IMG/VR virus record: IMGVR_UViG_3300037454_000146
Location: 32,001-96,000 of that record
Strand: one strand, 5' to 3'
DNA: 64,000 nucleotides
From: a virus
In this document: positions 1 through 64,000 of the stretch, one piece after another
How the letters are laid out: each line of letters starts with the position of its first letter
Position numbering within the stretch: position 1 is the first letter of the stretch
Notes under the pieces: model-generated
Seen by the model: only the letters and a program-made list of their open reading frames with translations
Told to the model about the DNA's origin: nothing
Database searches by the model: none
Position numbers and translations under genes: made by a program

Positions 1-94
1 GCGGTGAATCGAGCGGAATATAATAGTGGTTTTGTTATTTTTTCACGCTTTTTCACTCGTTTTATTATCTGATAGGTAATACGATAGGTAATAC

Positions 95-142
95 AAAAAA
101 AATAGGGTACACGATAGGTTAAACTAACTTATCATGTACCCT
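95..142 (-). terminator. Rho-independent terminator closing the late/lysis operon
   Basis: Hairpin AGGGTACA (104-111) / TGTACCCT (135-142) lies directly after the stop of the 147..512 gene. On the minus strand it is followed by eight T (plus-strand A8 at 95-102). Confidence 0.8.
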
Positions 143-146
143 AATC

Positions 147-512
147 TTATTTAGAGGCAAGAGCCGCGAAAGCCGCGCCCGCCAAAACTACTGCTGCGCC
201 ACTAACAATAGCGGATATAGCCGCTATCTTTATCTTCTTGAAATTGTTGAGCGTCTCCTTTGCTGGTGCGTTCTCTAAAGTTGAAACCTTGACCGAAAGC
301 TCTTTTTGATTTTCTTTGACTTCGCCCATGTCCCCTTCGACCCGTTGTAGTGATTGTGCTATGAGGGCAATATTGCTGTTCATCTCGTAGAGCATTTCCT
401 GTTTCTTTTCAACGTCGCCAACTCTCGCTCGGAGGTCGCCAATTTCCTTGGAATGTGTATCTGTAGTCGCCTTTAATTCGTAAAATTTCTCGTCCGATAT
501 TGCCATAGCCAA
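147..512 (-). CDS. XhlA-like lysis-associated protein (coiled coil plus C-terminal transmembrane anchor)
   Basis: 121 aa. The N-terminal part is heptad-like and charged; the C-terminus is hydrophobic (IAAISAIVSGAAVVLAGAAFAALA). It is the last gene of the lysis cassette, after the endolysin. The XhlA assignment is by architecture only. Confidence 0.45.
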   Translation of the reverse strand: MAMAISDEKFYELKATTDTHSKEIGDLRARVGDVEKKQEMLYEMNSNIALIAQSLQRVEGDMGEVKENQKELSVKVSTLENAPAKETLNNFKKIKIAAISAIVSGAAVVLAGAAFAALASK

Positions 513-520
513 GCTCCTTT

Positions 521-1378
521 CTACTTAATCTGTAGCCATAACTCGCAAAGAGCTTGGAACATCGCGTTCTGCGTGTTTGCGCCGATAATGCCGTCAGCCG
601 CGCCGCAGTTGAAACCGTGAGCGTTAAGCGCCGTCTGCAAATCCTTTATGTCCTGTGCGCTGTTTATACTGAAAGTCCTTTTGAGCTTTTCGAGTTCAAC
701 CCAACCCACGCCCGATTTTAGCTTACCGTACTTCACGTAGTTCACAACTTTTTCCTCGACAATAGTGTACTTGGTTGTGACCTCAATCTTGCCAGTTGCG
801 GCTTTGCCAATCTCTTTATAAATGGGTGTTCCGCTAACAAGAGTTTTGGTATACAAACCTACAGGCTCATTAAGCTGCGCGTTTACCTTGTTGCAAATTT
901 CCTGTGTATGTCCCTTAATCCACGTTGCGGGGCATTGTGTTGCTTGAAACATATAGTGGTACGTAAGCGAGCCATTCTTGTCGCCTGTAAACTCTAATTT
1001 CTTTATACCGTTGCGCTTGCATATATCCACGCAGAGCTTTATCAGAGAAGAATACGCCGCGTCCGAAATTGACCACGGCTCGCCATAAACATTATTTGAA
1101 ACCTCTATTGTGATAGCGCGATTGTCATTCCATGCGCTACCGCTACACCACGACCTATCCTTTTCCTCACAGAATAGACCGATGCGTCCGTCGTTGCCTA
1201 TACAGTAATTCGCCGACATTTCTCTTGCTGGATTCGCTACAAGATTGCCAAATTGCTCGACTGACATAATGCTCGCGCAATGATGTATTGTGATTTTGGT
1301 GATAGCCTGATTGCGCGGTGAGTTTCTATTAGGCGAAATCCTTGTATAAGATACTAAAGATGAATTTGTGAAAGCCAT
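521..1378 (-). CDS. Endolysin: N-acetylmuramoyl-L-alanine amidase (Amidase_2/PGRP type) with C-terminal peptidoglycan-binding repeat
   Basis: Amidase_2-like motifs are present: ITIHHCAS, NYCIGNDGRI, AITIEVSN, HYMFQATQCP. The C-terminus (DIKDLQTALNAHGFNCGAADGIIGANTQNA) resembles PG_binding_1. The gene sits next to the holin. Confidence 0.85.
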   Translation of the reverse strand: MAFTNSSLVSYTRISPNRNSPRNQAITKITIHHCASIMSVEQFGNLVANPAREMSANYCIGNDGRIGLFCEEKDRSWCSGSAWNDNRAITIEVSNNVYGEPWSISDAAYSSLIKLCVDICKRNGIKKLEFTGDKNGSLTYHYMFQATQCPATWIKGHTQEICNKVNAQLNEPVGLYTKTLVSGTPIYKEIGKAATGKIEVTTKYTIVEEKVVNYVKYGKLKSGVGWVELEKLKRTFSINSAQDIKDLQTALNAHGFNCGAADGIIGANTQNAMFQALCELWLQIK

Positions 1379-1464
1379 TATTGCACCTCCTCCTCGTCGT
1401 CGCCTTTCCCATTTGAGAGCTCCGCTTCTGTCTCGGGAGCTAAGACCATTTCCTTTTCGTCCAT
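1378..1464 (-). CDS. Possible 28-aa acidic micro-ORF between holin and endolysin
   Basis: Reads MDEKEMVLAPETEAELSNGKGDDEEEVQ. Both ends form TAATG overlaps: the holin stop overlaps its ATG, and its stop overlaps the endolysin ATG. That arrangement suggests translational coupling. No homology evidence. Confidence 0.25.
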   Translation of the reverse strand: MDEKEMVLAPETEAELSNGKGDDEEEVQ

Positions 1465-1682
1465 TACTCGTCCGCCTCCTTATCTTCTAATTCGGGCAGT
1501 CCCGCAACAGATGTCAGCAATGAGAGTATACCAGCAAGAGCCGAAGCCGATACTACGATTTTCCAATTTACAGATTCAATTGCTGCCGATGTTCCTATTG
1601 TTGCGATTGCGGTCTGAGCCACTGTCTTGAGTGCTCTGATTCCTGCCGCTTTGAGCCAGTTTTTGTCAATGATTTTTGCCAT
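1464..1682 (-). CDS. Holin (small membrane protein)
   Basis: MAKIIDKNWLKAAGIRALKTVAQTAIATIG... with two hydrophobic segments and an acidic C-terminus (EDKEADE), immediately upstream of the endolysin. Start moved to the internal ATG at 1682; the 1727 ATG has no RBS. Start uncertain. Confidence 0.7.
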   Translation of the reverse strand: MAKIIDKNWLKAAGIRALKTVAQTAIATIGTSAAIESVNWKIVVSASALAGILSLLTSVAGLPELEDKEADE

Positions 1683-1727
1683 ACTATCATTGCTACTCAA
1701 AATGTATTTAATATACTTTAAACACAT

Positions 1728-1900
1728 CGAGAATTGAAACCTTCACAGGTATTTCTTACTGCTTCAACGTATATGCTTTTGTGGTTATAAAACACACTAC
1801 TCACAAGTTCTTGTACACTCCACAGTCGTAAATTCCCGAAATAGCCTTCGGTACATACTTATATTTTGCTTTCATTATGCAATTGTATAAGTTATTGCAT
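1728..1900 (-). ncRNA. Putative TnpB omega/right-end RNA scaffold region
   Basis: In known TnpB systems the guide RNA spans the 3' end of tnpB and the right element end. Here a 147-nt ORF-free tail follows the tnpB stop and contains the hairpin CCGAAGGCTATTTCGG followed by GAATTTACGACTGTGGAG. Extent and guide position were not determined. Confidence 0.35.
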
Positions 1901-3035
1901 CTCTAAGATTCAGACTGGCATTAAAATCCCTATCTGCTACATACCCACATTCACAGTGATAAATTCGGTCTGATAGTTGCAGCTTTTTCTTGATATGACC
2001 ACAACAATGACACGTTTTAGATGAGGGATACCATCTATCTACAATTCTCAATTCAATACCATTTTCAAAGCATTTAAATGCTAATTTAGTTCTAAACTGA
2101 TAAAACTTTTGAGATGCTACGGCTTTTGCAATATGTTTGTTTTTCATCATCCCTCTTACATTCAAATCTTCAATAGCAATATAAGATGGTTTGGTTTTCA
2201 CTATCTCGGCTATTACTTTATTAATGTAATCGGTGCGGATGTTATTTAACTTATTATAAAGCCTTTGTACTTTTAGCTTTTGTTTTTGTATATTTTTTTG
2301 AGTAGCCCCTCCTTTCTTATTTTTATCATATTTACGAGAAAGACACCGTTGTTCTCTACGCAGACGTCTTTCAATCTTTTTGATTTTTTCTGACTTGTTA
2401 ATATTTGCGTATAATTGACCATTTGACAGAATCGCGAAATCCTTTAAACCCAGATCAATTCCAACACCTTCGTTGTTGCAAACTGTAGGTTCTATAGAAG
2501 GAATATCTACGAGGACAGACACATAATATCTACCAGCTTCAACAGATATAGAGCCGCTTTTAATAATTAGTCCGCTTCGAGTTGTTGGAATATATCCTTT
2601 CTCTTTAACGCGCACCCATCCTAATGTTGGAATATTGATTCTATGTCTTTCACATCTACAATCTTTTGAATTATTCTTCACAAAATACATTGTGACATTA
2701 GATCTCCCTTTCTTCTTAAAACGAGGATAACCACTTCGATTTTTAAAAAACCTCATAAAAGCTGCATACCCATTTTCAATAGATTTTTTAACTGCTTTTG
2801 AATATACTTCTTTAATCCATTTTTTATCAGAATTGTTTGGGATATACTCATTGTTCAACCATACACTAAATTCCTTGCCCGTAACAAAGTCTTTGTTTTT
2901 AAGATATAGTTCTTTATTGTAAGCAAGATAAAAATTATAAATAAATCTACAGGTATTAATCGTTTTGTCTATTTTATTCTTTTGCTCTAATGTAGGATTG
3001 ATTTCCGTCTTAAAACTCTTAAATATTTTCATCAT
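1875..3035 (-). CDS. tnpB: TnpB RNA-guided endonuclease (RuvC-like, OrfB_IS605 with Zn ribbon)
   Basis: 386 aa. RuvC motifs are GIDLGLKDFAILSNG (D), IAIEDLNVRGM (E) and ADRDFNASLNL (D). The zinc ribbon is CHCCGH...YHCECG. N-terminus is INPTLEQKNKIDKTINTCRFIYNFYL. Confidence 0.9.
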   Translation of the reverse strand: MMKIFKSFKTEINPTLEQKNKIDKTINTCRFIYNFYLAYNKELYLKNKDFVTGKEFSVWLNNEYIPNNSDKKWIKEVYSKAVKKSIENGYAAFMRFFKNRSGYPRFKKKGRSNVTMYFVKNNSKDCRCERHRINIPTLGWVRVKEKGYIPTTRSGLIIKSGSISVEAGRYYVSVLVDIPSIEPTVCNNEGVGIDLGLKDFAILSNGQLYANINKSEKIKKIERRLRREQRCLSRKYDKNKKGGATQKNIQKQKLKVQRLYNKLNNIRTDYINKVIAEIVKTKPSYIAIEDLNVRGMMKNKHIAKAVASQKFYQFRTKLAFKCFENGIELRIVDRWYPSSKTCHCCGHIKKKLQLSDRIYHCECGYVADRDFNASLNLRDAITYTIA

Positions 3036-3147
3036 CTCCTTTTATACAGATTTTATTTATTCCGCTACCACCCCTTTCGGTCGGTTGTTTTATCTATATT
3101 AAAGGCAACAACCGTTTAGCTGTGCCTATTATTTTCAAACATTTGAG

Positions 3148-3169
3148 GGTGGCGGAATTAACCGCCACC
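3148..3169 (-). terminator. Hairpin downstream of the 3179..3598 gene (weak terminator, or flank of the IS left end)
   Basis: Perfect 8-bp stem GGTGGCGG / CCGCCACC with a 6-nt loop, 10 nt after the stop. The downstream T tract is poor. Confidence 0.4.
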
Positions 3170-3178
3170 ACGAAGGGC

Positions 3179-3598
3179 TTACTTCATTTCGGAAAGGAAA
3201 CGCTCAAACTTCTTGCGAGTGCGCTCATCAGGAGCTTTCTCCATGAGTTCTTCTATCTCGTCCATAAAATCCTCTTTTGCGTCATCTCTGCTGTAGCCAC
3301 GAGCGTATGAACCGCGTCTTGCATATGAGCCACGACCATTAGAACGACCACCTCTATTTTCCATAGAGTTGTCATAATAATATCTGCCGCCCATATAGTA
3401 GCCACTGTGTCCGTCCTCCGCCTCTATCATAGCGATAGTGGTCTTGAGAGACTTCATTGTGTGAGTGAGCTTATCAAGATACTCCAAATCGCCAGCACTC
3501 AGTTCTCCGCCAGAGCCATTAATCTTCTCGTTTGCATTTTCAAGTTCCTTTGAGACCGTCTCACAAAGGTCATACAGGGTATCTAACTTCTTATCCAT
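3179..3598 (-). CDS. Hypothetical protein with Gly/Arg/Tyr/Ser-rich low-complexity centre
   Basis: 139 aa. A helical N-terminus is followed by GYYMGGRYYYDNSMENRGGRSNGRGSYARRGSYARGYSRDD and then an acidic helical tail. An RBS is present. Confidence 0.6.
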   Translation of the reverse strand: MDKKLDTLYDLCETVSKELENANEKINGSGGELSAGDLEYLDKLTHTMKSLKTTIAMIEAEDGHSGYYMGGRYYYDNSMENRGGRSNGRGSYARRGSYARGYSRDDAKEDFMDEIEELMEKAPDERTRKKFERFLSEMK

Positions 3599-3612
3599 AC
3601 TCTACCTACCTT

Positions 3613-4101
3613 TCATCTAATTCTGCGAGTGCCAATATACTCAAAGATAATATTAGCGTTCATCACATTGATTGGTTGTGTGCTTATATTGCGTACTGAA
3701 ACACTCTGACAGCCACAAAGACTTGGTACTGCCACGATTATTGAAGCTCCAACATTATCACCTGATACATCTGAAACCAGAGGTACGGTTACTGTCATAA
3801 TGGAACTCGGATCAGTTTCACCACCTATAGCTATTGCAAGGCTGATAGGTTCAACTGTTCCTGCGGGTTCTTCGGGCAAACTGATGTTGCCGTGGAACTC
3901 CACGTTGTAAAGTGTTTCATAAATACGCCTACAGCCACAACTGCAATTAGACTGAGGTGTATTGTTTGCGAGTAAGAAGATTCCGCTTTCATCTCTATGG
4001 AATACAAGTCCCTCATTGCAAGGAACAGGGGACTCCGTAAAGATTACAGGTGCGGTAGCCTGTACTACTTGTGTAGCGTTTGCGCTGTATTCTGCTGCCA
4101 T
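3613..4101 (-). CDS. Hypothetical beta-rich protein; possible C1q/TNF-like (BclA C-terminal-like) jelly roll
   Basis: Alternating beta-strand pattern with several Cys pairs (CSCGC, CGC). The fold assignment is a guess from sequence texture only. Start placed at ATG 4101; the GTG at 4110 is an alternative. Confidence 0.45.
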   Translation of the reverse strand: MAAEYSANATQVVQATAPVIFTESPVPCNEGLVFHRDESGIFLLANNTPQSNCSCGCRRIYETLYNVEFHGNISLPEEPAGTVEPISLAIAIGGETDPSSIMTVTVPLVSDVSGDNVGASIIVAVPSLCGCQSVSVRNISTQPINVMNANIIFEYIGTRRIR

Positions 4102-4119
4102 AGTTATCACCGCCCATCA

Positions 4120-5010
4120 TTAAAATGAGCCGTTGCAACCGCAAGCGTTAGTGCAGCAGTTAGGATTCTGCACCATATAAGCAGGGATAGCACGAGGAGC
4201 TACATACTGCTCTACCTCGTTAGCGAGATTTCTCTGACCAAGCTGGATAGCCGCCGTCTGAACGTCCTGTGAAGCCTGTCCACGAGCGAACATAAGCTCT
4301 GAGCGAAGCTGTGCGATGATGTCATTCTTGCTCTCAATCTTGTCTGAGCAAAGCTGATCCTTGATGCTCTGAATACCGCTATTAAAGGCTGTGAGAAGCG
4401 CATTAGTATTCTGAGCGTCGGCGGTTCTTGTTGCACATCCTTCCTGTGCGAGTGTGTACTTTACGTCAGCTGTAGCCGCACGATTCTCGCAACAGCAAGT
4501 AGCAAGCTGAGACTGAATAGCATTTAAGCCCTGAGAATTAGCAGTCTGAGCCGCATAACTTCTTTCAAGGTTTGCTATTTCGTTGCCATAGAGCTGCTGT
4601 GCAAGTGCGTTCTGTGCACCAAAGACTGAATTGTTCACGCCGTTAAAGCCGTTAGCAAGGTCGTACCTCATATCGCCGCAGCACTGACAAAGCTGAGTGC
4701 TAAGTCCCTGTATGCCGTCACGAATAGAAGTCACATTGCTATTGAGCATCTGGTCACGGAATCCGTCGTTGATGTTCTGGCTGTTGTTGAGCCACGGATA
4801 AAGACCAAAGCCGTCTGCCATACCCATTCCCATCATTGCGCCATAACCGCCGCCAAAGCCACCAAAGCCGAAGCCGCCGTTACAGAGTGCAATAAGGAAC
4901 AGTATGCCAAGCCAACTGTCTCCGCCACCAAAGAGTCCGTTGCCACCGCCGTAACCACCAGTAGGAGATACGAGCATTGTTGTGTCCATTCCGTTTTCTG
5001 TAAGAGCCAT
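4120..5010 (-). CDS. Hypothetical Gly-rich / Cys-rich protein
   Basis: Start at MALTENG follows the RBS AAGGAGGG. The N-terminus is Gly/Phe/Met-rich and hydrophobic (GGYGGGNGLFGGG...GGFGFGGFGGGYGAMMGMGM). The centre is Q/N/A-rich and helical. Cys clusters include QLCQCCGD, ATCCCEN and the terminal NPNCCTNACGCNGSF. Confidence 0.6.
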   Translation of the reverse strand: MALTENGMDTTMLVSPTGGYGGGNGLFGGGDSWLGILFLIALCNGGFGFGGFGGGYGAMMGMGMADGFGLYPWLNNSQNINDGFRDQMLNSNVTSIRDGIQGLSTQLCQCCGDMRYDLANGFNGVNNSVFGAQNALAQQLYGNEIANLERSYAAQTANSQGLNAIQSQLATCCCENRAATADVKYTLAQEGCATRTADAQNTNALLTAFNSGIQSIKDQLCSDKIESKNDIIAQLRSELMFARGQASQDVQTAAIQLGQRNLANEVEQYVAPRAIPAYMVQNPNCCTNACGCNGSF

Positions 5011-5160
5011 AAAGCCCTCCTTTCTCCCCATAACTTTTAGGGGTTGAGCGTTCACATCCGTATGTGTGAACGGGTTTTATATATCAAGGCGGAATTGCCT
5101 TAATACCATTAGAAAGGTAAAGACTATAACTCATTGTGAGCCATAGCTTTACACTATAAC

Positions 5161-5370
5161 TCACTTCCTACCAAGCATTGCGTTTACACGCCCTTGAAGC
5201 ATTGGCGGGATTCTGCCGTTATCGGCTAAGTATTGTACAATTTGTTGTGGAGTTGTAAGCTCCTTTGGGATATTCATTCCCGTAAGATATTGCATAGGGT
5301 TCTGCATAAACTGCTGATATAATGCGTTCATATCAGGCTGTTTCTGCACAAAAGGATTACCCATCACCAT
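5161..5370 (-). CDS. Hypothetical small protein
   Basis: 69-aa ORF co-oriented in the operon; its start overlaps the upstream gene end. Confidence 0.5.
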   Translation of the reverse strand: MVMGNPFVQKQPDMNALYQQFMQNPMQYLTGMNIPKELTTPQQIVQYLADNGRIPPMLQGRVNAMLGRK

Positions 5371-5767
5371 TCAACTCCTTTACTATTTTCTGCATATCAT
5401 CAATAATTGTTTTATAAGATTCAAACTCTGTCTTTGTCATATACTCCGACATATCTGGCACAACTGCGGTAGTTGTTTCTTGTTGCTGTTGCTCCTGTGG
5501 AGTGGTTCTTTTAACCATGTCGTATATTTCAAATACGGGCGGTTCAAGAATTGACATTCCAACAGATTTCTTATAAAGGCAGCCTTCGTTTTCATTTATG
5601 AAGTTTGTTGTTGTATTAGGCGGAGTGTTCCACCTATACGCAACATCTTGTGAAGGCACATTTATAAAAGTTGTAATTTGCGATTGTTGCATTGGCGGAC
5701 TCGTAGGATATTGTTGCCCGTAAGAATTATATCCGCCAGTAGGGAAGTAAGGAACTCCATAAGCCAT
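5357..5767 (-). CDS. Hypothetical protein (Pro/Gln/Tyr-rich N-terminus)
   Basis: 136 aa, tightly packed against the upstream gene (stop/start adjacency at 5767/5768). Confidence 0.55.
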   Translation of the reverse strand: MAYGVPYFPTGGYNSYGQQYPTSPPMQQSQITTFINVPSQDVAYRWNTPPNTTTNFINENEGCLYKKSVGMSILEPPVFEIYDMVKRTTPQEQQQQETTTAVVPDMSEYMTKTEFESYKTIIDDMQKIVKELNGDG

Positions 5768-6151
5768 TTACTCACCTTCTTTCGTGTAATAATATATCGG
5801 CATTACATGACCGCTATCCCAAGCGTCATAATAATCACCATTAACTACCGCTACGGCGTGAGTACCAGTCGCCACGATGTATTTGCCAGTCGGGTGATCG
5901 TTTGCAAAATCTACAAGTGAATAGCAGAACGGGCAGTCATTAGGACAGATATATCTCTTAAAACCCAAACTTCTAAGATACCAGTCCCACGATGCGTTTG
6001 TATTGCCCCAATCTCCTAAGTAAAATCCTTCGGCGCAAAGAGTAGTATAGATTTCGTCCCACGATATTCCTGTAACAATGTTAATAGCCCTTATCACGCA
6101 ATCGCCAGCGTAGTAGTTCCCACGAGGGTTTTCATTAAAGTTTACATACAT
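5768..6151 (-). CDS. Hypothetical; possible papain-like Cys-His peptidase
   Basis: 127 aa. A candidate nucleophile context is YYAGDCVIRAI. A candidate His/Asp context is GTHAVAVVNGDYYDAWDSGH. This is a motif-level guess only. Confidence 0.4.
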   Translation of the reverse strand: MYVNFNENPRGNYYAGDCVIRAINIVTGISWDEIYTTLCAEGFYLGDWGNTNASWDWYLRSLGFKRYICPNDCPFCYSLVDFANDHPTGKYIVATGTHAVAVVNGDYYDAWDSGHVMPIYYYTKEGE

Positions 6152-6160
6152 AAGCCCTCT

Positions 6161-6679
6161 TTATGCCTTTCTTGCTTGCTCATCGTAAATAGTTGCCAAG
6201 TCCCAATCAATAGCATCTCTCACTCTGTAAAGTAGTTCTGCATCTCTCAGTTCTTTGTCAACGTCCTTAACGTATTGCAAAACAAAGTCTGCGGCGGCTA
6301 TCTCTGACATATCCACAAGGTTGCGATAGGAGTCCTCGTATATTACTTTGCTTTTCTTTTCCCACTCAATCCACTCTTTAAGGGCGTACTGAATGAGATG
6401 AATTTTGTCATCTGGCGATAGCTTATCGTTTGGACGTTCTAATATGTCCAGATTCAATATATCCACTTGCGGTGGATTATCTGACGTTATCAGTATGTGA
6501 TGATGTTGCGCGGCATACTTCTCTAACTTCAAAAGACCATCAGATTCGTCGTGAAGTTGCTTCTTCTGCCGTTTAGCATCGGCTTCGAGGTCTATGAAGT
6601 TGAACAGTTCCGTGAGCTGAGTGTGGATCATCATAGCCCCAACCATGCGGTTTGATAACTTCTTGAATATTTCGTGCAT
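6161..6679 (-). CDS. Hypothetical all-helical protein (possibly ferritin-like four-helix bundle)
   Basis: Start at MHEIF follows the RBS AAGGAGG. The helical pattern, with conserved H/E/D positions, loosely resembles ferritin-like proteins. Unverified. Confidence 0.5.
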   Translation of the reverse strand: MHEIFKKLSNRMVGAMMIHTQLTELFNFIDLEADAKRQKKQLHDESDGLLKLEKYAAQHHHILITSDNPPQVDILNLDILERPNDKLSPDDKIHLIQYALKEWIEWEKKSKVIYEDSYRNLVDMSEIAAADFVLQYVKDVDKELRDAELLYRVRDAIDWDLATIYDEQARKA

Positions 6680-6790
6680 TGGCGCACCTCCTTTCATAGT
6701 AAAGGCGCAACCAAACTAATGATTGCGCCCATTTGCTTAAAAACGACAGCCACTTTTTGGCTATATACCGTTGTTTTAAATCCGATGAAA

Positions 6791-6877
6791 TTACCTTTTC
6801 TTATAATACAAATAGCCTACGGCTCTACCACCAATTCCCGCTATTAATAATCCTACTAAAAATTTAATTATTTCCAT
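6791..6877 (-). CDS. Possible 28-aa single-pass membrane peptide
   Basis: MEIIKFLVGLLIAGIGGRAVGYLYYKKR, with the RBS AAGGTGA 7 nt upstream. It lies in the otherwise empty gap after the tail fibre gene. Confidence 0.3.
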   Translation of the reverse strand: MEIIKFLVGLLIAGIGGRAVGYLYYKKR

Positions 6878-6905
6878 ATCAAATCACCTTTTTATTGCAA
6901 TACGA

Positions 6906-7952
6906 TTATACTATATATGCCCCTGTTTTCTTTACTATTGCAATATCGTTAAAGCTATAAGCCCCGTTTCCCTGTATACAATTAAGTATATTAATTTTGA
7001 AGATATAGTCGCCATTACTTAAAGCAGATACAGGCAGGGCTACTTTGAAATCTGCCGCCGAACCATTATGACCGAAAACAAGAGTATTATAATCAGATGA
7101 TTTCGTGAATGTAAGGTAATATACGCCGTTATTTGTCATAATTATATTATCTGTAAGATACCGCACTAATGTATTGCCATTAAACGCCGACATTTGAAAT
7201 CTCAGATTTGTTTGAGTGTCGGTCGTGGTTTGAGTGATTATACCAGTTGATGTGTCGATAGTTGCATTAGCCTTTACACTCAAATTAGATACATTATAAT
7301 TATTAGTCGCAAATGGCATAATAAGGCTTAATAAAATATTGTTTTTATTTGTTTCGATTTGCTCCACGTCCGCAGATGTAATACCGCTGTTCACTGCTGC
7401 AAGCTGTGCTGTGGTGAGTGTTGCCTGCTTGCCGTCGAGCGCTGACTTAACAACCTTGTTCTGTACAGGGTTTGTGGATGTTCCGTTGAGAGCAGAATCG
7501 ACTGTTGTCTTGTTAGCCTGTACCTCTATACCAGCGAGTTTCGATTTCTCATCGTTAGTATAGTCATTCGTTGACAGTCCCTTGCCTGTTTCGGGCTGTA
7601 CTGCTGTTGCACCAAGAGCCGCACCGCTTCTGATTGTCGCAAGGTCTGAAATCGTATTCTGTTTTGAACCGAGAGCTGTGTCAACTTCTGTTTTTGTATA
7701 AGTTGTTGACTTATCAGCTTTATCATCGAGAGCAGTCTCAACGTCACCAAAGCTATCAAGTGTTTCTCCGTCCTTAATAGCCGCGATATCAGCTCTTGCA
7801 ACAGTATCTTCGGAACTTACCTCACCAGATGCGTTGATTGTCTGTGTTCCGTCAGGATTATCTACTATCTGAATGTTTGAACCGCCTTTAAAGTGGGAGT
7901 TTACATATTCCGCAGAACCGTTAAGAGCCGCGCCTAATGTTACTATATCCAT
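6906..7952 (-). CDS. Tail fibre protein
   Basis: Contains the phage tail-fibre repeat KGLSTNDYTNDEKSKL. Also has T/S/A-rich fibrous segments (DTALGSKQNTISDL, VDSALNGTSTNPVQNKVVKSALDGKQ) and a C-terminal globular domain. Confidence 0.8.
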   Translation of the reverse strand: MDIVTLGAALNGSAEYVNSHFKGGSNIQIVDNPDGTQTINASGEVSSEDTVARADIAAIKDGETLDSFGDVETALDDKADKSTTYTKTEVDTALGSKQNTISDLATIRSGAALGATAVQPETGKGLSTNDYTNDEKSKLAGIEVQANKTTVDSALNGTSTNPVQNKVVKSALDGKQATLTTAQLAAVNSGITSADVEQIETNKNNILLSLIMPFATNNYNVSNLSVKANATIDTSTGIITQTTTDTQTNLRFQMSAFNGNTLVRYLTDNIIMTNNGVYYLTFTKSSDYNTLVFGHNGSAADFKVALPVSALSNGDYIFKINILNCIQGNGAYSFNDIAIVKKTGAYIV

Positions 7953-7968
7953 ATATTAAAACACCTCC

Positions 7969-8274
7969 TCACGCAAGAATAGTCGCCCATACATTAGTAA
8001 AACCGCTTGCACTATCAAGCGAGATTGTGTGCAGACCACTTGCGTCGGCGGCGTAAATTTCATTATCAGTTATAGTGTCTACAACTGCAAAGTCCTTTAA
8101 TCTAACCAGAGAAAGAACCTTATAATCGCCATTAGCGGTCAGCTTGCCAACCACCTTGCAAGAGCCTGTGCCTGAAGCCTTAATTCTGATGTCTGAACCA
8201 GTTGAAACTTTCATTTCATTTACGACACCATTTGCGTATAAGTCTCCATTAATAACAGAATATCTGTTTGCCAT
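7969..8274 (-). CDS. Hypothetical tail-module protein
   Basis: 101-aa beta-rich ORF between baseplate genes and the tail fibre. Confidence 0.55.
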   Translation of the reverse strand: MANRYSVINGDLYANGVVNEMKVSTGSDIRIKASGTGSCKVVGKLTANGDYKVLSLVRLKDFAVVDTITDNEIYAADASGLHTISLDSASGFTNVWATILA

Positions 8275-8293
8275 AACTCATCACTTTCCTTTC

Positions 8294-8905
8294 TTACGCG
8301 GGCAGTAAGCAGAACACTTGTCCTACAAGCGTGTCGCCTTGCCCTATTGCATTGTGTAAAATAAAAGATAACTTGCCCGTGTGGAGTGTGTTGTCCTCAA
8401 ACTTTGCCTCTATGTCATAGACGGCGCTGTCCGACAAATTGCGGAGCACACCGTAATAACTCCCCGAAATTGCCCCCACAGAGAACGGGTAAACATTTGC
8501 CACTGTTGCGATAGCGGTGTCAGCCGAAATTGCCGATTCCGCCGTTATTTGAAACGCCGCGAGAACAGCATTATCGGTCATGCGAATTTGAATCACTGAC
8601 GAATCCGCCAAATCCTCGCTTGCGGTAAACTCTAAGTCCGCGCTATGTTTGCTTTGCGCCGCCACAACATAAGACGTAGAGTTGCTGATGTACCCGCGAT
8701 ACGCGAGCTTCACCTCGTCGCCGACCTCAATCAGCGAGCCACTCAGATTCTTTACAGTGAAAATACGTTTATCCGAAATCATCTCCACGCGCACGTAGTT
8801 GTTAGCCTGTAAAGCCAAAACCTTGCACGGCGCGATAGAGATAAAATCGGCATCGAGGAGGGCGGCTTGCACGCGCTCGTCAATGAGTTTTACTATCGTG
8901 TTCAT
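8294..8905 (-). CDS. Hypothetical tail/baseplate protein
   Basis: 203 aa; its start overlaps the upstream stop (ATGA-type overlap at 8902-8905). Confidence 0.6.
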   Translation of the reverse strand: MNTIVKLIDERVQAALLDADFISIAPCKVLALQANNYVRVEMISDKRIFTVKNLSGSLIEVGDEVKLAYRGYISNSTSYVVAAQSKHSADLEFTASEDLADSSVIQIRMTDNAVLAAFQITAESAISADTAIATVANVYPFSVGAISGSYYGVLRNLSDSAVYDIEAKFEDNTLHTGKLSFILHNAIGQGDTLVGQVFCLLPA

Positions 8906-10725
8906 ATGCCACCTCCCTCAATTCCTGTATTGTCGGGCAACCATGATGTTTGGGTTGCGTTTACTGTCATTGCCTCTGCGCTCAAAGGCATTGTAATACT
9001 ATTCACCACGAAAGTCGCGTGGTCAAGATTATACCTTTTGTCTGTTATGCCAATTGTGCGATTTACGTCCAAGTGCGGGATTATCGGGCAAGAGAACGTG
9101 ATTGACATTCCTTGCATTGCTTCCTTCATAAGCAGATAGTCCGCGTATGCCTTGCACCGCGCTTGCATTTCGGATTGTGGTACGTTCACGTATGGGATTT
9201 CAACGTCTGCCATGCGACGTATGCCCGCGCCATCAAGTCGCAAAGGTGACGCGGGATTATTGTTTGCCGCCGTGTACGACACGTTTTCGAGGTCGCTCTC
9301 GTTTGTGTAGACCGTAACGACGTTATAGCCATCGAGGTTAAAGTCCACGCTCGCGTTGCTGTACATATCGTCCTCATCTGAGAAGTCCCACTGGTGCGCC
9401 ATAAAGCGGTAGCCGTCTATGCGGCTTTCGTCCGCCATTACCTGAAAGCAGAAGTGTCCGTTGGTATTGTAGTACGCGTCCGCGCCGTAACCGTCAGCGA
9501 TAGAGCTGAAAAGCGTCGAGATGTAGTCGTTGCTGTTTATGGTGATTTCGTTCTGCGTGCGGATTCCGTCAAACTTTGTGCTTATTATGGGCGTTATTGG
9601 GTCTACGGGATATGCTGACGCGCCCGTCCTATGATTCAGATACGGGGAACTAAATTCGTTCCACATCAATGTGTCTTTAATAACGTTGGTCAACGTCGTG
9701 CCAGCCTCTACGATACAAGAGGTATCCAACATTCCCGTCTTAATCGTGCCGTCCAAAGCGCCGCCTTTGTCCACGCCTTGTATGCTTACCGTATCGCCGT
9801 CACACGTCGCCTTTTGTGTGTAGAACACGCCATAGCTCCACCAGTATGTTTTTTTGCCAACCTCTATGCCAAGCCACAATTTGAACTTGCGATTAAACCA
9901 TATCGCGCTATCTTGCGACGGCAGATACTTCTTTTCCACGTTAATGAGATTCAGCGAGCATGAGCGTCGTGTGATTTGTTCATTGTTTATTGTAACTTGC
10001 CCCGATGAGCCAAGAGATACGTCGCGGGTAATTTCACCAATGACGTTCTCGTAATAGCCGAGGAGTTCTACGCGAATCTTATAGCGGCGATGTTTTTGCC
10101 GTAAGGCATAGAGATATTCCGCATTGTACTCGTCGTAAAATTCGAGCGGGTCAACGGTCGGCGCGGGCGGAGGAGGAGGGGTATATTCTATATTGGGTTG
10201 CAACAAGTTGAAGGGATATCCGTTGTTCCACTCTTGACTTATTCGCCATAGCTGTGCAGGATACGGTGCTGTCATTGCAGGCTCGATGATGTCAGGCGCG
10301 TCAATCGGCACAGGATAGCCGTTTTCACCTATCTCAAAGGCTATTCCATCATCATACGTTACCTTACAACCTGTTATTTCGGAAGGCGTAATATTTGATG
10401 TGTCTGAATATTTTAAACACATTTTGAAATACATCGTGGTTTGATATGATGATAAATCAAATGTGTACGGTGAATTATACCAACCTATATCACAAGTATT
10501 TGGCGGAGATGTTGTTACATAGCCAACAAGGTCAACTTGAATAGTTTTCCCTGTCGATACTGTCGCACTGGCTGTGAGTTTTCTTCCGACAAAAGTCGCG
10601 GGGAGTTGTATATAATTAATAGAGCGGACACGAGTTGAAGATTCTGTTGGTATGCCGCTTGCGAGCGTTCCCTGTTCTATCCCATATGATAGCACATCAA
10701 TAGTTCTTATCGCCACGTTACTCAA
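8902..10725 (-). CDS. Tail tip / baseplate structural protein (Tal-like by position)
   Basis: 607 aa in the distal tail module, with an internal PPPPPAP linker. No enzymatic motif was recognised. Confidence 0.65.
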   Translation of the reverse strand: MSNVAIRTIDVLSYGIEQGTLASGIPTESSTRVRSINYIQLPATFVGRKLTASATVSTGKTIQVDLVGYVTTSPPNTCDIGWYNSPYTFDLSSYQTTMYFKMCLKYSDTSNITPSEITGCKVTYDDGIAFEIGENGYPVPIDAPDIIEPAMTAPYPAQLWRISQEWNNGYPFNLLQPNIEYTPPPPPAPTVDPLEFYDEYNAEYLYALRQKHRRYKIRVELLGYYENVIGEITRDVSLGSSGQVTINNEQITRRSCSLNLINVEKKYLPSQDSAIWFNRKFKLWLGIEVGKKTYWWSYGVFYTQKATCDGDTVSIQGVDKGGALDGTIKTGMLDTSCIVEAGTTLTNVIKDTLMWNEFSSPYLNHRTGASAYPVDPITPIISTKFDGIRTQNEITINSNDYISTLFSSIADGYGADAYYNTNGHFCFQVMADESRIDGYRFMAHQWDFSDEDDMYSNASVDFNLDGYNVVTVYTNESDLENVSYTAANNNPASPLRLDGAGIRRMADVEIPYVNVPQSEMQARCKAYADYLLMKEAMQGMSITFSCPIIPHLDVNRTIGITDKRYNLDHATFVVNSITMPLSAEAMTVNATQTSWLPDNTGIEGGGI

Positions 10726-11566
10726 CTCCTATCGGAAAGCCGACAGTATCGTGAAGATATTGTGCGTCCTTCATCTGTGCGGTTGTAAGGCTATATACAA
10801 CACCCGCGATTGTGGTTACAGGCAAGGCATTCTCAACGATATTCTTGCCCGAAGCGGTTGTGTAGCCCACTCCGCTTCCCTTGCCGATAACACAGCAGTT
10901 GTTGATGTTGTTGCCGAGATTAACTGCGATGTTTGCATTTTCTGCGGTGATATCGAACAATGTATTATCCCATGACCAATCCGTAAGTGCGACTTGCGGT
11001 GAGCAATTCAAGTATTTCACCCTTATATTACCATAATAAATAGTATTCTTATCATTATTCCCACTATACCGATTAACTAAGATTTTGCAGTTTCCCGTGC
11101 TTGTTTCGATATTTGCCGCAATTTTCTGCACATCAGCATTAATTCGCGGTGAATTCTGATACGCGGCTCGAATCAATGCCGCATTGTCAACGCGACCCGA
11201 AAAGCCAACATTTTTAACAATGTCTGCACCATTATTGGGGTTAATATCTATGGCATATCCGCCAGTCAGATATAGGTTTGTGAAGGAAATGTTTTTTATC
11301 CACCGTTCCACTTGTTGACCCGAGGGTGTCGCAAGGGTAATTGCCGCGCTATCCGTTCCCGAATGGCAGAGGTTGTTTATCGCATACCCTTTGCCATCAA
11401 GTGTGTGTGTGTTTGTGGTTGATACTGTTACATTTCCCTCGGGAGCTTCAATATCATTCGCAAGCTCAATATAGTTTTCTGACACTCCGTCGAATGCCTC
11501 TAACAGCTCACTCCAATCATGGACGATGTAGGGGTCTGAGCTTGTTCCGCTTCCGCCTAATGCCAT
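10718..11566 (-). CDS. Putative beta-helix receptor-binding/depolymerase-type protein
   Basis: The N-terminus MALGGSGTSSDPYIVHDWSELLEAF is the G-x-G-T-x-x-DPY-x-I motif that commonly precedes GLUG/right-handed beta-helix domains. N/G/I-rich repeats follow. Paralogous in N-terminus to the next gene. Confidence 0.5.
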   Translation of the reverse strand: MALGGSGTSSDPYIVHDWSELLEAFDGVSENYIELANDIEAPEGNVTVSTTNTHTLDGKGYAINNLCHSGTDSAAITLATPSGQQVERWIKNISFTNLYLTGGYAIDINPNNGADIVKNVGFSGRVDNAALIRAAYQNSPRINADVQKIAANIETSTGNCKILVNRYSGNNDKNTIYYGNIRVKYLNCSPQVALTDWSWDNTLFDITAENANIAVNLGNNINNCCVIGKGSGVGYTTASGKNIVENALPVTTIAGVVYSLTTAQMKDAQYLHDTVGFPIGVE

Positions 11567-11579
11567 ATAATCCCTCCTT

Positions 11580-12707
11580 TCATTCTATTAGCGTGCCGCC
11601 TGTGATTAACATACCAGACTTAAATGACGTACTGTAATAAGTACAACTTGTCGGCAACGTAGCTCTATCAAGTTGATTTATTGAAAAAGAGTATCGCCCA
11701 ATTGAATTTGTGGTCATGGGGAATATGCAATCCTCGTCGCCGATTTCTCTAAGTTGAACATTGCCATTAAAAGCACCAAGACGATTTATCGTTATCCAAT
11801 CAGATTGCCATAATTCATTCGCGTCAAACTCCCACGGGCTGTCACCGCCAGTTGTGAAACCAGCATTATTCAAAGCCGTTTCGTCAGCCAGCGTTGCTGA
11901 ATCAAGCCCTGTCCAACTGGTTGTACCGACAGTAAATGTCATTTTGTCTGAATTATAAAACGCCGCCGCATCGGGGACGGGTTGGTCAGGATAACTATCC
12001 CATCTCGCAGTAGGTGTGTCCGCCTTTAAATCAATCAGTGAATCGGGATAAGTTGTATCGCCAACCTGTTTTACGGTGTCGTAAATCGAAAGCCACGTTG
12101 AGCATTTTGCAATACCCTTAATGGTACTCGCGTTAAGGTCAATTCTGTCAAGCTGTCCACATTGGCAATCCCAATCAAGATATATTTCGCAATTGTTGAG
12201 CCGCACATGATTTGCTTGTCCGCCCCCTAAGAAATACACAAATCGAGATTTACCCTTAAACTCCATTTGGCAATTGGTTAGCGTAAAATTCTGCAAATAC
12301 GCCTTAGATAGCATATACACGTCAGCGGTAGAACCACCCTTAAACTGACAAGTTACACGCAAATTCTCCGCGTCATTTTCGAGCTCAATGATTGAAAGAA
12401 CCTCGTTCACAAATAATCCGTCGATATAAAGCCCCTCGACCGTCCCCTTGAAGTTTATAGCCTTGGTACTAAACTTATTGCCGAAAATTACCAAATGCCT
12501 CCAATGTGCGTCGTTGCCTATAATGTTAGGGTAAATAACCAATCCCGTATTCGTCGTAAAACCTTGCGGGTAAACGTGCCCGAAATTGATAGTGGTACGA
12601 TTTGCAAATTTCACGTAACTGCCAATATTATCGACGACATTATACTCCGAAAATTCGTCCCAATTATTAACAACCCAAGGGTCAACTTGTGTTCCGCTTC
12701 CAGCCAT
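11580..12707 (-). CDS. Putative beta-helix receptor-binding/depolymerase-type protein (paralogue)
   Basis: The N-terminus MAGSGTQVDPWVVNNWDEFSEY carries the same motif as the 10718..11566 product. Confidence 0.5.
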   Translation of the reverse strand: MAGSGTQVDPWVVNNWDEFSEYNVVDNIGSYVKFANRTTINFGHVYPQGFTTNTGLVIYPNIIGNDAHWRHLVIFGNKFSTKAINFKGTVEGLYIDGLFVNEVLSIIELENDAENLRVTCQFKGGSTADVYMLSKAYLQNFTLTNCQMEFKGKSRFVYFLGGGQANHVRLNNCEIYLDWDCQCGQLDRIDLNASTIKGIAKCSTWLSIYDTVKQVGDTTYPDSLIDLKADTPTARWDSYPDQPVPDAAAFYNSDKMTFTVGTTSWTGLDSATLADETALNNAGFTTGGDSPWEFDANELWQSDWITINRLGAFNGNVQLREIGDEDCIFPMTTNSIGRYSFSINQLDRATLPTSCTYYSTSFKSGMLITGGTLIE

Positions 12708-12719
12708 AACATCGCCTCC

Positions 12720-14708
12720 TTATTCAATAATCTGTATGTTATCGGGCAAGCATACGGTATTAATGTTTGCCTCATAAAACGCTGTCGAACATATCTGAGT
12801 GACTATTTTACCATTAAGTGTATTAGGAATCTGCGGATTCTTATAATTACCAATATATGCAATAATGATAGCTTTGCCATTTTCAATTGTATAAATATAA
12901 TCCGCTTCGCTTGTCGGGTCGTACTCGTCGGGTATATCACGAGCACAACGATACTGCTCAGAATCTTCAAATATAGATGTGTCGCCGCCGCTTTGTGCGA
13001 GATAATACTCAATCTGAATATTATCAACGTCCGCACATTCAGCCCACGAGAACGTGAAACGTGTCGGTATTTTGTAATAATCTTCCTGATATTCCACAGA
13101 TGGACTCTCCACTATATTGACAACCCAAACGTCGCCCTTTTGCGATTTTAACAAGAACGGGTGAGGGGCGGAGATAAACTCGCGCCAAGCCCTTACAAGA
13201 GAAATGTCATCGTGATATTTGTGGTCGCAACAATTGAAATATCCAACATAACCCGATAGCGTACCAGTCATGTAGTTGACCTCTGTCGAGGACATGGTGG
13301 TATATTTACTATATCCGACCTGAAGAACGTTGCCAAGATTCTGCGCAACCGTTGTGTTTTCTATATCACATATAAACTTCCAAGTATCTGTGAGCGTGTA
13401 ACTGTTTTCGCCATTAGGCTCAAGGGCTGAAATGAAATATCCGTCAAAATTCGTCTTGACATTACAGTGGCTTATGCTACGCAGATAAGGTTGACCCGTT
13501 GTTGCATTATAAGGAATTGTAGTATATTCATAATTGCCTTTAGTAGAAACCTTGAAGTCAAATTGAACTTCTTTGCCAGTTAAGCGCACGGTTTTGCCTG
13601 TATTGAGGTCTGTACGATAATATCGAGTGCTTCCACCCGCATTGTTCTTATCGTAACAACAACCATAGCCGTTAATAGGATGCCATACGTGAGTAATTTC
13701 GATGGGCGAGTAGTCGTCAATTCCTTCTATATCAATCATCGTATATGCGGAATAAGTTACGTTATCCTGAGTAACCATATCGCAAACCACACGATAATAC
13801 ACCTTGGATATATCTTCGCCTTCATCATCTATAAATCTGGCAAAACAATTCTTGAATAAGTATTCCAATCTCTGAGAGAATATTTTACCCGATTTCTCAA
13901 TCTCGATAGCTGAAGCCGATTCTGTATCACTCGTTTGTGCATAGAGCGTCATCTCATAATACTTTATAGGCGTGTTATTTGCCTGTGAGTAAGCGCCTGT
14001 AACATACAAACTATCATCAGGATTATGTTGATACCCTAATTCGAGCGTCAAACTCGGCAGAGCACGGCACATGAAATAATATTGCGGGCTGATAAGATAA
14101 TTTGAATATATTTGATAGCGTGCGCCCGTAGTCGGCAAATTCGTGAACGCCGAGTCTATCGTGACCGCGCCATACTGGTCGTATGTGTCCGCTGGCAGAT
14201 AATTCTCGATAAACCGCCTCTCGCCGTTTATCTCTATCACCATGCCAGCCATCACCACATCGTCAACCTTCGTGGGGTAATACTTGCCGTCGTTGCCGTT
14301 ATAGCCCCACTCATACAGCGGCAAATGTTTGTCAATGAAAAGCACCGTGGGACTGCCCGAGCCGCCGCTCTGAATAGACCCGCGACATACGGGAATGTCG
14401 TACAAATTATTCTCGCCCGCAAGGTCGCGTTGCGCCATCATCACTTGCCACACGTAGTCGTGACCGTCCGTAAGCCCTTGTGCGCTGGTCGCCATTGTTA
14501 TTTGGTCGCCGTTAAACGCGGGACAACCGCCGTGGCTTTCCATTGCTTCGCCCCAATAGCCAATACCGATTTTTTCGCCAGTCGCCATATCCGTCGCTTT
14601 AATGTTGTAGTACGAGAGCCTGTCTCCGTTGAACGTGAAGGACATAACCGTTGAGTTCGCAGGTTTCGCCGTGTTCTCAGGACTTACATTTGTTGGGTAT
14701 TGTAGCAA
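12720..14708 (-). CDS. Large distal-tail structural protein with BspA-type leucine-rich-repeat-like C-terminus
   Basis: It is the first gene after the tape measure gene (the usual Dit position). The C-terminus IIAYIGNYKNPQIPNTLNGKIVTQICSTAFYEANINTVCLPDNIQIIE resembles a BspA-like LRR unit. A likely TTG start at 14708 lies 7 nt after AAGGAGG; the ORF-track ATG at 14741 lacks an RBS. Confidence 0.6.
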   Translation of the reverse strand: MLQYPTNVSPENTAKPANSTVMSFTFNGDRLSYYNIKATDMATGEKIGIGYWGEAMESHGGCPAFNGDQITMATSAQGLTDGHDYVWQVMMAQRDLAGENNLYDIPVCRGSIQSGGSGSPTVLFIDKHLPLYEWGYNGNDGKYYPTKVDDVVMAGMVIEINGERRFIENYLPADTYDQYGAVTIDSAFTNLPTTGARYQIYSNYLISPQYYFMCRALPSLTLELGYQHNPDDSLYVTGAYSQANNTPIKYYEMTLYAQTSDTESASAIEIEKSGKIFSQRLEYLFKNCFARFIDDEGEDISKVYYRVVCDMVTQDNVTYSAYTMIDIEGIDDYSPIEITHVWHPINGYGCCYDKNNAGGSTRYYRTDLNTGKTVRLTGKEVQFDFKVSTKGNYEYTTIPYNATTGQPYLRSISHCNVKTNFDGYFISALEPNGENSYTLTDTWKFICDIENTTVAQNLGNVLQVGYSKYTTMSSTEVNYMTGTLSGYVGYFNCCDHKYHDDISLVRAWREFISAPHPFLLKSQKGDVWVVNIVESPSVEYQEDYYKIPTRFTFSWAECADVDNIQIEYYLAQSGGDTSIFEDSEQYRCARDIPDEYDPTSEADYIYTIENGKAIIIAYIGNYKNPQIPNTLNGKIVTQICSTAFYEANINTVCLPDNIQIIE

Positions 14709-14762
14709 GTTACCGCCTCCTTTCATATAGTTTAGGCGCACACCGAAGTATGCGCCTGTTAG

Positions 14763-17700
14763 TTATCTGCGCGGCTTGAATACCTGACTTTCGGTCAGAA
14801 CCGTCTGCATATAGGATTCCATTTGTCTCGCGAATTGCTCCGCGTTCTGTACGTTGGGGAGATTGATTACTGTGCCGTTAAATGTGACCGCGTTTGCCGT
14901 GTCGGATTTCTTGCCCAAATTCTGTGCGATTCGCATATTGCCCGTAATAGCAGAAGGTGTTAGCGCGGGAGAGTTGTGTAGCGCATTATAGAGCTTTGCC
15001 GCATCGGTCGAATTGAGCACGAGCTCGGGGCGTTGCTTTGTTCCGTGGAGCATTGCAAGTCCCGTATAAGTATTCACTCCGCCGTCTGCGTATGCGCCTA
15101 TTTTTCGTAAATATGCGTCCCAAGCCGAATTAACATCTTGATTATACTTAGACAAATCTTCTTTAACGATAGCTCTCCTAATACCATATTCGTCTACCTC
15201 TAACCTATCAAGTCTCTTTTCAATATCGTCTATGCGGTTGTCATAAGAAGAATAGTCCATACCCGCAACAGACTCATTGAGTTCATCTTGGGCTTGAGTT
15301 AATTTGCTTATGATAGTCGAATACTTTTTATAAAACGAATCAAGATTTCGAGCCATATCGCCCTCGTCACTACCCATGCTTAATGAAATATTGTAGGCTT
15401 CTTTATAAAAATCTTGAACCGAGTCTTTGGCTTCTTTCGCAACATTTTGCACCTTAGATTTGTATTCTTGCCATTTCTTAATTTCTTTATCAACGGCTGC
15501 AATCTGTTTGTTTGAGGCTTCGATACTCTTATTTACAGCCACCATTTCTACATTAGAAACACGACTGAGCTCGTCGGCATACTTATCATATTCCGTTTCG
15601 TAATCATTAAGAATATCTAAGTCCTGCTCGGCAATCTTATCACGCCAATCAGCACCAAGTATCTGCTCGGCAAGTCGCTCATCTTCTGCTTTTTGCCTTT
15701 TTTGAGTAACACCTTCCCATTGTTTCAGATATTCCTCTAAGACCTTAATATCTTGATTAGCTTGCGCCTTATCTACTTCCCGTTGAGCCTTATCAATATC
15801 TGACTTCTTAGCCTCATACTGCCAACCGCCCGCTTCTGTATAGGTACGAACTTTCTTGTTTTTAGCATTTTCGAGATTTGCAAGTTTCTCCGCGAGGTCA
15901 AGAGCTTCTTCACGCTCCTCGTTCTGCTCCTTAATTGCTTCAATCTGTTCCTTGATAGCGTTTTGAACGGTATTTGCAACCTTTTCGTAATTCTCAGTAA
16001 TTTCTTCGAGAGCGTCTTTCTGTTCCTGCAAGACCGTGAGTTGCTCCTCCATTGCTTCTTTAGAGGCTTCAATAGCAGATTTTTCAGCTTCATAACCCTC
16101 TATAACGGAATCAATTTTGTATTCCTGTGCCTTTAAAAGAGTGTCCGCTTCTTCATTGAGTTCTTTAGTAAGATTGTTAAGCGCTTGCTGACGGTCTACT
16201 GTGTCACCAAGACTTCCGTTGTAATATTGCAACACAACATTATTGCGATCCCAATCCTCTCCAATCTCAACAACTTTTTGTTCTGCCGTCTCTAACTGAT
16301 TCTGCAATTCAACGTATTGATAATAGTTAGGATTGTGAGAGTTTTTACGCATTTCAGACCACGTGTTCATTTCAGCCCGAATTGAAGCTACTTCTTCTTG
16401 CGCGGCTTTTTTAGCATTAAGCAACTCAATTTGTTTGAGCTCTATAGATTGAATTTGTTTTTGAATATAAGCATCTTTCAGGTCAATAAGTTGTTGCTCT
16501 GTGACTTTAAATTGTCCACTAATACTATCAAAACTTGCAGGACTTAAATATTTAGTGCCTAATTCGTCATCCAACTTATACAAGTCCATAAATGCATCTC
16601 TGTCAATACCGTTGCCATTAGCAAGCGTCTGAAGTGCTGACTTCATAGCGTCGATATTCTTTAACGTCGTTTTCTTTAATTCGTCATAGCTTTCATACCA
16701 AGCCTCAGACATACTTTCGATTGCTGTAATTGCACCAGAAGCTCCTGTTTCAAAGGAAGAAAACAATGAATCTACGTCTTGTTGCAAAGAAGGATAGTCT
16801 GCCCCAATTTTATTTAGCTCTTGCCTAATCTCATCAAGGCTTTGCGCCGCTTGTCTCTTTTTTATAGTGGTATTATCACCCGCAATAACGTGATTTAATT
16901 CTTTGGCTTTATCAATCAAAGAATTGTAATTATCTAATACGTCTTGTGGAACTTCAAACGAATTATAATATTTGGTTTGACGCTCCATTTGGTCGGCATC
17001 GGCTTTATCAACTTCATATTTTGCTCTTGCCGCTACGTATTGCGCCATTAAGCCCTTATAAATATCTTCGTCATATCCGTCGATTTCTTTATAAGTGTCG
17101 GCTATTTTTTTCCAGCCCTCAACTTGCTCCTCTAAAGTACCCATAACTGCAATGTCAGCTTCTTTGCCCCACATATCAGTAGCTATATGGTCAAAAGCAA
17201 CCCCTGTGTCATGGAACAGCTTTAACATATTAGACAAGTCGGTTGTTGTATCGGCTTTTATCTTTGCACGATAAAATTGAGTTGAATCAGAATCGGCAAT
17301 TCTTGCATTTTTGTCAGTACCCTCAAGCGATTCAACGGCTTGTTTGTACCTCTTTTGATTTTCGGTATCGAAAATGTAATCTTCAACCTTTTCTTTTTTT
17401 AACTGTCTTATCTTTTCAATTTCTTCCGATAATTTGCCATTAACCAAATCAATACCCTCGGCTTCTTCGCCATATTTGGATATTAATTCGCCTTGCATTG
17501 AAGATAATTCCTTTTGGATTCCAACTAAATCATCTGTAGAAGTATAAAGTTGAAGGTATCTATCCATTATTGAATCTAACGAATTGATTTCCTCGCCCAT
17601 AGCCTCTATAGATTGATGACCAGAATCGCGCAACTCTTTTGCGGCTTCAGCAGCTTTTTCTTCTGCGTGATACCACTCGTCAATTTGTTTAACAACTAAT

Positions 17701-17996
17701 GATAAAGCATAACTTAACCCAAATGATATAGCCGCATTAAGAGCTGCGGTTGCAACTTGTAATGCAATAGTCTTAGCACGAGCAACCACGAGGGATTTGA
17801 CATACCCGCCCATTGTTGCTTCTGCACCATTAAGCCCTGATAGATAATTTTTTAGTCCGACATTCGAGCCGCTAATCTCATCATCAAAAGCCTCTTGGAC
17901 ATATTTAGCTTTATTAAGAGAATAGTTATAATCGTCTAAACTCGTTGTTATCTTCTTTATATCATTGCCAAATTTACTAATGTCAGAACCGAATAT
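14763..17996 (-). CDS. Tail tape measure protein, exon 2 (3' part)
   Basis: Coiled-coil-rich product that continues the hydrophobic and helical TMP sequence (IFGSDISKFGNDIKK...). The first 8 nt AUAUUCGG pair perfectly with the intron guide sequence (P10). The ATG reported by the ORF track is the last 3 nt of the intron. Confidence 0.85.
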   Translation of the reverse strand: MFGSDISKFGNDIKKITTSLDDYNYSLNKAKYVQEAFDDEISGSNVGLKNYLSGLNGAEATMGGYVKSLVVARAKTIALQVATAALNAAISFGLSYALSLVVKQIDEWYHAEEKAAEAAKELRDSGHQSIEAMGEEINSLDSIMDRYLQLYTSTDDLVGIQKELSSMQGELISKYGEEAEGIDLVNGKLSEEIEKIRQLKKEKVEDYIFDTENQKRYKQAVESLEGTDKNARIADSDSTQFYRAKIKADTTTDLSNMLKLFHDTGVAFDHIATDMWGKEADIAVMGTLEEQVEGWKKIADTYKEIDGYDEDIYKGLMAQYVAARAKYEVDKADADQMERQTKYYNSFEVPQDVLDNYNSLIDKAKELNHVIAGDNTTIKKRQAAQSLDEIRQELNKIGADYPSLQQDVDSLFSSFETGASGAITAIESMSEAWYESYDELKKTTLKNIDAMKSALQTLANGNGIDRDAFMDLYKLDDELGTKYLSPASFDSISGQFKVTEQQLIDLKDAYIQKQIQSIELKQIELLNAKKAAQEEVASIRAEMNTWSEMRKNSHNPNYYQYVELQNQLETAEQKVVEIGEDWDRNNVVLQYYNGSLGDTVDRQQALNNLTKELNEEADTLLKAQEYKIDSVIEGYEAEKSAIEASKEAMEEQLTVLQEQKDALEEITENYEKVANTVQNAIKEQIEAIKEQNEEREEALDLAEKLANLENAKNKKVRTYTEAGGWQYEAKKSDIDKAQREVDKAQANQDIKVLEEYLKQWEGVTQKRQKAEDERLAEQILGADWRDKIAEQDLDILNDYETEYDKYADELSRVSNVEMVAVNKSIEASNKQIAAVDKEIKKWQEYKSKVQNVAKEAKDSVQDFYKEAYNISLSMGSDEGDMARNLDSFYKKYSTIISKLTQAQDELNESVAGMDYSSYDNRIDDIEKRLDRLEVDEYGIRRAIVKEDLSKYNQDVNSAWDAYLRKIGAYADGGVNTYTGLAMLHGTKQRPELVLNSTDAAKLYNALHNSPALTPSAITGNMRIAQNLGKKSDTANAVTFNGTVINLPNVQNAEQFARQMESYMQTVLTESQVFKPRR

Positions 17997-18034
17997 CATA
18001 TATTAAAAATCGTTTTTTTATTTGATTTTTAACT

Positions 18035-18063
18035 TGACAAATTAGAAAATATTTGTTATAATA
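18035..18063 (+). promoter_or_regulatory. Sigma-A type promoter for the zinc-ribbon membrane protein gene
   Basis: TTGACA, a 17-nt spacer ending in TG (TGTTATAAT, extended -10), then TATAAT, 25 nt upstream of the ATG at 18088. Confidence 0.6.
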
Positions 18064-18087
18064 TAATAGAAGAAAGGGGTTGATGTT

Positions 18088-18603
18088 ATGAAAAATAATC
18101 TTATCAACGAAATTAAAAAATATTCAATCGCAGATTTAAAGATTATATTAGACACTCAACAAGATTTATATACCATTGACGAGATGAACATTATTAGAGA
18201 TTATTATGAAAAGTGTAAAAATGAATACATATCTAAGCACACACCAAAGCTAATCCCTTGCCCTAAATGTGACGCGCAAAATGATTTTAATTCTACAACT
18301 TGCACATATTGTGGTCAACCTATAAACAACAAACCTTATTTAGATAGAATATGCAACGAAATGCTTGGGATTATAACCGCAGAAGATGTGAAAGACGACA
18401 ACGATGATTATAATGGCAAATCCCCCTCGTTCTTATTCCAGTATATAATCAGCTTCATAATACCTCTTATTGGTTTAATTGTAGGTGGCGTGTTTATTGC
18501 AAGCGATGACGAAGATAAGAACGCGTCGGGCAAGATTTGTATTGCGATTAGCATTATATCTATCATTGTAAGCACCACTCTATATGTTTTAATATCAAAA
18601 TAA
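18088..18603 (+). CDS. Zinc-ribbon membrane protein (possible superinfection-exclusion/moron product)
   Basis: 171 aa with the RBS AAAGGGG. Has a CPKC...CTYCG zinc ribbon and two C-terminal transmembrane helices (FLFQYIISFIIPLIGLIVGGVFIA; ICIAISIISIIVSTTLYVLI). It is encoded antisense to the intron. Confidence 0.7.
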   Translation: MKNNLINEIKKYSIADLKIILDTQQDLYTIDEMNIIRDYYEKCKNEYISKHTPKLIPCPKCDAQNDFNSTTCTYCGQPINNKPYLDRICNEMLGIITAEDVKDDNDDYNGKSPSFLFQYIISFIIPLIGLIVGGVFIASDDEDKNASGKICIAISIISIIVSTTLYVLISK

Positions 18604-18607
18604 CCTC

Positions 18608-18636
18608 TTGACAAAATCTCTTGCTTGTGCTATAAT
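18608..18636 (+). promoter_or_regulatory. Consensus sigma-A promoter of the type III TA operon
   Basis: TTGACA (18608-18613), 17-nt spacer, TATAAT (18631-18636). Confidence 0.7.
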
Positions 18637-18665
18637 AACCTTGCGGAGCAATCCGCACCGTGTCG

Positions 18666-18755
18666 TGTCGCTCCCGATTAGCGTCTAATAAATCATCGGA
18701 TATGAATGTTTGTCGCTCTCTGATATGCGACTAATAAATCGTCAGACTCAAATCT
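18666..18755 (+). ncRNA. Type III antitoxin RNA: two tandem 45-nt repeats
   Basis: R1 (18666-18710) is TGTCGCTCCCGATTAGCGTCTAATAAATCATCGGATATGAATGTT. R2 (18711-18755) is TGTCGCTCTCTGATATGCGACTAATAAATCGTCAGACTCAAATCT. They share TGTCGCTC and CTAATAAATC blocks and lie between the promoter and the toxin gene, as in ToxI/antiQ/CptI. Confidence 0.7.
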
Positions 18756-18756
18756 A

Positions 18757-18783
18757 AAGCCTTGCCTAATCGCAGGGCTTTAC
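18757..18783 (+). terminator. Intra-operon hairpin/terminator between antitoxin RNA and toxin gene
   Basis: AAGCCUUGC / GCAGGGCUU form 9 bp with one U.G pair. That pair is valid only on the plus-strand RNA and would be C.A on the other strand. A short U run follows. This matches the ToxIN-type layout. Confidence 0.55.
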
Positions 18784-18798
18784 TATTAGGAGTATTTT

Positions 18799-19251
18799 AT
18801 GATTACAGGTCACTTCTATTTTCTCAAGCCAGAATATACACAACAATTTGCAAATCCAAAGTTTATGAATAACAATGAACATAACCGCCCGTATTTCTGT
18901 GCCTTTACAGAGGATAGCCACATCTTTTGGCTTGTGCCGATTTCCTCTAAAGTGGATAAATTTGAACGTATTTACAACAATAAAGTTGGTCGTTATGGTA
19001 AGTGTGACACCATTGATTTCTGCCACATCCTCGGCAGAAAGAAAGCGGTTTTAATCCAGAATATGTGTCCTGTAACACAAGAGTTTATTTTGAATGAGTA
19101 TAACGATCCGCATGGTAAGCCAGTACAACTTTGTGAGAAAGTGCGCAAGCGCATTACTCATAAAGCAAAGAAAGTCCTCGTTCTTCACCGCAAAGGCGTT
19201 GACCTGTTGTTTGGGGACGTTCTAAAAATTAAAAAAGAATTATCAAAATAG
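18799..19251 (+). CDS. Type III toxin, ToxN/AbiQ/CptN-family endoribonuclease
   Basis: 150 aa with the RBS AGGAG. Family-like blocks: FYFLKPEY..., NRPYFCAF, WLVPISSKVDKF, AVLIQNMCPV (compare PLSSxK and NMIPV in ToxN/AbiQ). Preceded by repeat RNA and a terminator. Confidence 0.75.
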   Translation: MITGHFYFLKPEYTQQFANPKFMNNNEHNRPYFCAFTEDSHIFWLVPISSKVDKFERIYNNKVGRYGKCDTIDFCHILGRKKAVLIQNMCPVTQEFILNEYNDPHGKPVQLCEKVRKRITHKAKKVLVLHRKGVDLLFGDVLKIKKELSK

Positions 19252-19308
19252 TTGAATATCGTACCCCTAATTCCATTCACTGAGACTGAATTATGAGGTG
19301 ATGAAAAA

Positions 19309-19413
19309 ATGAGTTTTGTTTATAAACCCGTACACGTTAGAGCATATTATCGTATACGTTACGGCGCACTGGAATATGTGCGTGAACACTATCGCTCATA
19401 TCCCATAAGATAA
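19309..19413 (+). CDS. Possible 34-aa basic Arg/Tyr-rich peptide
   Basis: MSFVYKPVHVRAYYRIRYGALEYVREHYRSYPIR with a good RBS (GAGGTGA). However, it lies entirely inside an intron RNA domain closed by a 15-bp helix on the opposite strand, so it may be fortuitous. Confidence 0.25.
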   Translation: MSFVYKPVHVRAYYRIRYGALEYVREHYRSYPIR

Positions 19414-19848
19414 TGGGAGTTCACCAGTAATTTGGTCAGGATTCAAACTCTTTAATCCAGTGGACGGAACTAAGGGTACGATTTTTCTGCTTTCTCCACG
19501 CTTGCAGTAGCGCAAAACAATAGGGGAGAATCCTCTTTGAAACCAACGCATTTCTGCGCCTATGGACTATATCTTTGTGGTGTTACGCCACAGCTTCTTT
19601 TAGTCTCTGAACCTTCCCTTGCGGGCTTGGCTGCTGATTAACCGTTAAACAACCTTTAGCTTTTGAGCATGGGTTATCCGCATAATTTTTTCTGCTTTCG
19701 CAACATTCACGCTTGCAACCAGTGGTTGCTACGTTGTAGTCTACGCGGCTTTGGGTACTTCCAGCAATTAAAAAGCTCATTTGTGAGGGACGTATCACCC
19801 CGCAACAATTTCGTAACAATGCGAGGTTAGGCATATTCGGTTAGGTTT

Positions 19849-22362
19849 ACCTATCCCTTTGAAGCTGCCGACAGCGGCGAGCCCTGTAAGTAAAGTCGGG
19901 AGTGTCCCGAACTTGTCGATGATTTTTGTCAGTATCTCTAAAAACTCTTTGGCGGTGTCTACCACGCCCTTAATAAAGTCGCTACCTACGACCGTCTGAG
20001 CGAGGTCTTGGTATGCCGCCTTTAAGCTGTCAATAGAATACTGAATCGACTTCGCGTATTCTTCTTGCTCGCGACGTGCAGAGCCCGCAGAACCCTCGGC
20101 GGTCTTGTAAACCTTTTCAAGCAACTCGCCGTTTTCGAGGATTGCCGCACCTATATTCGACTGACGTTTGCCAAATAGCTGCTCAAGAACTGAGCTTCGC
20201 GAGAGGTCATCAAGTTGACCCCACACCTTAGAGATTTCGAGAAGAATCTGATATGTTGATTTATATGTTGTGTCGTCAAGCTGAATGTCTACGCCTGTAA
20301 GCGCAAGCATCTGCTGTCTGAGCTTCGATATATTTTCAGCCGCACCCTCTGCATCCTCACCAATCTGTTCAAGCTCTGTCTTGGTTGAACGGAGACGAAG
20401 TGATACGGTTTTGATGCCCTGTCCGACAGTGGTCGGGTCTTGGGCGACAGTGTTTGCCGTGGTGATAAGCGCTATACTTTCGCTCAGAGTGTTATTTCCA
20501 GCCGCTAACGCGGAAGCAGAGCGTTTGAGAGCCTCACCTATACCACCAGAAGATATTGCGAAGTTATTGCCGACTTCGTTAAATTTGTCTACAATTTCTA
20601 TCGAGTTCTGCGCCTCTATATTAAAGGCTTTCATCGTAGACACTAAATCTTCTGCCGCTTGTGTTTCAGTTATGCCGTCGCCGACATTCTGATAAAGTAT
20701 CGCAACCTTACCGAGCTCCTCCGCGTCGGGCAAAGATTCACCCAGTCGTGCAAAGGTGCTTGTGGCGTTGATTACGTCGGTTATGCTCGCACCGAGCTCT
20801 TTGGCGGTATTGCCCGCAGACTTCTGAAATTTTCTGAAATCTTCTTCGGTCGCTTCAGTAACCTTGCGAAGTTCAACCATTGCCGTGTCAAGCGCCGTTA
20901 CCTCGTTTACCATATCTCTAATCTGCCTCTTGACAAAATTAAAGACCATATTCGCGGTAATGTAGCTCGACATTAGTTTGAATGAATTTAAGAATTTACC
21001 CCAAGCACTTTCACCTTTGAGTCCTGCGGCTTCAGCCTCTTTACCAAAGATGCGGAACTCCTCGCCAAGATGTTTAACTTCACTCGCGCTCAAATCCGCG
21101 CCTTTCGCCATACGAGATGTCAAGTCCGCCCACTTGGAGGCGAAAGTTGTGCCGTCAGACATTTGCTTGGTAGAATCTATGGCTCTCTTATTAGCAGAAG
21201 CATACGCTTGCATATCTGCTGAGAGTTTCTTAATCTTATTAGATAAAGAAGTTTCTCGACTAAGAGCCTTTTCTTCCTTTTGAGCCGCCTTTAAACCATT
21301 GGTAATATCTTGAATGGCTTGGCTTACTTCTCCATATTTCTTACTCCATTCTAAGCCACGACCAGATTCACTTTCAATCCGCTGCAACTCTACGAGATTT
21401 TTACTTGCATTTGCAAGATTGTCACCCAAAGACGATTTCGCGGACTCATCTGATAGAGCATCTATATCTTTTCTTAACGCATTAAGCGTATTATCAAAAT
21501 TTTTAGCTTTGTTAATTGCGTTATCAAATATATTAAAGGAACTTCCAGTCGATTTTAGCGACGTTCCGATATTAGCCGCAGCCGTCTTGAGATTATCAAG
21601 TGCCTTCTGTGCGGATTCCACAGAGCCAACGCCAGACTCTAAATCAATAATGGCGTTACGAGCTGTGGTCAGCGGCTCAATTAAACCACTTTCGATTGAT
21701 TTGTGGCTTGCCTCGAAATTAGCAAGCTCTTTACTTAGTCTTGCTAAATCTTGCTGTATTTTGCCAACGCCCTTGTCAGAATAAGAACCACCAATATACT
21801 CAAACTTTTGACCAGTAGAATCAAGCAAGAAATTAAGTTCTCTAACCTCGCCAGAAGCAGCCTGTATTCTCGCAATTATCTTATTTATACTATCCGCCGA
21901 CTCTTGATCGTTATATTTGCCTGTAACGGTAACAGTACCCAATGATGATAGGCGACTTTGTATTGTAGCCATTGTACGCTCGGCGTTGATTATCCCGTCT
22001 GCATTTGTCGCAACCTTAAACGGCTCAACAAACCTACTATCTAAATCCGCAAGCGTTTTCTTTAAAGTGAGAACTTTGTTTGTTACAGTTTCGACACTCT
22101 TAGCAACATTCTCGATGTTTTGCGCCGATTGTCCAGTACCAGCCTGTATTTCTATTTTGGGAATATCTATTTTCAGTTTTTTAGATATTTCGCTAACTTG
22201 ATTTTGCAGAGTAGCCAAACTGTTTGTGTCGAGACTACAAGCTATTGATAATGCTTTGTTGGCATCCAATCGCTTTTTAACTTCTTCTAAATCTTTTTCA
22301 ATTGTACTGACGGTCTTGGGTATGTCCAAACTCGCCACTATTTCAATTCTGTTATCGTCCAT
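19849..22362 (-). CDS. Tail tape measure protein, exon 1 (5' part)
   Basis: Exon 1 is 838 codons and ends ...AAVGSFKGIG at a codon boundary. It contains a TP901-type TMP core (FNEVGNNFAISSGGIGEALKRSASALAAGNNTLSESIALITTANTVAQDPTTVGQGIKTVSLRLR). The ORF-track extension beyond 19849 (KPNRICLTSHCYEIVAG) is intron read-through. Confidence 0.85.
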
Positions 22363-22379
22363 TTCATCACCACTCTTTC

Positions 22380-22868
22380 TTAATACCAGTCAGATATATC
22401 TACATCCCATGAAACTGTTACGCCCCAACGGTTGCTTGCATTGAATTTTTGCACTCCTTTGCTAATATAATCATATCCGTCAAAACGTCTAAATCTATCT
22501 TCTTCGCCAGTATAACCATGCCAACACCAACCGTTTAGCATAAGCACATTAACTGGACTTCTATGGTCTTTGTTAAAGTTCCACGCCCACACATTGTTGC
22601 TAAATTTGAGGGACAACTTAATACGGTTGTCCTTTATTCTTGCCTGTATGAAATCTTCGGCGTATAGCGCAGTCCGCAGGTTTGCACCATCAGGTCTGCG
22701 CTTATAATAACTTGGGCTGTAACTGTCATACATGAAGTCAATCTCGTCTTGTATACAGTCATAAAGATAATCCACAGCTTCTTTGAGATTTTGCTCTACC
22801 GTTTTACCATTAGCAAGTTTTGCCTTTTTAATAACTATGCGTTTAAGCTGTTCTGCAATAGAAGCCAT
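22380..22868 (-). CDS. Hypothetical protein between chaperone-like gene and TMP
   Basis: 162 aa with its own RBS (GAGGAG). Confidence 0.6.
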   Translation of the reverse strand: MASIAEQLKRIVIKKAKLANGKTVEQNLKEAVDYLYDCIQDEIDFMYDSYSPSYYKRRPDGANLRTALYAEDFIQARIKDNRIKLSLKFSNNVWAWNFNKDHRSPVNVLMLNGWCWHGYTGEEDRFRRFDGYDYISKGVQKFNASNRWGVTVSWDVDISDWY

Positions 22869-22880
22869 GTCATCATCTCC

Positions 22881-23426
22881 TCACTTCTTTTTAGTTTTCT
22901 TTACGCTTTGTTCTACAACAGCCTCTACAAACTCCTGCTTGTCTACCTTGTCGAGCTTTTCAAGCACTTCCTTAATATCGGCAAGATTCTGTGTGTTATC
23001 CGTATTAATTATTGCCGATAAGTCAGCACAAAGCTTGTCAAATGAGGTCTGCCTTGTTGCTATGATATAGTCAATCTGCCTGTCAATCGCAGACTCCACT
23101 TCGCCCCAAACAGGCAACTTCACAACGTCGGCTTCAATCTGCGAATACCAGTTGCCGCCCTGCGTTGTCTTGAATATCTCGTTTACATCAGCATCTTCAG
23201 GCTCAATGTCGGTCATGTACTTGATGATAGAGTAGCGACGAGCTATCTCGCGATTTTCTGCGTGATATTCACCGTCCACGAATGAGGACTGCGCTACAGT
23301 CTGCACGATTGACGCAAATGTGTCTACGTCAAGATAGGTCTTGATTGTGACAGGTGCGCTATTAATGCGCTTGGTTGTGTTCTTGAGGGCAAAGTTCTTG
23401 CCGATAACGTCTGTAAGTTTACTCAT
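22881..23426 (-). CDS. Tail assembly chaperone-like protein (by position)
   Basis: 181-aa acidic protein with a Lys-rich tail, upstream of the TMP. No slippery site was noticed. Confidence 0.45.
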   Translation of the reverse strand: MSKLTDVIGKNFALKNTTKRINSAPVTIKTYLDVDTFASIVQTVAQSSFVDGEYHAENREIARRYSIIKYMTDIEPEDADVNEIFKTTQGGNWYSQIEADVVKLPVWGEVESAIDRQIDYIIATRQTSFDKLCADLSAIINTDNTQNLADIKEVLEKLDKVDKQEFVEAVVEQSVKKTKKK

Positions 23427-23490
23427 GTTAAAATCTCCTTTTTATTAGTTTACTTTCTCGCTTATATCCGTGTTGAAATAAGCACAAAAG

Positions 23491-24033
23491 TTAGATTTGA
23501 GTCTCAACTGCATATCGCCCGATAGCGATAGCGTCAGATACGTCGTCTACTTGTATATCAAGATTATAATAATCGTTTACTTTCTGCCTTATATCTTCTT
23601 TTCGTTCTGGTCGCTTTACACCTCTGCCGTATTTGCCCCACGCCGTTATCCACTTTGATTCCTCTATAATGGTATACTTAACATTGTGTTTGTGGGCAAT
23701 GTGTGCTATGAAGCCTTGCAGTCTTGCAAGCGACCTAAACCCTTTCGGATTTGCATTTTCAAATATTTCCTCAAACCATATCTCGTCAGGCTTGAACTTC
23801 TCAATAAGCTTTTCGAGTTGGTCTGTTATCGCCGTTATTCGGAGTAGAGTAGTGCCATAATCCGCTTCGGGCATAATAATACTGATAAGGTGCGGTTCTT
23901 CTTCTACTCGCAACTCATCAGCTCGTTTACTCATTTTTGGTTTTATTAGGCAATAATCTTTTAGCTTGCCATTAACAAAAAAGCCAGCCCCCGTTGCGGA
24001 AGTTGACTGGTCTATGCTCAAAACTCGTTTCAT
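23491..24033 (-). CDS. RuvC-like Holliday junction resolvase
   Basis: Start at MKRVLSIDQSTSATG follows the RBS AGGAGG. Acidic catalytic motifs: SIDQS (D), WFEEIF (E), DVSDAIAIG (D). Confidence 0.8.
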   Translation of the reverse strand: MKRVLSIDQSTSATGAGFFVNGKLKDYCLIKPKMSKRADELRVEEEPHLISIIMPEADYGTTLLRITAITDQLEKLIEKFKPDEIWFEEIFENANPKGFRSLARLQGFIAHIAHKHNVKYTIIEESKWITAWGKYGRGVKRPERKEDIRQKVNDYYNLDIQVDDVSDAIAIGRYAVETQI

Positions 24034-24075
24034 ATTTCCTCCTATAAAAAAGCACACCCGAAGGTGCGCTGTAAA

Positions 24076-25167
24076 TTATTCTGCGTATTTCCAGATGCAA
24101 TTGGCATATATTTCTTTCTTATTCTGACAACATAGTGACACATAATAAGAATTATATCCATTTTGTTTTATTTCTGAGAGCGATGCATATTGATTTAATA
24201 AAACATTATTCATATCATATTGCTCATATTTAATAGCGTTCTGTTGCGATTGCAATTCTTGATAATATAAACGGTCATTCTCCAAATTTTCGGTCGATTC
24301 ATTTTCGTATCTCCACACATAACCAAAAGCAGTATCAACCATTCTCCTACAACAAGACGAAATCAGCGATCTGTTTGTATAACCAGTTTTATCTTCAATT
24401 TCTCTAATTGAATTAAAACTACAAATTAGATTCATACCCATATCGTATTGATTAATTTTTAATCTTTGAGCCTTTTCATTAGCATAATCCAAGCGTTTTT
24501 GTAACAACTCATCAGAATAATCTTCCTCTTTAATCCATATAAATCCTTTATAAGAACGCTTAATACCACTTGCTACCGCTGACACACAGCTATGAATATA
24601 GCCATCTTGTTCAGCCTCTGTCAATGAATTGTATTTATGAAGTATTTCTCCACTATCTTTATCTATTTTATATATAGGACGAATACAACGTTCTTTATTT
24701 CTTTCAGCAATTCCCGTATTATCTTTTGTATAATCAGTTCTTTTCTTTCGAGTGCCAGAAGCCCAAGATTCTTTTTGAGCTTTTCTCATATTATTACAAG
24801 CATCAGCAGGAATTGGAACTCCCAAATGAGCCATTGATTGCCTAAGTCGTGTTTCCTCAGTAATTTCTTTATTTAAATTTCCGCCTTTTTCAATATTAAA
24901 TCCTCTTTTAAGATTTGTAGAATCGTAAAAAGCAATTAATTCAATTTCTTTTGTTTCAGCTTCTTCTTTTGATAAATTATCATACAATATCTCCGAAACT
25001 ATACAATCCCATCCGTTTTTTAATATGAATCTGAAGAAGTGAATATTGTCTTTATACCCTCGACCTCTATCAAACCTTCTTTTCGGGTTTTTCTGACAAG
25101 TGACTCCGATATATACTCGACCATCTGGGACAGTGTGTTTATACACTTTATATTTCTTTTCTTCCAT
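24076..25167 (-). CDS. Free-standing GIY-YIG homing endonuclease with NUMOD3 and three NUMOD1-like DNA-binding repeats
   Basis: The GIY-YIG region is KVYKHTVPDGRVYIGVT...RRFDRGRGY...EEAETKEIELI...GFNIEKGG. NUMOD3-like: EETRLRQSMAHLG. Three repeats are of the type YNSLTEAEQDGY...KGFIW, FNSIREIEDKTGY...FGYVW and YASLSEIKQNGY...ANCIW. Confidence 0.9.
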   Translation of the reverse strand: MEEKKYKVYKHTVPDGRVYIGVTCQKNPKRRFDRGRGYKDNIHFFRFILKNGWDCIVSEILYDNLSKEEAETKEIELIAFYDSTNLKRGFNIEKGGNLNKEITEETRLRQSMAHLGVPIPADACNNMRKAQKESWASGTRKKRTDYTKDNTGIAERNKERCIRPIYKIDKDSGEILHKYNSLTEAEQDGYIHSCVSAVASGIKRSYKGFIWIKEEDYSDELLQKRLDYANEKAQRLKINQYDMGMNLICSFNSIREIEDKTGYTNRSLISSCCRRMVDTAFGYVWRYENESTENLENDRLYYQELQSQQNAIKYEQYDMNNVLLNQYASLSEIKQNGYNSYYVSLCCQNKKEIYANCIWKYAE

Positions 25168-25237
25168 ACAAACCTCTCTTCACTCTCATTAGTTGCTCTG
25201 TGTGGATATAAAAATATCCATAACTTTTCCTAATTAT

Positions 25238-25266
25238 ATTATACCACTAATTTTATGCTCTGTCAA
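25238..25266 (-). promoter_or_regulatory. Dedicated promoter of the GIY-YIG endonuclease gene
   Basis: Minus strand reads TTGACA (25266-25261), a 17-nt spacer ending in TGG, then TATAAT (25243-25238), which gives an extended -10. Confidence 0.55.
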
Positions 25267-25271
25267 GGGGT

Positions 25272-25314
25272 TTATAAAAATTAGGGGTAAGTTTCTGTAA
25301 AGTCACTTACCCCT
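25272..25314 (-). terminator. Rho-independent terminator after the 25322..25648 gene
   Basis: Perfect 10-bp stem AGGGGTAAGT (25283-25292) / ACTTACCCCT (25305-25314), followed on the minus strand by AATTTTTAT. Confidence 0.75.
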
Positions 25315-25321
25315 TTCTTAA

Positions 25322-25648
25322 TCAATCATTATAAAGCTTTGATTTCTTTGTCTTTTTAAGCACCGTCTTTTCCTCATTAGATTTCTCGACAGTTAAAATA
25401 TCCTTAATTTGCTCGGCAATACTCGGTTTTAAATTGCTTAAATCACTATCGGCTGTAATGCCAAGATTTTCAAAAGCAATACGAGCATCATCCTTACCAT
25501 ATAACTTGGAGTTATACTGTTCAATTATCATATAAATTTGATAGTGTTCATGCGTGTCAGTATAAAACTTCCACGCATGAGTACCAGCACATGAAGGACA
25601 ATATGAATATTTCTCACCGCAAATTAAGCATTTTGTGAGATTAGCCAT
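25322..25648 (-). CDS. Hypothetical Cys4 zinc-binding protein
   Basis: 108 aa with an N-terminal CLICGEKYSYCPSC motif. Confidence 0.55.
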   Translation of the reverse strand: MANLTKCLICGEKYSYCPSCAGTHAWKFYTDTHEHYQIYMIIEQYNSKLYGKDDARIAFENLGITADSDLSNLKPSIAEQIKDILTVEKSNEEKTVLKKTKKSKLYND

Positions 25649-25662
25649 TATATGCCTCCTTA

Positions 25663-26529
25663 TTATTCGCCAGCCACAACCATTCTATAAAGCTCACGAT
25701 CCTCAGAGCAATAATCATAGCTACAAGTTAAGTTACAGTCAATATTCTGATCGAGTGCCATACCCAGAGTATAATTTGTCTGGAATTTTGCTGATGGGAA
25801 TATAAAGTATGCGTAAATAGGTGATGTCTTATCACAAACATCGTAACCTCTTACAAGAACCTTTACTACAGAAGCAACAGGGAACTCCTCTGCGGAGTTA
25901 ATAATCTGAATTGCATTAGCAGTATCATACTCATAAGTAATGAGGATAGATGAACCTTCATCATAATCTGCATTAAGAACAGTAATTGTATCTGCCGAAC
26001 CGCTACCCTTTGTGAATACAAATTCACCAGAAGAAGGTGTAGTCGTACCCTTTTCAAGCTTCTTTCTTGTTGAACCGTCTTTTGTCAGAAATGCAGCCGA
26101 TACCTTGTATACAGGAGTTCCAGCAGTACCACTATTTCTTACAGCCTGTGCAAGCGCGATAGTTGTAGTGGTTGTATCGATTGTAACCTTACCAGCGGTT
26201 GCAACAAGTTTTACTGTCTCAAATTTTGGAACAGCAATCTTGTCATCATTTGTTCCTCTTTCAACCTCTGATCCGTTCATGGCTGCCACTAATTCTAATG
26301 TCAACAGTGGAGTTGAAAATGAAACATTACAAGACTTGGCTCTCGAAATTGAGAATATAGTATTTCCTTGAGCGTCCGTCTTAGTATCTTCCTCTGCATC
26401 TACGTTAATCTGAAAATCAGCCACCTGATTCGTCATGAAAGCAAGTGATCCGTCGCTATTTTCACCGACTACATAAATGGCTCTTTCAGGCACGAATGTA
26501 GAGAGATCTGTGCTAAAAGCTACTGCCAT
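25663..26529 (-). CDS. Major tail (tube) protein, by position and composition
   Basis: 288 aa, T/S/G-rich and beta-rich. It lies downstream of the head-tail joining genes and upstream of the chaperone and TMP. Confidence 0.55.
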   Translation of the reverse strand: MAVAFSTDLSTFVPERAIYVVGENSDGSLAFMTNQVADFQINVDAEEDTKTDAQGNTIFSISRAKSCNVSFSTPLLTLELVAAMNGSEVERGTNDDKIAVPKFETVKLVATAGKVTIDTTTTTIALAQAVRNSGTAGTPVYKVSAAFLTKDGSTRKKLEKGTTTPSSGEFVFTKGSGSADTITVLNADYDEGSSILITYEYDTANAIQIINSAEEFPVASVVKVLVRGYDVCDKTSPIYAYFIFPSAKFQTNYTLGMALDQNIDCNLTCSYDYCSEDRELYRMVVAGE

Positions 26530-26549
26530 ATTATTACCACCTTTCTGTG

Positions 26550-27308
26550 TTAGTCAATTGGTTTTAGCCAATCTAATTCTTTCTTAATTTTGCTGTATTC
26601 AATACAGCCACTATATAAACCTTGATATAAATGATTTGCATTATCAATTATCGAGATACGTTTCAAACTATCAAAGAACGCATACACTTTCATATCCCAC
26701 ACTTTATCCCAACCATACTTGAAGTTTGGGTGGTTTACGAGAGCCGAAATGTATGGCAAGTAAGCCGAGTGAGTGCCTTTAAAAGCACGAAGTCTCTCTT
26801 GATATTTAGCGTCATTTCGAGCGTCAATTATCAACTGCTTCTTTGCAAAACCGCCTTTGACCTGTGTGTACTGAGGTTGTGGCATACCATGCATTTTGCG
26901 AATATACGCCGTCATTTCCTCAAAAATATCACTATTGAATTTGATGCCACTTTTATCAACCATACACAATTCGTTATCACACTCTACAGGAATAAAAGAT
27001 GAAAAGTCTAAATCACCGAATAAAGGAGATGTGTCTAACTTGTTATTCTCTTTATCCTTGTGGTTGGACAACATCATTGCAAATATGGTGAACATTTGAA
27101 AATTTGTTATCTCAGTATAATCAATTCCCATATCTTCTAATTGCGCACATCGGTCTATATTAGTTGCTGTGAATACTGAAATCATGGAGAGATATTCGCT
27201 CTCCCCATAATCACATATTTCGCCCAAAGTTGGGCATTTTATTTCAACACCGTTTGGCAACTTATAATTGTCGCCACGGTATAGTTTTAATTCGTCAATG
27301 TCTCGCAC
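26550..27308 (-). CDS. Hypothetical structural-module protein
   Basis: 252-aa ORF, co-oriented and tightly packed. Confidence 0.55.
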   Translation of the reverse strand: MRDIDELKLYRGDNYKLPNGVEIKCPTLGEICDYGESEYLSMISVFTATNIDRCAQLEDMGIDYTEITNFQMFTIFAMMLSNHKDKENNKLDTSPLFGDLDFSSFIPVECDNELCMVDKSGIKFNSDIFEEMTAYIRKMHGMPQPQYTQVKGGFAKKQLIIDARNDAKYQERLRAFKGTHSAYLPYISALVNHPNFKYGWDKVWDMKVYAFFDSLKRISIIDNANHLYQGLYSGCIEYSKIKKELDWLKPID

Positions 27309-27314
27309 GAGAGA

Positions 27315-27812
27315 TCACCCCTCGCACAATCCACTATCCAAATCTACCGCCTCAAACACAAGCTGTCTAAACCTGTATGTCGTATTAACGCTACCTGCTG
27401 TGTCCGACTTTAATTGAAGCGTACCCACGCCGAAATCCTGCCGTCCCTCATATTTTTCTTCTATGAGTTCTGCAAGGTAGTCCATACGAGTTCCACTTTC
27501 GCCAACCATATCCATGTGCATATCCTCTTGGTGAGTGAGCACATAAAACACGATTGTCGGGTGAACCCAAATGTTGCTGTCACTACTGCCGTAACGTGTA
27601 CGACGCTCTGGTATGTCAATCTCGATGAGAATATAGGAACGCACTTGCTCCTCAGTTTGAGGAATGAAGTAATGGCAAAATATTCGTTTCCATACAAGGT
27701 CATCGGGATCTTCATCAGGATTTAAGCCGAGAGCATTTATGATTTCTTCGTCTTGAGATAATTCAGAAACGATTTTGTTTTTCCATTCTCGTATGCATTT
27801 TGACTTAGCCAT
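27315..27812 (-). CDS. Hypothetical head-tail joining / tail completion protein (position only)
   Basis: 165-aa ORF in the neck region of the module. Confidence 0.5.
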   Translation of the reverse strand: MAKSKCIREWKNKIVSELSQDEEIINALGLNPDEDPDDLVWKRIFCHYFIPQTEEQVRSYILIEIDIPERRTRYGSSDSNIWVHPTIVFYVLTHQEDMHMDMVGESGTRMDYLAELIEEKYEGRQDFGVGTLQLKSDTAGSVNTTYRFRQLVFEAVDLDSGLCEG

Positions 27813-27826
27813 CTCTCAGCACCTCC

Positions 27827-28810
27827 TCACACAGCCCCTATAATATCGACCAGTAACTCCGATGATAAGCTGCCCGCCGTTGCAACAACCTTGAAACTTG
27901 CACCGACCATTGCACTATCATTAGCACACTTCACCACGCACTTGTTACCAGTCTGCGTCATAGTAATCTTACCTTCCCACATCTCGGAATATACCAAAGT
28001 AAACACAATATTATACTCTGTCTCCGCTGTAAAGGTCTTACGACCACCAATGCGAATTGATGGACTGCCCGCATAACTTATGAGGATGGGGGATGTCGGT
28101 TGCGGTACATCGCTCGGATTTACATAGTCGCAAAGCATTAAGTCAACTCTGTCAACGTCGGGGTTAATCTCGGTTTCCGTGAGTACAAGCAGAATACAAC
28201 CCTTGCCGTCATATCTCGGCTCGGCTGTTCCGTCATATCCCATAGTTACCGTATCGACACGAGTAATGTCGTAACATTTTGGAGACTCTATGTTGAAGTC
28301 AACCATAAGACGCTTGTCCGATTTCAGTTTTAAAGTTTCCTCATCAATCGGCAAATACACCATGAGCTGATTTGAGCCAACAACTATGACGTTATTGTAC
28401 TTCTCGCCGTTGTTATACTTCGAGGCACTGAGCACTACCGACCAACGCTCAATAATATCCGCTTCTGTATTCTGCCATTTGAGGACGTAGTTGCACTGTT
28501 GCATCTTGCCATATGTGTAAACTTCCTTATCCCAATCACATGAGACTATAAGCCACATAGCATCTGCCCATTCAACATAATCGCCAGCGTCAAAATATTC
28601 ATCGGGCAAACTTTTTACGTCCTTGTAATAGGGGAGAGTACCGTCATCAATAACGAGTTTCTGCGGTACGCCATTAACAAGACAATCTTTGCAGGAGAGG
28701 GAGTTGACGGCATTGATTTTCAAATTACGTTTTTCTTGGTATAAAGTGCGTTCTCTCACGGTATTTCCGCGAAACTTAACTCGCGCCTTATACGAATCGA
28801 AATCCGCCAT
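27827..28810 (-). CDS. Hypothetical structural protein
   Basis: Start at MADFDSYK follows the RBS AAGGAGGG. The ORF-track N-terminal extension lacks an RBS and overlaps the upstream gene. Confidence 0.55.
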   Translation of the reverse strand: MADFDSYKARVKFRGNTVRERTLYQEKRNLKINAVNSLSCKDCLVNGVPQKLVIDDGTLPYYKDVKSLPDEYFDAGDYVEWADAMWLIVSCDWDKEVYTYGKMQQCNYVLKWQNTEADIIERWSVVLSASKYNNGEKYNNVIVVGSNQLMVYLPIDEETLKLKSDKRLMVDFNIESPKCYDITRVDTVTMGYDGTAEPRYDGKGCILLVLTETEINPDVDRVDLMLCDYVNPSDVPQPTSPILISYAGSPSIRIGGRKTFTAETEYNIVFTLVYSEMWEGKITMTQTGNKCVVKCANDSAMVGASFKVVATAGSLSSELLVDIIGAV

Positions 28811-28811
28811 A

Positions 28812-29144
28812 CTATCCCTCCTTTGCAAAATATTTCTTGTTGATACTTTCGATGTGGCGAATTGCCTTGAACACCTCGCGCCTACAAACAGGCACATCAA
28901 CGTCGTTATCAATAAGATACTCGACGATATTTAGAGCACTCATAAACTGAGGTTCTTCAATAAGCTGCCTATATAAATGATAGCTCCCCACCATTTCAAC
29001 TTTAAGGCTTTCAAGATATGTGGTGAGCGTTTGACAGCCTTCTTCTTTCATCGGCAGAATCTTGTAAATCTTTCCAATCATATATTGGAAGTAATTCTGA
29101 AACGCCTTTTCATCCAACTCAGCATAATCTATCTTCACACTCAT
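28812..29144 (-). CDS. Hypothetical neck protein
   Basis: 110 aa with an ATGA overlap to the upstream gene. Confidence 0.5.
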   Translation of the reverse strand: MSVKIDYAELDEKAFQNYFQYMIGKIYKILPMKEEGCQTLTTYLESLKVEMVGSYHLYRQLIEEPQFMSALNIVEYLIDNDVDVPVCRREVFKAIRHIESINKKYFAKEG

Positions 29145-29566
29145 ACTAAATCTCCTACGTCATTGTGAATAAACGAATATTCTTTAATGCGTGATAAAAA
29201 ATTAGCGTGAGCCGTTAAATAGGTAGTGTTGACCTTATCAAGCAGATTGGCGGGAGAGAACGTAGTAAAATCCTTTGTGCTCAATGCGTTGCGCAGTAAT
29301 TCAAGATTATTGCGATACGGTTTCAGCCACGATTCAATCATTCCCTCGGACAGTATGTCAATCTCATCAAGGTCTAAATCCTCGGTAAAACCGTTCTCGT
29401 CGGTCAGAGATAAATCCTTTTTACAGGATTCCAAAAACCTCACAACAGCCTGATTGAGTAAACCACTCATAACAGTATTAGCGTCACCTACCGCCATATC
29501 TGCCAAATCGTAGTCATTAATCTTGTCGAGAAAACTGTTGTAAACTACGTTATAAGCCGTCGCCAT
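29141..29566 (-). CDS. Head-tail connector/adaptor-like protein (position only)
   Basis: 141-aa helical, acidic protein downstream of the capsid gene. Confidence 0.45.
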   Translation of the reverse strand: MATAYNVVYNSFLDKINDYDLADMAVGDANTVMSGLLNQAVVRFLESCKKDLSLTDENGFTEDLDLDEIDILSEGMIESWLKPYRNNLELLRNALSTKDFTTFSPANLLDKVNTTYLTAHANFLSRIKEYSFIHNDVGDLV

Positions 29567-30108
29567 TAAGTCACCTCGTCCATATCAAAACTAATTCCCA
29601 GCGCCTTTTCGAGAGCTTCCGTTTTAGCCTTTGAATCAAGACGCGAATCATTGTCCGCAAGCATTGTATACGCTTTTGTGGTAATTGTCTCCTTAACGGC
29701 TTTAGGCAGATTGGGAACAATCTCACCTATCTTCTTTGCCGAAAAATCGAATATATCGTCAATCGTCTCATAAAGACCGTTTGATACATAATACTTGTCT
29801 ACATTAAGCGCTTTGTAAATTTGCTCTGCGGTATAATCATCTGTGTCCTCAATAGTAATCCAGTTATTCACAAAAAACTTCTTCTGACTGTTACGCATAG
29901 AAACGAGCTCGCCGTATTCCATTTCAATAACCGTACCAGATTCGTCCCATGTTTCCTCATATCCCGTTTTCTTAGACTTGTAGTACAGCACGCCGCCTAC
30001 GTTACTTCTAACAGGAATAAGATAATCTGAATCTATCTTTACCTTTACAGGCTTGGGAGCTTCTACTTGAATAGGAGCTTCGGTTACTTTCTTTGCAGTT
30101 CTTGCCAT
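29566..30108 (-). CDS. Hypothetical head-module protein
   Basis: Start at MARTAKK follows the RBS AAGGAG. Confidence 0.5.
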   Translation of the reverse strand: MARTAKKVTEAPIQVEAPKPVKVKIDSDYLIPVRSNVGGVLYYKSKKTGYEETWDESGTVIEMEYGELVSMRNSQKKFFVNNWITIEDTDDYTAEQIYKALNVDKYYVSNGLYETIDDIFDFSAKKIGEIVPNLPKAVKETITTKAYTMLADNDSRLDSKAKTEALEKALGISFDMDEVT

Positions 30109-30172
30109 TTGAAAAATCTCCTTTAACCCATAATAAGGGCGGTGTATTTCAACCGCCCATTGTCTTATTTGA

Positions 30173-31153
30173 TTATGTGAAATCGTAAACACCCATTGTT
30201 GCAGAAACAGCAACGGCAATACCCTCGCGACGGATTACAGTGTACTCCTGTGTGAGGTCAGCGTTGTCAGCAGCATCTCTTGCAATTACGATAGGCTCGC
30301 CCTCGATATAGTGCTTGATGAACTTATCGTCAGCAGCGATTACGTAAACTCTTGTGTCAGAGAGTACGAAGTTGTCATTTGCGTCAAGATAGTTGCGGAG
30401 TCTAATGCAATCTGTACCATTAAACTTTCCGCTGTAACCCATCTCATAGAAATCATCCTTCACCGTCTCACCAGTCTGAGCCATTGTGAAGTTTCTGAGG
30501 GCTGTTCTTGTGCCAAATACATAAGCAGTCTTGCCTGTTGCAGCCTCTACCTTTTCAATAAGACCAAGCAGACCAGCCTCGGTTGCAGAACCAGAAGCAG
30601 TTACTGTGAATCTTGCTGTAGAGAGGTTATTAAGCTGCTTTGCAACGCTTGCATAGAACTCGCGCTCGAAGCTCTTAGCAACACGGTTTACAAACTCAAC
30701 CCAATCAATGCGACCAGAGAGTATGAGAATGAGCTCCTCATAAATCTTGACAGCCTTGTTTACGGGTGTGAGAGCAACCTTCTGACCGCCGATAAGTCTC
30801 TGACGGCGAATACCCTGTGTGCCATTAGCAACAACGTCAACAGTAAGGAGTGAGTTGTCGGGGATAAGGAACTCAGGCTTGTCGCCCCACTCGCCGCTCT
30901 TTGTCTCAATCCAATTAGCGATAGGAGAATCCTCGAAACCAGCAACGTCGAGAGCGACATCAATAAGCTCCTCGACTACAGCAAAAAGCTCGGGGCACTT
31001 GCCGTCACGGATTGCCTTGTAGTCGATAGTTGTAGAGCCGTTGTTAGCTTCCTTAATCTTATTTACGATAACATCAGTGGGGTTGCCCTCTGCAAACGCA
31101 GTAGGAACACCACGATAAGCGTCAATACAGAGCTTTCTAAAATTTGCTTCCAT
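30173..31153 (-). CDS. Major capsid protein (HK97-fold type, by size and position)
   Basis: 326 aa, directly after the scaffold and decoration-like genes, with a strong RBS. Confidence 0.7.
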   Translation of the reverse strand: MEANFRKLCIDAYRGVPTAFAEGNPTDVIVNKIKEANNGSTTIDYKAIRDGKCPELFAVVEELIDVALDVAGFEDSPIANWIETKSGEWGDKPEFLIPDNSLLTVDVVANGTQGIRRQRLIGGQKVALTPVNKAVKIYEELILILSGRIDWVEFVNRVAKSFEREFYASVAKQLNNLSTARFTVTASGSATEAGLLGLIEKVEAATGKTAYVFGTRTALRNFTMAQTGETVKDDFYEMGYSGKFNGTDCIRLRNYLDANDNFVLSDTRVYVIAADDKFIKHYIEGEPIVIARDAADNADLTQEYTVIRREGIAVAVSATMGVYDFT

Positions 31154-31179
31154 AGTACAATACCTTCCTTTCTATAAAA

Positions 31180-31674
31180 TTAGAGAACCTCGTAAACGAA
31201 CATTGTAGTGCCGCCTACGTTTTCTGTTGCGAGATACTTAGCAAAGTTCTTATCAGCATTAGCTGTAGATGTTGCTACCCAACCGCCGTCTGTCGCATTG
31301 ATATATGCGTTTGTAGACGAAGGAGTACCGCTTACTACTGCGCCAGCAATAGAGAATATGTCGCACTTTACGAGCTTAGAAACACGGATTATATCACCAT
31401 TAGAATTGAAAAAGTTCTCAAGAGGCTTCTTCTCTGTTGTGTAAGCGTGCTCGGGAGATGTAACAACCCAAACGTCAGCGGCATCTGCGCCGTTAGCTGT
31501 TGCGGTCTTAAATACCTCTCTCTCTCCGTAGTAAGGCTCTGCGTTGCTTGTAACAAGAGTTGTAACCTTGATGGGTGCGCCGTTGTCTATATCGCCGTAA
31601 GCTACACCAGTTCTGATGAGTGCGCCGTCGTGTGTATAAGAACACGAGTCGCTTCTAAAAATACCATGTGCCAT
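31180..31674 (-). CDS. Possible head decoration/auxiliary capsid protein
   Basis: 164-aa beta-rich protein between the scaffold and the capsid gene. Confidence 0.4.
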   Translation of the reverse strand: MAHGIFRSDSCSYTHDGALIRTGVAYGDIDNGAPIKVTTLVTSNAEPYYGEREVFKTATANGADAADVWVVTSPEHAYTTEKKPLENFFNSNGDIIRVSKLVKCDIFSIAGAVVSGTPSSTNAYINATDGGWVATSTANADKNFAKYLATENVGGTTMFVYEVL

Positions 31675-31697
31675 AAACTTTTAACCTACCTTTCTTA

Positions 31698-32945
31698 TTA
31701 ATCGTTATTTCCATATCTCTCGAAGATGTCGCCATAGGGCGAAACCTTTGTGGGAGTTGCGCCAACCGAGAATTTGATTGATTCGGTCTTGGTTGACTTG
31801 TTGTCATTAAGGGCGAATGTACTCATAGCAAACTTGCCAACGAGAATCATACACTCCTTATCAAGCTGTTCAAGGTCATAATCATTGGATTTAGCCTTAA
31901 GCTCGTTGTACTCGGGCATTTCGCCAATGCGACCGTCGTACTTGGAGAAGATTTCGTTCTCTGCCTTTTCTCTCTCAGCCTTTTCAGCCGCGATCTTAAA
32001 GGGAGTAAGAATCTCAATCTGCGAATTGAGGTCAGCAATCCGAGCCTCATATTCGGCGTTCTTAATCGTAAGAGCGTCGATTGCGACAAGAGAATCGTTG
32101 TAAAGCGCCTCGTAATCTACGGGTGCTTCCTCCGCGCTGTTGGTCGTTGTCTCAGGGTCAGTTGCTTCAGATTCATTTTCATTTGAAAAAGCCTCGGGCT
32201 CTGTTCCCTCAGTGACTTCCGTCTCCTCGGATTCGTTTACAATTTCCTTGTTCTCGTCCATGTTTTCACCTTCCTCATCTCCAAAAGCAAAGACTTCGGA
32301 CATAGCCTGTTTCATTTCGTTCATCTTTATTGCGAAATCGTCCGCGCTAAAGTTAATGGGAGTTACGTCTGCGGATATAAAGCAAGGCTCTACATTCTCC
32401 TCGCGATTATCTGATTTGTAAAGCAGACAGAGAGCACTAAACTCAAAGTCGAGTACCTCAATGAAATTACTATCTTCCTCAAGAGGACGGTACTGAGCAC
32501 AGTTTACTTCCATTGACTGATTCCACCAAACTTCGTCAGAATAAATTGTCTCTTTGAGCTCGGGGTATCTGCCAGTCCATAGAATCGCCTCGCAAGTAAG
32601 ATATTCAACATCAGTGCCATACTCATTAATGGTTTCCCACTCAAAAGTATCTGCCTTTACAACGCCAAAAGGAACGCAAAGTGATTTGATAGACCAATCT
32701 TCCCAATCTATGTACATATCGTGTCCGCCAATGCGATACTCTCCATTCTCGTCCTTAAAAAGATGAGCAACGACAGGCGCATAATTTAGTGAATTGAGAT
32801 GAGCCTCAACTACATCACGGCTAAAATAAGACATATTGCGATTCTTGCCTGTAGCCATTACCTTAATCTTAACAAGCGTAAACTCGCTATTAAGCTCCTC
32901 AAGTACGGTAAATTTCGTAGATGAATTAATGCTAAACTTATCCAT
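31698..32945 (-). CDS. Scaffolding protein (possibly protease-scaffold fusion)
   Basis: 415 aa. A globular N-terminal domain is followed by a very acidic E/T/S linker and a C-terminal coiled coil (ADLNSQIEILTPFKIAAEKAEREKAENE). Follows the portal gene. Confidence 0.55.
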   Translation of the reverse strand: MDKFSINSSTKFTVLEELNSEFTLVKIKVMATGKNRNMSYFSRDVVEAHLNSLNYAPVVAHLFKDENGEYRIGGHDMYIDWEDWSIKSLCVPFGVVKADTFEWETINEYGTDVEYLTCEAILWTGRYPELKETIYSDEVWWNQSMEVNCAQYRPLEEDSNFIEVLDFEFSALCLLYKSDNREENVEPCFISADVTPINFSADDFAIKMNEMKQAMSEVFAFGDEEGENMDENKEIVNESEETEVTEGTEPEAFSNENESEATDPETTTNSAEEAPVDYEALYNDSLVAIDALTIKNAEYEARIADLNSQIEILTPFKIAAEKAEREKAENEIFSKYDGRIGEMPEYNELKAKSNDYDLEQLDKECMILVGKFAMSTFALNDNKSTKTESIKFSVGATPTKVSPYGDIFERYGNND

Positions 32946-32987
32946 TGTTTTACTTCTACCTCCTTTCTCAGTAGTTTCTCACATTAC

Positions 32988-33185
32988 TCAGAAACACAAG
33001 AGGTTTCGCTTCATATAATGCCACTCCTCGTCTGAAAACTTTTCAGCCAAGTATCGTTGCAAAGCCTCTGTATCGGCAAAAGCATAAACAGTCTTGCCAT
33101 TGATTTCTGTTTTTGTATAAGTAAAGCCCAAAGCAGCAAGTTCTTCCTGTGCTTTAGGCTGTACCACCATTATAAATTTGTCCAT
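32988..33185 (-). CDS. Hypothetical small protein
   Basis: Start at MDKFIMVVQP follows the RBS GAGGTGG. Confidence 0.4.
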   Translation of the reverse strand: MDKFIMVVQPKAQEELAALGFTYTKTEINGKTVYAFADTEALQRYLAEKFSDEEWHYMKRNLLCF

Positions 33186-33195
33186 TGATTCCACC

Positions 33196-34707
33196 TCACT
33201 TGTATTCATTAGAGGTATTCTCGTTATTCTCAGTGTTATCCGTAGGATTTTCCTCTGTCGGTCTACCACTTTCTCCGTCTATTCCGCCGTTGCTCATTGT
33301 ATTCGAGCTAATAAGTGGACGATTGAGAATTTCGTCACAACACTTGAGAATATCGTTTTCAAGATAGCTCTGATTTATTACATCTATAGGCTCTAAGCCG
33401 AGCGATGCCGCATAGTATAACTTACTACACATTCCGTACTGAGAAGCCTTTAAGTAATAATTCTGCACTCTCTCAAACGTGTAAATGCTCTGTTCTAAGA
33501 AGCAAATCTCAAACAGATTCTTCATCTCCATTTTCTGAATTTTAACATTGTATACGTGTTGCACTTGACGAATAATCTTCATCATCATGGACTCTACAGG
33601 ACGTATCGCAAGTTCAAGAGACTGCGAAGTTACATTATCCATAATACCAAACAACACAGGAGCAATACCAAAATTATTGAACAGGTCTTTAGTCGCGTCC
33701 TTTGTGTAGTTCTTAGTTGCATCATTGCTATCCTTTAAAGTAACAGTGTCAAGTCCAAATGGCGACATTGCAACGCCGATACCTTCTGGCACTTGGTTGG
33801 CAGTAAGATTATAGTATTTTTGTGCTTGCTCAAAGCTCAGTTTAGGTACGCCGTCTGTGTCAGTCGGAATACGATAATGTATGAGTTTGTAGTTGTCAAG
33901 CATTGCGCCGTCTTTCTTAATTTCCTCATAAGTGTCAAGATCAATAATAGACTTGAATATGCCTACGAATGGCGGCACTGTCCAATCCATTTCGGGATCA
34001 AACTTGACGCATATCTGCTTCTTTGGCTCAAACCAACGCTTCGTTTTGTTTGGCTCAATTATCCACTTACCATCAAGGTCTTTCTTACCCTTATAAGCCC
34101 AATACGCAGCCTCAAAGTCTCTACCGTACTGTGGTAAGTAGATAAGCGTTTTCTGCGTAAAGTAATCAAGGTCAAATGAGAAACGCCAAACACCATTCTC
34201 AATACTTGTGATGATACAATACTCAGGGCGCACAGGTTTAATAAAGTAGTTATCAGTATCGTCATACTCGATACCAAAGAACACACCGTCAAGGAGACAG
34301 GTTGTCATAATCTGTGGCAAGTAGGATTTTAGTTTGTAATGACTAACTGTACGGCATAATTTGCGGTACTCCTTATTGAAAGTTGCAGTACCCTTATTGC
34401 CCGTATCACCAACAGGACGTATGAGATAATTGTTTAACTCTAATGTTGCAAGCATTGTTATTGCTCTGCGGTAATGTGGCGACACGGCGTAAAAGAAGTG
34501 ACTAATCTCACGAAGCATTTTCTCCGACGCTGGCTTATCAGGGCAGAGAAGTGCTTTTAATATTTTGTCTCGCGGGTGCTTTTTGAGAAAGATGTTTCGC
34601 TGGTCAACCGCCGTTGTAAGGTCTGCAAGAACCTGTTTGCGAAGTCGTGCAAAGTTGCGGTAGTCGTAGAGTTCATCTATCTCAGTTTGATTTAATTCGT
34701 CTTTCAA
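33196..34707 (-). CDS. Portal protein (by size and position)
   Basis: 503 aa immediately downstream of the large terminase. Confidence 0.7.
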   Translation of the reverse strand: MKDELNQTEIDELYDYRNFARLRKQVLADLTTAVDQRNIFLKKHPRDKILKALLCPDKPASEKMLREISHFFYAVSPHYRRAITMLATLELNNYLIRPVGDTGNKGTATFNKEYRKLCRTVSHYKLKSYLPQIMTTCLLDGVFFGIEYDDTDNYFIKPVRPEYCIITSIENGVWRFSFDLDYFTQKTLIYLPQYGRDFEAAYWAYKGKKDLDGKWIIEPNKTKRWFEPKKQICVKFDPEMDWTVPPFVGIFKSIIDLDTYEEIKKDGAMLDNYKLIHYRIPTDTDGVPKLSFEQAQKYYNLTANQVPEGIGVAMSPFGLDTVTLKDSNDATKNYTKDATKDLFNNFGIAPVLFGIMDNVTSQSLELAIRPVESMMMKIIRQVQHVYNVKIQKMEMKNLFEICFLEQSIYTFERVQNYYLKASQYGMCSKLYYAASLGLEPIDVINQSYLENDILKCCDEILNRPLISSNTMSNGGIDGESGRPTEENPTDNTENNENTSNEYK

Positions 34708-34721
34708 TTAATCATCTCCTT

Positions 34722-36476
34722 TCATCTGTAGGTTTTGGCAGGACGGGATAGGAAGAAGTCGGCAACTCCTGATTCTTCATTTATTATACGCTTCTGTAAC
34801 ACCTGTTCTAATTGAAGGCATACCCACCAGTTATATTCGAGTGATGAGAAACGGTCTTTTCGCATACCAGTTTTCTCTTTTACCTTTATGTTTACACCCT
34901 TTGTCTCTGTCTGTAAATTGATAAGCTCATTTATAAGTAAGGTTGTATGAATATAAGGCATCTGTAATTCAATCTTTTCTTGTGGAGTAAGCGAATTATA
35001 TCCTCTAAACCCAGCAAGAATTTCTTCTGCATCAAACTCTGATACAAGAAGATTTATTCTGTTTTGTCTAAAGGCTTCTCTTAACGCAAGAGCCATATCA
35101 TTATTTAACTGTGCCGTTGCATTGATTGCCCATATAACCTTTGGAGCTGTCTTATCCAAACATCTGTCAGCAAATACAGAATCGTTACAACATGATAACG
35201 CTCTGTAAGTAGTTGCCAACTCATTGTCATAAATATCTCGACAAAGATGATCGTAGACAGATACACCAACACCTCTTGTATCAATTACGAGCTGCGTACA
35301 ATGATATTGCTCAAACAACCTTCTCACTCTAAGAGCCAAATCTTCTGAATGTAATCCCTCATGGTTCTCAGTGTAGATTATATTACCTACATAGCGATTG
35401 TCTTTATTAGGTAACGCACTATTGATAAAAATTGATGCCGCATCGTTATCATGTTTTGTAGAAGCCAAAAGAGCAACGTCCAAAGACAAGATACGTTCCT
35501 CATTTTTAGCAAGAGGCGGTATCTTCAAATTTTTATCAGCCATTAGATTTGAAATCTGTGGCGGATATACAGGCACTTTAAGTTTTCTATTCCTTGATAA
35601 ATCATCATAAGAGAATAGAGCATTTTCATCGTCACCCAACCATTCACACTCCATTTCCATTTGGAATGAAAGTTCATTGAAATCAGACTCCGACATCTCA
35701 TCTTCTACCTGTTCACGACTTAGTAAATTTTCTTTAATAGCTAACTCATAAGGCAAACCACAACAGAAATATCGCTTCGTATCATCAACAAGATTGGTAG
35801 CAAAAGCCTTTAATTTCTCAAAACTCCAATGCTGTTTATACCAAGCAGACGAAAGATAAAGTTCTTTATTTCTTTCTGTTAAATGAGCGTACTCTGGTTT
35901 GCTTAAATATCTTGGTTGACGAGGCGCAGTGTTGAATTTACGCAATACCTTGTTGATAATATCAAGGTCAATCATGCGAAATTCGTCACATACGATTATG
36001 TTGGATCTATTAGAGCGAGCACCGTCATTTGCCGTTACAACTTTTATTCGTGAGCCATTTTTAAATGATATATACGCATCTTGACCTTTGGTGTTAGCCG
36101 TTTCTATTTCATTTCTTAAATTTGCCGAATTTGGCATAAGAATGGTCGTTATTTTTTCAAGTACATTTATACTCTGTGAACGATTCTTTGCAGCTACGCA
36201 TATTTGTGTTTCGGGATAAAGAATACATCTTACTACGCAGAATATCGCAGTAAGAAAGGTTTTGCCTTGTCCACGCGAAGCGATGTACATGAAATAATTT
36301 GACCAATTCATTAGGAATAATAATATTTTCTGAAATAGTTTGAGATGTATATTCAGATAATCGGCACAAAACCTATGAGGATTTGCTCTGTAATAGCTAC
36401 ACCAAATGCCAACACCTGTCATCATGCGCTCTACTTTATCATTAGCTATTTCTTTATCAGTCTTTTTCGCCGCCAT
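34722..36476 (-). CDS. terL: Terminase large subunit
   Basis: Walker A-like ASRGQGKTF and Walker B IIVCDEF, with a C-terminal nuclease-like acidic region (LSLDVAL..., VIDTRGVG). Confidence 0.9.
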   Translation of the reverse strand: MAAKKTDKEIANDKVERMMTGVGIWCSYYRANPHRFCADYLNIHLKLFQKILLFLMNWSNYFMYIASRGQGKTFLTAIFCVVRCILYPETQICVAAKNRSQSINVLEKITTILMPNSANLRNEIETANTKGQDAYISFKNGSRIKVVTANDGARSNRSNIIVCDEFRMIDLDIINKVLRKFNTAPRQPRYLSKPEYAHLTERNKELYLSSAWYKQHWSFEKLKAFATNLVDDTKRYFCCGLPYELAIKENLLSREQVEDEMSESDFNELSFQMEMECEWLGDDENALFSYDDLSRNRKLKVPVYPPQISNLMADKNLKIPPLAKNEERILSLDVALLASTKHDNDAASIFINSALPNKDNRYVGNIIYTENHEGLHSEDLALRVRRLFEQYHCTQLVIDTRGVGVSVYDHLCRDIYDNELATTYRALSCCNDSVFADRCLDKTAPKVIWAINATAQLNNDMALALREAFRQNRINLLVSEFDAEEILAGFRGYNSLTPQEKIELQMPYIHTTLLINELINLQTETKGVNIKVKEKTGMRKDRFSSLEYNWWVCLQLEQVLQKRIINEESGVADFFLSRPAKTYR

Positions 36477-37539
36477 TTACAGCACCTCCAAACACTGAGT
36501 CAAAGAGAGCTTCATCATCGCCTTCATACTGCGGTTTCTCAACCTTATACTTTGCCATTTCTTCGTCATACATTCGTGCATAATTGTTTTTTATACCAAT
36601 CATCTTGCACAAATGTCCTAAGAAATAAACCGTAATATACTTTACAATGCCGTCCACATCTTTCCATTCAGGATCGGGTTCTGGTATTGGTTTTTCTTCT
36701 TCAAATTTCTTTATCAGCGTTCCAAAACTTTGACTATCAGCAAGAGCATTATCATTGTTTTGTACAGGTTTCAGATTTGCAGAACCAAGTAATGACTGGA
36801 ATGTGTCCATAGCGTCTTTGACTTTGCCACCCGTTTGTTGTGCTATTTGAATATTCAACTGAGCTATACAAAGATTTTTGAACAATTCTTCTTGTGCCTT
36901 TGTCTTTGCTTCGCATCGTGCTGTCCAGTCATCATATTGTTCTTGCAAGAATTTGTATTGTTCCATACTATATCCCATACCAAACATAGATATAGTTTTC
37001 TTCCGCACCTTTAAATCTGCAAGGTCGTCTTTGGCATCTATCAAATCTTCTGCGTCGTTTATGTTGACACTCGCCCTTTCTTTGATAGTATCAAGATATG
37101 TTGTGCCTCTTTGTTTATACTGAGGAAGTTGCATCTTACTCGGATATGCTCCTATACGCGATCTATCAGATGATATTTTTCTGCACGAAGCCAATATATC
37201 ATCTGCATAATACCAGTCGAAAATTTGACACATACGGTCAACAGCTTTTTCTTCATTGCTCGAATAAAAATCCGTTAATGTATGAAAATATTTATCTACG
37301 CAAGTTTTACATATTGTAGTATAACCGCCATTTCCCGCAAATAGAGGACTATTTGAAAAAGGGAAGTTGCCCTTTTGCTTTGTGTATTTTTTGCCGCAAC
37401 AAGTACAATAAAACTCTGTTCTTTCTTCTTCTGCCATTATACGTCCAACTTGGACATTCTTATCTATTTTAGTTTTAGAAGTGCGAGAATTTGCTGTTTT
37501 CTTCGTACTTCCTGTGTTACCTCTCGGCACTCCACTCAC
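36457..37539 (-). CDS. Candidate terminase small subunit / DNA-recognition protein
   Basis: 360 aa directly upstream of and overlapping terL. Has a basic N-terminus and a Cys4 motif (CTCCGKKY...CKTC). Assignment is by position only. Confidence 0.4.
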   Translation of the reverse strand: MSGVPRGNTGSTKKTANSRTSKTKIDKNVQVGRIMAEEERTEFYCTCCGKKYTKQKGNFPFSNSPLFAGNGGYTTICKTCVDKYFHTLTDFYSSNEEKAVDRMCQIFDWYYADDILASCRKISSDRSRIGAYPSKMQLPQYKQRGTTYLDTIKERASVNINDAEDLIDAKDDLADLKVRKKTISMFGMGYSMEQYKFLQEQYDDWTARCEAKTKAQEELFKNLCIAQLNIQIAQQTGGKVKDAMDTFQSLLGSANLKPVQNNDNALADSQSFGTLIKKFEEEKPIPEPDPEWKDVDGIVKYITVYFLGHLCKMIGIKNNYARMYDEEMAKYKVEKPQYEGDDEALFDSVFGGAVNGGEKD

Positions 37540-38450
37540 TCCTTTAACTCATTATCTAATATCTCAGAGATATTAGAATATTCATAATATGGTATGCGAA
37601 TAAGCTTAATGCCATTATCCTTGCAATATTTATCTTTAATAGCATCATGCATTTGTATTTTTTCAAACTCTTTTTCCGCCCATTCACCGCCTCTACCAGC
37701 GAAATCAATAGGCATCATGTGATGTCTCCCATCAAACTCACACAACGTATTATTATCAGGCAAATAGAAATCGAATGGCAACATATCTTTATCAGCACAC
37801 TCTACAAAGCGTTTTTGTTCTTCAAAACGAATATTGTGTTCTTTAAGATATTCTGCAATTCTCAATTCGCCCTTGCTTCGATTAGCACAACCACAACTGA
37901 TAATGTTTTCGGATTTTAGATTACTACCAGTCACAACAGTCATATTCCCACAGTCGCAAAGACAATTCCAAGCTGGCTCTTTTCCAATATTGCTGGCTCT
38001 ACTAATAACCGTAAGAAAATTATATCTATTGCCTGTAATATCAATAAAATGTGTTTCCCTATTTCTGTCTTTTACATAGCATCCGCAAGAACGCGTTTCA
38101 CCATCGCGAAGATTACACCCTTGCACTACAGTTTCATTACCACAGTCACATATGCAACGCCACATTGGTTGGATTCCTTTGTTAGCTTCTCTGTTCAACA
38201 CAACAAGCCTTCCGAATCTTTTGCCCGTAAGGTCAATTAAATTGTTTTTACTTCTTTGACTTGTCGCTTCTCTGTTATAACAGCCACATGACTTAGTATG
38301 CCCATTTTTTAAGTTTCCACTTGCAACTACACAAGTATTACCACAATCGCATAAGCAATTCCATGCGGTTAGATGTCTTTTATTCTCGGCTCTACTAACA
38401 ACGGTCAATCTACCAAATTTCATCCCAGTTAAATCAATAAACTTTGCCAT
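37536..38450 (-). CDS. Putative free-standing homing endonuclease: three Zn-ribbon DNA-binding repeats plus PD-(D/E)xK (Vsr/EDxHD-like) nuclease domain
   Basis: Three repeats of D(L/I)TG.(R/K)(F/Y)(G/N)(R/F)L(T/V)V...W.C.CDCGN...V....L..G...SCGC. The C-terminus LPFDFYLPDNNTLCEFDGRHH...KIQMHDAIKDKYC fits a D...E.D..H/K endonuclease core. Confidence 0.6.
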   Translation of the reverse strand: MAKFIDLTGMKFGRLTVVSRAENKRHLTAWNCLCDCGNTCVVASGNLKNGHTKSCGCYNREATSQRSKNNLIDLTGKRFGRLVVLNREANKGIQPMWRCICDCGNETVVQGCNLRDGETRSCGCYVKDRNRETHFIDITGNRYNFLTVISRASNIGKEPAWNCLCDCGNMTVVTGSNLKSENIISCGCANRSKGELRIAEYLKEHNIRFEEQKRFVECADKDMLPFDFYLPDNNTLCEFDGRHHMMPIDFAGRGGEWAEKEFEKIQMHDAIKDKYCKDNGIKLIRIPYYEYSNISEILDNELKE

Positions 38451-38599
38451 TTTTTGTTCCCCTTTCTATCCCCACTTATTACACAACAAGTGAGGGCGGT
38501 AGGGGAACAAACCACCCTCATATACGGGTAGCTACTCCCATATATTCTGTTGTTTGGTAAAGCTCCGACCTCGTGCGGTCATCACTCCATAAGAGGGGA

Positions 38600-39565
38600 T
38601 TAACCCCTCATCTTTTCCACAAACTGTGGTAAACTTATAGTCGGTACTCTAAAGCTAAACTCTGGCGACTTCATAGCGTTACCATAAGCTCTCGTGACCA
38701 GTGCATCCGTCAAAAAGTATTCACACTTGCTCAGACTATTCTTATAATACTCCCGACATCTTTCAATGTATTTTTCAATGTGTGCCTCATCGTAGGTGTC
38801 ATATAACTCTTGTAAATAGATATAATTTACCACAACACCGTTTGCAATAAAGGCTTGTGCAATCTCGTTATCAAGTAAATCGCGCTTTACACACTCTTGA
38901 ATAAAACCGTCATTCATAGCCACGAAATCATACAACACATTAAACCGCGTCTCGGGCGACTTTGCTCTGGTGGTACTCGTCTCATTATAAAGCCATGAAT
39001 AACAAACCTTATCTACCGTATGGGCTTTGGGGTCATACGCTAAGAATGTCTGATTCCACAAAACATCCTCGTTGGTACGAAGCCCCTCGGCGAAACGTAT
39101 ATTGTGCTTGTCAACAAATTCGCGCTTAATCAGCTTACCGTGCATCCAAGTGACTGATTCATTTGTGACATTAATAAAAAACTTGCCGTCTCTACGGACA
39201 TCATTCTCAAATGCACCACACACTAAATCAGAATCGTTTTTGATTGCGTGAGAAAGCAAAATCTCGGCAGCTAAAGACGAAGCAAGGGTATCGTCTGCAT
39301 CTACAAACATTATGTAGGGCTCGGAGCTATTATCTATTCCATATTGCCGCGCCATTCCACAACCGCCGTTTTCTGGACGCACAAGAAATATAACGTCTAT
39401 ATCGTACTTGTTAATTATGTCAGAGTAATCAAGCCCGTCACAGTCGTCAACAACGTAAACCTGAATCCTATCTTTAATGGTCTGTATTTCGATTGAAGCG
39501 AGGGTGCGCCCAAGCGTTGCCCTTGCTTTATATGTTGGGATAATAATTGCTATCTGCTTATCCAT
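38600..39565 (-). CDS. Family 2 glycosyltransferase
   Basis: IAIIIPTYKARATLGRTLASI...VYVVDDCDG...GGCGMARQYG...IMFVDADD are typical GT2 (GT-A) motifs. Start at MDKQ lies 7 nt after AAGGAG. Confidence 0.85.
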   Translation of the reverse strand: MDKQIAIIIPTYKARATLGRTLASIEIQTIKDRIQVYVVDDCDGLDYSDIINKYDIDVIFLVRPENGGCGMARQYGIDNSSEPYIMFVDADDTLASSLAAEILLSHAIKNDSDLVCGAFENDVRRDGKFFINVTNESVTWMHGKLIKREFVDKHNIRFAEGLRTNEDVLWNQTFLAYDPKAHTVDKVCYSWLYNETSTTRAKSPETRFNVLYDFVAMNDGFIQECVKRDLLDNEIAQAFIANGVVVNYIYLQELYDTYDEAHIEKYIERCREYYKNSLSKCEYFLTDALVTRAYGNAMKSPEFSFRVPTISLPQFVEKMRG

Positions 39566-39692
39566 ACACATTCTCCTTAAACTCAAATTTGGTGCGGTCG
39601 CCGTCTCATGCAACTTAGACCACATAGGGGCGCAACGCCCCAATTTTTAAGGAGGAAATAAAAATTTGAAGTTATCTAATAAAATGTGGGTT

Positions 39693-40721
39693 CTATTTTA
39701 TATCAGCAATACCCTTATTTTCTTGCTGTATAATGCCATCTGCGCTAAAGTATTTACCAAAGTCATCAGCCGCAGAAGCATCGTTGTAGTGGCTAATCAT
39801 TTCTACAGACTCCCACTTGAAAAATTCTTTTATAACTTCTGACGGTATGTTCATTTGAACGAGCTCGGTACACAATGCGTGTCTAAGAGCATGAAAATAG
39901 AAAGGACAACCGAGAATCTGAGTAAACTCATCTTTCCAATTCTCAATATCTGTTCTCTGTTCCCAAACGTCGCCGCGCTTTATAACAAGAACCCACTCAC
40001 TGTCAATACCTAATTCTTCACGCTTCTTGCGCCATAAATCCATATAGGTATCAACTTTATTCATTACATACTTGTTTATCTGTTTGCCACGCACACCACG
40101 ACCTTTGGCTCTTACCTTATCTGTTTTATAAAGGCAACCAAACTCTAAGTGGTCTGTGTTAAAGTATTCCATTTTCATTTGAAGCAGTTCTGCCTTACGC
40201 ATACCTGAATAAGCAAGAATTGCAATGCAAACAGCCCTATCATATTCTTCACGTTTTACAAGTTCATCAAGTAACTTCTGCACCTGTTCTGTAGAAAGCA
40301 CAGTCTTTTCTCTGACGGCTTCATTTACAGGCGACTCAATTTTCTTGATAATACTGCGGTAATCTTCGTAACCTTCTTCCTCGTCCAATATGTTCTCGAT
40401 ATAATTGGAAAGGGAAGAAATTGTGGATTTAACTCGCCTTATCCTACGAGGACTCCATTTCCACACATTAAGAGCATGATTCTGAAATCTCGCAAAGTCA
40501 CGTTTACTAATCTTGATAAATTCCTTATTGGCGTTTTCCTCTAAATTCCAAACAAAGAATATTTCAAGGTCAGAATTATATGCAAAAATAGTCTTAGGAC
40601 TTCTGTCAATTGAAGCAAGGTAATCAAGAAAGTCTTTGCTCAACTGAACATTTTCGGGATTAATCTGCTTAATCTTTTCATCGCTTGTAATCTTGTTGTA
40701 AACCGTTGATCTGCCTTCCAT
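39693..40721 (-). CDS. int: Tyrosine recombinase / phage integrase (internal copy)
   Basis: Has an N-terminal SAM-like core-binding domain. Catalytic residues are in SGMRKAELLQM (R), FHALRHAL (H-x-x-R) and MISHYND (Y). Confidence 0.85.
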   Translation of the reverse strand: MEGRSTVYNKITSDEKIKQINPENVQLSKDFLDYLASIDRSPKTIFAYNSDLEIFFVWNLEENANKEFIKISKRDFARFQNHALNVWKWSPRRIRRVKSTISSLSNYIENILDEEEGYEDYRSIIKKIESPVNEAVREKTVLSTEQVQKLLDELVKREEYDRAVCIAILAYSGMRKAELLQMKMEYFNTDHLEFGCLYKTDKVRAKGRGVRGKQINKYVMNKVDTYMDLWRKKREELGIDSEWVLVIKRGDVWEQRTDIENWKDEFTQILGCPFYFHALRHALCTELVQMNIPSEVIKEFFKWESVEMISHYNDASAADDFGKYFSADGIIQQENKGIADIK

Positions 40722-40774
40722 TCAATCATCTCCTTAAAATCAATTTTCTCCACGAAATTACCTTTAATACAATA

Positions 40775-41428
40775 AAGAGGAGTAAATAAATGCTTGTGGC
40801 TTTGCAGGACTTATCCTGAGTACCTACTGCTGCAAGCACAGCGGAGAGTACGGTTTTCATCTCTCGTAGAATCCTAAAACTCTACCCTCTATTTGGTCAC
40901 ACCAGACGGTGACGCTCCGTCCTTTTCGCCTTGAAAGGGCGATGTCCTTACTAATCATAGACGATGGTGCGATAATGCGCAGGTTTGCTACTTGTCCGTA
41001 ACCTACCAATGCGCAGGTTTGCCTTTCCACATTAGGTTGTGGCGACCATTAAAAGACCTTGTGTAGTCAGCTTGTAGGCATAACAGAGGCTTACAAGGTA
41101 CATAAAACCTCGGATTTTGCGACAACAATTTAATCGTGAAGTTACTCTCCGAAGCTTGCTTTGGTGCGGATTCCAAGTCGTGACCTCAAAATCCACATGG
41201 GCGGTGTATTATAACTGACCACCGCCTTGCCAGTGTCGGTTCTCCCGTCAGGAGGAGTGGTGAGCAATCTCGGATGTGCGCCGAGGACTTCCGCTTTTTA
41301 TCGCGTTGCTTTACTACCAAGCTCATTGCCCATACGGGGCTTCATCATGCCCCGTCCCGTAATTTATTACTCGCCACAGCTTTCAGGCGAGAATTATTCC
41401 GCAGCCGACTAATGCCGACCGTTAATAA
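40775..41428 (-). ncRNA. Candidate large structured non-coding RNA (class unassigned; ROOL/GOLLD-type ornate RNA is one hypothesis)
   Basis: - About 650 nt with no RBS-preceded ORF.
- Visibly more GC-rich than its flanks.
- Many local hairpins, for example 41334-41355 and 41200-41226.
- Helix 41166-41172 / 41190-41196 has a U.G pair only on the minus strand (C.A on the plus strand).
- The locus ends in a long bulged GC-rich helix (40792-40841) followed on the minus strand by UUUAUUU, a terminator just upstream of int. Confidence 0.45.
40974..41022. repeat. Two copies of a 15-nt direct repeat AATGCGCAGGTTTGC
   Basis: Exact copies at 40974-40988 and 41008-41022, inside the structured locus. 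Confidence 0.9.
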
Positions 41429-41842
41429 TCAAAATGCCCCATCGAAAATATCACGTTTTACTTTAAACGGCACAATCTTTGCGTGTAGAGGCAACGTAAC
41501 TTCTTCCGCCGATTTCTCAACAAAATAAAGTACATCATCCACGTAAGCATCGGGGTTGTCCAACGCCTTTTCACAAATCATCTCTGCGCTATCAAAAAGA
41601 GTGATAAGCATATTTCCGTCCTGTGCCTGAACGTCATCATACGCCGCCTCCAAAAATTCAGGGCGCATTGCTATAGACACTCCTCCAATTGTATACTGGT
41701 TGAGCAGTTGGCAAATTCCCATTGCGTTTTCCCAGCTCACAATCAAGCCAGCAACGCCATTTGACATTGCGCAACTTATAAACTCTGTGGCGAAATCCCT
41801 GTAGTCAATAAACGTTTTGCACTGATTATCGTTGATTCTCAT
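41429..41842 (-). CDS. Hypothetical protein
   Basis: 137 aa with an ATGA overlap to the upstream gene. Confidence 0.55.
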   Translation of the reverse strand: MRINDNQCKTFIDYRDFATEFISCAMSNGVAGLIVSWENAMGICQLLNQYTIGGVSIAMRPEFLEAAYDDVQAQDGNMLITLFDSAEMICEKALDNPDAYVDDVLYFVEKSAEEVTLPLHAKIVPFKVKRDIFDGAF

Positions 41843-42180
41843 ACAATCTTAATGGTACTGCAACCCTCAATACCCCATCTCTCAGGCTCGTCGATGAACT
41901 CGTCCACAAGTACATAGCCTTCGCAAGCTCCAACATTTCCGCTATCGTAAACAGATTTCTCACGCCACACCTGTCCGTCCACGTCATATGTCAGAGTAAA
42001 GGGATCAATATACCCCTCCCAATCAGGGTCGTGAAGGTTTATATTCTTTATGCAAATATCTTTAAGGGCAACTATTCTCTCGAAAAGAACCTTAATGTCC
42101 TCGTAATAACCAACCACTGAAACGTCCTCGCCCTTATAGTGATGTTTGAGAACTTTCGCAAACGCCTTATCTACGTTCAT
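41839..42180 (-). CDS. Hypothetical protein
   Basis: 113-aa ORF with an RBS. Confidence 0.55.
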   Translation of the reverse strand: MNVDKAFAKVLKHHYKGEDVSVVGYYEDIKVLFERIVALKDICIKNINLHDPDWEGYIDPFTLTYDVDGQVWREKSVYDSGNVGACEGYVLVDEFIDEPERWGIEGCSTIKIV

Positions 42181-42193
42181 TTATTACACTCCT

Positions 42194-43411
42194 TTAATTC
42201 AAAATAACATTATAGAATTGGCATACTTCCCCATCTTCAGCAATTGCCATAAGCTGAGTGGGCTTACCTTTCAGTCGCTTCTCAATTGTATAATCATTAC
42301 CACTACCGCAAAGACTACCACCGCGACAAATCTTTACGTCATAGCAGTCATCAATCGCCATTGTGTGCATATGACCACTGAAAATCGCATGAGGTTTATA
42401 TCCTTTTGCAAGAACGAGATTGCTCAACCCCGCCTTACCAAATACGTCATTGTCGCCATGAACAAACCAATAGCCATCTATTTCTGCAAGAGTTGTATCT
42501 TGTGGCTTTGCGTAAATAAAGTTAGGATAATCCTTTAAGTGCGTAGATACAAACCAACCCACGAGATTGTCAAGTCTCTCATCTTTAACGGCTTCATCTT
42601 TTCTCGAAATCCTTGAATGATTTCCCGCAATATTTGTAAATGTTACCACAAATCCCTTGTCAACAAACGCCTTTACAAAACCAAGCATATATTCACTTGC
42701 AAGCATAATCTGTTCAATAACATTTTCCCTATTTGTAACGGCAATCGCGGCGTGAATGTTTCCGCTGCATAGATCACCGCAGCCAGCTATAATCACATTC
42801 GATACTCCCTCTAAAATGCATCTCTGTATTGCTTTGCTCGCATATTCAGTTATGCGTTCACGAGCAATGTCTGAGTTATAACGCCCCCACTCGTTGTCAA
42901 AGCACTCACCTATATGCCAGTCGGAGCAAGTGACAATTGCTGTTTTCTTAGCGTTATTCTCTCGGAGTGCAATCCGCAAATCTGTCGGATTGCTTTCTGT
43001 GATTACCTTTTCGAGATAGTCGAGCTTCTGTTCAACTCTTGCCGAATTATAATTCTGTCTTTGCCAAGCATTGCGCTCATCGCGGAACTGAATCTTAGCA
43101 CGTTCAAGTTCACGCTTTGTATTTGAAAGCTCGTCATGGTATTCAGTAGAAATCATCTTGCTGAATACATCTTCGTAATATGCCTTTGCCATTTGAATAG
43201 GTTTTCTATATGCGCTCTCGTTGCGGTATTCCGACTCATCTTCACGCCATACCTCATTAACTTTATCAGCAAATTCTTGCCAAGTCATCTCGCCGTTATC
43301 AACAGCTTTAGAAGTACGCCAAAGATATTGTCTTTCGTTTTCGCCGTCCAGCTTATTAAAATTCAATCTCACATTCCTCCTTAAATTCATTCCCTTATGT
43401 GGGTTCTTCAC
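42194..43411 (-). CDS. Calcineurin-like metallophosphoesterase
   Basis: Ordered motifs CSDWHIG (D-x-H), GCGDLCSGN (G-D), AGNHSRI (G-N-H), VHGDND and SGHMHT (G-H-x-H). The N-terminal ~130 aa is an extra helical domain. Confidence 0.8.
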   Translation of the reverse strand: MKNPHKGMNLRRNVRLNFNKLDGENERQYLWRTSKAVDNGEMTWQEFADKVNEVWREDESEYRNESAYRKPIQMAKAYYEDVFSKMISTEYHDELSNTKRELERAKIQFRDERNAWQRQNYNSARVEQKLDYLEKVITESNPTDLRIALRENNAKKTAIVTCSDWHIGECFDNEWGRYNSDIARERITEYASKAIQRCILEGVSNVIIAGCGDLCSGNIHAAIAVTNRENVIEQIMLASEYMLGFVKAFVDKGFVVTFTNIAGNHSRISRKDEAVKDERLDNLVGWFVSTHLKDYPNFIYAKPQDTTLAEIDGYWFVHGDNDVFGKAGLSNLVLAKGYKPHAIFSGHMHTMAIDDCYDVKICRGGSLCGSGNDYTIEKRLKGKPTQLMAIAEDGEVCQFYNVILN

Positions 43412-43595
43412 AAGTAACCGTAATAATTACGTCCTTGCCGTTTAGTCTGTCTATACTATCTGCTAACACCACAGGCTCATCATCTCCACGCTCGATGGCA
43501 ATAATGCCGTCATCAAGATTGAGAACGCCTGAAATTGTAAATTTATTATTCCAACCGTCTTTTGTCGCCATTTTTAATCTCCTTGTTTTCCGCAA
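43395..43595 (-). CDS. Hypothetical small protein
   Basis: 66-aa ORF. Confidence 0.4.
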   Translation of the reverse strand: MRKTRRLKMATKDGWNNKFTISGVLNLDDGIIAIERGDDEPVVLADSIDRLNGKDVIITVTCEEPT

Positions 43596-43667
43596 AATCG
43601 CATATTTTTCTAAAGGTGAGTAGGGAAGTACCCTATAATCTCTGCGCCCACAGGCTACCTTTAAAAA

Positions 43668-44474
43668 CTAATTTGAAATTTCACTTAAATCATTAAGATA
43701 AGCATATTCACCATATAACTCGATAGCCTTATCGTTATACGCTTTTGCAGCATCATATAACGTTTCAAAACAGCCTAAACTCAATCTCTTGTTTTTAAAT
43801 CCAATGCGAGCTACAAACTTTTTAATAGATTTGTGATAAGAAACACCTTTAATATTAGTAGAAGAATAAGCAGACAAACCTTTATTATAATTATTCTTCT
43901 CTTGAGTGCATATTCTCAGATTGGATTTCCTATTATCCATTGTATTGCCATTTTTATGGTCTACAACCACAGCATTATCATCCAAAACCTTCATTAATAA
44001 TCTTGACAAAGTGATATAGCCACGCCTTTTAACTCCATCTATCTTATTATAGTCTTTCATTGTTGTACAAAGATATTGCGAGTCGTTTATGCTGCCATCT
44101 TTATGCTTTATCCTTTTATGATTTATATGCCAACAAAAATTTTCAACTATCGGTCTATCTTCTATGTCGAAATAAAATTCTTCACCTTTAGAAGTATATC
44201 CAATGCAATAACCATCTTTTTCTTCTATGCGATTTCTTTTCTTCTTGGACATTATATTTTTTTCAATCATAAGACATCCGCATGATATCGTTGGCTTTCT
44301 TTTCCTCTTTAAATTTTTCCCTGTTACATAAGTGATAGTGTGATTAGGACACGAACATTGACACTTCCATTTAGCCTCATGTTCCCCGCTTGGACTAATA
44401 TAATCCTCTGCTTGTTCAAGCACCACTAACCTACCGAAAGTTTTTCCTGTTAAATCTTCTTTAACCTTTACCAT
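43668..44474 (-). CDS. HNH endonuclease with AP2 DNA-binding domain and N-terminal Zn-ribbon repeat (homing-endonuclease type)
   Basis: The N-terminus DLTGKTFGRLVVL...WKCQCSCP...SCGC is the same module as in the 37536..38450 product. The HNH_3-like core is VVDHKNGNTMDNRKSNLRICTQEKN. The AP2-like part is KGVSYHKSIKKFVARIGFKNKRLSLGCFETLYDAAKAYNDKAIELYGEYA. Confidence 0.8.
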   Translation of the reverse strand: MVKVKEDLTGKTFGRLVVLEQAEDYISPSGEHEAKWKCQCSCPNHTITYVTGKNLKRKRKPTISCGCLMIEKNIMSKKKRNRIEEKDGYCIGYTSKGEEFYFDIEDRPIVENFCWHINHKRIKHKDGSINDSQYLCTTMKDYNKIDGVKRRGYITLSRLLMKVLDDNAVVVDHKNGNTMDNRKSNLRICTQEKNNYNKGLSAYSSTNIKGVSYHKSIKKFVARIGFKNKRLSLGCFETLYDAAKAYNDKAIELYGEYAYLNDLSEISN

Positions 44475-44534
44475 ATTTACCCCTTTCTCGAAGAAAGGGT
44501 GGGCGGTAGTTATCCGCCAAATCCCTTCACTTGT

Positions 44535-45236
44535 TTATTCTAACTCGTCAGCCATATTTGAAAGCCAACCGCGATAATTAGTGGTCAGCTCACACACCGC
44601 ACACTTATCATCCTTTGAAAAATGATTGAGGTACTTCATGAAACCGCTTCTCTCAGGGTTGTGAAATAAGTCGCACTGTTTGCTATGCCCTATAACAACA
44701 ACCTTACAAGAATCGTGCATACGAGTAAGCACCTTCTTCAACTCGTCAAAGTAATAGTTCTGCGCCTCGTCAATAATGACAACCTTGTTCTCAAAATTCG
44801 TACCGCGCAGAAACGTGTGTGTGATTGCCTTAATATAAGCCGTGCCGTTCTTCTCATTCATAATATCGTCATACGTCGCCGTATTGATATTAACACCTAT
44901 CTTTTCAAGTGCTTCAAAGAATGGCTCGGCATAAGGCTGACTTTTTTCTTCCAATGAGCCTTTTAGGTAGCCCTGTTTTTCTTCCATACAGGGTGCGCTA
45001 ATATAGACTACACCGTCGTATCGCCCATACTTAACAAGCAGATTTGCGGTAGCGGTGGCAATAGTCGTCTTGCCTGTACCCGCCTTTGCGTTGCAGAACA
45101 CGATAATTTTGTCCTTAGACCATATCGCGTCTCTAAAGGCTGTCTGCTCGTCGTCAAGCTGAAAACCATAAAACGGGTGTTCCGCCAGTGATTCGGGAAC
45201 TTCCGTGTAGTCAACCATCTTAGACTTCTTAGCCAC
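44535..45236 (-). CDS. PhoH-like ATPase
   Basis: Walker A NAKAGTGKTTIA, Walker B VVIIDEAQN, and GHSKQCDL. Confidence 0.8.
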   Translation of the reverse strand: MAKKSKMVDYTEVPESLAEHPFYGFQLDDEQTAFRDAIWSKDKIIVFCNAKAGTGKTTIATATANLLVKYGRYDGVVYISAPCMEEKQGYLKGSLEEKSQPYAEPFFEALEKIGVNINTATYDDIMNEKNGTAYIKAITHTFLRGTNFENKVVIIDEAQNYYFDELKKVLTRMHDSCKVVVIGHSKQCDLFHNPERSGFMKYLNHFSKDDKCAVCELTTNYRGWLSNMADELE

Positions 45237-45247
45237 TCGACACCACC

Positions 45248-45874
45248 TCAGATTATTTCATCGAGTGACTCGACAACCTTATCCACAATGCCGAGCGATA
45301 CTTGCTCCTCACCGCTCTGGATATACCAGTCCTTCGATTTATTGCGATTAAATAGCTTCGGGTCAATAGTAGTACGCTCAAGGATATAATCGCGCATTGT
45401 ATCAATCAGCTTGCGGTAGTTCTTCTGCTGTTCCTCCATTTCAGAGTACGTACCCTGTGCGCCGCCGCTACCCTGATGAATCATAGCCGTGCTGTACTTA
45501 ACGGCATAGCGCTTATGTCCCGCCAGAAGCAGAAGCAGTCCCGCGCTCATCGCAACACCGCAGTTGACCGTGATAATCGGAGTCTTGCTGGCAAGCATTA
45601 CCGACGTGAGACAAAATGTCTGCTGAAGGTCGCCACCGTATGACATAATATACATAATTATCGGCTTGCGCTCCTCAACCGCCTTGCCCTTGTCCTCGCG
45701 GTTGTATTCAAGTATCTGCTTTGTGACCTCAAACAGCCAGTCGTCTATGTCACACTCTACGCTGATTCTGCGGTTCTCCCAGTCCTTATAGTAATGTACT
45801 AAGTCGGGGTTAGGGAGGCGCACGTCAGCCTCTTGCGGCACGACCACGTTTAATACCTGTACTTCTTCGTTCAT
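45248..45874 (-). CDS. ClpP-family serine protease
   Basis: IIMYIMSYGGDL, GVAMSAGLLLLLAG (Ser) and MIHQGSGG (His) are typical of S14 ClpP. It lies far from the head module, so it is probably not the prohead protease. Confidence 0.75.
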   Translation of the reverse strand: MNEEVQVLNVVVPQEADVRLPNPDLVHYYKDWENRRISVECDIDDWLFEVTKQILEYNREDKGKAVEERKPIIMYIMSYGGDLQQTFCLTSVMLASKTPIITVNCGVAMSAGLLLLLAGHKRYAVKYSTAMIHQGSGGAQGTYSEMEEQQKNYRKLIDTMRDYILERTTIDPKLFNRNKSKDWYIQSGEEQVSLGIVDKVVESLDEII

Positions 45875-45930
45875 GTTAATTCCACCTTAAACATTTGATA
45901 CGGGCATCCACCCGCCCTCTTGCGAGGATA

Positions 45931-46119
45931 TTAGACCTTGCCGTAGACCTCTACGACCTTCTGCGACTGCGCGTACTCGTCAAGCAGAGCGAGAATGTAG
46001 CACTCCTCTGCCGCGTAATAATTGTGTCGCCGAGACTTCTGAGCCATCGTCCTTGTTATACCTTCCTTGACACCGTGGGTGCGGAGGTACTCTGACTGAG
46101 CCTTGCTAATCTGAATCAT
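45931..46119 (-). CDS. Hypothetical small protein
   Basis: 62-aa ORF. Confidence 0.45.
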   Translation of the reverse strand: MIQISKAQSEYLRTHGVKEGITRTMAQKSRRHNYYAAEECYILALLDEYAQSQKVVEVYGKV

Positions 46120-46190
46120 AATTTCACTACTTTCGCGTTTTTATTTATGAACACTTGAACAAGTATTCATATATCCATATTCCCCACTAT

Positions 46191-46222
46191 CCAAAAGAGA
46201 AAAAACGGCGTAACATCGCCGT
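46191..46222 (-). terminator. Rho-independent terminator after the RNA polymerase gene
   Basis: Stem ACGGCG (46205-46210) / CGCCGT (46217-46222), followed on the minus strand by TTTTTTCTCTTTT. Confidence 0.7.
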
Positions 46223-46257
46223 TTATCTCTTGTTAATTATTTTACTATCGTGCAAAA

Positions 46258-49113
46258 TTAGCCGATTTTTTGCTTAAAATAGTCATAATTGAATAATCTT
46301 ACGCAGTTTTCGCTACTCTTTTTTGAGAGCTTATACTGCTCGTCAGAACTACTTCTTATCATTTCATACAGGTCGGCATTGCCTGTTGCAAACAACGTGT
46401 CAAAAATTGTTCTGGCAAACCCCGCATTCTTATCTTTATCAATTTCCCTAAGAAGAAGATACATTTCTACGTCGTTTAAATGAATGTTTGCAATATAGTC
46501 TACACAGCGACTTCTGATTTCTGCAACTTCTTTAATTATAAGTTTCTTTTCGTCCTTAGTCTTATCGGCATATCCGACATAAGCACTTTGAATATTTTCT
46601 CTCATCCCCTTAATCTTATTTATAATCTCATAAACTTTATTATAAAGGCGAGAGTTTGCTTTGCGCCAATCTACATCCATAGGCTTAATAATCTCACAGA
46701 ACGGCAAATTTTTTGCTTCAATCTTGTCAGCTCTAAATTTATCAATTGCCTTTTGTAAGTAATCCATAGATGTTTCAAACTGCCTGTAATGCTGATTAGG
46801 ATTAAGTGTATATCCGTTTCCGAGGGTGATATTGCGGAAGAAAAGCGGTTTCGTAAATCTCTCTTTGCCATTAATTTCAGTATAGATGCCGTACTTTTCT
46901 TTTAATATTGTAAGCATTTTTGACGTATCAACATCAAACATCTTCTTGGCTCGGTCAATCTCAGAACCGCTGGCGGCACTGAGTATACAAATATCATCAT
47001 ATAATTTATGTTGATGTAGAATCGCTTCTTCATTTGGGACACCTTGTTTGACTTCATCATAAATGCGTTCCCACATTATTGAATTAAGATACTGCGATTG
47101 ATTAACAATCTGACCAATAAGGTTGACACTTGTATTTATATCAAGCTGCGCCTTTGATTTTGCGTCATAAGTCCACTGAATCTTCTTTGCCTCAATGAAA
47201 CTTGTAGGAACTCTAAACTTATCGTAATTTTTCTTAGCGGCATTTATAAGGACTTCATTGTCAGTCAAAAGAACCTGATCGCTGTCAAAATCCGCACCTT
47301 GAAGCCTTTGCAAAATATTCTCGCCAATACTATTTACATGGACAACCTCTTTACTTGATACAAAATATTTCTCATGCAACGAGCTTGCCACATTTTTTGC
47401 TAACAACACATCACCTGAATTAATGTGTGGTGATCTTGTACCAAGAACCATTTTGCCGTACTCGAATCTCTTTGTATGAATATTGCCAACTCCTAAAATG
47501 CTTTCACCCTTAAACGTGCCGATAGCAGCTTGCAACATTTCTATGCCATTGCCAATCAACGTTTCATAATTGCCACTAATCCATATATGCCCCTTGCGAT
47601 ATTCTTTAAGCATAGACTTCACAAGTTCTTTGCGGAAGTTGTCATACAGCTTTGTTTCCACAAATTTGCTATTCATGCCCATTACCTTCATTACAACCTC
47701 ATCACGATTAAGACAAGGCTCATCACTATCGGCTAAAGCATAAGGGTATTTGAGATGATAGCGCATTACAGCCGCGTCCTTGCGGATGAGATTAAGATAG
47801 TCAAAATTAGGCTTCAATAACGTCTGTATATCCTCACGAGTAAGTTGCAGGGAATTAAGTAGCTGATAGTGGCACTGAACCATTCTACCGTCAAGATACT
47901 TAGTGGGCTTCTCGTACTTTACTATTCCAAAAATCGGATAGAGATTGTCAAGCCATTGCTCAATAGTCCCAAACTTTACATACTTTATACTGGACGGAGT
48001 GGTAATAAGCTTTATATCTTCTATGCAAGTTGCTCTGGTGTAACCCTTGAGCTGAGAAACTTCTGTGATGCCATTATCCCTAAACCAGTCCTGTATTCTT
48101 ACCTTGAATGACGCACTCTTGAAGAAACGGTTGCGGAGGAGGAGCATCGTTCTGTCTGCGTAATGCTCATCATACATACTTACATCTAAAAGGCTCTGTC
48201 CGTCCCAAATACTATTCTTTATCTTGGCACGTTCCTCTTTGGCGACAAAATCTTCACCCTCACCATAAACCGCCACAACATCATCCACAAACTCGGACTC
48301 ATAATCATCAATAACAAGTATATTTTCAGGACGTATCTCAAGAGTGTCAATGCAACTACTGGAAGGCAACGAGATGTAGGCTTCAAATGCAGCGAGGTCA
48401 ATCTTGTCACCCTCTTTTATCTTCAAACCGCACAGTTCCCATTTGTGCATTGCAGGATAAAGATTTTCGTCTATAAAGAGACACTTACCAACGCGACTAC
48501 TTCCAGATGATCTCTTGTAACGCACATACTTTATACCGTTACAGATAAACCCATTCTCGTAAAGGTCAAAGCGCAGCTCCCCACGACTCATAAGCGTCGG
48601 TATGCTCTTACTAAGTTTGATCTTGCGATTGGTTTCATCATACACAAAATACTTCGGTACACCGTCCCACACCACAACTTCATCTTCTGCGACATCGCCA
48701 ACCTTTACACCAATACAAATTCCGTCCTTATAGAATGTTCTGTCGCCATACTTACCAATCTCTTTGATGTCTGCCATGCCATATCCGTCACGCACGTATA
48801 TGTCGCCGTGGCGATTCCACTCTTTATAGGCTAAGTCAAAGTCCACGTTAATAACACGCTGAGTAAATTCCTTGCCCAACTCCTTGTCGAAAAAGAATGA
48901 ACTGCGGTTATGGTAGTGCTGATAGGCGACTTCACGAAGTTTCATAAGATCAAGGCTGAAGTCAAGTGTGTTCTTCCAACGCTTCAGATTAGTATTGGTG
49001 TGTCCAAGAACCACTCCTTTATCATCTACCACAGGATTAACCAATCTCTTGGCTGCATAAAGATCTTTTGCCTCGCATGAAAGTATGTATACTGAATTTG
49101 TTTCCAATCTCAT
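46258..49113 (-). CDS. YonO-like single-subunit two-barrel RNA polymerase (cellular RdRP superfamily homologue)
   Basis: 951 aa. GTRSPHINSGDVLLAKNV...(about 45 aa)...LQGADFDSDQVLLTDN matches the R-x-P-x(4)-GD ... D-x-D-x-D arrangement of eukaryotic-type RdRPs and of the SPbeta YonO RNA polymerase. Only the catalytic region was recognised by eye. Confidence 0.6.
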   Translation of the reverse strand: MRLETNSVYILSCEAKDLYAAKRLVNPVVDDKGVVLGHTNTNLKRWKNTLDFSLDLMKLREVAYQHYHNRSSFFFDKELGKEFTQRVINVDFDLAYKEWNRHGDIYVRDGYGMADIKEIGKYGDRTFYKDGICIGVKVGDVAEDEVVVWDGVPKYFVYDETNRKIKLSKSIPTLMSRGELRFDLYENGFICNGIKYVRYKRSSGSSRVGKCLFIDENLYPAMHKWELCGLKIKEGDKIDLAAFEAYISLPSSSCIDTLEIRPENILVIDDYESEFVDDVVAVYGEGEDFVAKEERAKIKNSIWDGQSLLDVSMYDEHYADRTMLLLRNRFFKSASFKVRIQDWFRDNGITEVSQLKGYTRATCIEDIKLITTPSSIKYVKFGTIEQWLDNLYPIFGIVKYEKPTKYLDGRMVQCHYQLLNSLQLTREDIQTLLKPNFDYLNLIRKDAAVMRYHLKYPYALADSDEPCLNRDEVVMKVMGMNSKFVETKLYDNFRKELVKSMLKEYRKGHIWISGNYETLIGNGIEMLQAAIGTFKGESILGVGNIHTKRFEYGKMVLGTRSPHINSGDVLLAKNVASSLHEKYFVSSKEVVHVNSIGENILQRLQGADFDSDQVLLTDNEVLINAAKKNYDKFRVPTSFIEAKKIQWTYDAKSKAQLDINTSVNLIGQIVNQSQYLNSIMWERIYDEVKQGVPNEEAILHQHKLYDDICILSAASGSEIDRAKKMFDVDTSKMLTILKEKYGIYTEINGKERFTKPLFFRNITLGNGYTLNPNQHYRQFETSMDYLQKAIDKFRADKIEAKNLPFCEIIKPMDVDWRKANSRLYNKVYEIINKIKGMRENIQSAYVGYADKTKDEKKLIIKEVAEIRSRCVDYIANIHLNDVEMYLLLREIDKDKNAGFARTIFDTLFATGNADLYEMIRSSSDEQYKLSKKSSENCVRLFNYDYFKQKIG

Positions 49114-49167
49114 TCCTCCTCTATAACACTAACTACTTACCTTGTGAGCACAAAAACTAAGCGATTC

Positions 49168-49470
49168 TCAATAACCTTTACACATTTCTCGAAGATTTTT
49201 CTCTACCCGCTCCAGCTCGTCAATGTAATTTCTGATAGTCTCTATCTGTCCGCCAGCCATTTTCTCTTTCACAAGAATCTCAGCCAGTCTCCGCAGCATT
49301 GCCGTCACCGTCTTGAAGTAGCCAACCTCATCCTGTTTGATCACGACCTCTCCACTGTCAACGCCGACTTTGCCAAACACTCCTTTTGCTTTCTCATACT
49401 TATGAACGAGCACATATTGGAACTCATCAATTTTGAAATACCAGCCGTCTAAAATTTTAACCATTGTCAT
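49168..49470 (-). CDS. Hypothetical protein
   Basis: 100-aa ORF. Confidence 0.5.
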   Translation of the reverse strand: MTMVKILDGWYFKIDEFQYVLVHKYEKAKGVFGKVGVDSGEVVIKQDEVGYFKTVTAMLRRLAEILVKEKMAGGQIETIRNYIDELERVEKNLREMCKGY

Positions 49471-49555
49471 CCTCCTTATAAATTACTGTAAAATTCTCAT
49501 TCTGCGTTTTGCCATATAGTTTGACCTGCAAAGGTGTAGCGTGGCAAATTTACAG

Positions 49556-49774
49556 TTAGTTGTCAGTATAAAGACATATTTCTCCGTCACGTAGCTTCTG
49601 CAAGAATGCCAAACCCATTTCTTCCGAAATGTCCGACAGTCTTGTTTTGTCATAATAATCCAACAGAGCACTATAAGCGTCAGTCTGCGCCTCATCTCTG
49701 GAATATGCCTTTATTGCAATAGTTGTTTCGTGCGTCACTGTCCCACCAACTCCTTTATCGAATAAAAATCGCAT
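49556..49774 (-). CDS. Hypothetical protein
   Basis: 72-aa ORF; overlaps the upstream ORF by 40 nt, so the start is uncertain. Confidence 0.4.
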   Translation of the reverse strand: MRFLFDKGVGGTVTHETTIAIKAYSRDEAQTDAYSALLDYYDKTRLSDISEEMGLAFLQKLRDGEICLYTDN

Positions 49775-50001
49775 TTTGTTATATCTCCGTTACAGGAACA
49801 TGATTCCTGTTCTCTTGTGCCAATACACACTCCTTTACGCCAGCACTTACACTTTTGCTTACGAATCCACTCCATTGCCATATCATCAGTAATAGGGGAG
49901 AGGTCATTATCATCTATGTTGAAGTATTTTAACAACTTACGTAAAGCAGAACCTTTCTCGTCGCCCTGTTTCATTACGAGCTTCAGCACTTCAATCGTCA
50001 T
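49735..50001 (-). CDS. Hypothetical Cys-rich protein
   Basis: 88-aa ORF. Confidence 0.45.
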   Translation of the reverse strand: MTIEVLKLVMKQGDEKGSALRKLLKYFNIDDNDLSPITDDMAMEWIRKQKCKCWRKGVCIGTREQESCSCNGDITKCDFYSIKELVGQ

Positions 50002-50329
50002 GTGACCACCCTCCCAAATCTTCCAGTCTCAGTTTAGCAGCGTAAGCCGACAACTTAGTGGGGCAGCCCTCTCCAAAGGTTATATTGTAATAAGGACAAT
50101 CTTCGCAATCCTCATCGCCACGCACGCAGGTCACGGCGGCTCTCAAGGTTTCTATAAGCTCCTTTTTATAAGCATTGCGCTCTGCCTCTAACTCAAACAT
50201 CTCTTTCGCGGTTTCCTGCGCCATTGTGTCAACGGCTTTTAGATAACCCTCTCGGAACGCTTCTTCTTTTGCTTGTTTTATGTACGCCTGTATCTCAGGT
50301 TCAGTCATAAATTTACCGTCAATCCACAT
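49991..50329 (-). CDS. Hypothetical protein
   Basis: 112-aa ORF with a coiled-coil centre and a CEDCPYY...GC motif. Confidence 0.5.
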   Translation of the reverse strand: MWIDGKFMTEPEIQAYIKQAKEEAFREGYLKAVDTMAQETAKEMFELEAERNAYKKELIETLRAAVTCVRGDEDCEDCPYYNITFGEGCPTKLSAYAAKLRLEDLGGWSHDD

Positions 50330-50559
50330 TAAGACTCACCTCCAGTCTGCGGATAGTATTCCGAAGCCAAGTGTTGCTCTCTAACAGCAATATAAATGTT
50401 GTCTCTTAAAACTGCAAAAGCAATAGAACTTCTATTATCGTGATTTATTGCAACTATCATATCGTCCTCTGTCTTGATTTCGTCTATCCCATAGCTTTTA
50501 CACAATCCAGCCAAATCGGATAGAAAACCTTTGTGCACCTCTTTCAAAGTTTCTTTCAT
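50329..50559 (-). CDS. Hypothetical protein
   Basis: 76-aa ORF with start/stop overlaps to its neighbours. Confidence 0.5.
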   Translation of the reverse strand: MKETLKEVHKGFLSDLAGLCKSYGIDEIKTEDDMIVAINHDNRSSIAFAVLRDNIYIAVREQHLASEYYPQTGGES

Positions 50560-50563
50560 ATTA

Positions 50564-50746
50564 TCACCTACCTAAAAAACTTTCTATATTAGCACCACCT
50601 AAGAACATCATCAAAGAACCCCAAACAATCCAAAGCGTTCTTTGTAATTTGCCATTTTTGTTGGTAACATCAAGTCTGCTCCATAATATATTTATAGACA
50701 AACCTGAAATAACCTGAATAATACCAAGTATTATACATCGCATCAT
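50564..50746 (-). CDS. Hypothetical two-helix membrane peptide
   Basis: 60 aa with two hydrophobic segments. Confidence 0.4.
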   Translation of the reverse strand: MMRCIILGIIQVISGLSINILWSRLDVTNKNGKLQRTLWIVWGSLMMFLGGANIESFLGR

Positions 50747-51231
50747 TATTGTTCCTCCTCATCAAAAATAATCTCGTAAATGTTTGTGTCTTGATACTGC
50801 CCGTCAAAAAATCCGCTGCCGTGTAGATGTCCTACGCACTGTCCACCGTATTCCTCAACAAGTCGCCTATACAGCCTATTGGCTCTCTCATTGTTTGCCC
50901 AAGCCCAAAACTCACATCTGCGTATGCCATTAGCGACCATCTTATTGATGTCTACCAAACAATCTCGCACAAGATCGGCATTGTAATTCTTGAAGCCTAT
51001 AAGTCCAAAGTTGTACAGGCTCTTGGATTGCCAATCTATTTGGTATGAAAAGTAACCATCTATGTCGCCATTATCATCTAAGTGAACAAGGTCGTGTCGG
51101 TTTTCGTTATTGTCTGGGATTGTCAGCTCATACGCCGAGCCGCTAAAATAATACTTGTATCTTGGGTCGTACCAACAACCGATGAGCTTACGTTTAAGTT
51201 CTTCCTTATATAACTGCGCTGGGTAAAGCAT
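50746..51231 (-). CDS. GNAT-like acetyltransferase
   Basis: 161 aa. The segment FGLIGF...DLVRDCLVDINKMVANGIRRCEFWAWANNERANRLYRRLVEEYGG resembles the GNAT motif A / acetyl-CoA pocket region. Confidence 0.55.
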   Translation of the reverse strand: MLYPAQLYKEELKRKLIGCWYDPRYKYYFSGSAYELTIPDNNENRHDLVHLDDNGDIDGYFSYQIDWQSKSLYNFGLIGFKNYNADLVRDCLVDINKMVANGIRRCEFWAWANNERANRLYRRLVEEYGGQCVGHLHGSGFFDGQYQDTNIYEIIFDEEEQ

Positions 51232-51234
51232 TGT

Positions 51235-51378
51235 TCAATTCCACTCCTTTTGATATTCGTACCACGACTGACAACCCTGATATGTGTCGTAAGCGTCGTA
51301 GTCATTCTGTATGCTATCCGTGTACACATCGGCACACGGCTCTGTTATGGTCTGCCTGTAAGCTGTGTAGTCATCCAC
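51235..51378 (-). CDS. Possible 47-aa acidic/aromatic protein (GTG start)
   Basis: (M)DDYTAYRQTITEPCADVYTDSIQNDYDAYDTYQGCQSWYEYQKEWN, with AGGAGG 8 nt upstream of the GTG at 51378. Not in the ORF track, which shows a different overlapping frame at 51123..51335. Confidence 0.35.
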   Translation of the reverse strand: MDDYTAYRQTITEPCADVYTDSIQNDYDAYDTYQGCQSWYEYQKEWN

Positions 51379-51447
51379 CGTTTGCGCCTCCTTTCTAACT
51401 TTGTACTGTGCGAGGAAATAAAAATACCGTCCTCATCTTTCAAGAGT

Positions 51448-51476
51448 ATTATAACACTAATTTTCTACCTTGTCAA
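51448..51476 (-). promoter_or_regulatory. Conserved extended -10 promoter
   Basis: Minus strand reads TTGACA-aggtagaaaattagtgT-TATAAT. A near-identical cassette recurs at 53007-53035. Confidence 0.6.
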
Positions 51477-51490
51477 GAGCTTTTTTAAAA

Positions 51491-51817
51491 TTATTTTGAT
51501 TCTCCAACGACAGGGAACAAATGAATAGAAAGATTAGTAAATGGCTTTATTGCATAAAGATTTTCATTTGTTTTACGTAATTTCCAATCTTCTGACCATT
51601 CATTAAGATTATGTAACATATCTTTAGTATTATTAACAATTTCCATATACTTCACTTCAGTTTTAGCCTTTTCGGACAACTGTGCGTCACACCACTGACA
51701 GTAAAGCTCTCTGAGTTCTCGAAGCTCATCAGACTTCATACATCTCGAATGTATTTCCAAAATGCCCTCGCAAGTTTTTAAATCATGCTTTCTTATTTTT
51801 TCGTCGTAATAAATCAT
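51491..51817 (-). CDS. Hypothetical protein
   Basis: 108-aa ORF with an ATGA-type overlap to the upstream gene. Confidence 0.5.
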   Translation of the reverse strand: MIYYDEKIRKHDLKTCEGILEIHSRCMKSDELRELRELYCQWCDAQLSEKAKTEVKYMEIVNNTKDMLHNLNEWSEDWKLRKTNENLYAIKPFTNLSIHLFPVVGESK

Positions 51818-52734
51818 TATATCTCTCCTTCTTTAATTAAAAACGCATCACTTAACCCTGTAAGCTCCATGATTTTTTCTTTATTAGCAAAAACGCTATA
51901 CAATCTTGGGTTGACACATAGGAACTCCCTTAGTTTGTCGTTCTTAGTGTCTTTAACTGAAATAAGAATGCTACGAGTGTCGCCATTGCGATCAGGATAC
52001 TGTATCTTTAAGAGCTGATTTACGAATCGTCCCGAATGAGACACGTCAAGTCCGAGTTTCTCACATAATGTTTCAACAGTCATTTTTCGTACTTTGTCTT
52101 TGTCGGTTTCAAGAGGGTTCTCACACAAAACATTATAAGTGAGGTTGATATAAGGAACTATAACATATAAATAGCCGAGCATCTTATGCGACGATACCGT
52201 AGCATTCTCATAAAGGAATCTTACGGAATGAATAAATAACTTCGCAGCCACTTGGTTTTTATCTTTTGTCATTGTGCCTTTGCCAAACTTATCAAGTGGC
52301 AATCTAAATCCCACATCATCCTCTAATAAATAATTGTTTGCCCTTGCCTCTTTTAGGAAACGCATAAATGTTCTATTATCCAACTTCAAAACTTCTTGAA
52401 TATTTTGCCTCGTCATAATTCTTCCATTATCAAAAGCAATATAATTGTCCTTGTTGATGTAAGTTGCCAAATACACGAGGCGAGCCACTGTTGGGTTGAT
52501 GATATTTGTGAAGTTCACCTCTAAAGGAACATAATAATTCCACACATAAGTGCCGCCATCGCCTACCGCACTAAGGAAGTCTTTTCTGTCCTGTTTCTCA
52601 ATTTCAAAATGTTTAACTCCAAATTCTCTGCGAGCATCAATCTCCGCCTGAGACTGCACATTAACTACCTCATCATCTTGCACGGGCTTCACTAAGCCGT
52701 TCTTCATTACGACCGCTTCTATGTCATTAGCCAT
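51817..52734 (-). CDS. Putative replication initiator / winged-helix DNA-binding protein
   Basis: 305 aa and first gene of the leftward operon. It is next to a ~1-kb ORF-free, repeat-bearing region. Function is inferred from context only. Confidence 0.4.
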   Translation of the reverse strand: MANDIEAVVMKNGLVKPVQDDEVVNVQSQAEIDARREFGVKHFEIEKQDRKDFLSAVGDGGTYVWNYYVPLEVNFTNIINPTVARLVYLATYINKDNYIAFDNGRIMTRQNIQEVLKLDNRTFMRFLKEARANNYLLEDDVGFRLPLDKFGKGTMTKDKNQVAAKLFIHSVRFLYENATVSSHKMLGYLYVIVPYINLTYNVLCENPLETDKDKVRKMTVETLCEKLGLDVSHSGRFVNQLLKIQYPDRNGDTRSILISVKDTKNDKLREFLCVNPRLYSVFANKEKIMELTGLSDAFLIKEGEI

Positions 52735-52789
52735 TAAAAACCACCTTTCCTAAATTGTTTGCCTATTTATAGCCTTCTATCACCATTTT

Positions 52790-52835
52790 CGCCATTTTTG
52801 TCACTTTTTTTGGGTTTTCTCGCCATTTTTGTCAC
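52790..52835. repeat. Two 15-nt direct repeats CGCCATTTTTGTCAC in the leader of the initiator-like gene
   Basis: Copies at 52790-52804 and 52821-52835. They are candidate iterons or an operator. Confidence 0.8.
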
Positions 52836-53006
52836 CTACCAAAAATGCCCATACGCCCCTAAACATAGAACTAAACTGGTGATTTTTGAGGACTGTCACT
52901 CTTATAGTATATAGTGACCAAGTTGGGGTTCTCCACAAAGTGAATTGAACGTATCATTTCTTTCTCTGTCAGAGCATACCTACCCCGTGCTTCTCTCCTC
53001 AATCCC

Positions 53007-53035
53007 ATTATAACACTAATTTCTTACTTTGTCAA
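53007..53035 (-). promoter_or_regulatory. Conserved extended -10 promoter for the leftward operon
   Basis: Minus strand reads TTGACA-aagtaagaaattagtgT-TATAAT. Confidence 0.6.
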
Positions 53036-53806
53036 GCCCCTAAAAGAAAAAAAAATAGCCCTTACTGTAATAGTAGCCGAGAGTTCTTTGGTAGCCCATA
53101 ATAATAAATATTTATTTTTCTCTTAAAGGTTGCCCAACTCGTTCCGCAACGGCGAGAATTGAAGTAGCCACTACTCCGCAAAAGGCTCGTAAAAGTCGCC
53201 ATTCGCCCCAAAGCCCAGTATTTCGCCCAAAAGCAGGGATTCCGTCAGAGTTTGCTCCGCAATTGCTGGGATTTGCATCTTCTTTTAAAGGCTATAATAG
53301 GGGATTTGTCCGAAAATGACAGCGATGAAAAATGGCATAAATTTCGCAGACTTTAAAAATTTAATGGACAGTGCGATTCATCACCTATGCCCTGCCTGTG
53401 CTGCGGAATCAGCCCCTAAAATGTAAATATAGCCCCTGATCCATCGCCAAAAAACCGCGATATATAGCCAAACAATTGATTTGTCCAAATGCAATTGTTT
53501 AAATTCTTATTTTATTAAAGATTCTGTAAAGATTCAAGCTCCAAAATCAGTGGCGAAAAGGTGTAAACTGTTTTTGCTTTACAGGCTTGTAAAGTGGTTT
53601 TAGTTTACAGTTCGCAAAAATGACTATTAATGAAAAGTGAAGAAAATAAGAGTATTAACAATCATAGTCAAGTTATTTTACAATAAAATATGCAATTCCG
53701 ATTTGCTGGTAATAATTCACACTTTTAACAAAGTCTCTTTTTGTATTATAATGGTATTATATATAAAGGGCAGCCTGATATACAAACTGTAAAGCTTGTA
53801 ATATGC

Positions 53807-54031
53807 CTATTTATCGGCGTTTATGACATATTCTGATAGATCAATATTATTATGTATGCAATAGTTTATACAAGCAGTCATAAAAGCAGTACGATTTAGA
53901 TTATTCTTTTTAGCTCCTGAATCAATATAATTAACAATATGCGGTCTAAGATTCATTACAATGCGTTTATAATTATCTTTTATATACTTTTGGTCATATT
54001 TCTTTTTGTCAAATTTATTTTCTTTTTCCAT
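53807..54031 (-). CDS. Small ribbon-helix-helix-like regulator (candidate repressor)
   Basis: Start at MEKENKFDKKKYDQKYIKDNYKRIVMNLRPHIVNYID follows the RBS GGAGG. It is divergent from the operator-bearing early promoter. A similar N-terminal pattern occurs in the 61468..61809 product. Confidence 0.5.
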   Translation of the reverse strand: MEKENKFDKKKYDQKYIKDNYKRIVMNLRPHIVNYIDSGAKKNNLNRTAFMTACINYCIHNNIDLSEYVINADK

Positions 54032-54131
54032 GATCCAAGCCTCCAAACGCCTATTTATGGGCAATTATAAAGTTTGTGCAATTTTTTATTGTATTTTTTC
54101 AAATTTATGATTTTTTTGTGCTGATTTATGC

Positions 54132-54280
54132 ACTATGTACATAGTATAAGCTGATCCGCTTACATCCTGAAACAGCCGACAGCCTGAATTTGGCTAGTTA
54201 CCGTTTATGCACTATGTACAAAGTGTGCTATTGTTTGTGAGATATGCACAAATCGCCCAACTTGAAACTATGTACACAGT
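54132..54280. promoter_or_regulatory. Three operator sites with 14-bp core ACTATGTACAnAGT
   Basis: 54132-54145 is ACTATGTACATAGT, a perfect palindrome. 54211-54224 is ACTATGTACAAAGT. 54267-54280 is ACTATGTACACAGT and overlaps the rightward promoter spacer. Confidence 0.7.
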
Positions 54281-54290
54281 GTGGTATACT
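54262..54290 (+). promoter_or_regulatory. Rightward promoter of the plus-strand gene block
   Basis: TTGAAA (54262-54267), 17-nt spacer, TATACT (54285-54290). Confidence 0.6.
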
Positions 54291-54782
54291 AAAATCACAG
54301 AAGAACGAAAGACACAAACAAAGCGGTCAGACAAACCGCAAAACATAAGCCAGTAAAGGTTAGCCAGAGTGACCGACAAATGACAGTAACTTGAAAATTA
54401 AATAGCTCCGAATCGGTAATGTGAAAAGCCGATTGACCGCGAAAAGCTGAAAAAGCAAGTAACGCGATAATAAACAGCCGAAAAGCCTTGACGGGATAAA
54501 GAGTAACTACCTCAAAGTCAAACGCCGATTAAGTGAGATAAAACGCGGAACGCCTAAAGCAAGTACAAAGAATATAAATGGAGCATAACGTAACAAGAGA
54601 TACAACACGCCGATATTTTTTGAAAGTTTTTCACGGCAGTTAAGCCAATCAGAAAAACAGTACAAGTCTATTATATCACGCTTGACTGCACAATGTCAAG
54701 CGATATCTGCCAAACAAGTTCAAGAGCTTGCAAGGCAGTCCAGAACAAGCAAATTAAATTAATATTTTAAGGAGGCATCATT
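54291..54782 (+). other. Roughly 490-nt ORF-free, A-rich and T-poor transcribed leader
   Basis: No ORF with an RBS lies between the promoter and the first gene at 54783. Hairpins include GCGGTcagacaaACCGC, AATCGG...CCGATT and GCTTGACtgcacaatGTCAAGC (around 54680-54703). Confidence 0.5.
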
Positions 54783-55115
54783 ATGAAAGTTAATGTTACA
54801 AGAAAGTCTATCGCTCAGAACTATTATTGCAAATCCGCAGGATATTGTTCTTTACAGTATCTCTTTAGAGGCATAGAGCCTAACTTCTACACACACGGCA
54901 TTTACGGATGGAACTTCGACGCGTACACACACGGTAACAAATGCGTGACTACTGGATACCGTAACATGATAGGCGATTCAATCCCCTATGACGTATGCAA
55001 GAAGTATGAAGAATCCGCCGAAAAGATATGGAGCTATGAAAATAAAGCTACATATGACGAAAAGAGAAAAGCAGCGGATGAACTTCTTGAAAAGTTTTGG
55101 AATGAGGCATTCTAA
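54783..55115 (+). CDS. Hypothetical protein
   Basis: 110 aa, RBS AAGGAGG. Confidence 0.65.
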   Translation: MKVNVTRKSIAQNYYCKSAGYCSLQYLFRGIEPNFYTHGIYGWNFDAYTHGNKCVTTGYRNMIGDSIPYDVCKKYEESAEKIWSYENKATYDEKRKAADELLEKFWNEAF

Positions 55116-55280
55116 TAAAATTCAAATTCAATGGTTTTTGACGGGCTGCACCATAAGCAACCCGATCCCATACCGCTATTTTTGCAATTTTTTCGTGCGG
55201 ACAAACTGAAAAATTACAAAACAATAGCGCGTTTGCAATAGTGAGCGCGTGACGACTGGAATATTTAAGGAGGTTATTTT

Positions 55281-55511
55281 ATGTATACAGAGAAGGAAAG
55301 AAAACAGCTTGAAAGAGCTTTAAAACGTGTTGAGAAGTGCAGCGGGGACTGTAAACATTGTGAAAAATGTCATATCTACACTTCAGAAAAATCTTTTTGC
55401 TATGCTATAGGATGCGACTTATTACCGCAAAATATGTTTGATATGATTGACGATCATATCACCACATTAAGACAAACAGCTATTGACTTACTTAAATTTG
55501 AATTATCATGA
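55281..55511 (+). CDS. Hypothetical Cys-rich protein
   Basis: 76 aa, RBS AAGGAGG, CSGDCKHCEKC motif. Confidence 0.6.
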   Translation: MYTEKERKQLERALKRVEKCSGDCKHCEKCHIYTSEKSFCYAIGCDLLPQNMFDMIDDHITTLRQTAIDLLKFELS

Positions 55512-55526
55512 AATGGAGGTTTAATT

Positions 55527-55679
55527 ATGAAAAAATATCGTGTTGATGTTTATTCAAAGTTTAATGCTGATATGCTTGTAAGTCGAAATTATGTGTTTTT
55601 TATGACTGAGTCAGAAGCTATTGAGTACGGAAATTCCATTGCTAATGGCAATACAGTAAACGTTATTGAAGTAAAATAA
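55527..55679 (+). CDS. Hypothetical 50-aa protein
   Basis: RBS GGAGG; not in the ORF track because it is below the size cut-off. Confidence 0.45.
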   Translation: MKKYRVDVYSKFNADMLVSRNYVFFMTESEAIEYGNSIANGNTVNVIEVK

Positions 55680-55780
55680 AATCAAAGTTTCAAATGCTTT
55701 TCAAGTGTATCAGCGGAAAAGTTGATACACTTCATAAAGCACTTGAAAAGTGCTAATATTGGAAAATCGGAGGCGATTAT

Positions 55781-55945
55781 ATGACCATTACAAGAATAAT
55801 CGACAAATACAATCCGCATAAAGTATGGATTATTAAGCGGACAAAATGCGGTCACTTTTATGTCAATCAGGAAATATGCGGACGGAAATTTTATACAGCT
55901 TTTCAGCGTATGACAAAAAGATATATTAAGGAGGTATTATCATGA
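55781..55945 (+). CDS. Hypothetical 54-aa protein
   Basis: RBS GGAGG, with an ATGA overlap to the next gene. Confidence 0.45.
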   Translation: MTITRIIDKYNPHKVWIIKRTKCGHFYVNQEICGRKFYTAFQRMTKRYIKEVLS

Positions 55946-56166
55946 ATACTATGGAAAAATTAAATGCTATGTCAATTATAAGCAAGTACGCACAAACCAA
56001 AAGGGAAAATTTGTATAACAATTCTCTTATGAAGGATGAGATCAAAAACATTATTGTATCATATGTAACCGAGACGGAAAATTTATTCAAAAAAGATTTT
56101 ATTACACTGGATGAGGCTGTAATGCGTATTGCAATGGCAGCGAGCTATGCGCTTGAAAATGCATAA
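55942..56166 (+). CDS. Hypothetical protein
   Basis: 74 aa, RBS AAGGAGG. Confidence 0.6.
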   Translation: MNTMEKLNAMSIISKYAQTKRENLYNNSLMKDEIKNIIVSYVTETENLFKKDFITLDEAVMRIAMAASYALENA

Positions 56167-56265
56167 CGGAAAAATAAAGCGGTTTTCTAAAGAGTTTTCC
56201 GCACAAAAAAGCTCTATTCCATACAGAAAAAACCACATAAAACACATATTCTAAAGGAGGTCATT

Positions 56266-56403
56266 ATGGAAAAATGGTATGCTTTAATGCAATGTGGCAT
56301 AGTCTACGAAGTGTTACATTGTACGGAAAATCAGATCAAATTAAAAGCAGCCCGATACAATCAGCAATCGGAAAAATTTTACTGGAGCTATGAAGAAGTA
56401 TAA
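56266..56403 (+). CDS. Hypothetical 45-aa protein
   Basis: RBS AAGGAGG 7 nt upstream. Confidence 0.45.
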   Translation: MEKWYALMQCGIVYEVLHCTENQIKLKAARYNQQSEKFYWSYEEV

Positions 56404-56409
56404 TAATTA

Positions 56410-56438
56410 TTGACATATCGAATGATATGTGATATTAT
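56410..56438 (+). promoter_or_regulatory. Internal promoter
   Basis: TTGACA, a 17-nt spacer ending in TGA, then TATTAT. Confidence 0.5.
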
Positions 56439-56473
56439 GGAACTATAGCAACGGAAAATTCAAGGAGGCGACT

Positions 56474-56725
56474 ATGGAAAAATATTGCATATATCACGCA
56501 CGTGGCATTTTTACGGAGTCAACTGCATATGCGGAAAAATCGCAAACAGAAATACTGGATGATATTCTTGCAAGCTATCCTGCATTTGTGCAGCTTGCAA
56601 ACTTTGATTCAGAAGCAGAAGCGGAAAAAGCATATAGCAAATACAATAACAATATATCAATACGGAAAAATGGTGACGGAGTTATCATAAACTATAACAT
56701 CTACACGATCAAAGCGGAAAATTGA
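56474..56725 (+). CDS. Hypothetical protein
   Basis: Start at MEKYCIYH follows the RBS AAGGAGG. Confidence 0.6.
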   Translation: MEKYCIYHARGIFTESTAYAEKSQTEILDDILASYPAFVQLANFDSEAEAEKAYSKYNNNISIRKNGDGVIINYNIYTIKAEN

Positions 56726-56775
56726 ACAGAAAATTTGCACAAGTTTTCAGTCGGAAATTTGTGCAGAATCCATAC

Positions 56776-56804
56776 TTGACAGAGTATAAAATTTGTGATA
56801 TACT
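56776..56804 (+). promoter_or_regulatory. Internal promoter
   Basis: TTGACA, a 17-nt spacer ending in TGA, then TATACT. The hairpin CAGGGAaaaTCCCTG follows. Confidence 0.5.
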
Positions 56805-56888
56805 ATAATCACAGGGAAAATCCCTGAATAGTTATGCCCTAACAAAGTAAGAAATTAAATGAAAAGTGTATTTTAAGGAGGTCTATTT

Positions 56889-57233
56889 ATGAATAATTAT
56901 TTTGAAAAGGTACAGGAAATAGCGGAAAATTTAGGCTGGAATGTTGAAATTCAGGATAATATTGCTATATTCCAAAGGTATAGCGGATGCGGTCAGGACT
57001 TCAATATTGAGCTTGACATAGCGGAAACTTCAGATGAATTTGCGGATAATCTTTATAACTACTATAGCGAATTTGACGTATCGTATGAAGCTTATCTATG
57101 GTTAGATAGCACTGGTCATGGAACTAATGGAGCACCATATGAAATGATAGATGTATACAACGATATGAAAGAATGTGAAGAAGCTATACATGAGTTATGG
57201 GCGGAAATTCACAACACAGATTTTGATGAATAA
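56889..57233 (+). CDS. Hypothetical acidic protein
   Basis: 114 aa, RBS AAGGAGG. Confidence 0.6.
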   Translation: MNNYFEKVQEIAENLGWNVEIQDNIAIFQRYSGCGQDFNIELDIAETSDEFADNLYNYYSEFDVSYEAYLWLDSTGHGTNGAPYEMIDVYNDMKECEEAIHELWAEIHNTDFDE

Positions 57234-57260
57234 AAGAGTGATTTAAAGGAGGTCGGAAAA

Positions 57261-57518
57261 ATGAAAATGTATACAGAGCTTGAAATAGCTGAAATAATAG
57301 GTGATGCCAATACGGAAAAAGCAATTGAAAAAGCTTTATCTGATATACCACATGAACGATCAAAAGAATGTGATTATTACAATATATATATTCCTTATCG
57401 CTGTAATGGCTGTATTAGGGTATATCTGGAAAAACGAGGTACACACAAATATTCAAGAATACAGCGACTTGTAAACACTACATTTAAGTATAGCGGAACG
57501 CCTGTATTTTTTGGTTAA
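57261..57518 (+). CDS. Hypothetical protein
   Basis: 85 aa, RBS AAGGAGG. Confidence 0.6.
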   Translation: MKMYTELEIAEIIGDANTEKAIEKALSDIPHERSKECDYYNIYIPYRCNGCIRVYLEKRGTHKYSRIQRLVNTTFKYSGTPVFFG

Positions 57519-57611
57519 TCATACGGAAAAAGCTTGACGGGGAGCTTACAATTCCCGTCACCATAGACGATAAACCACAAACCACAACGGAAAATTAAGG
57601 AGGTCAAAATT

Positions 57612-57881
57612 ATGAACGGAAATTTTATTGAAGCTAATCACAGTCGAGCAGTATTACATCTTGATAAGAGTACAGCGGAAAAATTAAACAGAATCGCACC
57701 AAAGGGATGCCCATTTGATGATTATACTTTCCTTGACTTACTGAAGGATTATGTATGGCAGTACGATTGGTTAGTGCAGGGAAAAATGAGCGTTATTAAC
57801 TTCATAAACATGATTAGCAATAAGAGCTATAACGCTTATGTGTACGGAAAAACAATTATTGAAGTGATTCAGGAGGCATGA
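57612..57881 (+). CDS. Hypothetical protein
   Basis: 89 aa, RBS AAGGAGG. Confidence 0.6.
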   Translation: MNGNFIEANHSRAVLHLDKSTAEKLNRIAPKGCPFDDYTFLDLLKDYVWQYDWLVQGKMSVINFINMISNKSYNAYVYGKTIIEVIQEA

Positions 57882-58084
57882 CTATGAAAACATCTTGTAT
57901 ATGCAGCGCACCTACAAAAGCCGATTTGGAAAAGCAGATCAACAACTACTTCTTATCGGAAAACTATGTTATCACAGACGATAACAGGGTATACAACACC
58001 AAAACGGAAAAGTATTGGAGTTCTGAAGCTGCTATAATAGTTGAGCGCAAAGGCAGATGGCAGTTCAGAAGGATTGAGAGCTAA
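57878..58084 (+). CDS. Hypothetical protein
   Basis: 68 aa with an ATGA overlap. Confidence 0.55.
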   Translation: MTMKTSCICSAPTKADLEKQINNYFLSENYVITDDNRVYNTKTEKYWSSEAAIIVERKGRWQFRRIES

Positions 58085-58115
58085 ATAAAATGACTGTTTA
58101 AAGGAGGAAATTATC

Positions 58116-58805
58116 ATGTTAAATGAAATGATTAAAGAATATAAAGAGCTTATGACTTCTCTTAATGAGATCAAGGAAAAAGCAGATACTATGCACAAGG
58201 AAATGTTTAAGACAGATATTAAAGACAGACTTGCCGACAAAAACAACTGGAAAAAGCAGCTTGATGAATATGCTGAAATGGAAAAGTGTGTAAAGCACAA
58301 ACAAGAATATCTGTACATTTTTCAGTATAACATATTCAATACTTTCATAGTAGAGAATATGGAAACTATGATGGGAATTATAAACAAGTATGCTAATAAA
58401 CCCATTGGGGAAAAACGTAGAAGAAACTTATACGATGAGCTTTACGCTCTTATTCCAAAAGAAGTTGTTTACACTTTCGGCATAAATGTCAAATACGGAA
58501 CTTTCGGCGGAATAGAAATATACCTTGATTACAAAAACAATCGTCATTGGGTATGGATAATTGATGATAAAGAAGGCAATACCTATTCAGAACTAACCGA
58601 GGAAAAGACGATTGATATAATCAGCAAGGCGAAGGGAAAAATCATTGACGATATTGACAAGTATATTGCTGATACTTATGAAAAAATAGCGATCCTTAAT
58701 GGAAAAATTGAAGAAGTCGAAAAGCTGTATTCAGAAGTTAGGGATGCAGCCAGTGAAATGAATATATGGTCGTATGATACAACTGTAAAGAAGTATAGAA
58801 CATAA
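58116..58805 (+). CDS. Hypothetical protein with N-terminal coiled coil
   Basis: 229 aa, RBS AAGGAGG. It is the only sizeable gene of this block with no CGGAAA site. Confidence 0.65.
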   Translation: MLNEMIKEYKELMTSLNEIKEKADTMHKEMFKTDIKDRLADKNNWKKQLDEYAEMEKCVKHKQEYLYIFQYNIFNTFIVENMETMMGIINKYANKPIGEKRRRNLYDELYALIPKEVVYTFGINVKYGTFGGIEIYLDYKNNRHWVWIIDDKEGNTYSELTEEKTIDIISKAKGKIIDDIDKYIADTYEKIAILNGKIEEVEKLYSEVRDAASEMNIWSYDTTVKKYRT

Positions 58806-58899
58806 AAGTAAACGCTTGTACTTGCCTATAATGGTCAGAGCTTATAGGCAATGACAAACGCTTAGCGGAAAATTAAAACGTATACAGGAGGTCGATATT

Positions 58900-59163
58900 A
58901 TGACAAATAAGGTAAAGGAAAACGCATATTCAGATTGGTTTGATATGATATTCAAATCATGGACATGGGAAAAGTTGACGGACAATGAGCGCACCGTATT
59001 TGTAGATCAGATGGATTCATGGTGCAATTGCAGAGGACTTCTCATTGGTACATACAAGCAGCGATGGGAAATCTTAAACGAGATGTATCACATATATCTG
59101 TTAGGCGTGGGATATGATTCACCTAATTGGAGAGACAACGCAGAGGAAAATCCAAAGTTTTAA
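58900..59163 (+). CDS. Hypothetical protein
   Basis: 87 aa, RBS AGGAGG. Confidence 0.6.
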   Translation: MTNKVKENAYSDWFDMIFKSWTWEKLTDNERTVFVDQMDSWCNCRGLLIGTYKQRWEILNEMYHIYLLGVGYDSPNWRDNAEENPKF

Positions 59164-59176
59164 GGAGGTCAATGTT

Positions 59177-59521
59177 ATGTTATCATTCAAACACATTTAC
59201 AATGCGGAAAAAGCAAAGGCAGTATGCGATATGTATACTGATATTGAAAAGACTTTTGATAAAGATGGTGGGAAAATCTGGACAATGACAGCACATTTCT
59301 GGAATAACACACATAAAGTCAAGGTTATACAGGCAGCAAGCGGAGATTATCAGTACAAAATTGATGAGGGAAATTTTGTGTGCAGTTTTGACGGAGATCA
59401 AATAACCATTAAAGAGGGCGTATATAACGGCAGAAAATGCAAGGCAGACAGCAATTTAAAGAAGTTTGAAAACATTTCAATGATGTTATATGCACTTGTG
59501 AAGTGCGGAAAATTAAACTGA
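59177..59521 (+). CDS. Hypothetical protein
   Basis: Start at MLSFKHIYN follows the RBS AAGGAGG. Confidence 0.6.
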   Translation: MLSFKHIYNAEKAKAVCDMYTDIEKTFDKDGGKIWTMTAHFWNNTHKVKVIQAASGDYQYKIDEGNFVCSFDGDQITIKEGVYNGRKCKADSNLKKFENISMMLYALVKCGKLN

Positions 59522-59533
59522 GGAGGCATGAAT

Positions 59534-59812
59534 ATGAATATCACGCTGAATGATTTGAGAGATATGTTTTGCAAGGCTACAAAGATAGTTCTTGTCAATG
59601 ATGTATTCGACAAAGACGGAAATTACATAGACACTGAGAGAATCGAGATTAATAATCTGCTATGGGGTACACCTACATTCGGCGGAATACCCGTAGAGCT
59701 TTATCGTGTACAGGCGATAGGGAAAAATGCAGTTGAAGTAACCACAAATATGCCTAATAGAGTATTTGCAGCATGGAAGGCATATGCAGAGGAAAATTCA
59801 GAGTACAATTAA
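59534..59812 (+). CDS. Hypothetical protein
   Basis: RBS GAGGAGG. ATG 59534 is better spaced than 59528. Confidence 0.55.
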   Translation: MNITLNDLRDMFCKATKIVLVNDVFDKDGNYIDTERIEINNLLWGTPTFGGIPVELYRVQAIGKNAVEVTTNMPNRVFAAWKAYAEENSEYN

Positions 59813-59882
59813 ATAACACTTTTAAGGCGGACACTGGCGAAAAGAAATATGATGCAGTCACAAATTTTAAGGAGGTGTGATT

Positions 59883-60170
59883 ATGGCTACACTATTACAG
59901 GCAATACAGCTTGCAGAGCGATTGGAAAAGTCGCATATCAAGGTTCTGAAGTGGTTTATCCAGAACGGAAATTTTGAAGGCTCATACAGAGAGCTTGCCG
60001 AGAACATTTACGGAAATGCTAAGTATGCAAGCAACGTTCACAAGTACATAACCGTACTCGCAGATATGGGACTTCTGGTAGTCGCGGTCAATACAGAGTG
60101 CAATTGCTTTGATACAAAGCGCACATACATCTATCTGAATAAGGAGAGTGATTTAATTGACGGTAATTGA
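59883..60170 (+). CDS. Hypothetical protein, possible winged-helix DNA binder
   Basis: Start at MATLLQ follows the RBS AAGGAGG. The segment SYRELAENIYGNAKYASNVHKYITVLADMGLLV looks like an HTH. Confidence 0.5.
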   Translation: MATLLQAIQLAERLEKSHIKVLKWFIQNGNFEGSYRELAENIYGNAKYASNVHKYITVLADMGLLVVAVNTECNCFDTKRTYIYLNKESDLIDGN

Positions 60171-60171
60171 G

Positions 60172-60321
60172 ATGTTGGAAAATCGGATAGCACAACATAG
60201 CGCAGCTCTATGCAGAGATTTGTCAGCCGAAGATCGCGCAAATATCACAGGCAGAATTGCAGAGGATAGGAATTTGATATTCATTCTCACAGCCAATAAA
60301 CAGATAAGTCGTGTAGAATAA
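60172..60321 (+). CDS. Possible 49-aa protein
   Basis: MLENRIAQHSAALCRDLSAEDRANITGRIAEDRNLIFILTANKQISRVE. The RBS is weak and a TTG at 60157 is an alternative start. Confidence 0.35.
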   Translation: MLENRIAQHSAALCRDLSAEDRANITGRIAEDRNLIFILTANKQISRVE

Positions 60322-60342
60322 AAAGAAAAAGGGGAGACAATT

Positions 60343-60561
60343 ATGAGAATCGTAATCAATGGAAAATCGTATAAACTAAGAGACAATATTGCGATACGCC
60401 TACGGGGAATTGCTTTGGCTATTGTAGCGGTATTCTGCTTTATCGCAGACGTAGACACGGCAGGAATATTCTTTGCTGGACTCGCAGCGTTAATGCTATT
60501 CCCGTATGGTTGCTTGTATCGCATTGCAGAGAAAATTGTCGAGAGCGAAAGGAGAATGTGA
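60343..60561 (+). CDS. Hypothetical two-helix membrane protein
   Basis: 72 aa, RBS GGGGAG, with hydrophobic segments. Confidence 0.55.
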   Translation: MRIVINGKSYKLRDNIAIRLRGIALAIVAVFCFIADVDTAGIFFAGLAALMLFPYGCLYRIAEKIVESERRM

Positions 60562-60693
60562 TATGTATGAAGCAGTAAAACACGAATTAGAACTAAGAGA
60601 TACTAACCAGAGAGGTTTACTTGGAAATTTGAGTTACCTTGAAGTGTTATGTCTCGCATATAAATTACACATATTTTAAGGAGGAAAAATCAA

Positions 60694-61413
60694 ATGAATG
60701 CAAACGTAAACACACAGATTGACAACATGGTAGACAACAAAGAGGAAGCAATAAAACAATATTGTAATGACATAATTAACTTCATACATCAAGACGTTAG
60801 CGGACTAAAGATAGCATGGAATATGTACTTAATAGAAGGATGCAAAGATAGAAATGTCGTGTACTTTATTGAAAATGCGGAAAATCATAATGTGAAGATA
60901 GGAAAAACAACTGATTTGATAACAAGATTAAAGAGACTACAGGATTGTGCGTCGCAAATTGGCATGCCTTTACCCCACCTAAAATGCAGGTGTGTTATTT
61001 GTTGCTCTACTAAAAAAGAATGCCATGCGTTGGAAAAAGAACTGCATAATCGGTATAAAAGCAAGCGTTGTGTTGGGGAATGGTTTAATATTTCAATTGA
61101 AGAAATAAAAAAATATTTAGACAAATGTTATGCAGAGCCTATAATTATAAATAACATACTTGTATATTGTGGACTTCCAGATGTTGAAGATATGGAAATG
61201 CCATTGATTATCGGAGATGACTACAATCGTTTTGTGGATTTATTGAATTACCTTAAAACTCATTCATTTGAAGAACATAATTTTTGGATAAAGAAATACT
61301 GTGGTATAACGTTTACAGAAGCAACTAATATTTATTGTCAATATAAGAATCGGAGATTGGATGATTTTATTAAAGATTTTTACGCGCCCTATCTTCCTAA
61401 AAATGACGAATAA
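60694..61413 (+). CDS. T5orf172 (GIY-YIG-like, MUG113-type) domain protein
   Basis: VVYFIENAENHNVKIGKTTDLITRLKRLQ...ALEKELHNRYKSKRCVGEWFNI matches the T5orf172 pattern (YxI...KIGxT...RxxxLQ...GEWF). Confidence 0.7.
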   Translation: MNANVNTQIDNMVDNKEEAIKQYCNDIINFIHQDVSGLKIAWNMYLIEGCKDRNVVYFIENAENHNVKIGKTTDLITRLKRLQDCASQIGMPLPHLKCRCVICCSTKKECHALEKELHNRYKSKRCVGEWFNISIEEIKKYLDKCYAEPIIINNILVYCGLPDVEDMEMPLIIGDDYNRFVDLLNYLKTHSFEEHNFWIKKYCGITFTEATNIYCQYKNRRLDDFIKDFYAPYLPKNDE

Positions 61414-61467
61414 AAGAAAAGCCCCTCACTAATCTGAGGGGCAATATCACAGTCAGCAGAAGAACGT

Positions 61468-61809
61468 TTATTCTTCTTCTCCTTCTTTGATTGTGAGGTT
61501 GTTCACGCTAATATTATTCTCGCGGGCATAAATAGCGTCAGCTTTGATTTTTTTAATCTCATCATCGGACATTTCAAAGGCTTCAGCAATCTCATGAATT
61601 TCATCATCGCTCCATTGACCACTCGCCATCTCATCGAAAATGTATTTGCGGATTGCATTGGAAATTAGTTTGGCTTTGCTGATATTGAAATGAGCGCAAT
61701 AAACACACGCGCCATTATAGGTGATTTGCTCGATATTAGCTTGAATCTTGGAGTAATGCTCTTTATTATACTTGTTGCTGGCTTTGATGTGAGCTTTTGT
61801 AACTGCCAT
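61468..61809 (-). CDS. Ribbon-helix-helix-like regulator
   Basis: Start at MAVTKAHIKASNKYNKEHYSKIQANI follows the RBS AAGGTGG. It is divergent from a promoter that carries two 16-nt repeats. Confidence 0.5.
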   Translation of the reverse strand: MAVTKAHIKASNKYNKEHYSKIQANIEQITYNGACVYCAHFNISKAKLISNAIRKYIFDEMASGQWSDDEIHEIAEAFEMSDDEIKKIKADAIYARENNISVNNLTIKEGEEE

Positions 61810-61843
61810 AAAAACACCACCTTTGTGCAAAAGTAACAATCTG

Positions 61844-61910
61844 ATAACCGTAATCTATGTTATCATTGTAGTAAAAATGTATTGCAAATAACCGTAATCT
61901 ATGATATAAT
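61844..61910 (+). promoter_or_regulatory. Promoter with two 16-nt operator repeats ATAACCGTAATCTATG
   Basis: Repeats at 61844-61859 and 61888-61903. The second fills the spacer between TTGCAA (61882-61887) and TATAAT (61905-61910). Confidence 0.65.
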
Positions 61911-61985
61911 GTAGCCATAGAAGAACGATTTCGTTCAATAATATTATACCATTTCCAATTGGAAATGTCAAGGAGGTCATGTAAA

Positions 61986-62255
61986 ATGAAGTTGTTTAGG
62001 AAATACATTCCGTTATGGGCAGAAAAACGCATAAAGGAATTGTACCGTGAGTGCATTAACGATGTAGTCCGCTGCCGTAAGGACGTGAACATCGAGGTTA
62101 TGCTCAACGGAAAAATGGTGCTCGACAAAAAGACCGTAGAAAAACTCCGCAAGTATTCCTTCGCGGTGGGTGAGGTTGCGGCTCTTGAGGTAATGATGGA
62201 CAGATTGTTTATCGAATACGATGATAAAGGAAAAATCAAAGAATTATATTTTTAA
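61986..62255 (+). CDS. Hypothetical protein upstream of recombinase (possible directionality/accessory factor)
   Basis: Start at MKLFRKY follows the RBS AAGGAGG. Function is guessed from position only. Confidence 0.45.
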   Translation: MKLFRKYIPLWAEKRIKELYRECINDVVRCRKDVNIEVMLNGKMVLDKKTVEKLRKYSFAVGEVAALEVMMDRLFIEYDDKGKIKELYF

Positions 62256-62267
62256 GGAGTGGTTGCT

Positions 62268-63194
62268 ATGCTAGCAAACGCAAAAGAACAGTGCAACATA
62301 ATAGAGATGTTTCCGCAGAACAAGCCCGACTTCTCAGCGATGATCCCTCAGAGCATACTGCCTGATACCGAGAAGGAACTCAATGAAGTTATCAGCATAG
62401 AGGATAACATGGCGGACTCCGAAGGAATGGACGCTATGAATGAGTCTATATTTAATGGCATGATTGACTATCTATTGGAAAAAGGCAAGACAAGAGATGC
62501 ACTGATGTACGTATTACAGGCGAATTTCGGAATACGCCACAGTGATCTCATTAAGCTAAAGCTCATAAACCTGATTGACGTTGACGGAAATTTCCGCGAT
62601 AAAGTTAATTGGTGCGAGCAGAAAACAAGCAAAACTCGCCAGTATGTAATTAACGATGCAGTCAAAGCGGCGACTATTATTTATCTCAGGACTCACGCAG
62701 ATAAGAAGTTGACCGACTTCCTGTTCACGGCAGAGGGGAAAAATAAGGGATATAAGAAGGCAACCTATAAAGACGAGAACGGAAAAGTCAAGGCACTTAG
62801 AGTGAACGGAAAATTTGTCTATGAGCGCGACGAGAACGGCAATCTTATTCCAGAACCGCTACGCAGAGATCAGGCGGAGAACACCTTGAAAGATGCTCTC
62901 ATTGCCATAGGCGTAAAGCTGAAGAACGACAGACGTTGCAAAGATGGTGAGTACAAACTAAATACGCACAGCAATCGGAAATTTTACAGCGAAAAGTTTA
63001 GTGAGGTTGCTTATGAGTTAAAGGCAAGTGGAAAGCTTAATGTGGATGCCGATGTGTTAGCATTGGTACAGCTTGATTTACGTCATAGCTCAATGCAGAC
63101 TACGATGCGATATAACCACAGTTTTGATAGAATAAAGGAGGTTGTTTGTCGGAATATGAACATCGGTCTTTCCGTCTTGGAGAGATACCTTTAA
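62268..63194 (+). CDS. Tyrosine recombinase / integrase (second copy)
   Basis: Catalytic residues are in FGIRHSDLIKL (R), NTHSNRKFY (H-x-x-R) and LRHSSMQTTMRY (R...Y). ATG 62268 lies 9 nt after AAGGAG. Confidence 0.8.
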   Translation: MLANAKEQCNIIEMFPQNKPDFSAMIPQSILPDTEKELNEVISIEDNMADSEGMDAMNESIFNGMIDYLLEKGKTRDALMYVLQANFGIRHSDLIKLKLINLIDVDGNFRDKVNWCEQKTSKTRQYVINDAVKAATIIYLRTHADKKLTDFLFTAEGKNKGYKKATYKDENGKVKALRVNGKFVYERDENGNLIPEPLRRDQAENTLKDALIAIGVKLKNDRRCKDGEYKLNTHSNRKFYSEKFSEVAYELKASGKLNVDADVLALVQLDLRHSSMQTTMRYNHSFDRIKEVVCRNMNIGLSVLERYL

Positions 63195-64000
63195 AGAGAT
63201 TGAGCCAGAAATCCCGCTGGCTTTAGACGGTGGGATGAATGGCTTTGGTAAAGTATGGATAAATGGGAAAGGGGATAAATTTATATCCTCGTAAAGCAAC
63301 AAATAAAATTGGGGGGATCTGGTGGCAAACAAAGCGTATAAATTTAGGCTATATCCGAATGAAGAACAAAAGATATTATTTGCAAAAACCTTTGGTTGTG
63401 TCAGATTTATCTACAATCAAATGCTTTCGGATAAGATAGCACACTATAAAGAAACTGGAATGAAACTCAATAATACTCCTGCACAATACAAGAAAGAGTT
63501 TGAGTGGCTTAAAGAAGTTGACAGTCTTGCCCTTGCAAATGCACAAATGAATTTACAGGCTGCTTATAACAACTTCTTTAGAACACCTAAAGTCGGCTTT
63601 CCTAAATTCAAAAGTAAAAAGAGAGATAAAGATAGCTACACTACTAATAATTGTCATTCAACTAACCAAAATAATGGCACGGTTAGTATTATTGACGGTA
63701 AACTCAGACTTCCTAAAGTTGGTCTTGTGAGAATGCTGCAACACAGAACTATTCCAGTAACCGAAAAGATTAAGTCGGCTACAATTACAAGAACGCCATC
63801 TGGCAAATATTATGCTTCTATTCTTGTGGAGTATGACAAAATTATTCCTGAGATAGAATTATCAAAGGATAAGGCGATAGGATTAGATTACGCAAGTCAT
63901 AGCTTTTATGTCGATAGTCAAGGCAGAGAAGCAGACTATCCTAAGTTCTATCGTAAGGCGCAAGACAAGCTGGCACGTGAGCAACGCAAACTTGCCAACA
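63195..64000 (+). mobile_element. Second IS200/IS605-family tnpB element (partial; runs off the window)
   Basis: A 127-nt left-end-like region with the hairpin GCCAGaaatcccgCTGGC is followed by a tnpB ORF. It begins 1 nt after the recombinase stop. Confidence 0.55.
63322..64000 (+). CDS. tnpB: TnpB (N-terminal part, truncated by window end)
   Basis: GTG start: (M)ANKAYKFRLYPNEEQKILFAKTFGCVRFIYNQML...GFPKFKSKK...AIGLDYASHSFYVDSQG (first RuvC Asp). The sequence differs from the 1875..3035 TnpB. Not in the ORF track because no stop falls inside the window. Confidence 0.85.
   Translation, partial: MANKAYKFRLYPNEEQKILFAKTFGCVRFIYNQMLSDKIAHYKETGMKLNNTPAQYKKEFEWLKEVDSLALANAQMNLQAAYNNFFRTPKVGFPKFKSKKRDKDSYTTNNCHSTNQNNGTVSIIDGKLRLPKVGLVRMLQHRTIPVTEKIKSATITRTPSGKYYASILVEYDKIIPEIELSKDKAIGLDYASHSFYVDSQGREADYPKFYRKAQDKLAREQRKLAN

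Follow-up and report, generated by a model that had tools for sequence, protein, structure and literature searches.

Why should the tape measure gene of a phage be called as two genes, and what is the DNA that parts them? We asked this of two large minus-strand open reading frames (ORFs) in the window, the 64,000-nt stretch analyzed here (positions 32,001 to 96,000 of IMG/VR record IMGVR_UViG_3300037454_000146). An initial annotation had taken them for the two ends of one tape measure protein split by a group I intron. That reading of the intron and its splice sites held, but it overlooked the cargo on the opposite strand, which takes up ~80% of the 1852 nt and includes a CptIN type III toxin-antitoxin system (Table 1). 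We consider it very likely that the locus is one self-splicing group I intron in the tape measure gene, with an antisense CptIN and small-gene cargo and without an endonuclease. We judged the phage to be a large SPbeta-like phage of Clostridia, based on Yom-family Pfam hits and on the Clostridia and Lachnospiraceae MAG hosts of its relatives (designated by L numbers). The window also contains tyrosine recombinase genes, which is consistent with a temperate lifestyle. An independent Logan assembly was 100% identical over 6516 nt.

Table 1. Features of the interrupted tape measure locus, in window coordinates
Feature	Position	Strand	Description and basis
Tape measure exon 1	19849..22362	-	838 codons; ORF list; Pfam PhageMin_Tail, E 2.5e-20
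P1 and internal guide sequence	19828..19853	-	Sequence reading, comparative alignment
Whole group I intron	17997..19848	-	1852 nt; begins after U19849, terminal G at 17997
Ribozyme core, P2 to P9	19544..19830	-	Rfam RF00028, 60.7 bits
Conserved 60-nt element directly 3' of P9	19484..19543	-	Three helices, including a pseudoknot
~240-nt module closed by ~20-bp inverted repeat	19243..19483		MFE -80 kcal/mol
34-aa Arg/Tyr-rich ORF in ~240-nt module	19309-19413	+	RBS GAGGTGA; sequence
cptN, type III toxin-antitoxin toxin (endoribonuclease family)	18799..19251	+	150 aa; NCBIfam NF047359, PDB 4RMO
Hairpin between repeats and cptN	18755..18782	+	Inverted repeat I6, 10-11 bp; AAAGCCUUGC-N6-GCAGGGCUUU
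cptI, two direct repeats, candidate RNA antitoxin	18667..18757	+	Direct repeat D1
cptIN promoter	18608..18636	+	TTGACA-17-TATAAT, extended -10 TG; sigma-70 match 12/12
171-aa orphan ORF, antisense to intron	18088..18603	+	Zinc ribbon; two C-terminal hydrophobic segments by reading
Promoter of 171-aa ORF	18034..18062	+	TTGACA-17-TATAAT with TG; sigma-70 match 12/12
Tape measure exon 2	14763..17996	-	1077 codons plus stop; ORF list, joined translation

Both ORFs, as called, reach into the intron. That of exon 1 continues for 17 codons to a stop at 19795 (ORF list), while that of exon 2 starts at an ATG (17999-17997) made up of the last three nucleotides of the intron. Joining 19849 to 17996 gave a 1915-codon ORF (838 + 1077 aa) with zero internal stops, in the frame and of the lengths calculated earlier. 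The joined translation reads GLAAVGSFKGIG/IFGSDISKFGND across the junction (...SFKGIG-IFGSD...; slashes mark the junction throughout), and the insertion point lies between codons 838 and 839 (GGU/AUA) of the 1915-aa tape measure gene. Among 120 tape-measure homolog clusters, the alignment ended at exactly residue 838 in 75, followed by tails of 5-64 aa that were unrelated between relatives, a pattern that we read as the handling of intron read-through by gene callers. In 17 clusters the alignment continued past residue 838, and residue-by-residue inspection found an uninterrupted junction in five of these (P0002, P0004, P0106, P0075, and P0074), with examples such as SFNKIG/FFK, SFKNIG/VFS, SFKNVG/LF, and SFKGIG/FVK. 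The tape measure of L133, a MAG prophage, likewise aligned as a single HSP spanning residues 2-1556, co-linear over the junction. The in-frame join and these co-linear, uninterrupted homologs bear out the claim that the two ORFs are the N- and C-terminal parts of one protein. Signs of an independent start for exon 2 were not seen: no Shine-Dalgarno sequence precedes it in the window, and the intron terminus is UUG instead of AUG in relatives L001 and L146. Gene callers nevertheless report two genes here and in ~100 homolog clusters, as the initial annotation had predicted of annotation pipelines.

The splice sites are defined by pairing. On the minus strand, exon 1 ends in ...UUC AAA GGG AUA GGU, with 19849 as its last base, and a 13-nt guide stretch, CCGAAUAUGCCUA, lies at 19840-19828. 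Its GCCUA (19832-19828) forms P1 with exon UAGGU (19853-19849), the final pair being U19849.G. The rest of the guide, CCGAAUAU (19840-19833), pairs fully as P10 with AUAUUCGG (17996-17989), the first 8 nt of exon 2 after G17997, and this helix can be extended to 10 bp (AACCGAAUAU with AUAUUCGGUU). The letters of both pairings and the terminal G are as first described. P10 is thus 8-10 bp long in the window, and it is 8-11 bp long in relatives. The boundaries are common to eight related introns with lengths of 959-1852 nt, all of which share the U.G in P1, a UG terminus, and the codon position, and keep an exon-2 start of AUAUU(C/U)GG. The P1 pairs scored in the family alignment described below were invariant, U.G included, in 9/9 sequences. 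The variable exon-2 base is a synonymous Phe-codon change, and the guide sequence tracks it in all eight introns (guide G with exon C, n = 5; guide A with exon U, n = 3). Without a functional P10, this G:C to A:U covariation would be unexplained. About 1.55 kb separate the 3' splice site from the catalytic core, and reading of the related sequences found no conserved helix drawing the two together. The sole conserved stretch in the 3' intron tail (18027-18076), a candidate splicing element, was rejected, being explained by the plus-strand promoter there.

The ribozyme itself was recognized by Rfam. A search of the minus strand with the group I model, as the initial annotation had proposed, was positive at 60.7 bits against a gathering score of 50 bits (E = 6e-13 for the whole window and 2e-14 locally), with a full-length match to model positions 1-253. 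The core strings quoted earlier (CAGCAGCCAAGCCCGCAAGGG, GGUUCAGAGACUAAAAGAAGCUGUGGCGUAACACCACAAAGAUAUAGUCC, and GCGCAGAAAUGCGU) are all present in the minus strand, and RF00028 aligned them as P4'/P6, P7-P3'-P8-P7', and P9, in agreement with the helices that had been assigned by eye. RNAalifold, given no prior structure, recovered P1, P2, and P4-P9; to these helices we added P3 in a family alignment of nine sequences. Across its 74 pairs, 93.7% of cells were paired and 30 pairs showed compensatory change, while slid controls were 30-40% paired and 0/500 shuffles reached the observed value. Compensatory change affected four of the six pairs of P3, and a swap between C-G and G-C occurred in P7 in four sequences. 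Since the 30 compensatory pairs are distributed over all core helices, the fold is under selection. The covariance-model score, the P10 of 8-10 bp, and the covariation place a group I intron at the predicted sites far beyond chance. The gap in L001 gave no RF00028 match, though L001 clearly belongs to the family; compensatory changes in its P7 depart from the consensus. The gaps of the distant relatives L005-L008 also gave no Rfam match; P1/P10-like pairing and an identical exon-2 start were the only features recognized there, and they mark these gaps as putative introns. The 60-nt element that follows P9 is 97% identical to that of L002, and its 15 pairs were 99% paired, six of them with compensatory change. 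An invariant G.U pair assigns this structure to the intron-sense strand, and the element is probably a peripheral intron domain.

We infer splicing itself, as well as the timing of cargo expression and the biological role of the cargo, from sequence. The first ~305 nt would fold as ribozyme P1-P9, followed by the 60-nt pseudoknotted extension. By the canonical group I mechanism, exogenous G would attack after U19849, held in the U.G pair of P1, and the adjoining guide bases would base-pair with exon 2 over its initial 8-10 nt. Exchange of the terminal G17997 and ligation of the exons would then restore ...SFKGIG-IFGSD....

The remainder of the intron is a plus-strand cargo of ~1.5 kb with three genes, each equipped with expression signals of the host type. 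Its order, 5' to 3' on that strand, is a promoter, the 171-aa ORF, a second promoter, two CptI repeats, a hairpin, cptN, and the 34-aa ORF. Considering the LAGLIDADG, GIY-YIG, HNH, His-Cys box, PD-(D/E)xK, and EDxHD classes, we found no homing-endonuclease domain in Pfam or NCBIfam for the two large cargo ORFs or for the 34-aa ORF. A sense-strand endonuclease remnant was rejected as well, since a Pfam scan of the seven sense-strand ORFs of the intron returned no such domain. Neither large cargo ORF matched a PHROG family of known function. For the 171-aa ORF, Pfam Zn_ribbon_3 scored below the cut-off (E = 2e-5), no PHROG matched, and a search of 5.8 billion proteins returned only itself; by reading, its product may be a zinc-ribbon/membrane protein. 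The small ORF at this position differs in almost every intron. The ~240-nt module is present in the window, L136, L144, and L146 and absent from L001, L002, L145, and L148. Reading of the printed sequences showed its 34-aa peptide to be conserved, with an in-frame 3-codon indel; the ORF had no family match or homologs. Late transcription must cross the hairpins of the cassette in the antisense direction, and one of these hairpins, at 18657-18642, scored as a weak minus-strand terminator.

The 150-aa ORF was identified as CptN by NCBIfam and PDB, with Pfam ToxN and PADLOC AbiQ both below threshold and, by themselves, not enough for an assignment. It matched the NF047359 CptIN equivalog over profile positions 1-150 (167.8 bits against a cut-off of 90, E = 1.4e-49) and Eubacterium rectale CptN (PDB 4RMO) with E = 7e-21. 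The P-x-S-S-[K/R] motif is kept, PISSK aligning with PLSSR so that Lys replaces the Arg of the RNase active-site triad (Ser-Ser/Thr-Arg), and so is the equivalent of Tyr104; Asp81 and Ser85, which specify the base in E. rectale CptN, are not conserved. The cptI repeats start at 18667 and 18712, a spacing of 45-46 nt, within the family range of 40-48 nt; family members have 1.9-3.4 copies (PMC3401426). With just two diverged copies, they escaped Tandem Repeats Finder and were found by a direct-repeat search and reading of the sequence. As in E. rectale CptI, which has two ~45-nt repeats, each has an H-type pseudoknot layout (S1, S2 5' strand, AUAU, S1', A-rich loop, S2'), with a single U.U mismatch in S1 of the window's first repeat. 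Over 13 distinct cassettes, the 19 pseudoknot pairs were 91.5% paired, with eight compensatory, against 19-45% in slid controls. The hairpin, which a consensus terminator scan did not list, is followed by UUUA and the RBS AGGAG and lies where type III toxin-antitoxin loci have their attenuating terminator. The promoter, the repeats, the hairpin, and the RBS are intact in 20 cassettes, and the order of these parts and the homologous toxin are those of E. rectale CptIN. With a CptN-family toxin, tandem repeats behind a promoter, hairpin, and pseudoknot all present, the CptIN system is, on sequence grounds, complete and its identity established. The 33 original cptIN loci were all chromosomal and none was on a phage (PMC3401426), whereas the present locus is phage-borne and lies within an intron.

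The arrangement recurs in eight contigs of related phages. Antisense CptN occurs in the same intron in L001, L002/3/4, L009/L136, L138, L144, L145, L146, and L148, and full-length cptN (profile 1-150) is found in the window and at least six relatives. The cassette of the window shares 93.5% identity with that of L002, compared with 72% for exon 1, and the ribozyme cores of the two cannot be aligned by BLAST. Cassette identity of 93-99% across otherwise divergent phages suggests recent spread or strong constraint. In L010-L013, L133, L140, and L147, the tape measure gene is uninterrupted and the cassette occupies an intergenic position next to it, in the same antisense orientation as the intron cassettes. 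Among 50,697 deposited phage genomes no CptN was found, and the sole BLAST matches were intron cores from Brochothrix A9, Lactococcus AM1-like, Staphylococcus, and Enterococcus phages and Enterocloster CB457P1. As a search tool, a 14-nt guide-sequence pattern was discarded as unspecific (119+ chance hits in viral contigs). A specific 23-nt pattern occurred, among viral contigs, in the L009 contig only; it was absent from 185,579 representative genomes, and no cultured lysogen was thereby identified.

Group I introns in bacteria and phages are usually viewed either as lacking ORFs or as carriers of homing endonuclease genes. They occur in structural and tape measure genes of Bacillus phage Moonbeam, B. 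cereus-group prophages, and cluster J mycobacteriophages, and in Herelleviridae; an intron in a tape measure gene is therefore already known. Those introns resemble this one in interrupting a late structural gene at sites defined by P1/P10, but they are ORF-less or encode a homing endonuclease on the same strand. The Enterocloster CB457P1 intron, for instance, has an I-TevI-like gene in the same orientation immediately after its core, whereas here there are three opposite-strand genes and no endonuclease. IStrons (CdISt1-type) combine a group I ribozyme with an IS200/IS605 element. They share a 5' ribozyme with >1 kb of non-endonuclease cargo after P9, and their distant 3' splice site is used. 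Their cargo, however, is a transposon mobilizing the whole element, and the cargo here is an antisense toxin-antitoxin system plus small genes with their own promoters and no transposase. Nuclear rDNA group I introns (position L2066 and others) also have a protein gene on the strand opposite the intron, but they are eukaryotic and that gene is a homing endonuclease for mobility (PMC9548176). Like prophage morons, the cassette has its own sigma-70 promoter and terminator, runs against the late operon, is distributed as a mosaic, and in other phages is found in an intergenic position among the tail genes. Classical morons, however, are located between genes, while this one lies inside an essential gene and would be harmless only via RNA splicing. 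A literature search, itself incomplete, returned no group I intron with type III toxin-antitoxin or abortive-infection cargo, and a phage intron that lacks an endonuclease and houses a toxin-antitoxin system in antisense appears to be new.

Three other readings have to be weighed against a spliced intron with functional cargo. If the ribozyme were a decayed relic at an intergenic moron site, with the tape measure made as two polypeptides (855 + 1078 aa), it would be natural that two genes are called here and in so many clusters, that an in-frame ATG happens to precede exon 2, and that the same cassette is truly intergenic in other phages. A relic is very hard to reconcile, however, with a guide that follows a synonymous exon-2 change in 8/8 introns, with 30 compensatory pairs marking a fold under selection, or with an exon 2 that lacks a Shine-Dalgarno sequence and whose ATG is TTG in L001 and L146. 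The unrelated tails after residue 838 and the uninterrupted homologs co-linear over the junction also oppose it, and we regard it as extremely improbable. It seems quite unlikely, too, that the intron is functional and its cargo inert, the remains of a toxin-antitoxin system in decay that serve neither phage nor host. The persistence of full-length cptN, the control elements intact in 20 cassettes, the compensatory changes in the pseudoknot, and the near identity of the cassette in otherwise divergent phages all argue against decay. In its favor, bacterial genomes often contain short, truncated cptN genes (PMC3401426), cptN of L003 is truncated C-terminally (136 aa, profile positions 1-137 of 150), and the second cargo gene varies from intron to intron, the 171-aa ORF being an orphan.

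The cargo could instead serve the lytic cycle, with CptI as a decoy against abortive infection by host CptN or with CptN freed as an intron-borne complement titrates CptI. Because the cassette is antisense, sequence complementary to cptI and cptN is part of every late tape-measure transcript, and phage pseudo-antitoxins against ToxIN are established, as with phage PhiTE, whose pseudo-antitoxin defeats it. CptIN loci are also common in Lachnospiraceae and Eubacterium hosts (PMC3401426). A decoy, however, needs cptI alone, yet the toxin gene is always kept intact, and CptN toxins are reportedly neutralized by their cognate CptI only (PMC4627078). Moreover, the intergenic cassettes have the same antisense orientation, which may merely reflect avoidance of late-operon read-through. 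On balance, we find a lytic role unlikely.

Under the preferred reading, a spliced intron with functional cargo, the intron would be a phenotypically silent harbor for accessory genes ("morons") inside an essential structural gene, tolerable there because splicing removes the intron from the late tape-measure mRNA. The cargo may be transcribed from its own sigma-70 promoters when the late operon is not expressed, such as in a lysogen, where CptIN could act as an addiction module, an abortive-infection module, or both. The sole published CptIN phenotype is plasmid stabilization, and the E. rectale and R. torques systems gave no abortive infection in one published test, in E. coli with six coliphages, so a defense role is conjecture (PMC3401426, PMC4627078). 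No natural role of CptIN has been demonstrated and its carriage by phages is unreported; a recurrent, recently spreading phage-borne CptIN would offer a concrete setting for addiction, superinfection exclusion, or counter-defense. The intron lineage persists without an endonuclease, and the coevolution of its guide sequence with the exons suggests long vertical residence, while its interior exchanges opposite-strand cargo horizontally. Introns would in that case be a previously unconsidered niche, within essential genes, for phage accessory and defense genes.

At low confidence, we extend this to propose that group I introns of these clostridial SPbeta-like tape measure genes turned from selfish homing elements into splicing-protected harbors and that, in the CptIN lineage, late transcription became a CptN switch. 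Late pre-mRNA and excised intron would be abundant and carry the exact complement of the CptI antitoxin. Made in late lytic growth, whether of the own prophage or of an inducing superinfection, this complement would deprive CptN of its antitoxin and set off RNA cleavage. If true, toxin activation would be coupled to the splicing of a structural-gene intron.

For annotation, the consequence is that one tape measure is called as two in ~100 protein clusters, in this window and in many phage contigs from gut or rumen. These split tape measure annotations can be repaired with the splice rule ..GGU / intron ..UG / AUAUUYGG...

The initial annotation had proposed that a group I intron interrupts the tape measure gene and that base pairing fixes its splice sites. 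All of the strings that it quoted were found on the minus strand between 17900 and 19950. UAGGU at the end of exon 1 pairs with GCCUA to form P1, with U.G as the splice-site pair, and CCGAAUAU pairs with AUAUUCGG to form P10, which reaches 10 bp in the window. The Rfam group I intron model matched 19544-19830 (minus strand) over its full length. The match scored 60.7 bits, above the gathering score of 50, with E = 6e-13 when the entire window was searched and 2e-14 for the local region, and its alignment placed the quoted core strings in P4'/P6, P7-P3'-P8-P7', and P9. Joining 19849 to 17996 yields a single open reading frame of 838 + 1077 codons, with the Pfam tape-measure domain PhageMin_Tail in exon 1 and a predicted ligated-exon junction in which ...GGGAUAGGU is followed by AUAUUCGGUUCU. 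An independent Logan assembly (L160) matches the intron at every base. Judged by these comparisons, the finding is real and its interpretation correct.

Homologous proteins also pointed to one interrupted gene. We compared 500 amino acids centered on the predicted junction with 5.8 billion proteins and assessed the best 120 clusters. The alignment stopped exactly at residue 838 in 75 of these and within residues 835-842 in 85. Past the stop were tails of 5-64 residues that were unrelated to one another (KPNRICL..., RDKMFSL..., ELINQF..., KLTEYAYLR...), which is what a gene caller would yield on reading into an intron. Seventeen of the 120 clusters extended beyond residue 838. In the five that were inspected by residue, the junction was crossed as the predicted splice requires (SFNKIG/FFK, SFKNIG/VFS, SFKNVG/LF, and SFKGIG/FVK, compared with SFKGIG/IFG in the window; the slash marks the junction). 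Furthermore, a single high-scoring segment pair covered residues 2-1556 in the prophage tape measure of a Eubacteriales MAG (L133).

Using interrupted homologs and the cargo protein described below, we collected related phage, MAG, and assembly loci (L-numbers). Eight of these introns interrupt the same codon as in the window (L001, L002, L009/L136, L138, L144, L145, L146, and L148). All eight start after (A/U)AGGU and contain ..CC(G/A)AAUAUGCCUA. The 3' end is UG, followed by AUAUU(C/U)GG, in seven of the eight; the L138 contig stops before this point. In five introns a guide G faces C in exon 2, and in three a guide A faces U, a match in 8/8 cases; P10 is longest in L144 (11 bp). Because the exon-2 change that the guide tracks is a synonymous one (UUC/UUU, Phe), the matching would be explained only if selection maintains P10 and hence splicing. 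The apparent ATG of exon 2 consists of the final three bases of the intron, and no Shine-Dalgarno sequence was found for exon 2. The introns of L001 and L146 end in UUG, and therefore the ATG is not conserved.

The fold was recovered from an alignment of nine intron 5' regions. Unaided, RNAalifold returned P1, P2, P4, P5, P6, P7, P8, and P9, with compensatory changes in 27 of 70 pairs. When P3 was added as a pseudoknot, 93.7% of cells were paired, and 30 of the 74 pairs had changed on both sides. None of 500 shuffles matched the real score, and slid controls reached 30-40%. Although the Rfam group I model had no match in L001, this intron belongs to the family alignment, and its P7 carries a compensatory C-G to G-C swap.

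Features of the tape measure intron and its cargo (window coordinates)
Feature	Position	Strand	Details
Exon 1 3' end	19849	-	...UUC AAA GGG AUA GGU; read from sequence
Guide stretch	19840-19828	-	CCGAAUAUGCCUA; read from sequence
Final intron base and exon 2 start	17997; 17996	-	G17997; exon 2 begins AUAUUCGGUU; read from sequence
Post-P9 element	19484-19543	-	60 nt; three co-varying helices, including a pseudoknot
~240-nt module	19243-19483		Between cptN and ribozyme; closed by ~20-bp inverted repeat; MFE -80 kcal/mol
34-aa ORF	19309-19413	+	Arg/Tyr-rich, with RBS; inside ~240-nt module
cptN toxin	18799-19251	+	NCBIfam CptIN equivalog, 167.8 bits (cut-off 90)
Hairpin	18755-18782	+	10-11 bp, then AGGAG RBS
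cptI	starts 18667 and 18712	+	Two direct repeats; spacing 45-46 nt
Small hairpin		+	Between cptIN promoter and repeats
cptIN promoter	18608-18636	+	TTGACA-17-TATAAT, extended -10; 12/12 match
ORF171	18088-18603	+	Orphan zinc-ribbon protein, 171 aa
ORF171 promoter	18034-18062	+	Second perfect promoter

While the assignment of the region as an intron stood, the initial annotation had overlooked the other 1.5 kb, which contains antisense genes. From ~147 to 57,000 in the window, all long open reading frames are on the minus strand except for five plus-strand ones within or overlapping longer minus-strand frames, and the only free-standing plus-strand frames are the two within the intron. One of these encodes a putative CptN toxin that matched the structure of Eubacterium rectale CptN (4RMO) with E = 7e-21 and retains the active-site motif P-x-S-S-[K/R]; matches to Pfam ToxN and PADLOC AbiQ were weak. 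The predicted order of promoter, repeats, hairpin, and toxin is the canonical layout of a type III toxin-antitoxin system. With two copies of a 45-46-nt repeat and a toxin of 150 amino acids, the cassette falls within published CptIN ranges (repeats of 40-48 nt, 1.9-3.4 copies, mean toxin length of 149 amino acids; PMC3401426). The repeats also share the S1/S2/AUAU/S1'/A-rich loop/S2' layout of the crystallized E. rectale CptI (PMC4627078). When 13 distinct cassettes were aligned, 91.5% of pairing in the two pseudoknots was kept, with compensatory changes in 8 of 19 pairs.

By eye, the orphan protein ORF171 has two C-terminal hydrophobic segments. The ~240-nt module is present in four of eight related introns. 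Its 34-residue peptide matched no Pfam or NCBIfam family; on reading the sequences, L144 and L146 appear to keep this peptide, with a three-codon indel that preserves the frame. The module may represent a third cargo gene or else a miniature mobile element. The post-P9 element had no Rfam match; 99% of its cells were paired, with compensatory changes in 6 of 15 pairs. Because one of its G.U pairs is invariant, the structure would form on intron-sense RNA, and the element is probably a peripheral domain of the ribozyme. None of the seven sense-strand open reading frames in the intron contained an endonuclease domain in Pfam searches. On the plus strand, the P8 hairpin (19575-19593) scores as an intrinsic terminator, with an 8-bp stem followed by CTTCTTTTAG. 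As the antisense genes all lie upstream of it, this hairpin might end cargo transcripts.

CptN was found on the opposite strand at the same place in all eight related introns. In the six relatives that were checked, it scored 126-166 bits against NCBIfam (L001, L002, and L003) or was 97-99% identical (L009, L136, and L138). The intron was readable in full in seven relatives (L138 is cut off); in six of these a second, variable small antisense frame occupied the ORF171 position, and L001 had none. The introns appeared mosaic when the window was compared with L002: exon 1 was 72% identical, the post-P9 element 97%, and the cptN-cptI-promoter block 93.5% over 659 nt, and the ribozyme cores, which form two subtypes in the nine-sequence alignment, gave no BLAST alignment. 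The cassette also occurred without an intron (L010/L141, L011/L143, L012, L013/L155, L133, L140, L147, and L149). In these loci the tape measure gene is uninterrupted, and the cassette lies antisense just upstream of where it begins, with CptN identities of 61-83%. Where open reading frames were listed (L010, L133, and L143), this site was a ~640-nt gap between two tail genes without space for a ribozyme; the repeats in L133 were identical to those of the window. Therefore, the cassette moves independently of the intron: on this distribution it is a mobile moron for which the intron interior is one harmless landing place.

It is established that tape measure and other late genes can contain group I introns. 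At the DNA level, the window intron was closest to intron cores of Enterocloster phage CB457P1 and of Herelleviridae and related phages. Downstream of the CB457P1 core, in the same orientation, is an I-TevI-like endonuclease, whereas the window intron lacks an endonuclease. IStrons likewise carry cargo other than homing endonucleases 3' of the core, and nuclear rDNA introns also contain antisense genes, but those are homing endonucleases (PMC9548176). The original cptIN loci were all chromosomal (33/33; PMC3401426), and a 2025 survey described type III systems on phages as unreported beyond a single toxIN prophage and the viral tenpN matches that the survey itself added (PMC12283969). We did not detect CptN in 50,697 deposited phage genomes, and our literature search found no paper with a toxin-antitoxin or defense system inside a group I intron. 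By these comparisons, what appears to be new here is an endonuclease-less intron with antisense CptIN cargo, together with the recurrent family around it, which should be of note to specialists in introns, phage morons, and toxin-antitoxin systems.

Because the intron belongs to the group I family and its core, P1, and P10 are under selection, splicing would be expected to follow the standard group I pathway. The cargo, with two perfect host-type promoters directed away from the late operon, would be expressed while late genes are silent. Tyrosine recombinase (Phage_integrase) genes in the window (39693-40721, minus strand; 62259-63194, plus strand) and the prophage and MAG contexts fit a temperate lifestyle. 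It is possible that CptIN instead serves the lytic cycle, as a decoy or through titration of the antitoxin by antisense intron RNA, but we regard this as unlikely. The weakest step is the role of CptIN. Because its published phenotype is plasmid stabilization, while six coliphages were not blocked in E. coli (PMC3401426, PMC4627078), we rank prophage addiction and superinfection defense as about equally plausible. A gene for a GIY-YIG/T5orf172 protein is also present in the window (60694-61413, plus strand).

More distant relatives of ~160 kb are SPbeta-like, based on Pfam YomN/U/V/W/X matches. In these contigs (L005 [8927-9800], L006, L007, and L008), inserts of ~0.9 kb that had no Rfam match split the tape measure gene at the same codon as in the window. 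These have a P1 with U.G (AUCGGU/GCCGAU, GUCGGU/GCCGAC, and GUGGGU/GCUCAC) and a P10-like pairing, with the same exon-2 start as the window family, and may represent a second, unrecognized intron lineage. Each contains one antisense small frame (zinc-ribbon, lipoprotein-like, or other), which in L005 has, as read by eye, its own TTGACA-17-TATAAT promoter. Since the distant inserts also hold antisense frames, introns at this site seem as a rule to carry antisense cargo. The same four loci have a tyrosine recombinase directly ahead of the tape measure gene, which is an unusual location.

The tape measure closest to that of the window is the one in L009, with 91% amino acid identity across residues 1-646. 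A second insertion, of ~1.3 kb, separates residues 646 and 647 in L009 (3036-4328, minus strand). It carries a same-strand frame of 309 amino acids with a weak match to Vsr-like nucleases and may be a conventional intron with its endonuclease, absent from the window. Additional group I introns with 59-76 bits were predicted in the tail modules of L002 (2316-2640 and 3357-4274), L007 (15854-16234), and L011 (4879-5200), and the extra intron of L002 adjoins a same-strand NUMOD1/I-HmuI-like endonuclease. By these predictions, relatives of the window phage are intron-rich. Elsewhere in the window, a 386-amino-acid TnpB/IS605 OrfB gene (1875-3035, minus strand; Pfam OrfB_IS605, Cas12f1-like TNB, and HTH_OrfB_IS605) is followed directly on its 3' side by a RAGATH-18 RNA (1756-1826, minus strand; 73.4 bits, gathering score 44.9), and the pair looks like the remnant, in a phage, of a transposon encoding TnpB and its guide RNA.

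Follow-up and report, generated by a model that had tools for sequence, protein, structure and literature searches.

Comparison with an intron-less allele and with related introns shows that the tape-measure protein (TMP) gene of this virus is interrupted, from 19848 to 17997 on the minus strand, by a group I intron predicted to be self-splicing. On its opposite strand the intron carries two independent cassettes with their own promoters, one encoding a putative zinc-ribbon membrane protein and the other a type III toxin-antitoxin (TA) module of the CptIN family. Probably, its role is that of a neutral carrier, holding moron-type cassettes inside an essential gene. Coordinates refer to the window, i.e., the whole stretch of 64,000 nucleotides that was analysed. 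The intron and its exons are laid out as follows.

17997-19848, minus strand: group I intron in the TMP gene, 1852 nt, first base A19848, omega-G at 17997
19849-22362, minus strand: TMP exon 1, matching Pfam PhageMin_Tail (E=2.5e-20)
14763-17996, minus strand: TMP exon 2, the in-frame continuation (IFGSD...)
19828-19840, minus strand: internal guide sequence, read from the sequence
19544-19830, minus strand: ribozyme core P2-P9, matching Rfam RF00028 (60.7 bits)
19487-19543, minus strand: peripheral domain of the ribozyme on the 3' side of P9, made up of two nested sense-strand helices

The intron span given in the initial annotation is supported by the agreement of P1, P10, the Rfam match, and the intron-less allele. 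T19849 is the last base of exon 1 and exon 2 starts at 17996, while the listed exon-1 open reading frame (19795-22362) runs 18 codons into the intron before reaching a stop. Exon 1 ends in ...KGIG, matching the intron-less relative L001 (...KGVG followed by IFGD...), and the L001 allele, AAAGGCGTAGGT joined directly to ATATTTGGT, equals exon 1 and exon 2 fused, base for base. In P1, GCCTA (19832-19828) pairs with TAGGT at the end of exon 1, with a U.G pair at the 5' splice site; P1 of the L003 intron is compensated (GUGGGU with GCUCAC). In P10, CCGAATAT (19840-19833) pairs with ATATTCGG, the first bases of exon 2. P10 measures 8–9 bp in 12 introns, with the compensatory variants CCAAATAT/ATATTTGG and TTTGAATAT/ATATTCAAA plus a G.U intermediate. 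G17997 is the sole G in the intron whose following 8-mer can pair with the guide sequence (an 8-bp P10). P10 is the only pairing established that would join the distant omega-G to the core; a candidate long-range pairing that would link the 3' tail to the peripheral domain (GUUUUG/CAAAAC) is not universal and was set aside.

The ribozyme itself is well supported by covariation. The Rfam Intron_gpI model (gathering score 50) matches 19830-19544 on the minus strand over its full length (1–253) at 60.7 bits (E=6.3e-13). RNAalifold on 12 introns gave 85 pairs, 36 of them with compensatory changes, and a GC-to-CG exchange in P7 is split 7:5 across the introns. In the peripheral domain, 96.1% of cells are paired, with five compensatory pairs (0/500 shuffles), and an invariant G.U pair is functional as a pair on the sense strand only. 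The ribozyme occupies the first ~362 nt of the intron, from 19848 to about 19487, where the core and the covarying peripheral domain stop; the end at ~19260 claimed earlier was too far downstream. The type-2 core of the relatives scores 44 bits in Rfam, yet has 36 compensated pairs in the family alignment, and the L003 intron goes unseen by Rfam at E<=0.1, with P1, P10, and P7-like elements readable by eye. At the DNA level, the core is closest to introns from Firmicutes phages, for example those of Staphylococcus, Brochothrix, and Lactococcus. A related ribozyme in the Enterocloster phage CB457P1 comes with a sense ORF annotated as 'intron-associated endonuclease 1'.

The two opposite-strand cassettes, each with its own promoter, take up the ~1.45 kb of DNA that separates the ribozyme from the 3' splice site. 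The cassette beside the 3' splice site consists of a promoter and the gene for the zinc-ribbon protein, and the ribozyme-side cassette runs in the order promoter, cptI, hairpin, cptN, and orf34.

18034-18062, plus strand: promoter of the zinc-ribbon gene, TTGACA-17-TATAAT with TG, the -35 element lying 37 nt from the 3' splice site
18088-18603, plus strand: ORF of the zinc-ribbon protein, 171 aa, two predicted C-terminal transmembrane (TM) segments
18608-18636, plus strand: promoter of the cptIN operon, TTGACA-17-TATAAT with TG
18642-18657, plus strand: 5' leader hairpin of the cptI transcript (GCGGA-GCAA-TCCGC), conserved in most compared loci
18667-18756, plus strand: cptI antitoxin, two 45-nt repeats (18667-18711 and 18712-18756), an H-type pseudoknot being possible in each
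18756-18781, plus strand: palindromic hairpin between cptI and cptN, read from the sequence
18799-19251, plus strand: cptN toxin, 150 aa, matching NCBIfam NF047359 and PDB 4RMO
19309-19413, plus strand: orf34, 34 aa, basic and aromatic, ribosome-binding site GAGGTGA, belonging to the cptIN cassette

The zinc-ribbon membrane protein gene and the complete type III TA operon that had been described on this strand were recovered in full, every element lying where it had been placed. The promoters, earlier called near-consensus, turned out to be perfect: both match TTGACA-17-TATAAT at 12/12 positions, carry the TG of an extended -10, and are of the sigma-A type. Six perfect sites of this kind occur in the 64-kb window against 0.03 expected from shuffles, and the two in the intron are the only ones on its plus strand. 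Minus-strand genes of the phage use perfect promoters of this type as well, and the cargo may therefore be no more than a set of early lytic genes. The intron has no credible sense ORF or endonuclease gene, as had been proposed: its longest sense ORFs (86, 83, 68, 53, and 51 aa) gave no Pfam match at E<=1, and no LAGLIDADG, GIY-YIG, HNH, or His-Cys ORF was found in it.

The zinc-ribbon protein has no informative homologue. Its zinc-ribbon Pfam matches are weak and below the cutoff, and two hydrophobic segments lie at its C-terminus. It is 47% identical to the product of the same-position gene in L025; no relatives were found in IMG/VR or in PHROGs, and a set of 5.8 billion proteins returned only the protein itself. 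Its best PADLOC match was to a homing-endonuclease model and was non-significant (E=0.015). The small protein at the other end of the cargo, orf34, matches phrog_21154 (E=2.6e-10); L002 and the L007 intergenic cassette encode the identical protein, and its gene agrees with that of L007 at 104 of 105 nt. The gene was absent from the earlier list of cargo genes.

The TA module has the toxin family, tandem repeats, palindromic terminator, and upstream promoter of a CptIN locus. CptN scores 167.8 bits against NF047359 (E=1.4e-49), for which the equivalog cutoff is 90 bits, and matches the CptN structure 4RMO at E=7e-21; by these matches it is a member of the endoribonuclease toxin family. A match to the AbiQ model at the locus was weak (E=3.5e-4). 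Known cptI loci have tandem repeats of 40–48 nt in 1.9–3.4 copies, and a palindromic terminator ahead of the toxin gene is a criterion for type III loci (PMC3401426). Judged by its sequence and place, the hairpin at 18756-18781 is the attenuating terminator typical of such loci. The repeats in cptI share only about 70% of their sequence, which is why Tandem Repeats Finder did not detect them. The H-type pseudoknot is kept in a comparison of 16 repeats drawn from nine loci, with 91.9% of cells paired and five compensatory pairs (0/500 shuffles). The term 'defence-type', applied earlier to the cargo, fared less well: the zinc-ribbon protein has no informative homologue, and the two cptIN loci tested so far did not make E. 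coli resistant to phage (PMC3401426). For CptIN, the label is one that we infer. A tblastn search with CptN against 50,697 GenBank phages gave no match.

Antisense cargo is, on comparative evidence, a property of the intron family rather than a one-off insertion. Loci were gathered blind to cargo, through the TMP junction or a DNA pattern of the guide sequence, and all relatives compared are metagenomic sequences. In IMG/VR, matches to a 16-mer of the guide sequence proved to be chance in nine of ten cases, and ~20 metagenome loci with the variant TCAAATATGCCTA were discarded as they had neither ribozyme nor TMP context. Thirteen distinct complete introns of 790–1852 nt were found at the TMP site, and every one (13/13) has one or more antisense genes under a consensus or near-consensus promoter of their own, in variable combinations; the twelve introns related to that of the window thus argue that the family works as a carrier of accessory genes. 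CptIN is present in 11 of the 13, always adjoining the ribozyme and in the same orientation, with CptN identities of 50–99% among introns and one pseudogenised copy (a decayed cptN in L028). The introns of L003 and L078 carry only a membrane-protein or lipoprotein gene. At least five unrelated families of membrane proteins or lipoproteins are represented by the second cargo gene. In the other introns, a consensus or near-consensus antisense promoter lies close to the 3' splice site, the exception being that of L031, which is without a second gene. Related genomes were also checked for a cargo-free or endonuclease-bearing copy, and neither an empty intron nor a sense endonuclease occurs among the 13 at this site. 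Other introns in the same TMP genes contain sense ORFs, either endonuclease-like or TnpB, as in L028, where the TMP gene has an intron with a TnpB gene. A megablast search with 17000-20900 against the 50,697 GenBank phages returned no match; no isolate-based relative was found in that set.

The same cassette also occurs outside introns. It is intronic in the window and in L002 and intergenic in L007, L008, L035, and L009. In L007, L008, and L035, it lies between homologues of the window genes at 22881-23426 and 22380-22868; in L009, it lies beside a different gene, a homologue of the RuvC-like gene. The homology between the window and the L007 intergenic cassette sets in at 19486, and the TMP genes of L007 and L035 are uninterrupted at the intron site. 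In line with what defines a moron, the cassette is an autonomous unit with its own promoters and a presence and position that vary among relatives, and its occurrence outside introns means that the function of CptIN does not need the intron. The intergenic cassettes are antisense to late genes in the three checked in detail; therefore, antisense coupling, if there is any, would not be peculiar to the intron. The 'safe harbour' put forward in the initial annotation has strong comparative support in the variable antisense cargo of all 13 introns and in the intergenic copies of the same cassette in relatives with an uninterrupted TMP gene.

We propose that late transcription would lead to the intron and its cargo being spliced out together, giving one continuous TMP of ~1,915 aa. 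The predicted ligated junction reads ...AAAGGGATAGGT joined to ATATTCGGTTCT..., and the predicted spliced product across the exons reads AAAGGGATAGGT joined to ATATTCGGTTCTGAC. The cargo promoters would be used by host RNA polymerase, either in a lysogen or in early infection, and independently of the late operon. Expression in the lysogen is a guess; the window encodes two tyrosine recombinases, and a search of it for a repressor or other clear lysogeny module found none. The cargo would be moron-like, with CptIN serving as an addiction or abortive-infection module and the zinc-ribbon membrane protein having a role in the cell envelope, with superinfection exclusion as one possibility. Independently expressed cargo of this kind, inside an intron that is spliced out, would make the intron a neutral landing pad for accessory cassettes in an essential gene. 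The antisense orientation would keep the strong cargo promoters from acting on the tail genes and keep ribosomes off the ribozyme RNA. The endonuclease-free intron probably persists through useful cargo or through free-standing endonucleases encoded elsewhere in the genome.

The cargo could also have a functional tie to the intron instead of riding in it passively, given that all 13 introns are loaded and 11 of them carry CptIN. In this unlikely reading, the TA module is coupled with the intron or with late transcription. In one version, RNA from late TMP transcription and the excised intron, being complementary to cptI and the cptN mRNA, would lower the antitoxin supply and free CptN at a set point of the lytic cycle, with host shut-off or timing as the outcome. 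Alternatively, addiction would replace endonuclease drive, the TA module penalising intron loss in place of the selfish drive of a homing endonuclease. Consistent with such a tie are the prevalence of CptIN in introns collected blind to cargo, its constant ribozyme-adjacent position and single orientation without any empty intron found, the antisense overlap with intron RNA that follows from the layout, and the divergence of intronic CptN lineages down to 50% identity, which suggests a long association. However, four relatives keep the cassette outside introns (L007, L008, L035, and L009), two introns (L003 and L078) make do with a membrane-protein or lipoprotein gene, L028 has let its cptN decay, and none of 21 CptN loci in bacterial genome assemblies has a ribozyme nearby. 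A related but rather doubtful scenario is that this lineage swapped a homing endonuclease for useful or addictive cargo, so that antisense CptIN would double as a retention device and possibly as a late-transcription switch through complementary intron RNA.

Two further readings are far less probable. It is highly improbable that the ribozyme is a relic that does not splice to 17997, leaving the TMP halves as separate genes with the cassettes between them. The in-frame ATG at 17999-17997 directly ahead of exon 2 and the two ORFs annotated by gene callers would fit that reading, but no ribosome-binding site precedes this ATG, and the corresponding triplet in L023 is TGG, so exon 2 cannot start independently there. 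The covariation of P1 and P10 with exon sequences, the 36 compensated ribozyme pairs, and the intron-less allele equal to the fused exons likewise count against a relic. There is also very little to recommend a decayed IStron, a transposon-intron chimera in which morons replaced an IS200/605 or IS607 element and the cargo region is the remnant. The layout does match, with a 5' ribozyme followed by a long stretch of cargo that ends at the 3' splice site (PMC10690162); a TnpB-bearing intron lies in the TMP gene of L028, and the window itself has a TnpB gene with a RAGATH-18 RNA at 1756-3035. However, no transposase fragment was found in the 13 cargo regions (by ORF lists, with Pfam and PHROGs applied to the window and a subset of the relatives' genes), the cargo genes are all antisense whereas IStron genes are sense, and the cassette boundaries are promoters and gene ends with no transposon-end features noticed. 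The neutral carrier is, for us, the reading to be preferred.

Phage group I introns are seen as selfish elements circulated by homing endonucleases. The antisense-cargo family suggests that an intron may instead persist by being useful or addictive to the phage or the lysogen, and that accessory genes can sit in an essential coding sequence at no protein cost. Genes interrupted in this way are split by gene callers, and defence-system finders take no account of the intron context; thus, intron cargo is likely to be overlooked in viromes. CptIN, a type III TA family, gains a defined phage setting in which its biological role can be tested.

The T4 td, nrdB, and sunY introns and the Twort-like phage introns are group I introns with homing endonuclease genes. 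Homing-endonuclease phage introns share with the window intron predicted self-splicing, an essential gene as the site, and an ORF-sized insertion looped out of or 3' of the core; their sense-strand DNA endonucleases drive homing, whereas the window intron has none and all its cargo is antisense (PMC2988022). The TMP introns of Bacillus cereus group prophages are comparable in host gene, in having several insertion sites, and in being related introns with adapted guide sequences, but the parts of that report drawn on here describe no antisense TA or membrane-protein cargo (PMC2504315).

IStrons, which combine a group I intron with an IS200/605 or IS607 element in Clostridia, demonstrate that a group I intron can splice even when over 1 kb of cargo follows the core on its 3' side (PMC10690162). 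They have in common with the window intron a 5' ribozyme, more than 1 kb of coding cargo before a distant 3' splice site, and Clostridia-type hosts. Their cargo is sense TnpA/TnpB with transposon ends at the splice sites (PMC10690162), while the window intron carries antisense, self-promoted cargo unrelated to mobility and has neither transposase nor IS ends. An antisense intron ORF with its own promoter is known from I-DirII, a case from a group I intron of Didymium nuclear rDNA, which differs in being eukaryotic, in having a Pol II promoter, in containing a spliceosomal intron, and in still encoding a homing endonuclease (PMC3073962). The claim that the arrangement has no known precedent therefore holds in part: no precedent was found for a TA module in a group I intron, and the literature searches turned up nothing that connects group I introns with type III TA, CptIN, or morons; long non-endonuclease cargo (PMC10690162) and an antisense self-promoted ORF (PMC3073962) do have precedents.

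The CptIN module resembles described loci in its promoter, roughly two 45-nt repeats, hairpin, ~150-aa toxin, and possible repeat pseudoknot (PMC3401426; 4RMO). All 33 original CptIN loci were classed as chromosomal and none as phage (PMC3401426); the one in the window differs from them in being phage-borne, inside an intron, and followed by an extra 34-aa ORF. Like phage morons (PMC3594210), the cassettes have their own promoter and a hairpin, vary in presence and place, and encode TA, membrane-protein, and lipoprotein functions. Morons are normally described between genes (PMC3594210), whereas the cassettes of the window lie inside a putatively self-splicing intron within a coding sequence.

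Over window positions 1-53,000 almost every gene is on the minus strand, making up a structural and packaging block of the phage in which the tail tape-measure protein (TMP) reading frame is divided.

19795-22362 and 14763-17999, minus strand: the two ORFs of the TMP reading frame
34722-36476, minus strand: terminase, alongside TMP and the amidase

A group I intron core, complete by Rfam, spans 19830-19544 (-) and scores 60.7 bits against a gathering score of 50 (E=6.3e-13). On the minus strand exon 1 ends in ...AAAGGGATAGGT, with T at 19849, and the intron starts with AAACCTAACCGAATATGCCTAACC.... In P1, exon TAGGT pairs with GCCTA (19832-19828) with U.G at the splice site; in P10, CCGAATAT (19840-19833), beside GCCTA, is perfectly complementary to ATATTCGG, whose first base is 17996, directly after G17997. 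Across the intron and the next 96 nt, this is the only G followed by an 8-mer with at least 7/8 pairs to the guide sequence. Joining the exons gives ...GSFKGIG/IFGSDISK... in frame, and the uninterrupted TMP of the intron-less relative L001 reads ...GGIKGVG/IFGDLD..., its DNA being AAAGGCGTAGGT joined to ATATTTGGT, exactly both exon ends fused. Because of P1 and P10, the unique P10-compatible G17997, the in-frame joining and the L001 match, we place the intron at 19848-17997 (1852 nt), as the initial annotation had proposed.

The ribozyme is smaller than the 400-590 nt first estimated. An alignment of 12 introns, all from the same TMP site, was folded with RNAalifold, which predicted 85 pairs, 36 with compensatory changes; at P7 the introns divide 7:5 between G-C and C-G. 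Downstream of P9, a 57-nt domain (19543-19487, -) forms two nested helices with 96.1% of cells paired and 5 pairs with compensatory changes, the observed value being reached by 0/500 shuffles. Its invariant G.U pair would become A.C on the opposite strand, so the domain is assigned to the intron RNA itself. Since this domain ends at 19487 and the homology of a non-intron cargo cassette (contig L007) to the window begins at 19486, the ribozyme measures about 362 nt. The first five intron bases, AAACY (19844-19848), pair with RGUUU directly 3' of P9 (19538-19542, minus strand; alignment A4 columns 1-5 and 339-343) in 11 of the 12 aligned introns, with one mismatch in L067 and a U-A to C-G switch in the window and L023. 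Such a helix would seal off the entire core, with the peripheral domain, cargo and 3' splice site lying outside. The L033 intron (896-2473) is without the peripheral domain 3' of P9 kept in most other aligned introns, and the end of its cptN gene comes almost directly after GTTTCAAA.

The remainder of the intron carries two plus-strand transcription units, and the phage has further promoters of the same type.

18034-18062, plus: promoter, TTGACA-17-TATAAT 12/12, extended -10 TG, preceding the 171-aa protein gene
18088-18603, plus: 171-aa protein, weak below-cutoff zinc-ribbon matches, two C-terminal hydrophobic segments
18608-18636, plus: promoter, TTGACA-17-TATAAT 12/12, extended -10 TG, heading the cptIN operon
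18642-18657, plus: leader hairpin after the second promoter
18667-18711 and 18712-18756, plus: two 45-nt repeats (cptI)
18756-18781, plus: palindromic hairpin between repeats and toxin ORF
18799-19251, plus: 150-aa ORF (cptN), ribosome-binding site upstream
19309-19413, plus: orf34, 34 aa, good ribosome-binding site, after cptN; phrog_21154, E=2.6e-10
25238-25266, 51448-51476, 53007-53035 and 61943-61971, all minus: four further perfect promoters, extended -10 TG

The type III toxin-antitoxin operon read initially on this strand is confirmed. The 150-aa ORF scores 167.8 bits against the NCBIfam CptIN equivalog cutoff of 90 (E=1.4e-49) and matches the solved CptN toxin structure 4RMO (E=7e-21), and the layout agrees with every type III locus feature of Blower et al. 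2012 (PMC3401426). Repeat length, copy number and toxin size fall inside the published CptIN ranges (40-48 nt, 1.9-3.4 copies, ~149 aa; PMC3401426). An H-type pseudoknot is kept in 16 repeats from nine loci, 91.9% paired versus 20-50% in slid controls, with 5 compensated pairs (0/500 shuffles). Database searches returned no informative homologue of the zinc-ribbon membrane protein. The longest sense-strand ORFs of the intron are 51-86 aa, with no Pfam match even at E<=1, which upholds the earlier reading. The promoters, then called near-consensus, are both perfect; six such sites occur in the 64 kb of the window where 0.03 would be expected, the remaining four on the minus strand, and the phage clearly makes use of consensus host promoters for a small gene set. 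One minus-strand promoter, inside the late block, closely precedes the NUMOD1 endonuclease-like gene. In the cargo-strand orientation, the hairpin of ribozyme element P8 (19575-19593, +), followed by CTTCTTTTAG, scores terminator-like and might end cargo transcription short of an antisense run into TMP exon 1; it is not conserved in the relatives' type-2 ribozymes.

Antisense cargo is a constant feature of the introns collected at this TMP site. The spliced TMP junction peptide as query found 30 database proteins, 26 of them exon-1 ORFs stopping shortly after the junction; the tails KLTEYAYLRSVA, KLKPNMPIYAPLQLCA and KPNRICLTS... are one guide sequence in different reading frames. Loci came from the contigs of these matches and from a metagenome scan for the guide-sequence pattern, cargo not being a criterion. 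They yielded 13 distinct complete introns of 790-1852 nt (the window and related loci L002, L003, L023, L025, L028, L030, L031, L033, L063, L067, L074 and L078). P10 is 8-9 bp long in 12 and 7 bp in L003, where P1 is compensated, and it covaries (CCGAATAT/ATATTCGG, CCAAATAT/ATATTTGG, TTTGAATAT/ATATTCAAA) with a G.U intermediate in L030. All 13 contain at least one antisense gene with its own consensus or near-consensus promoter; none is empty or has a credible sense ORF. CptIN adjoins the ribozyme in 11, with CptN identities of 50-99% and a frameshifted copy in L028 (fragments of 49, 75 and 55 aa). A second gene stands beside the 3' splice site in ten; second cargo genes fall into five or more unrelated families, always with a membrane protein or lipoprotein as the predicted product, and such a gene is the sole cargo in L003 and L078. 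L003 is a 160-kb contig of a more distant phage. Its ~980-nt intron (~4661-5640) bears one antisense gene, for a lipoprotein of 154 aa with signal peptide and lipobox cysteine, with a perfect promoter; Rfam gives it no match at E<=0.1, although P1, P10 and P7-like elements can be made out.

Copies of the cassette lie outside introns as well. CptIN is found between homologues of window genes 22881-23426 and 22380-22868 in L007, L008 and L035 (a contig of a metagenome-assembled genome), antisense to late genes and, in L007, together with orf34; in L009 its neighbour is a homologue of the RuvC-like gene 23491-24057. TMP is uninterrupted at the intron site in L007 and L035. The cargo region 19543-18592 shares 95.8% identity between the window and L002, whereas their ribozyme cores have diverged beyond the reach of blastn and their second cargo genes differ. 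From these intergenic copies and the L002 contrast it follows that the cassettes move independently of the ribozyme. A tighter functional link of CptIN to the intron, which its near-constancy in introns (11/13) and the lack of empty ones (0/13) would favour, seems to us improbable. No ribozyme lies close to any of 21 CptN loci from bacterial genome assemblies, most of them Clostridia MAGs. orf34 is identical at 104/105 nt between the window and L007 (6507-6611), while the protein of the adjoining cptN is just 81% identical; either a very recent mosaic exchange or a nucleotide-level constraint would explain this.

Other introns in the same TMP genes carry sense ORFs (DUF4379 zinc-finger, weak Vsr-like and DUF2726-like proteins, one TnpB), and Enterocloster phage CB457P1 has a related ribozyme with a sense ORF annotated 'intron-associated endonuclease 1'. 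In L028 (3764-4891, +; ribozyme-like matches at 1543-1742 and 3241-3480), the TMP gene has three introns, one with a DUF4379 ORF, one with a TnpB (IStron-like) and one with the antisense cargo. In the window, a TnpB gene (1875-3035, -; OrfB_IS605, Cas12f1-like TNB and HTH domains) is directly followed by a RAGATH-18 RNA (1826-1756, -; 73.4 bits), the pair being flanked by a 139-aa gene and the endolysin (amidase) gene 521-1378. No ribozyme lies beside this unit (1756-3035), which looks like an IS200/605-type element with guide RNA in the lysis region. Three free-standing endonuclease-like genes, 24076-25167 (-, NUMOD1), 43668-44474 (-, HNH_3 and AP2) and 60694-61413 (+, GIY-YIG/T5orf172), are candidate trans-acting agents of mobility for this intron, which lacks an endonuclease of its own.

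Our evidence throughout is comparative and metagenomic sequence, and by that measure this group I intron is conserved in structure, its ends are exactly defined, and its non-ribozyme part consists of modular, exchangeable antisense transcription units. The intron would be expected to splice; IStrons show that group I cores followed by >1 kb of cargo on the 3' side are capable of it (PMC10690162). Host polymerase would transcribe the cargo, which may act as morons; no defence function has been demonstrated for CptIN (PMC3401426). Antisense orientation may be favoured because a constitutive sense promoter would drive the tail genes, and because translation would interfere with the folding of the ribozyme. 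Coupling of late antisense transcription to toxin release, if it exists, would hold for the intergenic copies just as well. The phage may be temperate; two recombinase genes are present, and the mixed-strand region at 53-64 kb of the window showed no recognisable repressor.

39693-40721, minus: tyrosine recombinase (Phage_integrase)
62259-63194, plus: tyrosine recombinase (Phage_integrase)

Our full-text literature search found no group I intron described as host to a toxin-antitoxin module, a moron or a defence gene. The nearest precedents are IStrons, I-DirII, an antisense, self-promoted homing endonuclease in a eukaryotic rDNA intron (PMC3073962), and group I introns in Bacillus prophage TMP genes (PMC2504315). 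IStrons carry sense transposase genes, whereas the cargo of the present intron is antisense.

Follow-up and report, generated by a model that had tools for sequence, protein, structure and literature searches.

Phage tRNA genes are now regarded as weapons against host defenses that destroy tRNAs, and the tRNA region of phage T4 also encodes small stable non-tRNA RNAs, species 1 and 2 (rnaC and rnaD). GOLLD RNAs have a conserved 3' half with characteristic multistem junctions, and in some of them, a tRNA is nested in the variable region. Known mimics of the acceptor/T-arm part of tRNA include the tRNA-like domain of tmRNA, the bacterial YrlA Y RNAs, and the plant-virus tRNA-like structures with upstream pseudoknots; a 12-bp acceptor/T stack with RCCA is the minimal substrate of bacterial RNase P. 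In the window analyzed here, a 64,000-nt stretch (positions 32,001 to 96,000) of the IMG/VR virus record IMGVR_UViG_3300037454_000146, a locus beside a recombinase gene is probably a mosaic island of small RNA genes, carried on the minus strand by a large siphovirus-type phage of Firmicutes.

The ORF-free stretch is 707 nt long (40722-41428) and lies between the start of the recombinase gene (40721) and the stop of a 137-aa ORF, orf137 (41429), at the border of an early/replication block (exonuclease, orf113, orf137) and a late block (glycosyltransferase, p360, large terminase). The longest ORF within it, on both strands, is at most 61 aa. The G+C content is 0.47-0.50 across 40800-41400, compared with 0.32-0.40 in the recombinase gene and ~0.44 upstream. 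The initial annotation had singled out a gene-free, G+C-rich, helix-dense locus, and a recheck of ORFs, G+C, and helices bears this out, with every listed helix found in place; its remark that the genome has almost no intergenic space was overstated, because ~52.75-54.78 kb is likewise ORF-poor. The minus strand is the RNA strand, as had been proposed: the flanking genes and all tRNAs of the island and its relatives lie on it, and the covarying helices contain G.U pairs, for which the other strand would have C.A. Single-sequence folding is mildly better than that of shuffles (z = -2.8 for the minus and -3.5 for the plus strand), so the real support comes from covariation, not from hairpin counts. 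The orf137 product has no Pfam, PHROG, or NCBIfam match, a Foldseek search of the PDB with its good-quality AlphaFold model (pLDDT 84.5) gave none either, and a scan of viral contigs with orf137 as the anchor found nothing.

The features of the locus are as follows, with positions along the 707-nt RNA given in the text as r (41429 minus the window coordinate).

41334-41421, minus strand: module A, three short hairpins immediately downstream of the orf137 stop (from sequence)
41402-41421, minus strand: module A hairpin 1, GGUCGGC..GUCGGCU
41370-41391, minus strand: module A hairpin 2, CUCGCC..GGCGAG
41334-41355, minus strand: module A hairpin 3, ACGGGGC..GCCCCGU
41258-41331, minus strand: module B, 74-nt tRNA-like cloverleaf with ACCA end (Rfam tRNA score, covariation, own model R2)
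41162-41257, minus strand: module C, hairpin, H-type pseudoknot, and minihelix with ACCA end (covariation, scan for T arm, acceptor, and NCCA)
41099-41161, minus strand: module D, hairpin CUUCGGA..UCCGAGG, then UUUUAU (relatives)
41047-41104, minus strand: module E, conserved hairpin motif, type A (18 variants, covariation, own model R1)
40972-41046, minus strand: module E2, small hairpin CCACA..UGUGG, then long hairpin at 40977-41015 (RNAalifold, repeats)
40894-40971, minus strand: module F, tRNA-Glu(UUC) variant, 78 nt, with encoded CCA (ARAGORN, Rfam tRNA)
40789-40893, minus strand: module G, 3' trailer (relatives; not called by the terminator scan)
40730-40784, minus strand: module H, hairpin CUCCNC..GUGGAG enclosing AAUUG..CAAUU at 40743-40784 (relatives)
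39693-40721, minus strand: Xer-like tyrosine recombinase (Pfam Phage_integrase, 1.7e-18)

The relatives were 40 oriented islands from related phage loci, compared by BLAST of the 707-nt RNA; blastn of the region against 50,697 GenBank phage records gave no match. In every case, the island is situated between the early and late gene blocks. A homolog of orf137 lies upstream in 26 of the 40 loci, and glycosyltransferase, p360, and TerL genes lie downstream, with or without the integrase. Across these islands, the presence of each block is independent of the others, and the borders fall at r~97, 232, 268, 326-332, 457-460, 535, and 640-648. Pairwise alignments show near-identical blocks broken by clean replacements, with indels falling exactly at module borders, and no block longer than ~130 nt is common to all relatives. 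For example, E and E2 occur without A to D in L042, L061, and L148, and B and C occur without E2 to G in L067 and L121. The modules are mostly collinear; in L187, however, the order differs, with module G ahead of module F. The stretch is thus a mosaic of ~8 independent modules, because ~40 relatives combine the pieces differently.

Several modules recur as recognizable units. Module A is common to L001, L003, L021, L162, and L193, with hairpin 3 replaced by a different one in L003 and L021. Module D is present in L001, L143, and L190, the last with a compensatory G-C to A-U change. Modules E and E2 are 87-97% identical in 17 loci, and module G is 80-95% identical in L003, L021, L058, L144, L159, L187, L189, and L191. 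Module G begins immediately after the CCA of whichever tRNA precedes it and consists of the hairpins GUAGAG..UUCUAC and GAGAG..CUCUC and a long bulged helix, GCUUG..CAAGC, then AUUUAUUU; this helix is the one previously placed at 40792-40841 and followed by UUUAUUU. A discrete terminator had been read there, but the consensus terminator scan calls none in the island, and in relatives the 3' module runs on into another hairpin and a tRNA-Met. The same promoter and terminator scan of the minus strand inside the island yielded no convincing sigma-70 promoter. Because module G sits right after the tRNA, it was also inspected for a ribozyme; the P1 and core motifs of HDV-like or hammerhead ribozymes could not be placed by eye, and Rfam gave no match. 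Module H ends with AAGGAG (40730-40735), the ribosome-binding site of the recombinase gene, and its hairpin precedes a tRNA-Met, not the recombinase, in L004, L023, L159, L162, L189, and L191.

The slot of module F is occupied by a tRNA-Asn (76 bits) in L003 and L021, by a canonical tRNA-Glu (~60 bits) in L058 and L023, and by 63-nt tRNA-like RNAs in L061, L187, and L189. At other positions, the relatives' islands carry tRNA-Met, tRNA-Trp, and shorter tRNA-like RNAs. The locus has the marks of a phage tRNA gene cluster with extra small RNAs: its tRNA and tRNA-like genes are co-oriented, their stretch is ORF-free, and relatives have bona fide tRNAs at the same slots.

In the window itself, ARAGORN calls module F as tRNA-Glu(UUC). 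Aligned to the full Rfam tRNA model (RF00005; positions 1-71), it reaches 34.1 bits (E 1e-5), which exceeds the gathering score of 29; this match is seen with lax filters and missed at default filters. Canonical phage tRNAs reach 44-76 bits. Each of the four stems is perfect, including the T stem, which is the GACGG/CCGTC helix noted previously, and the anticodon loop is CUUUCAA (7 nt, with U33 and A37). The elbow is noncanonical, with no GG in the D-loop (AUGAUUAGUAA) and with AGCGUCA in the T-loop, where UUCRANY would be expected. This variant recurs in L077, L151, and L143. The canonical tRNA-Glu of L187, which has GG and UUCAAUU, shares an identical acceptor stem and anticodon loop with module F, so charging is possible; module F may still be charged and used in translation.

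Module B resembles a tRNA as a whole, with a 7-bp acceptor stem, a D arm with GG, and a T stem with the loop CGCACAU, but its "anticodon" arm has 3 bp plus one mismatch and an 8-nt loop, GAUAAAAA. With such an arm it cannot decode. In another subtype of this module, the arm has a 6-bp stem and the loop CARAGGA, with A at position 33. Of the two marks of a tRNA, a score of 29 bits or more and an anticodon arm with a 5-bp stem and a 7-nt loop, module B has neither: it scores 28.2 bits at full length (E 3e-4) against the Rfam tRNA model, just below gathering. Our own model of it, R2, gives 95.7 bits in the window and 85-96 bits in 13 loci. Module C consists of a CUCCUCC..GGGAG hairpin (41242-41257), a pseudoknot (41200-41234) formed by pairing of ACUGRC to GYCAGU, the loop of the hairpin GGCGGUG/CACCGCC, and a minihelix (41162-41196) of 12 bp (7 + 5) with a 7-nt loop and an ACCA end. 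The previously listed helix 41166-41172/41190-41196 is the acceptor stem of this minihelix. A tmRNA was considered for module C, but the 5' strand of the acceptor directly abuts the T stem as a minihelix, the module holds no tag ORF, and neither ARAGORN nor Rfam reports a tmRNA. The minihelix is recovered by a scan for a T arm, 7-bp acceptor, and NCCA, which finds 39 such elements in 68 kb of islands, compared with 1.7 in shuffles.

Compensatory changes, which the initial annotation had named as the check on a structured noncoding RNA, are present in the homologs. In module B (10 variants), 100% of the cells are paired, and 8 of 16 pairs are compensatory, a result reached in 0 of 500 shuffles. 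In module C, 98% of the cells are paired; pair 46-58 of the pseudoknot occurs as AU, GU, or GC, compensatory changes occur in hairpin pairs 55-71 and 56-70, and the minihelix shows five changes from G.U to Watson-Crick pairs. The covariation scores of all helices tested (module B, hairpin E, the pseudoknot, and E2) beat 500 of 500 shuffles, in alignments of only 10-18 distinct sequences, where part of the "covariation" counts inherited changes because many relatives are close. A locus of structured noncoding RNA read from the minus strand is thereby supported, and neither a pseudogene nor a host-gene fragment, the alternatives raised for the region, was found.

Small RNA genes are not the only way to read these features. 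The locus might be a graveyard of decaying tRNA genes among ordinary terminators and spacers, the tRNA-like pieces being functionless pseudogenes. The T- and D-loops are indeed without canonical nucleotides, the anticodon arm of module B is broken, and the Glu variant scores half of what canonical phage tRNAs do; the CCA is damaged in module B of L151 (CACAA, not CACCA) and lost from the minihelices of L077 and L151. Random decay would nonetheless be hard to reconcile with stems that are 98-100% paired through multiple compensatory changes, or with the Glu variant, in which the T and anticodon stems are completely different from those of canonical tRNA-Glu and still paired. Furthermore, the deviant T-loops fall into recurrent classes (YGCAMHU and GUCAYKM), and the island of L077 keeps 80% nucleotide identity over r65-535 in a phage whose flanking proteins are 25-35% identical to those of the window. 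Decay into pseudogenes is therefore unlikely, even though slow decay could be under way in the tRNA-Glu variant and in the tRNA-like RNAs.

The hairpin motif of module E, ~45 nt with covarying stems, is built of a P1 of 7 bp, a bulged A, a P2 of NGC/GCN, an internal loop CUC, and a P3 of UGU/ACA; a 6-nt 3' loop, GACUAC, and a U run follow. Among 18 distinct variants, 91% of the cells are paired and 5 of 7 P1 pairs are compensatory (0 of 500 shuffles), and P2 covaries as A-U versus C-G between types A and B. The model built from it, R1, finds a single copy in the window, at 72.7 bits. A search of Rfam with module E gave no family match, and comparison by eye with the twister, hammerhead, k-turn, T-box, and preQ1 found none that fits. 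Unrelated phages of 140 kb have the hairpin by itself, located 3' of an HU gene. A loose version of the pattern gave 119 mostly chance matches, and a tightened version was used; in the genome collection, 1 of 16 matches is real, in a 122-kb MAG contig of which the 8 kb around the match was read. Module E2, whose end coincides with the 5' boundary of the tRNA slot, has its long hairpin closed by two UGCGCA "direct repeats" (AATGCGCAGGTTTGC twice on the plus strand). RNAalifold pairs the two repeats, which show compensatory G-C to A-U and C-G to U-A changes.

The initial annotation had favored one ornate RNA of ~600 nt, of a known or a new class. A single structured RNA of ~650 nt, like ROOL or GOLLD or of a new class, with a tRNA nested in its variable region, would account for a contiguous, ORF-free, G+C-rich stretch with many helices, a folding energy better than that of shuffles, and modules that keep mostly the same order. 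No large RNA was matched, however, by cmscan, which was run on the whole window at the gathering score and on the region, both undivided (1.2 kb) and split into four pieces (131-269 nt), with E values up to 10 allowed; these searches covered ROOL, GOLLD, HEARO, raiA, and tmRNA, as well as OLE and the other large or ornate Rfam RNAs. In addition, the pieces occur independently (E with E2, B with C, and hairpin E by the HU gene), are combined differently in ~40 relatives, and are reordered once, in L187. The sole long-range complementarity, an inverted repeat at 41038-41053/41363-41378 (81% over 16 nt), was dismissed as a tertiary contact, since L003 does not conserve it and the modules that it links often do not occur together. 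A single large RNA is thus very unlikely, while one long precursor may also work as a whole. The locus is a cautionary case, in which a long, G+C-rich, hairpin-dense gap beside an integrase gene resembles a giant RNA and resolves into cassettes when relatives are compared.

A functional link to the adjacent integrase, another suggestion of the initial annotation, is not supported because the integrase is optional: it is absent from three relatives that keep the island (L077, L151, and L181) and unrelated in others (only ~25% identical in L061, L067, and L146). Moreover, integrases that are 97-98% identical adjoin different tRNA cassettes (Glu-like, Asn, or Met), with no coupling seen between integrase and the isotype of the adjacent phage tRNA. 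The island is independent of the integrase, and the recombinase is a neighbor, not a component, of it. These observations also weigh against a DNA recombination site, whether an attP with arm repeats and a tRNA-derived core, a tRNA-dependent lysogeny system, or an integron-like array. Such a site is suggested by the tyrosine recombinase gene beside the island, by the direct repeats, and by the varying tRNA cassettes next to the integrase, and there is a precedent for phage tRNA genes required for integration (PMC10865867). Yet the recombinase is without an arm-binding domain and without an integron-integrase signature, the "direct repeats" covary with each other like the paired strands of an RNA helix, G.U pairs occur in the helices on one strand only, and the matches to the hairpin motif in the genome collection come down to the one MAG contig. 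This reading is accordingly highly improbable. As to integrons in particular, which combine an IntI-type integrase with attC-type sites on either side of each cassette, the recombinase has only weak, generic XerC/XerD/XerA-like NCBIfam matches, far below cutoff, and is co-oriented with the array, downstream of it, and optional; the island hairpins combine conserved loops with variable stems, the reverse of attC sites. Least probable of all is a long structured 5' leader controlling expression of the recombinase gene, which would suit the position directly upstream on the same strand and the hairpin and weak terminator-like helix just before the ribosome-binding site, but the same modules precede a tRNA-Met or glycosyltransferase gene in relatives, and genes for tRNAs and tRNA-like RNAs do not belong in a leader.

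The reading that we prefer is the mosaic island of small RNA genes. The island holds one anticodon-bearing, elbow-altered tRNA-Glu(UUC); two tRNA-derived RNAs, one a cloverleaf and the other a pseudoknot with a minihelix, that keep the acceptor/T-arm stack and ACCA and cannot decode; and four or five further conserved hairpins that are leaders, trailers, or spacers. Its modularity, strand, secondary structures, and relation to tRNA follow directly from the comparisons above. Transcription of the array, together with the upstream genes or after them, would give a precursor, which host RNase P would cut at each tRNA-like unit, to judge from substrate features (the 12-bp acceptor/T stack and RCCA), and trimming of the 3' ends to CCA would leave RNAs of about 35-100 nt. 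Cassettes could be swapped between phages by recombination in the conserved flanking modules.

By analogy, the nondecoding mimics most likely act via the parts that they retain, namely, the T arm and the acceptor end. They could do so as decoys or competitors toward proteins that attack or bind the ends of tRNAs, or they could simply be punctuation for processing. A bolder and more doubtful proposal, also built on analogy, is that the nondecoding units might form a new class of phage tRNA mimics, selected for the acceptor/CCA end and T arm and traded as cassettes of decoys or sponges, with hairpin E as a further new cis- or trans-acting motif. The units in question would be the cloverleaf (with its G55-type T-loop), the pseudoknot with its minihelix, the 54-90-nt relatives, and perhaps the tRNA-Glu variant. 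Candidate targets for such decoys would be CCA-modifying or tRNA-cleaving defense toxins, the CCA-adding enzyme, synthetases, and RNase P. The island itself shows a step beyond phage tRNAs: in its tRNA-derived RNAs, decoding is given up and the enzyme-recognized parts (acceptor stem, T arm, and CCA) are kept via compensatory changes. If these RNAs are functional mimics, phages of gut and rumen Firmicutes would encode in them a new type of small viral RNA. Rfam has no family match for at least three of the families, namely, the tRNA-like cloverleaf (below gathering against the tRNA model), the pseudoknot with minihelix, and hairpin E, and literature searches found no description of such tRNA-like RNAs.

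Among known systems, T4-type tRNA clusters share with the island co-oriented tRNAs together with other small structured RNAs, an ORF-free stretch with G+C above that of the genome, a mosaic organization between related phages, and units expected to be RNase P substrates. The island differs in that one unit has a proper anticodon loop and the rest are nondecoding and show systematic changes in the T-loop. The islands yielded no homing endonuclease, and the one inserted ORF that was checked (in L001) belongs to a PHROG without assigned function. Relative to tRNA (RF00005), module F has the cloverleaf, the 7-nt anticodon loop with U33 and A37, and the encoded CCA but is without G18G19 and the T54-Psi55-C56 signature; module B has the acceptor stem, D arm, T arm, and ACCA but no usable anticodon arm; and all that module C keeps is the acceptor/T minihelix. 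GOLLD and ROOL are similar in phage context, tRNA neighborhood, and size of the ORF-free stretch, whereas the island matches neither covariance model and breaks into independently occurring modules. As in the acceptor/T-arm mimics, the units of the island keep the acceptor/T-arm stack and CCA and have the decoding part replaced, and plant-virus tRNA-like structures, like module C, place a pseudoknot beside an acceptor/T minihelix. The island units have no tag reading frame, no Ro-binding helix, and no match to a tmRNA in Rfam or ARAGORN or to another Rfam family, and their T-loops are noncanonical, in contrast to the canonical T-loops of the known mimics.

The minus-strand stretch 40722-41428, here called the island, is built of modules, an array of genes for tRNAs and tRNA-derived RNAs whose secondary structures are conserved on the gene strand. 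It is bounded by the start codon of a tyrosine recombinase and the stop codon of a 137-aa ORF (orf137), contains no ORF longer than 61 aa, and has a G+C content of 0.47-0.50, compared with 0.32-0.40 over the recombinase gene and ∼0.44 upstream. These values, together with the recovery of every helix listed in the initial annotation, bear out its description of an ORF-free, G+C-rich, helix-dense locus. On neither strand does the island fold more than slightly better than shuffled sequences (z = -2.8 for minus and -3.5 for plus), and hairpin density alone is therefore little proof. That the minus strand is the RNA strand, as was also proposed initially, is indicated by every tRNA and flanking gene and by the G.U pairs in the covarying helices. 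The units of the island and its neighbors are as follows.

39693-40721, minus: tyrosine recombinase, 342 aa
40894-40971, minus: module F, tRNA-Glu(UUC) with perfect stems and encoded CCA
40972-41046, minus: module E2, 3' end exactly at the tRNA slot
41047-41104, minus: module E, hairpin motif of ∼45 nt
41162-41257, minus: module C, three-part (CUCCUCC..GGGAG hairpin, H-type pseudoknot, 12-bp helix)
41258-41331, minus: module B, cloverleaf ending in ACCA
Within the island, minus: modules A, D, G, and H, additional hairpins
41429-41842, minus: orf137, 137 aa

The island was initially thought to fit the ornate large RNAs of the ROOL or GOLLD kind, or possibly a new class. Searched with cmscan as a single 1.2-kb piece, the region had no match at E values up to 10; when it was cut into four short pieces and searched with laxer filters, the only credible matches were to the Rfam tRNA model (gathering score, 29), both full length and on the minus strand, at 40897-40971 (34.1 bits) and 41261-41331 (28.2 bits). 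ARAGORN identified the former as tRNA-Glu(UUC) and found no tmRNA in the region. Within the reach of sequence-and-structure models, this excludes ROOL, GOLLD, HEARO, raiA, and tmRNA. Across the whole window, cmscan at the gathering score reported only two RNAs, both outside the island. One, a RAGATH-18 RNA (1756-1826, minus, 73 bits), immediately follows the 3' end of a transposase-like ORF of 386 aa (phrog_506; 1875-3035, minus), and the pair looks like a mobile element with an associated RNA within the phage genome. The 5' end of the other, a group I intron (19544-19830, minus, 60.7 bits), overlaps the tape-measure ORF (19795-22362) at its 3' end, and the intron probably splits this gene.

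Comparison with related phage loci decided against a single large RNA. The recombinase protein used as a query retrieved 20 viral loci, 4 of which (recombinase 89-98% identical) share parts of the upstream stretch with the window as a patchwork, including one hairpin with clear compensatory changes. A DNA pattern of the conserved core of this hairpin retrieved more loci from viral contigs and metagenomes; among 185,579 species genomes, it found a single locus, on a 122-kb contig of an Eubacteriales metagenome-assembled genome. After removal of duplicates, the comparison set comprised 40 distinct oriented islands. When the window RNA was mapped onto these (r, position in the minus-strand RNA, is 41429 minus the window coordinate), blocks were present or absent independently, with recurrent borders at r∼97, 232, 268, 326-332, 457-460, 535, and 640-648. 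For example, only r∼330-460 is present in three loci (L042, L061, L148), r∼90-380 or r∼33-270 in L067 and L121, and r∼326-458 plus r∼481-648 in L058 and L144; in L187 the 3' block precedes the tRNA-Glu block. Aligned pairwise, the islands share blocks with 90-97% identity, separated by clean replacements. Such independence and clean replacement are incompatible with a single folded 650-nt RNA, leaving the large-RNA reading unsupported, and compatible with an array of separate units. L077 and the window are 80% identical in nucleotides over r65-535 despite flanking proteins only 25-35% identical; the island RNAs are either under strong constraint or exchanged horizontally.

The stems of module F are perfect (acceptor, 7 bp; D, 4 bp; anticodon, 5 bp; T, 5 bp) around an anticodon loop CUUUCAA, a D-loop without GG, and a T-loop AGCGUCA. 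The variant recurs in L077, L151, and L143, with the T-loop variants AGCGUCG and AGCAUCG. The canonical tRNA-Glu of L187 matches it in acceptor stem and anticodon loop but has different, fully compensated anticodon and T stems. Elsewhere, the slot is occupied by tRNA-Asn (L003, L021; 75-76 bits), tRNA-Glu (L058, L023; 60 bits), or a 63-nt tRNA-like RNA (L061, L187, L189). A scan for tRNA-type ends (5-bp T stem, 7-nt loop, 7-bp acceptor stem, NCCA) found 39 elements in 68 kb of islands, compared to a mean of 1.7 in shuffles. T-loops of the canonical tRNAs take the form UUCRANU; those of the tRNA-like elements fall into recurrent classes (YGCAMHU, GUCAYKM, AGCRUCR) and so do not look like random decay.

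Among 10 distinct variants of module B, the acceptor, D, and T stems are paired in 160/160 cells; both sides changed in 8 of 16 pairs, and 0/500 shuffles reached the observed covariation score. Its "anticodon" arm has a 3-bp stem with loop GAUAAAAA or, in a second subtype, a 6-bp stem with loop CARAGGA; the T-loop reads CGCACAU or UGCAAAU. A search model of module B matches once in the window, scores 85-96 bits in 13 loci, and also matches canonical tRNA-Asn at ∼35 bits. In module C, loop GYCAGU of the GGCGGUG/CACCGCC hairpin pairs with ACUGRC to form the pseudoknot, where the R:Y pair occurs as A-U, G.U, and G-C; in the hairpin stem, both sides of two pairs changed. The geometry of the 12-bp helix, which has a 7-nt loop and an ACCA end, is that of a tRNA acceptor/T-arm minihelix, and switches between G.U and Watson-Crick pairing are seen in five pairs. 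The B/C junction (41250-41262, minus), ACCA-CUCCUCCU, is kept wherever module C occurs; its CCUCC run resembles an anti-Shine-Dalgarno sequence and is hairpin-paired with GGGAG.

Module E, present once in the window and without an Rfam match, has a covarying 7-bp P1 (5/7 pairs compensatory, 91% paired, 0/500 shuffles), a P2 that differs between types A (A-U) and B (C-G), and invariant internal loops (5' side, GCCUCUGU; 3' side, AAGCKNACYAC). In unrelated phage contigs of 140-157 kb, the hairpin also occurs by itself, flanked by an HU-like gene and a canonical terminator. In L038 (1932-1976), as in L141, L147, L157, and L171, a solitary type-B hairpin directly follows the stop codon of the HU-like gene, with no tRNA nearby. 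In module E2, an apparent direct repeat, AATGCGCAGGTTTGC twice, constitutes the two strands of one helix with compensatory changes. Module D shows one compensatory change, module G starts directly after the CCA of the preceding tRNA, whichever that is, and module H lies upstream of tRNA-Met in six relatives and upstream of the recombinase ribosome-binding site in the window.

The window phage is siphovirus-like (large terminase, portal, tape measure, PhoH-like protein, several HNH endonucleases). Among cultured phages, the closest to it are large phages of Firmicutes, with ∼30% protein identity. Downstream of the island there are always a glycosyltransferase, the late-block gene p360, and the large terminase; directly upstream, an orf137 homolog is found in 26 of the 40 loci. 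This phage-only family, always placed next to the island, had no match in Pfam, PHROG, or NCBIfam, nor did its confident AlphaFold model (pLDDT 84.5) in a Foldseek search of the PDB. Three HNH or homing-endonuclease-like genes (37536-38450, 43668-44474, and 24076-25167, all minus) were noted, two of them <3 kb from the island, in line with a region prone to cassette exchange. In a second ORF-poor stretch (∼52750-54780), at the switch from minus- to plus-strand genes, G+C falls to 27% in an AT-rich dip at 53.5-54.1 kb. Two short tandem repeats (53868-53890 and 53987-54021) also lie there, and the stretch may be an origin or regulatory region.

The functional link to the recombinase raised initially found no support because the enzyme is optional or unrelated in relatives, cassettes are swapped beside it, and it is generic. 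It adjoins only some islands, being absent in L077, L151, and L181 and replaced by a protein only ∼25% identical in L061, L067, and L146; recombinases 97-98% identical to that of the window are found beside cassettes for Asn (L003) or Met (L001, L002). With the recombinase optional and Xer-like, lacking an arm-binding domain or integron signature, attP arm sites, tRNA-dependent lysogeny as described in PMC10865867, and an integron-like array are likewise unsupported. In loci L005-L020 (recombinase 64% identical), a syntenic ORF-free stretch of 0.8-1.9 kb (L005, 2069-3084; L019, 1391-3300) contains tRNA-Thr, tRNA-Met, or both, together with a truncated tRNA-like piece whose T-loop is UGCAAAU, and an anti-repressor-like ORF separates it from the recombinase.

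The substrate rules of RNase P and the CCA enzyme are established. Under these rules, each unit with a 12-bp acceptor/T stack and RCCA would be a processing site, and cleavage of a precursor would consequently yield RNAs of ∼35-100 nt. Decoding may still be possible for the Glu variant but is not for modules B and C, which most likely act via their retained acceptor end and T arm, possibly competing for or decoying tRNA-binding or tRNA-attacking proteins; alternatively, they might serve simply as punctuation for processing. No published description of such tRNA-like RNAs was found. The locus is of a known kind, the phage tRNA gene island, and stands out for several covariation-supported RNA families without an Rfam match and non-decoding tRNA mimics that retain CCA ends.
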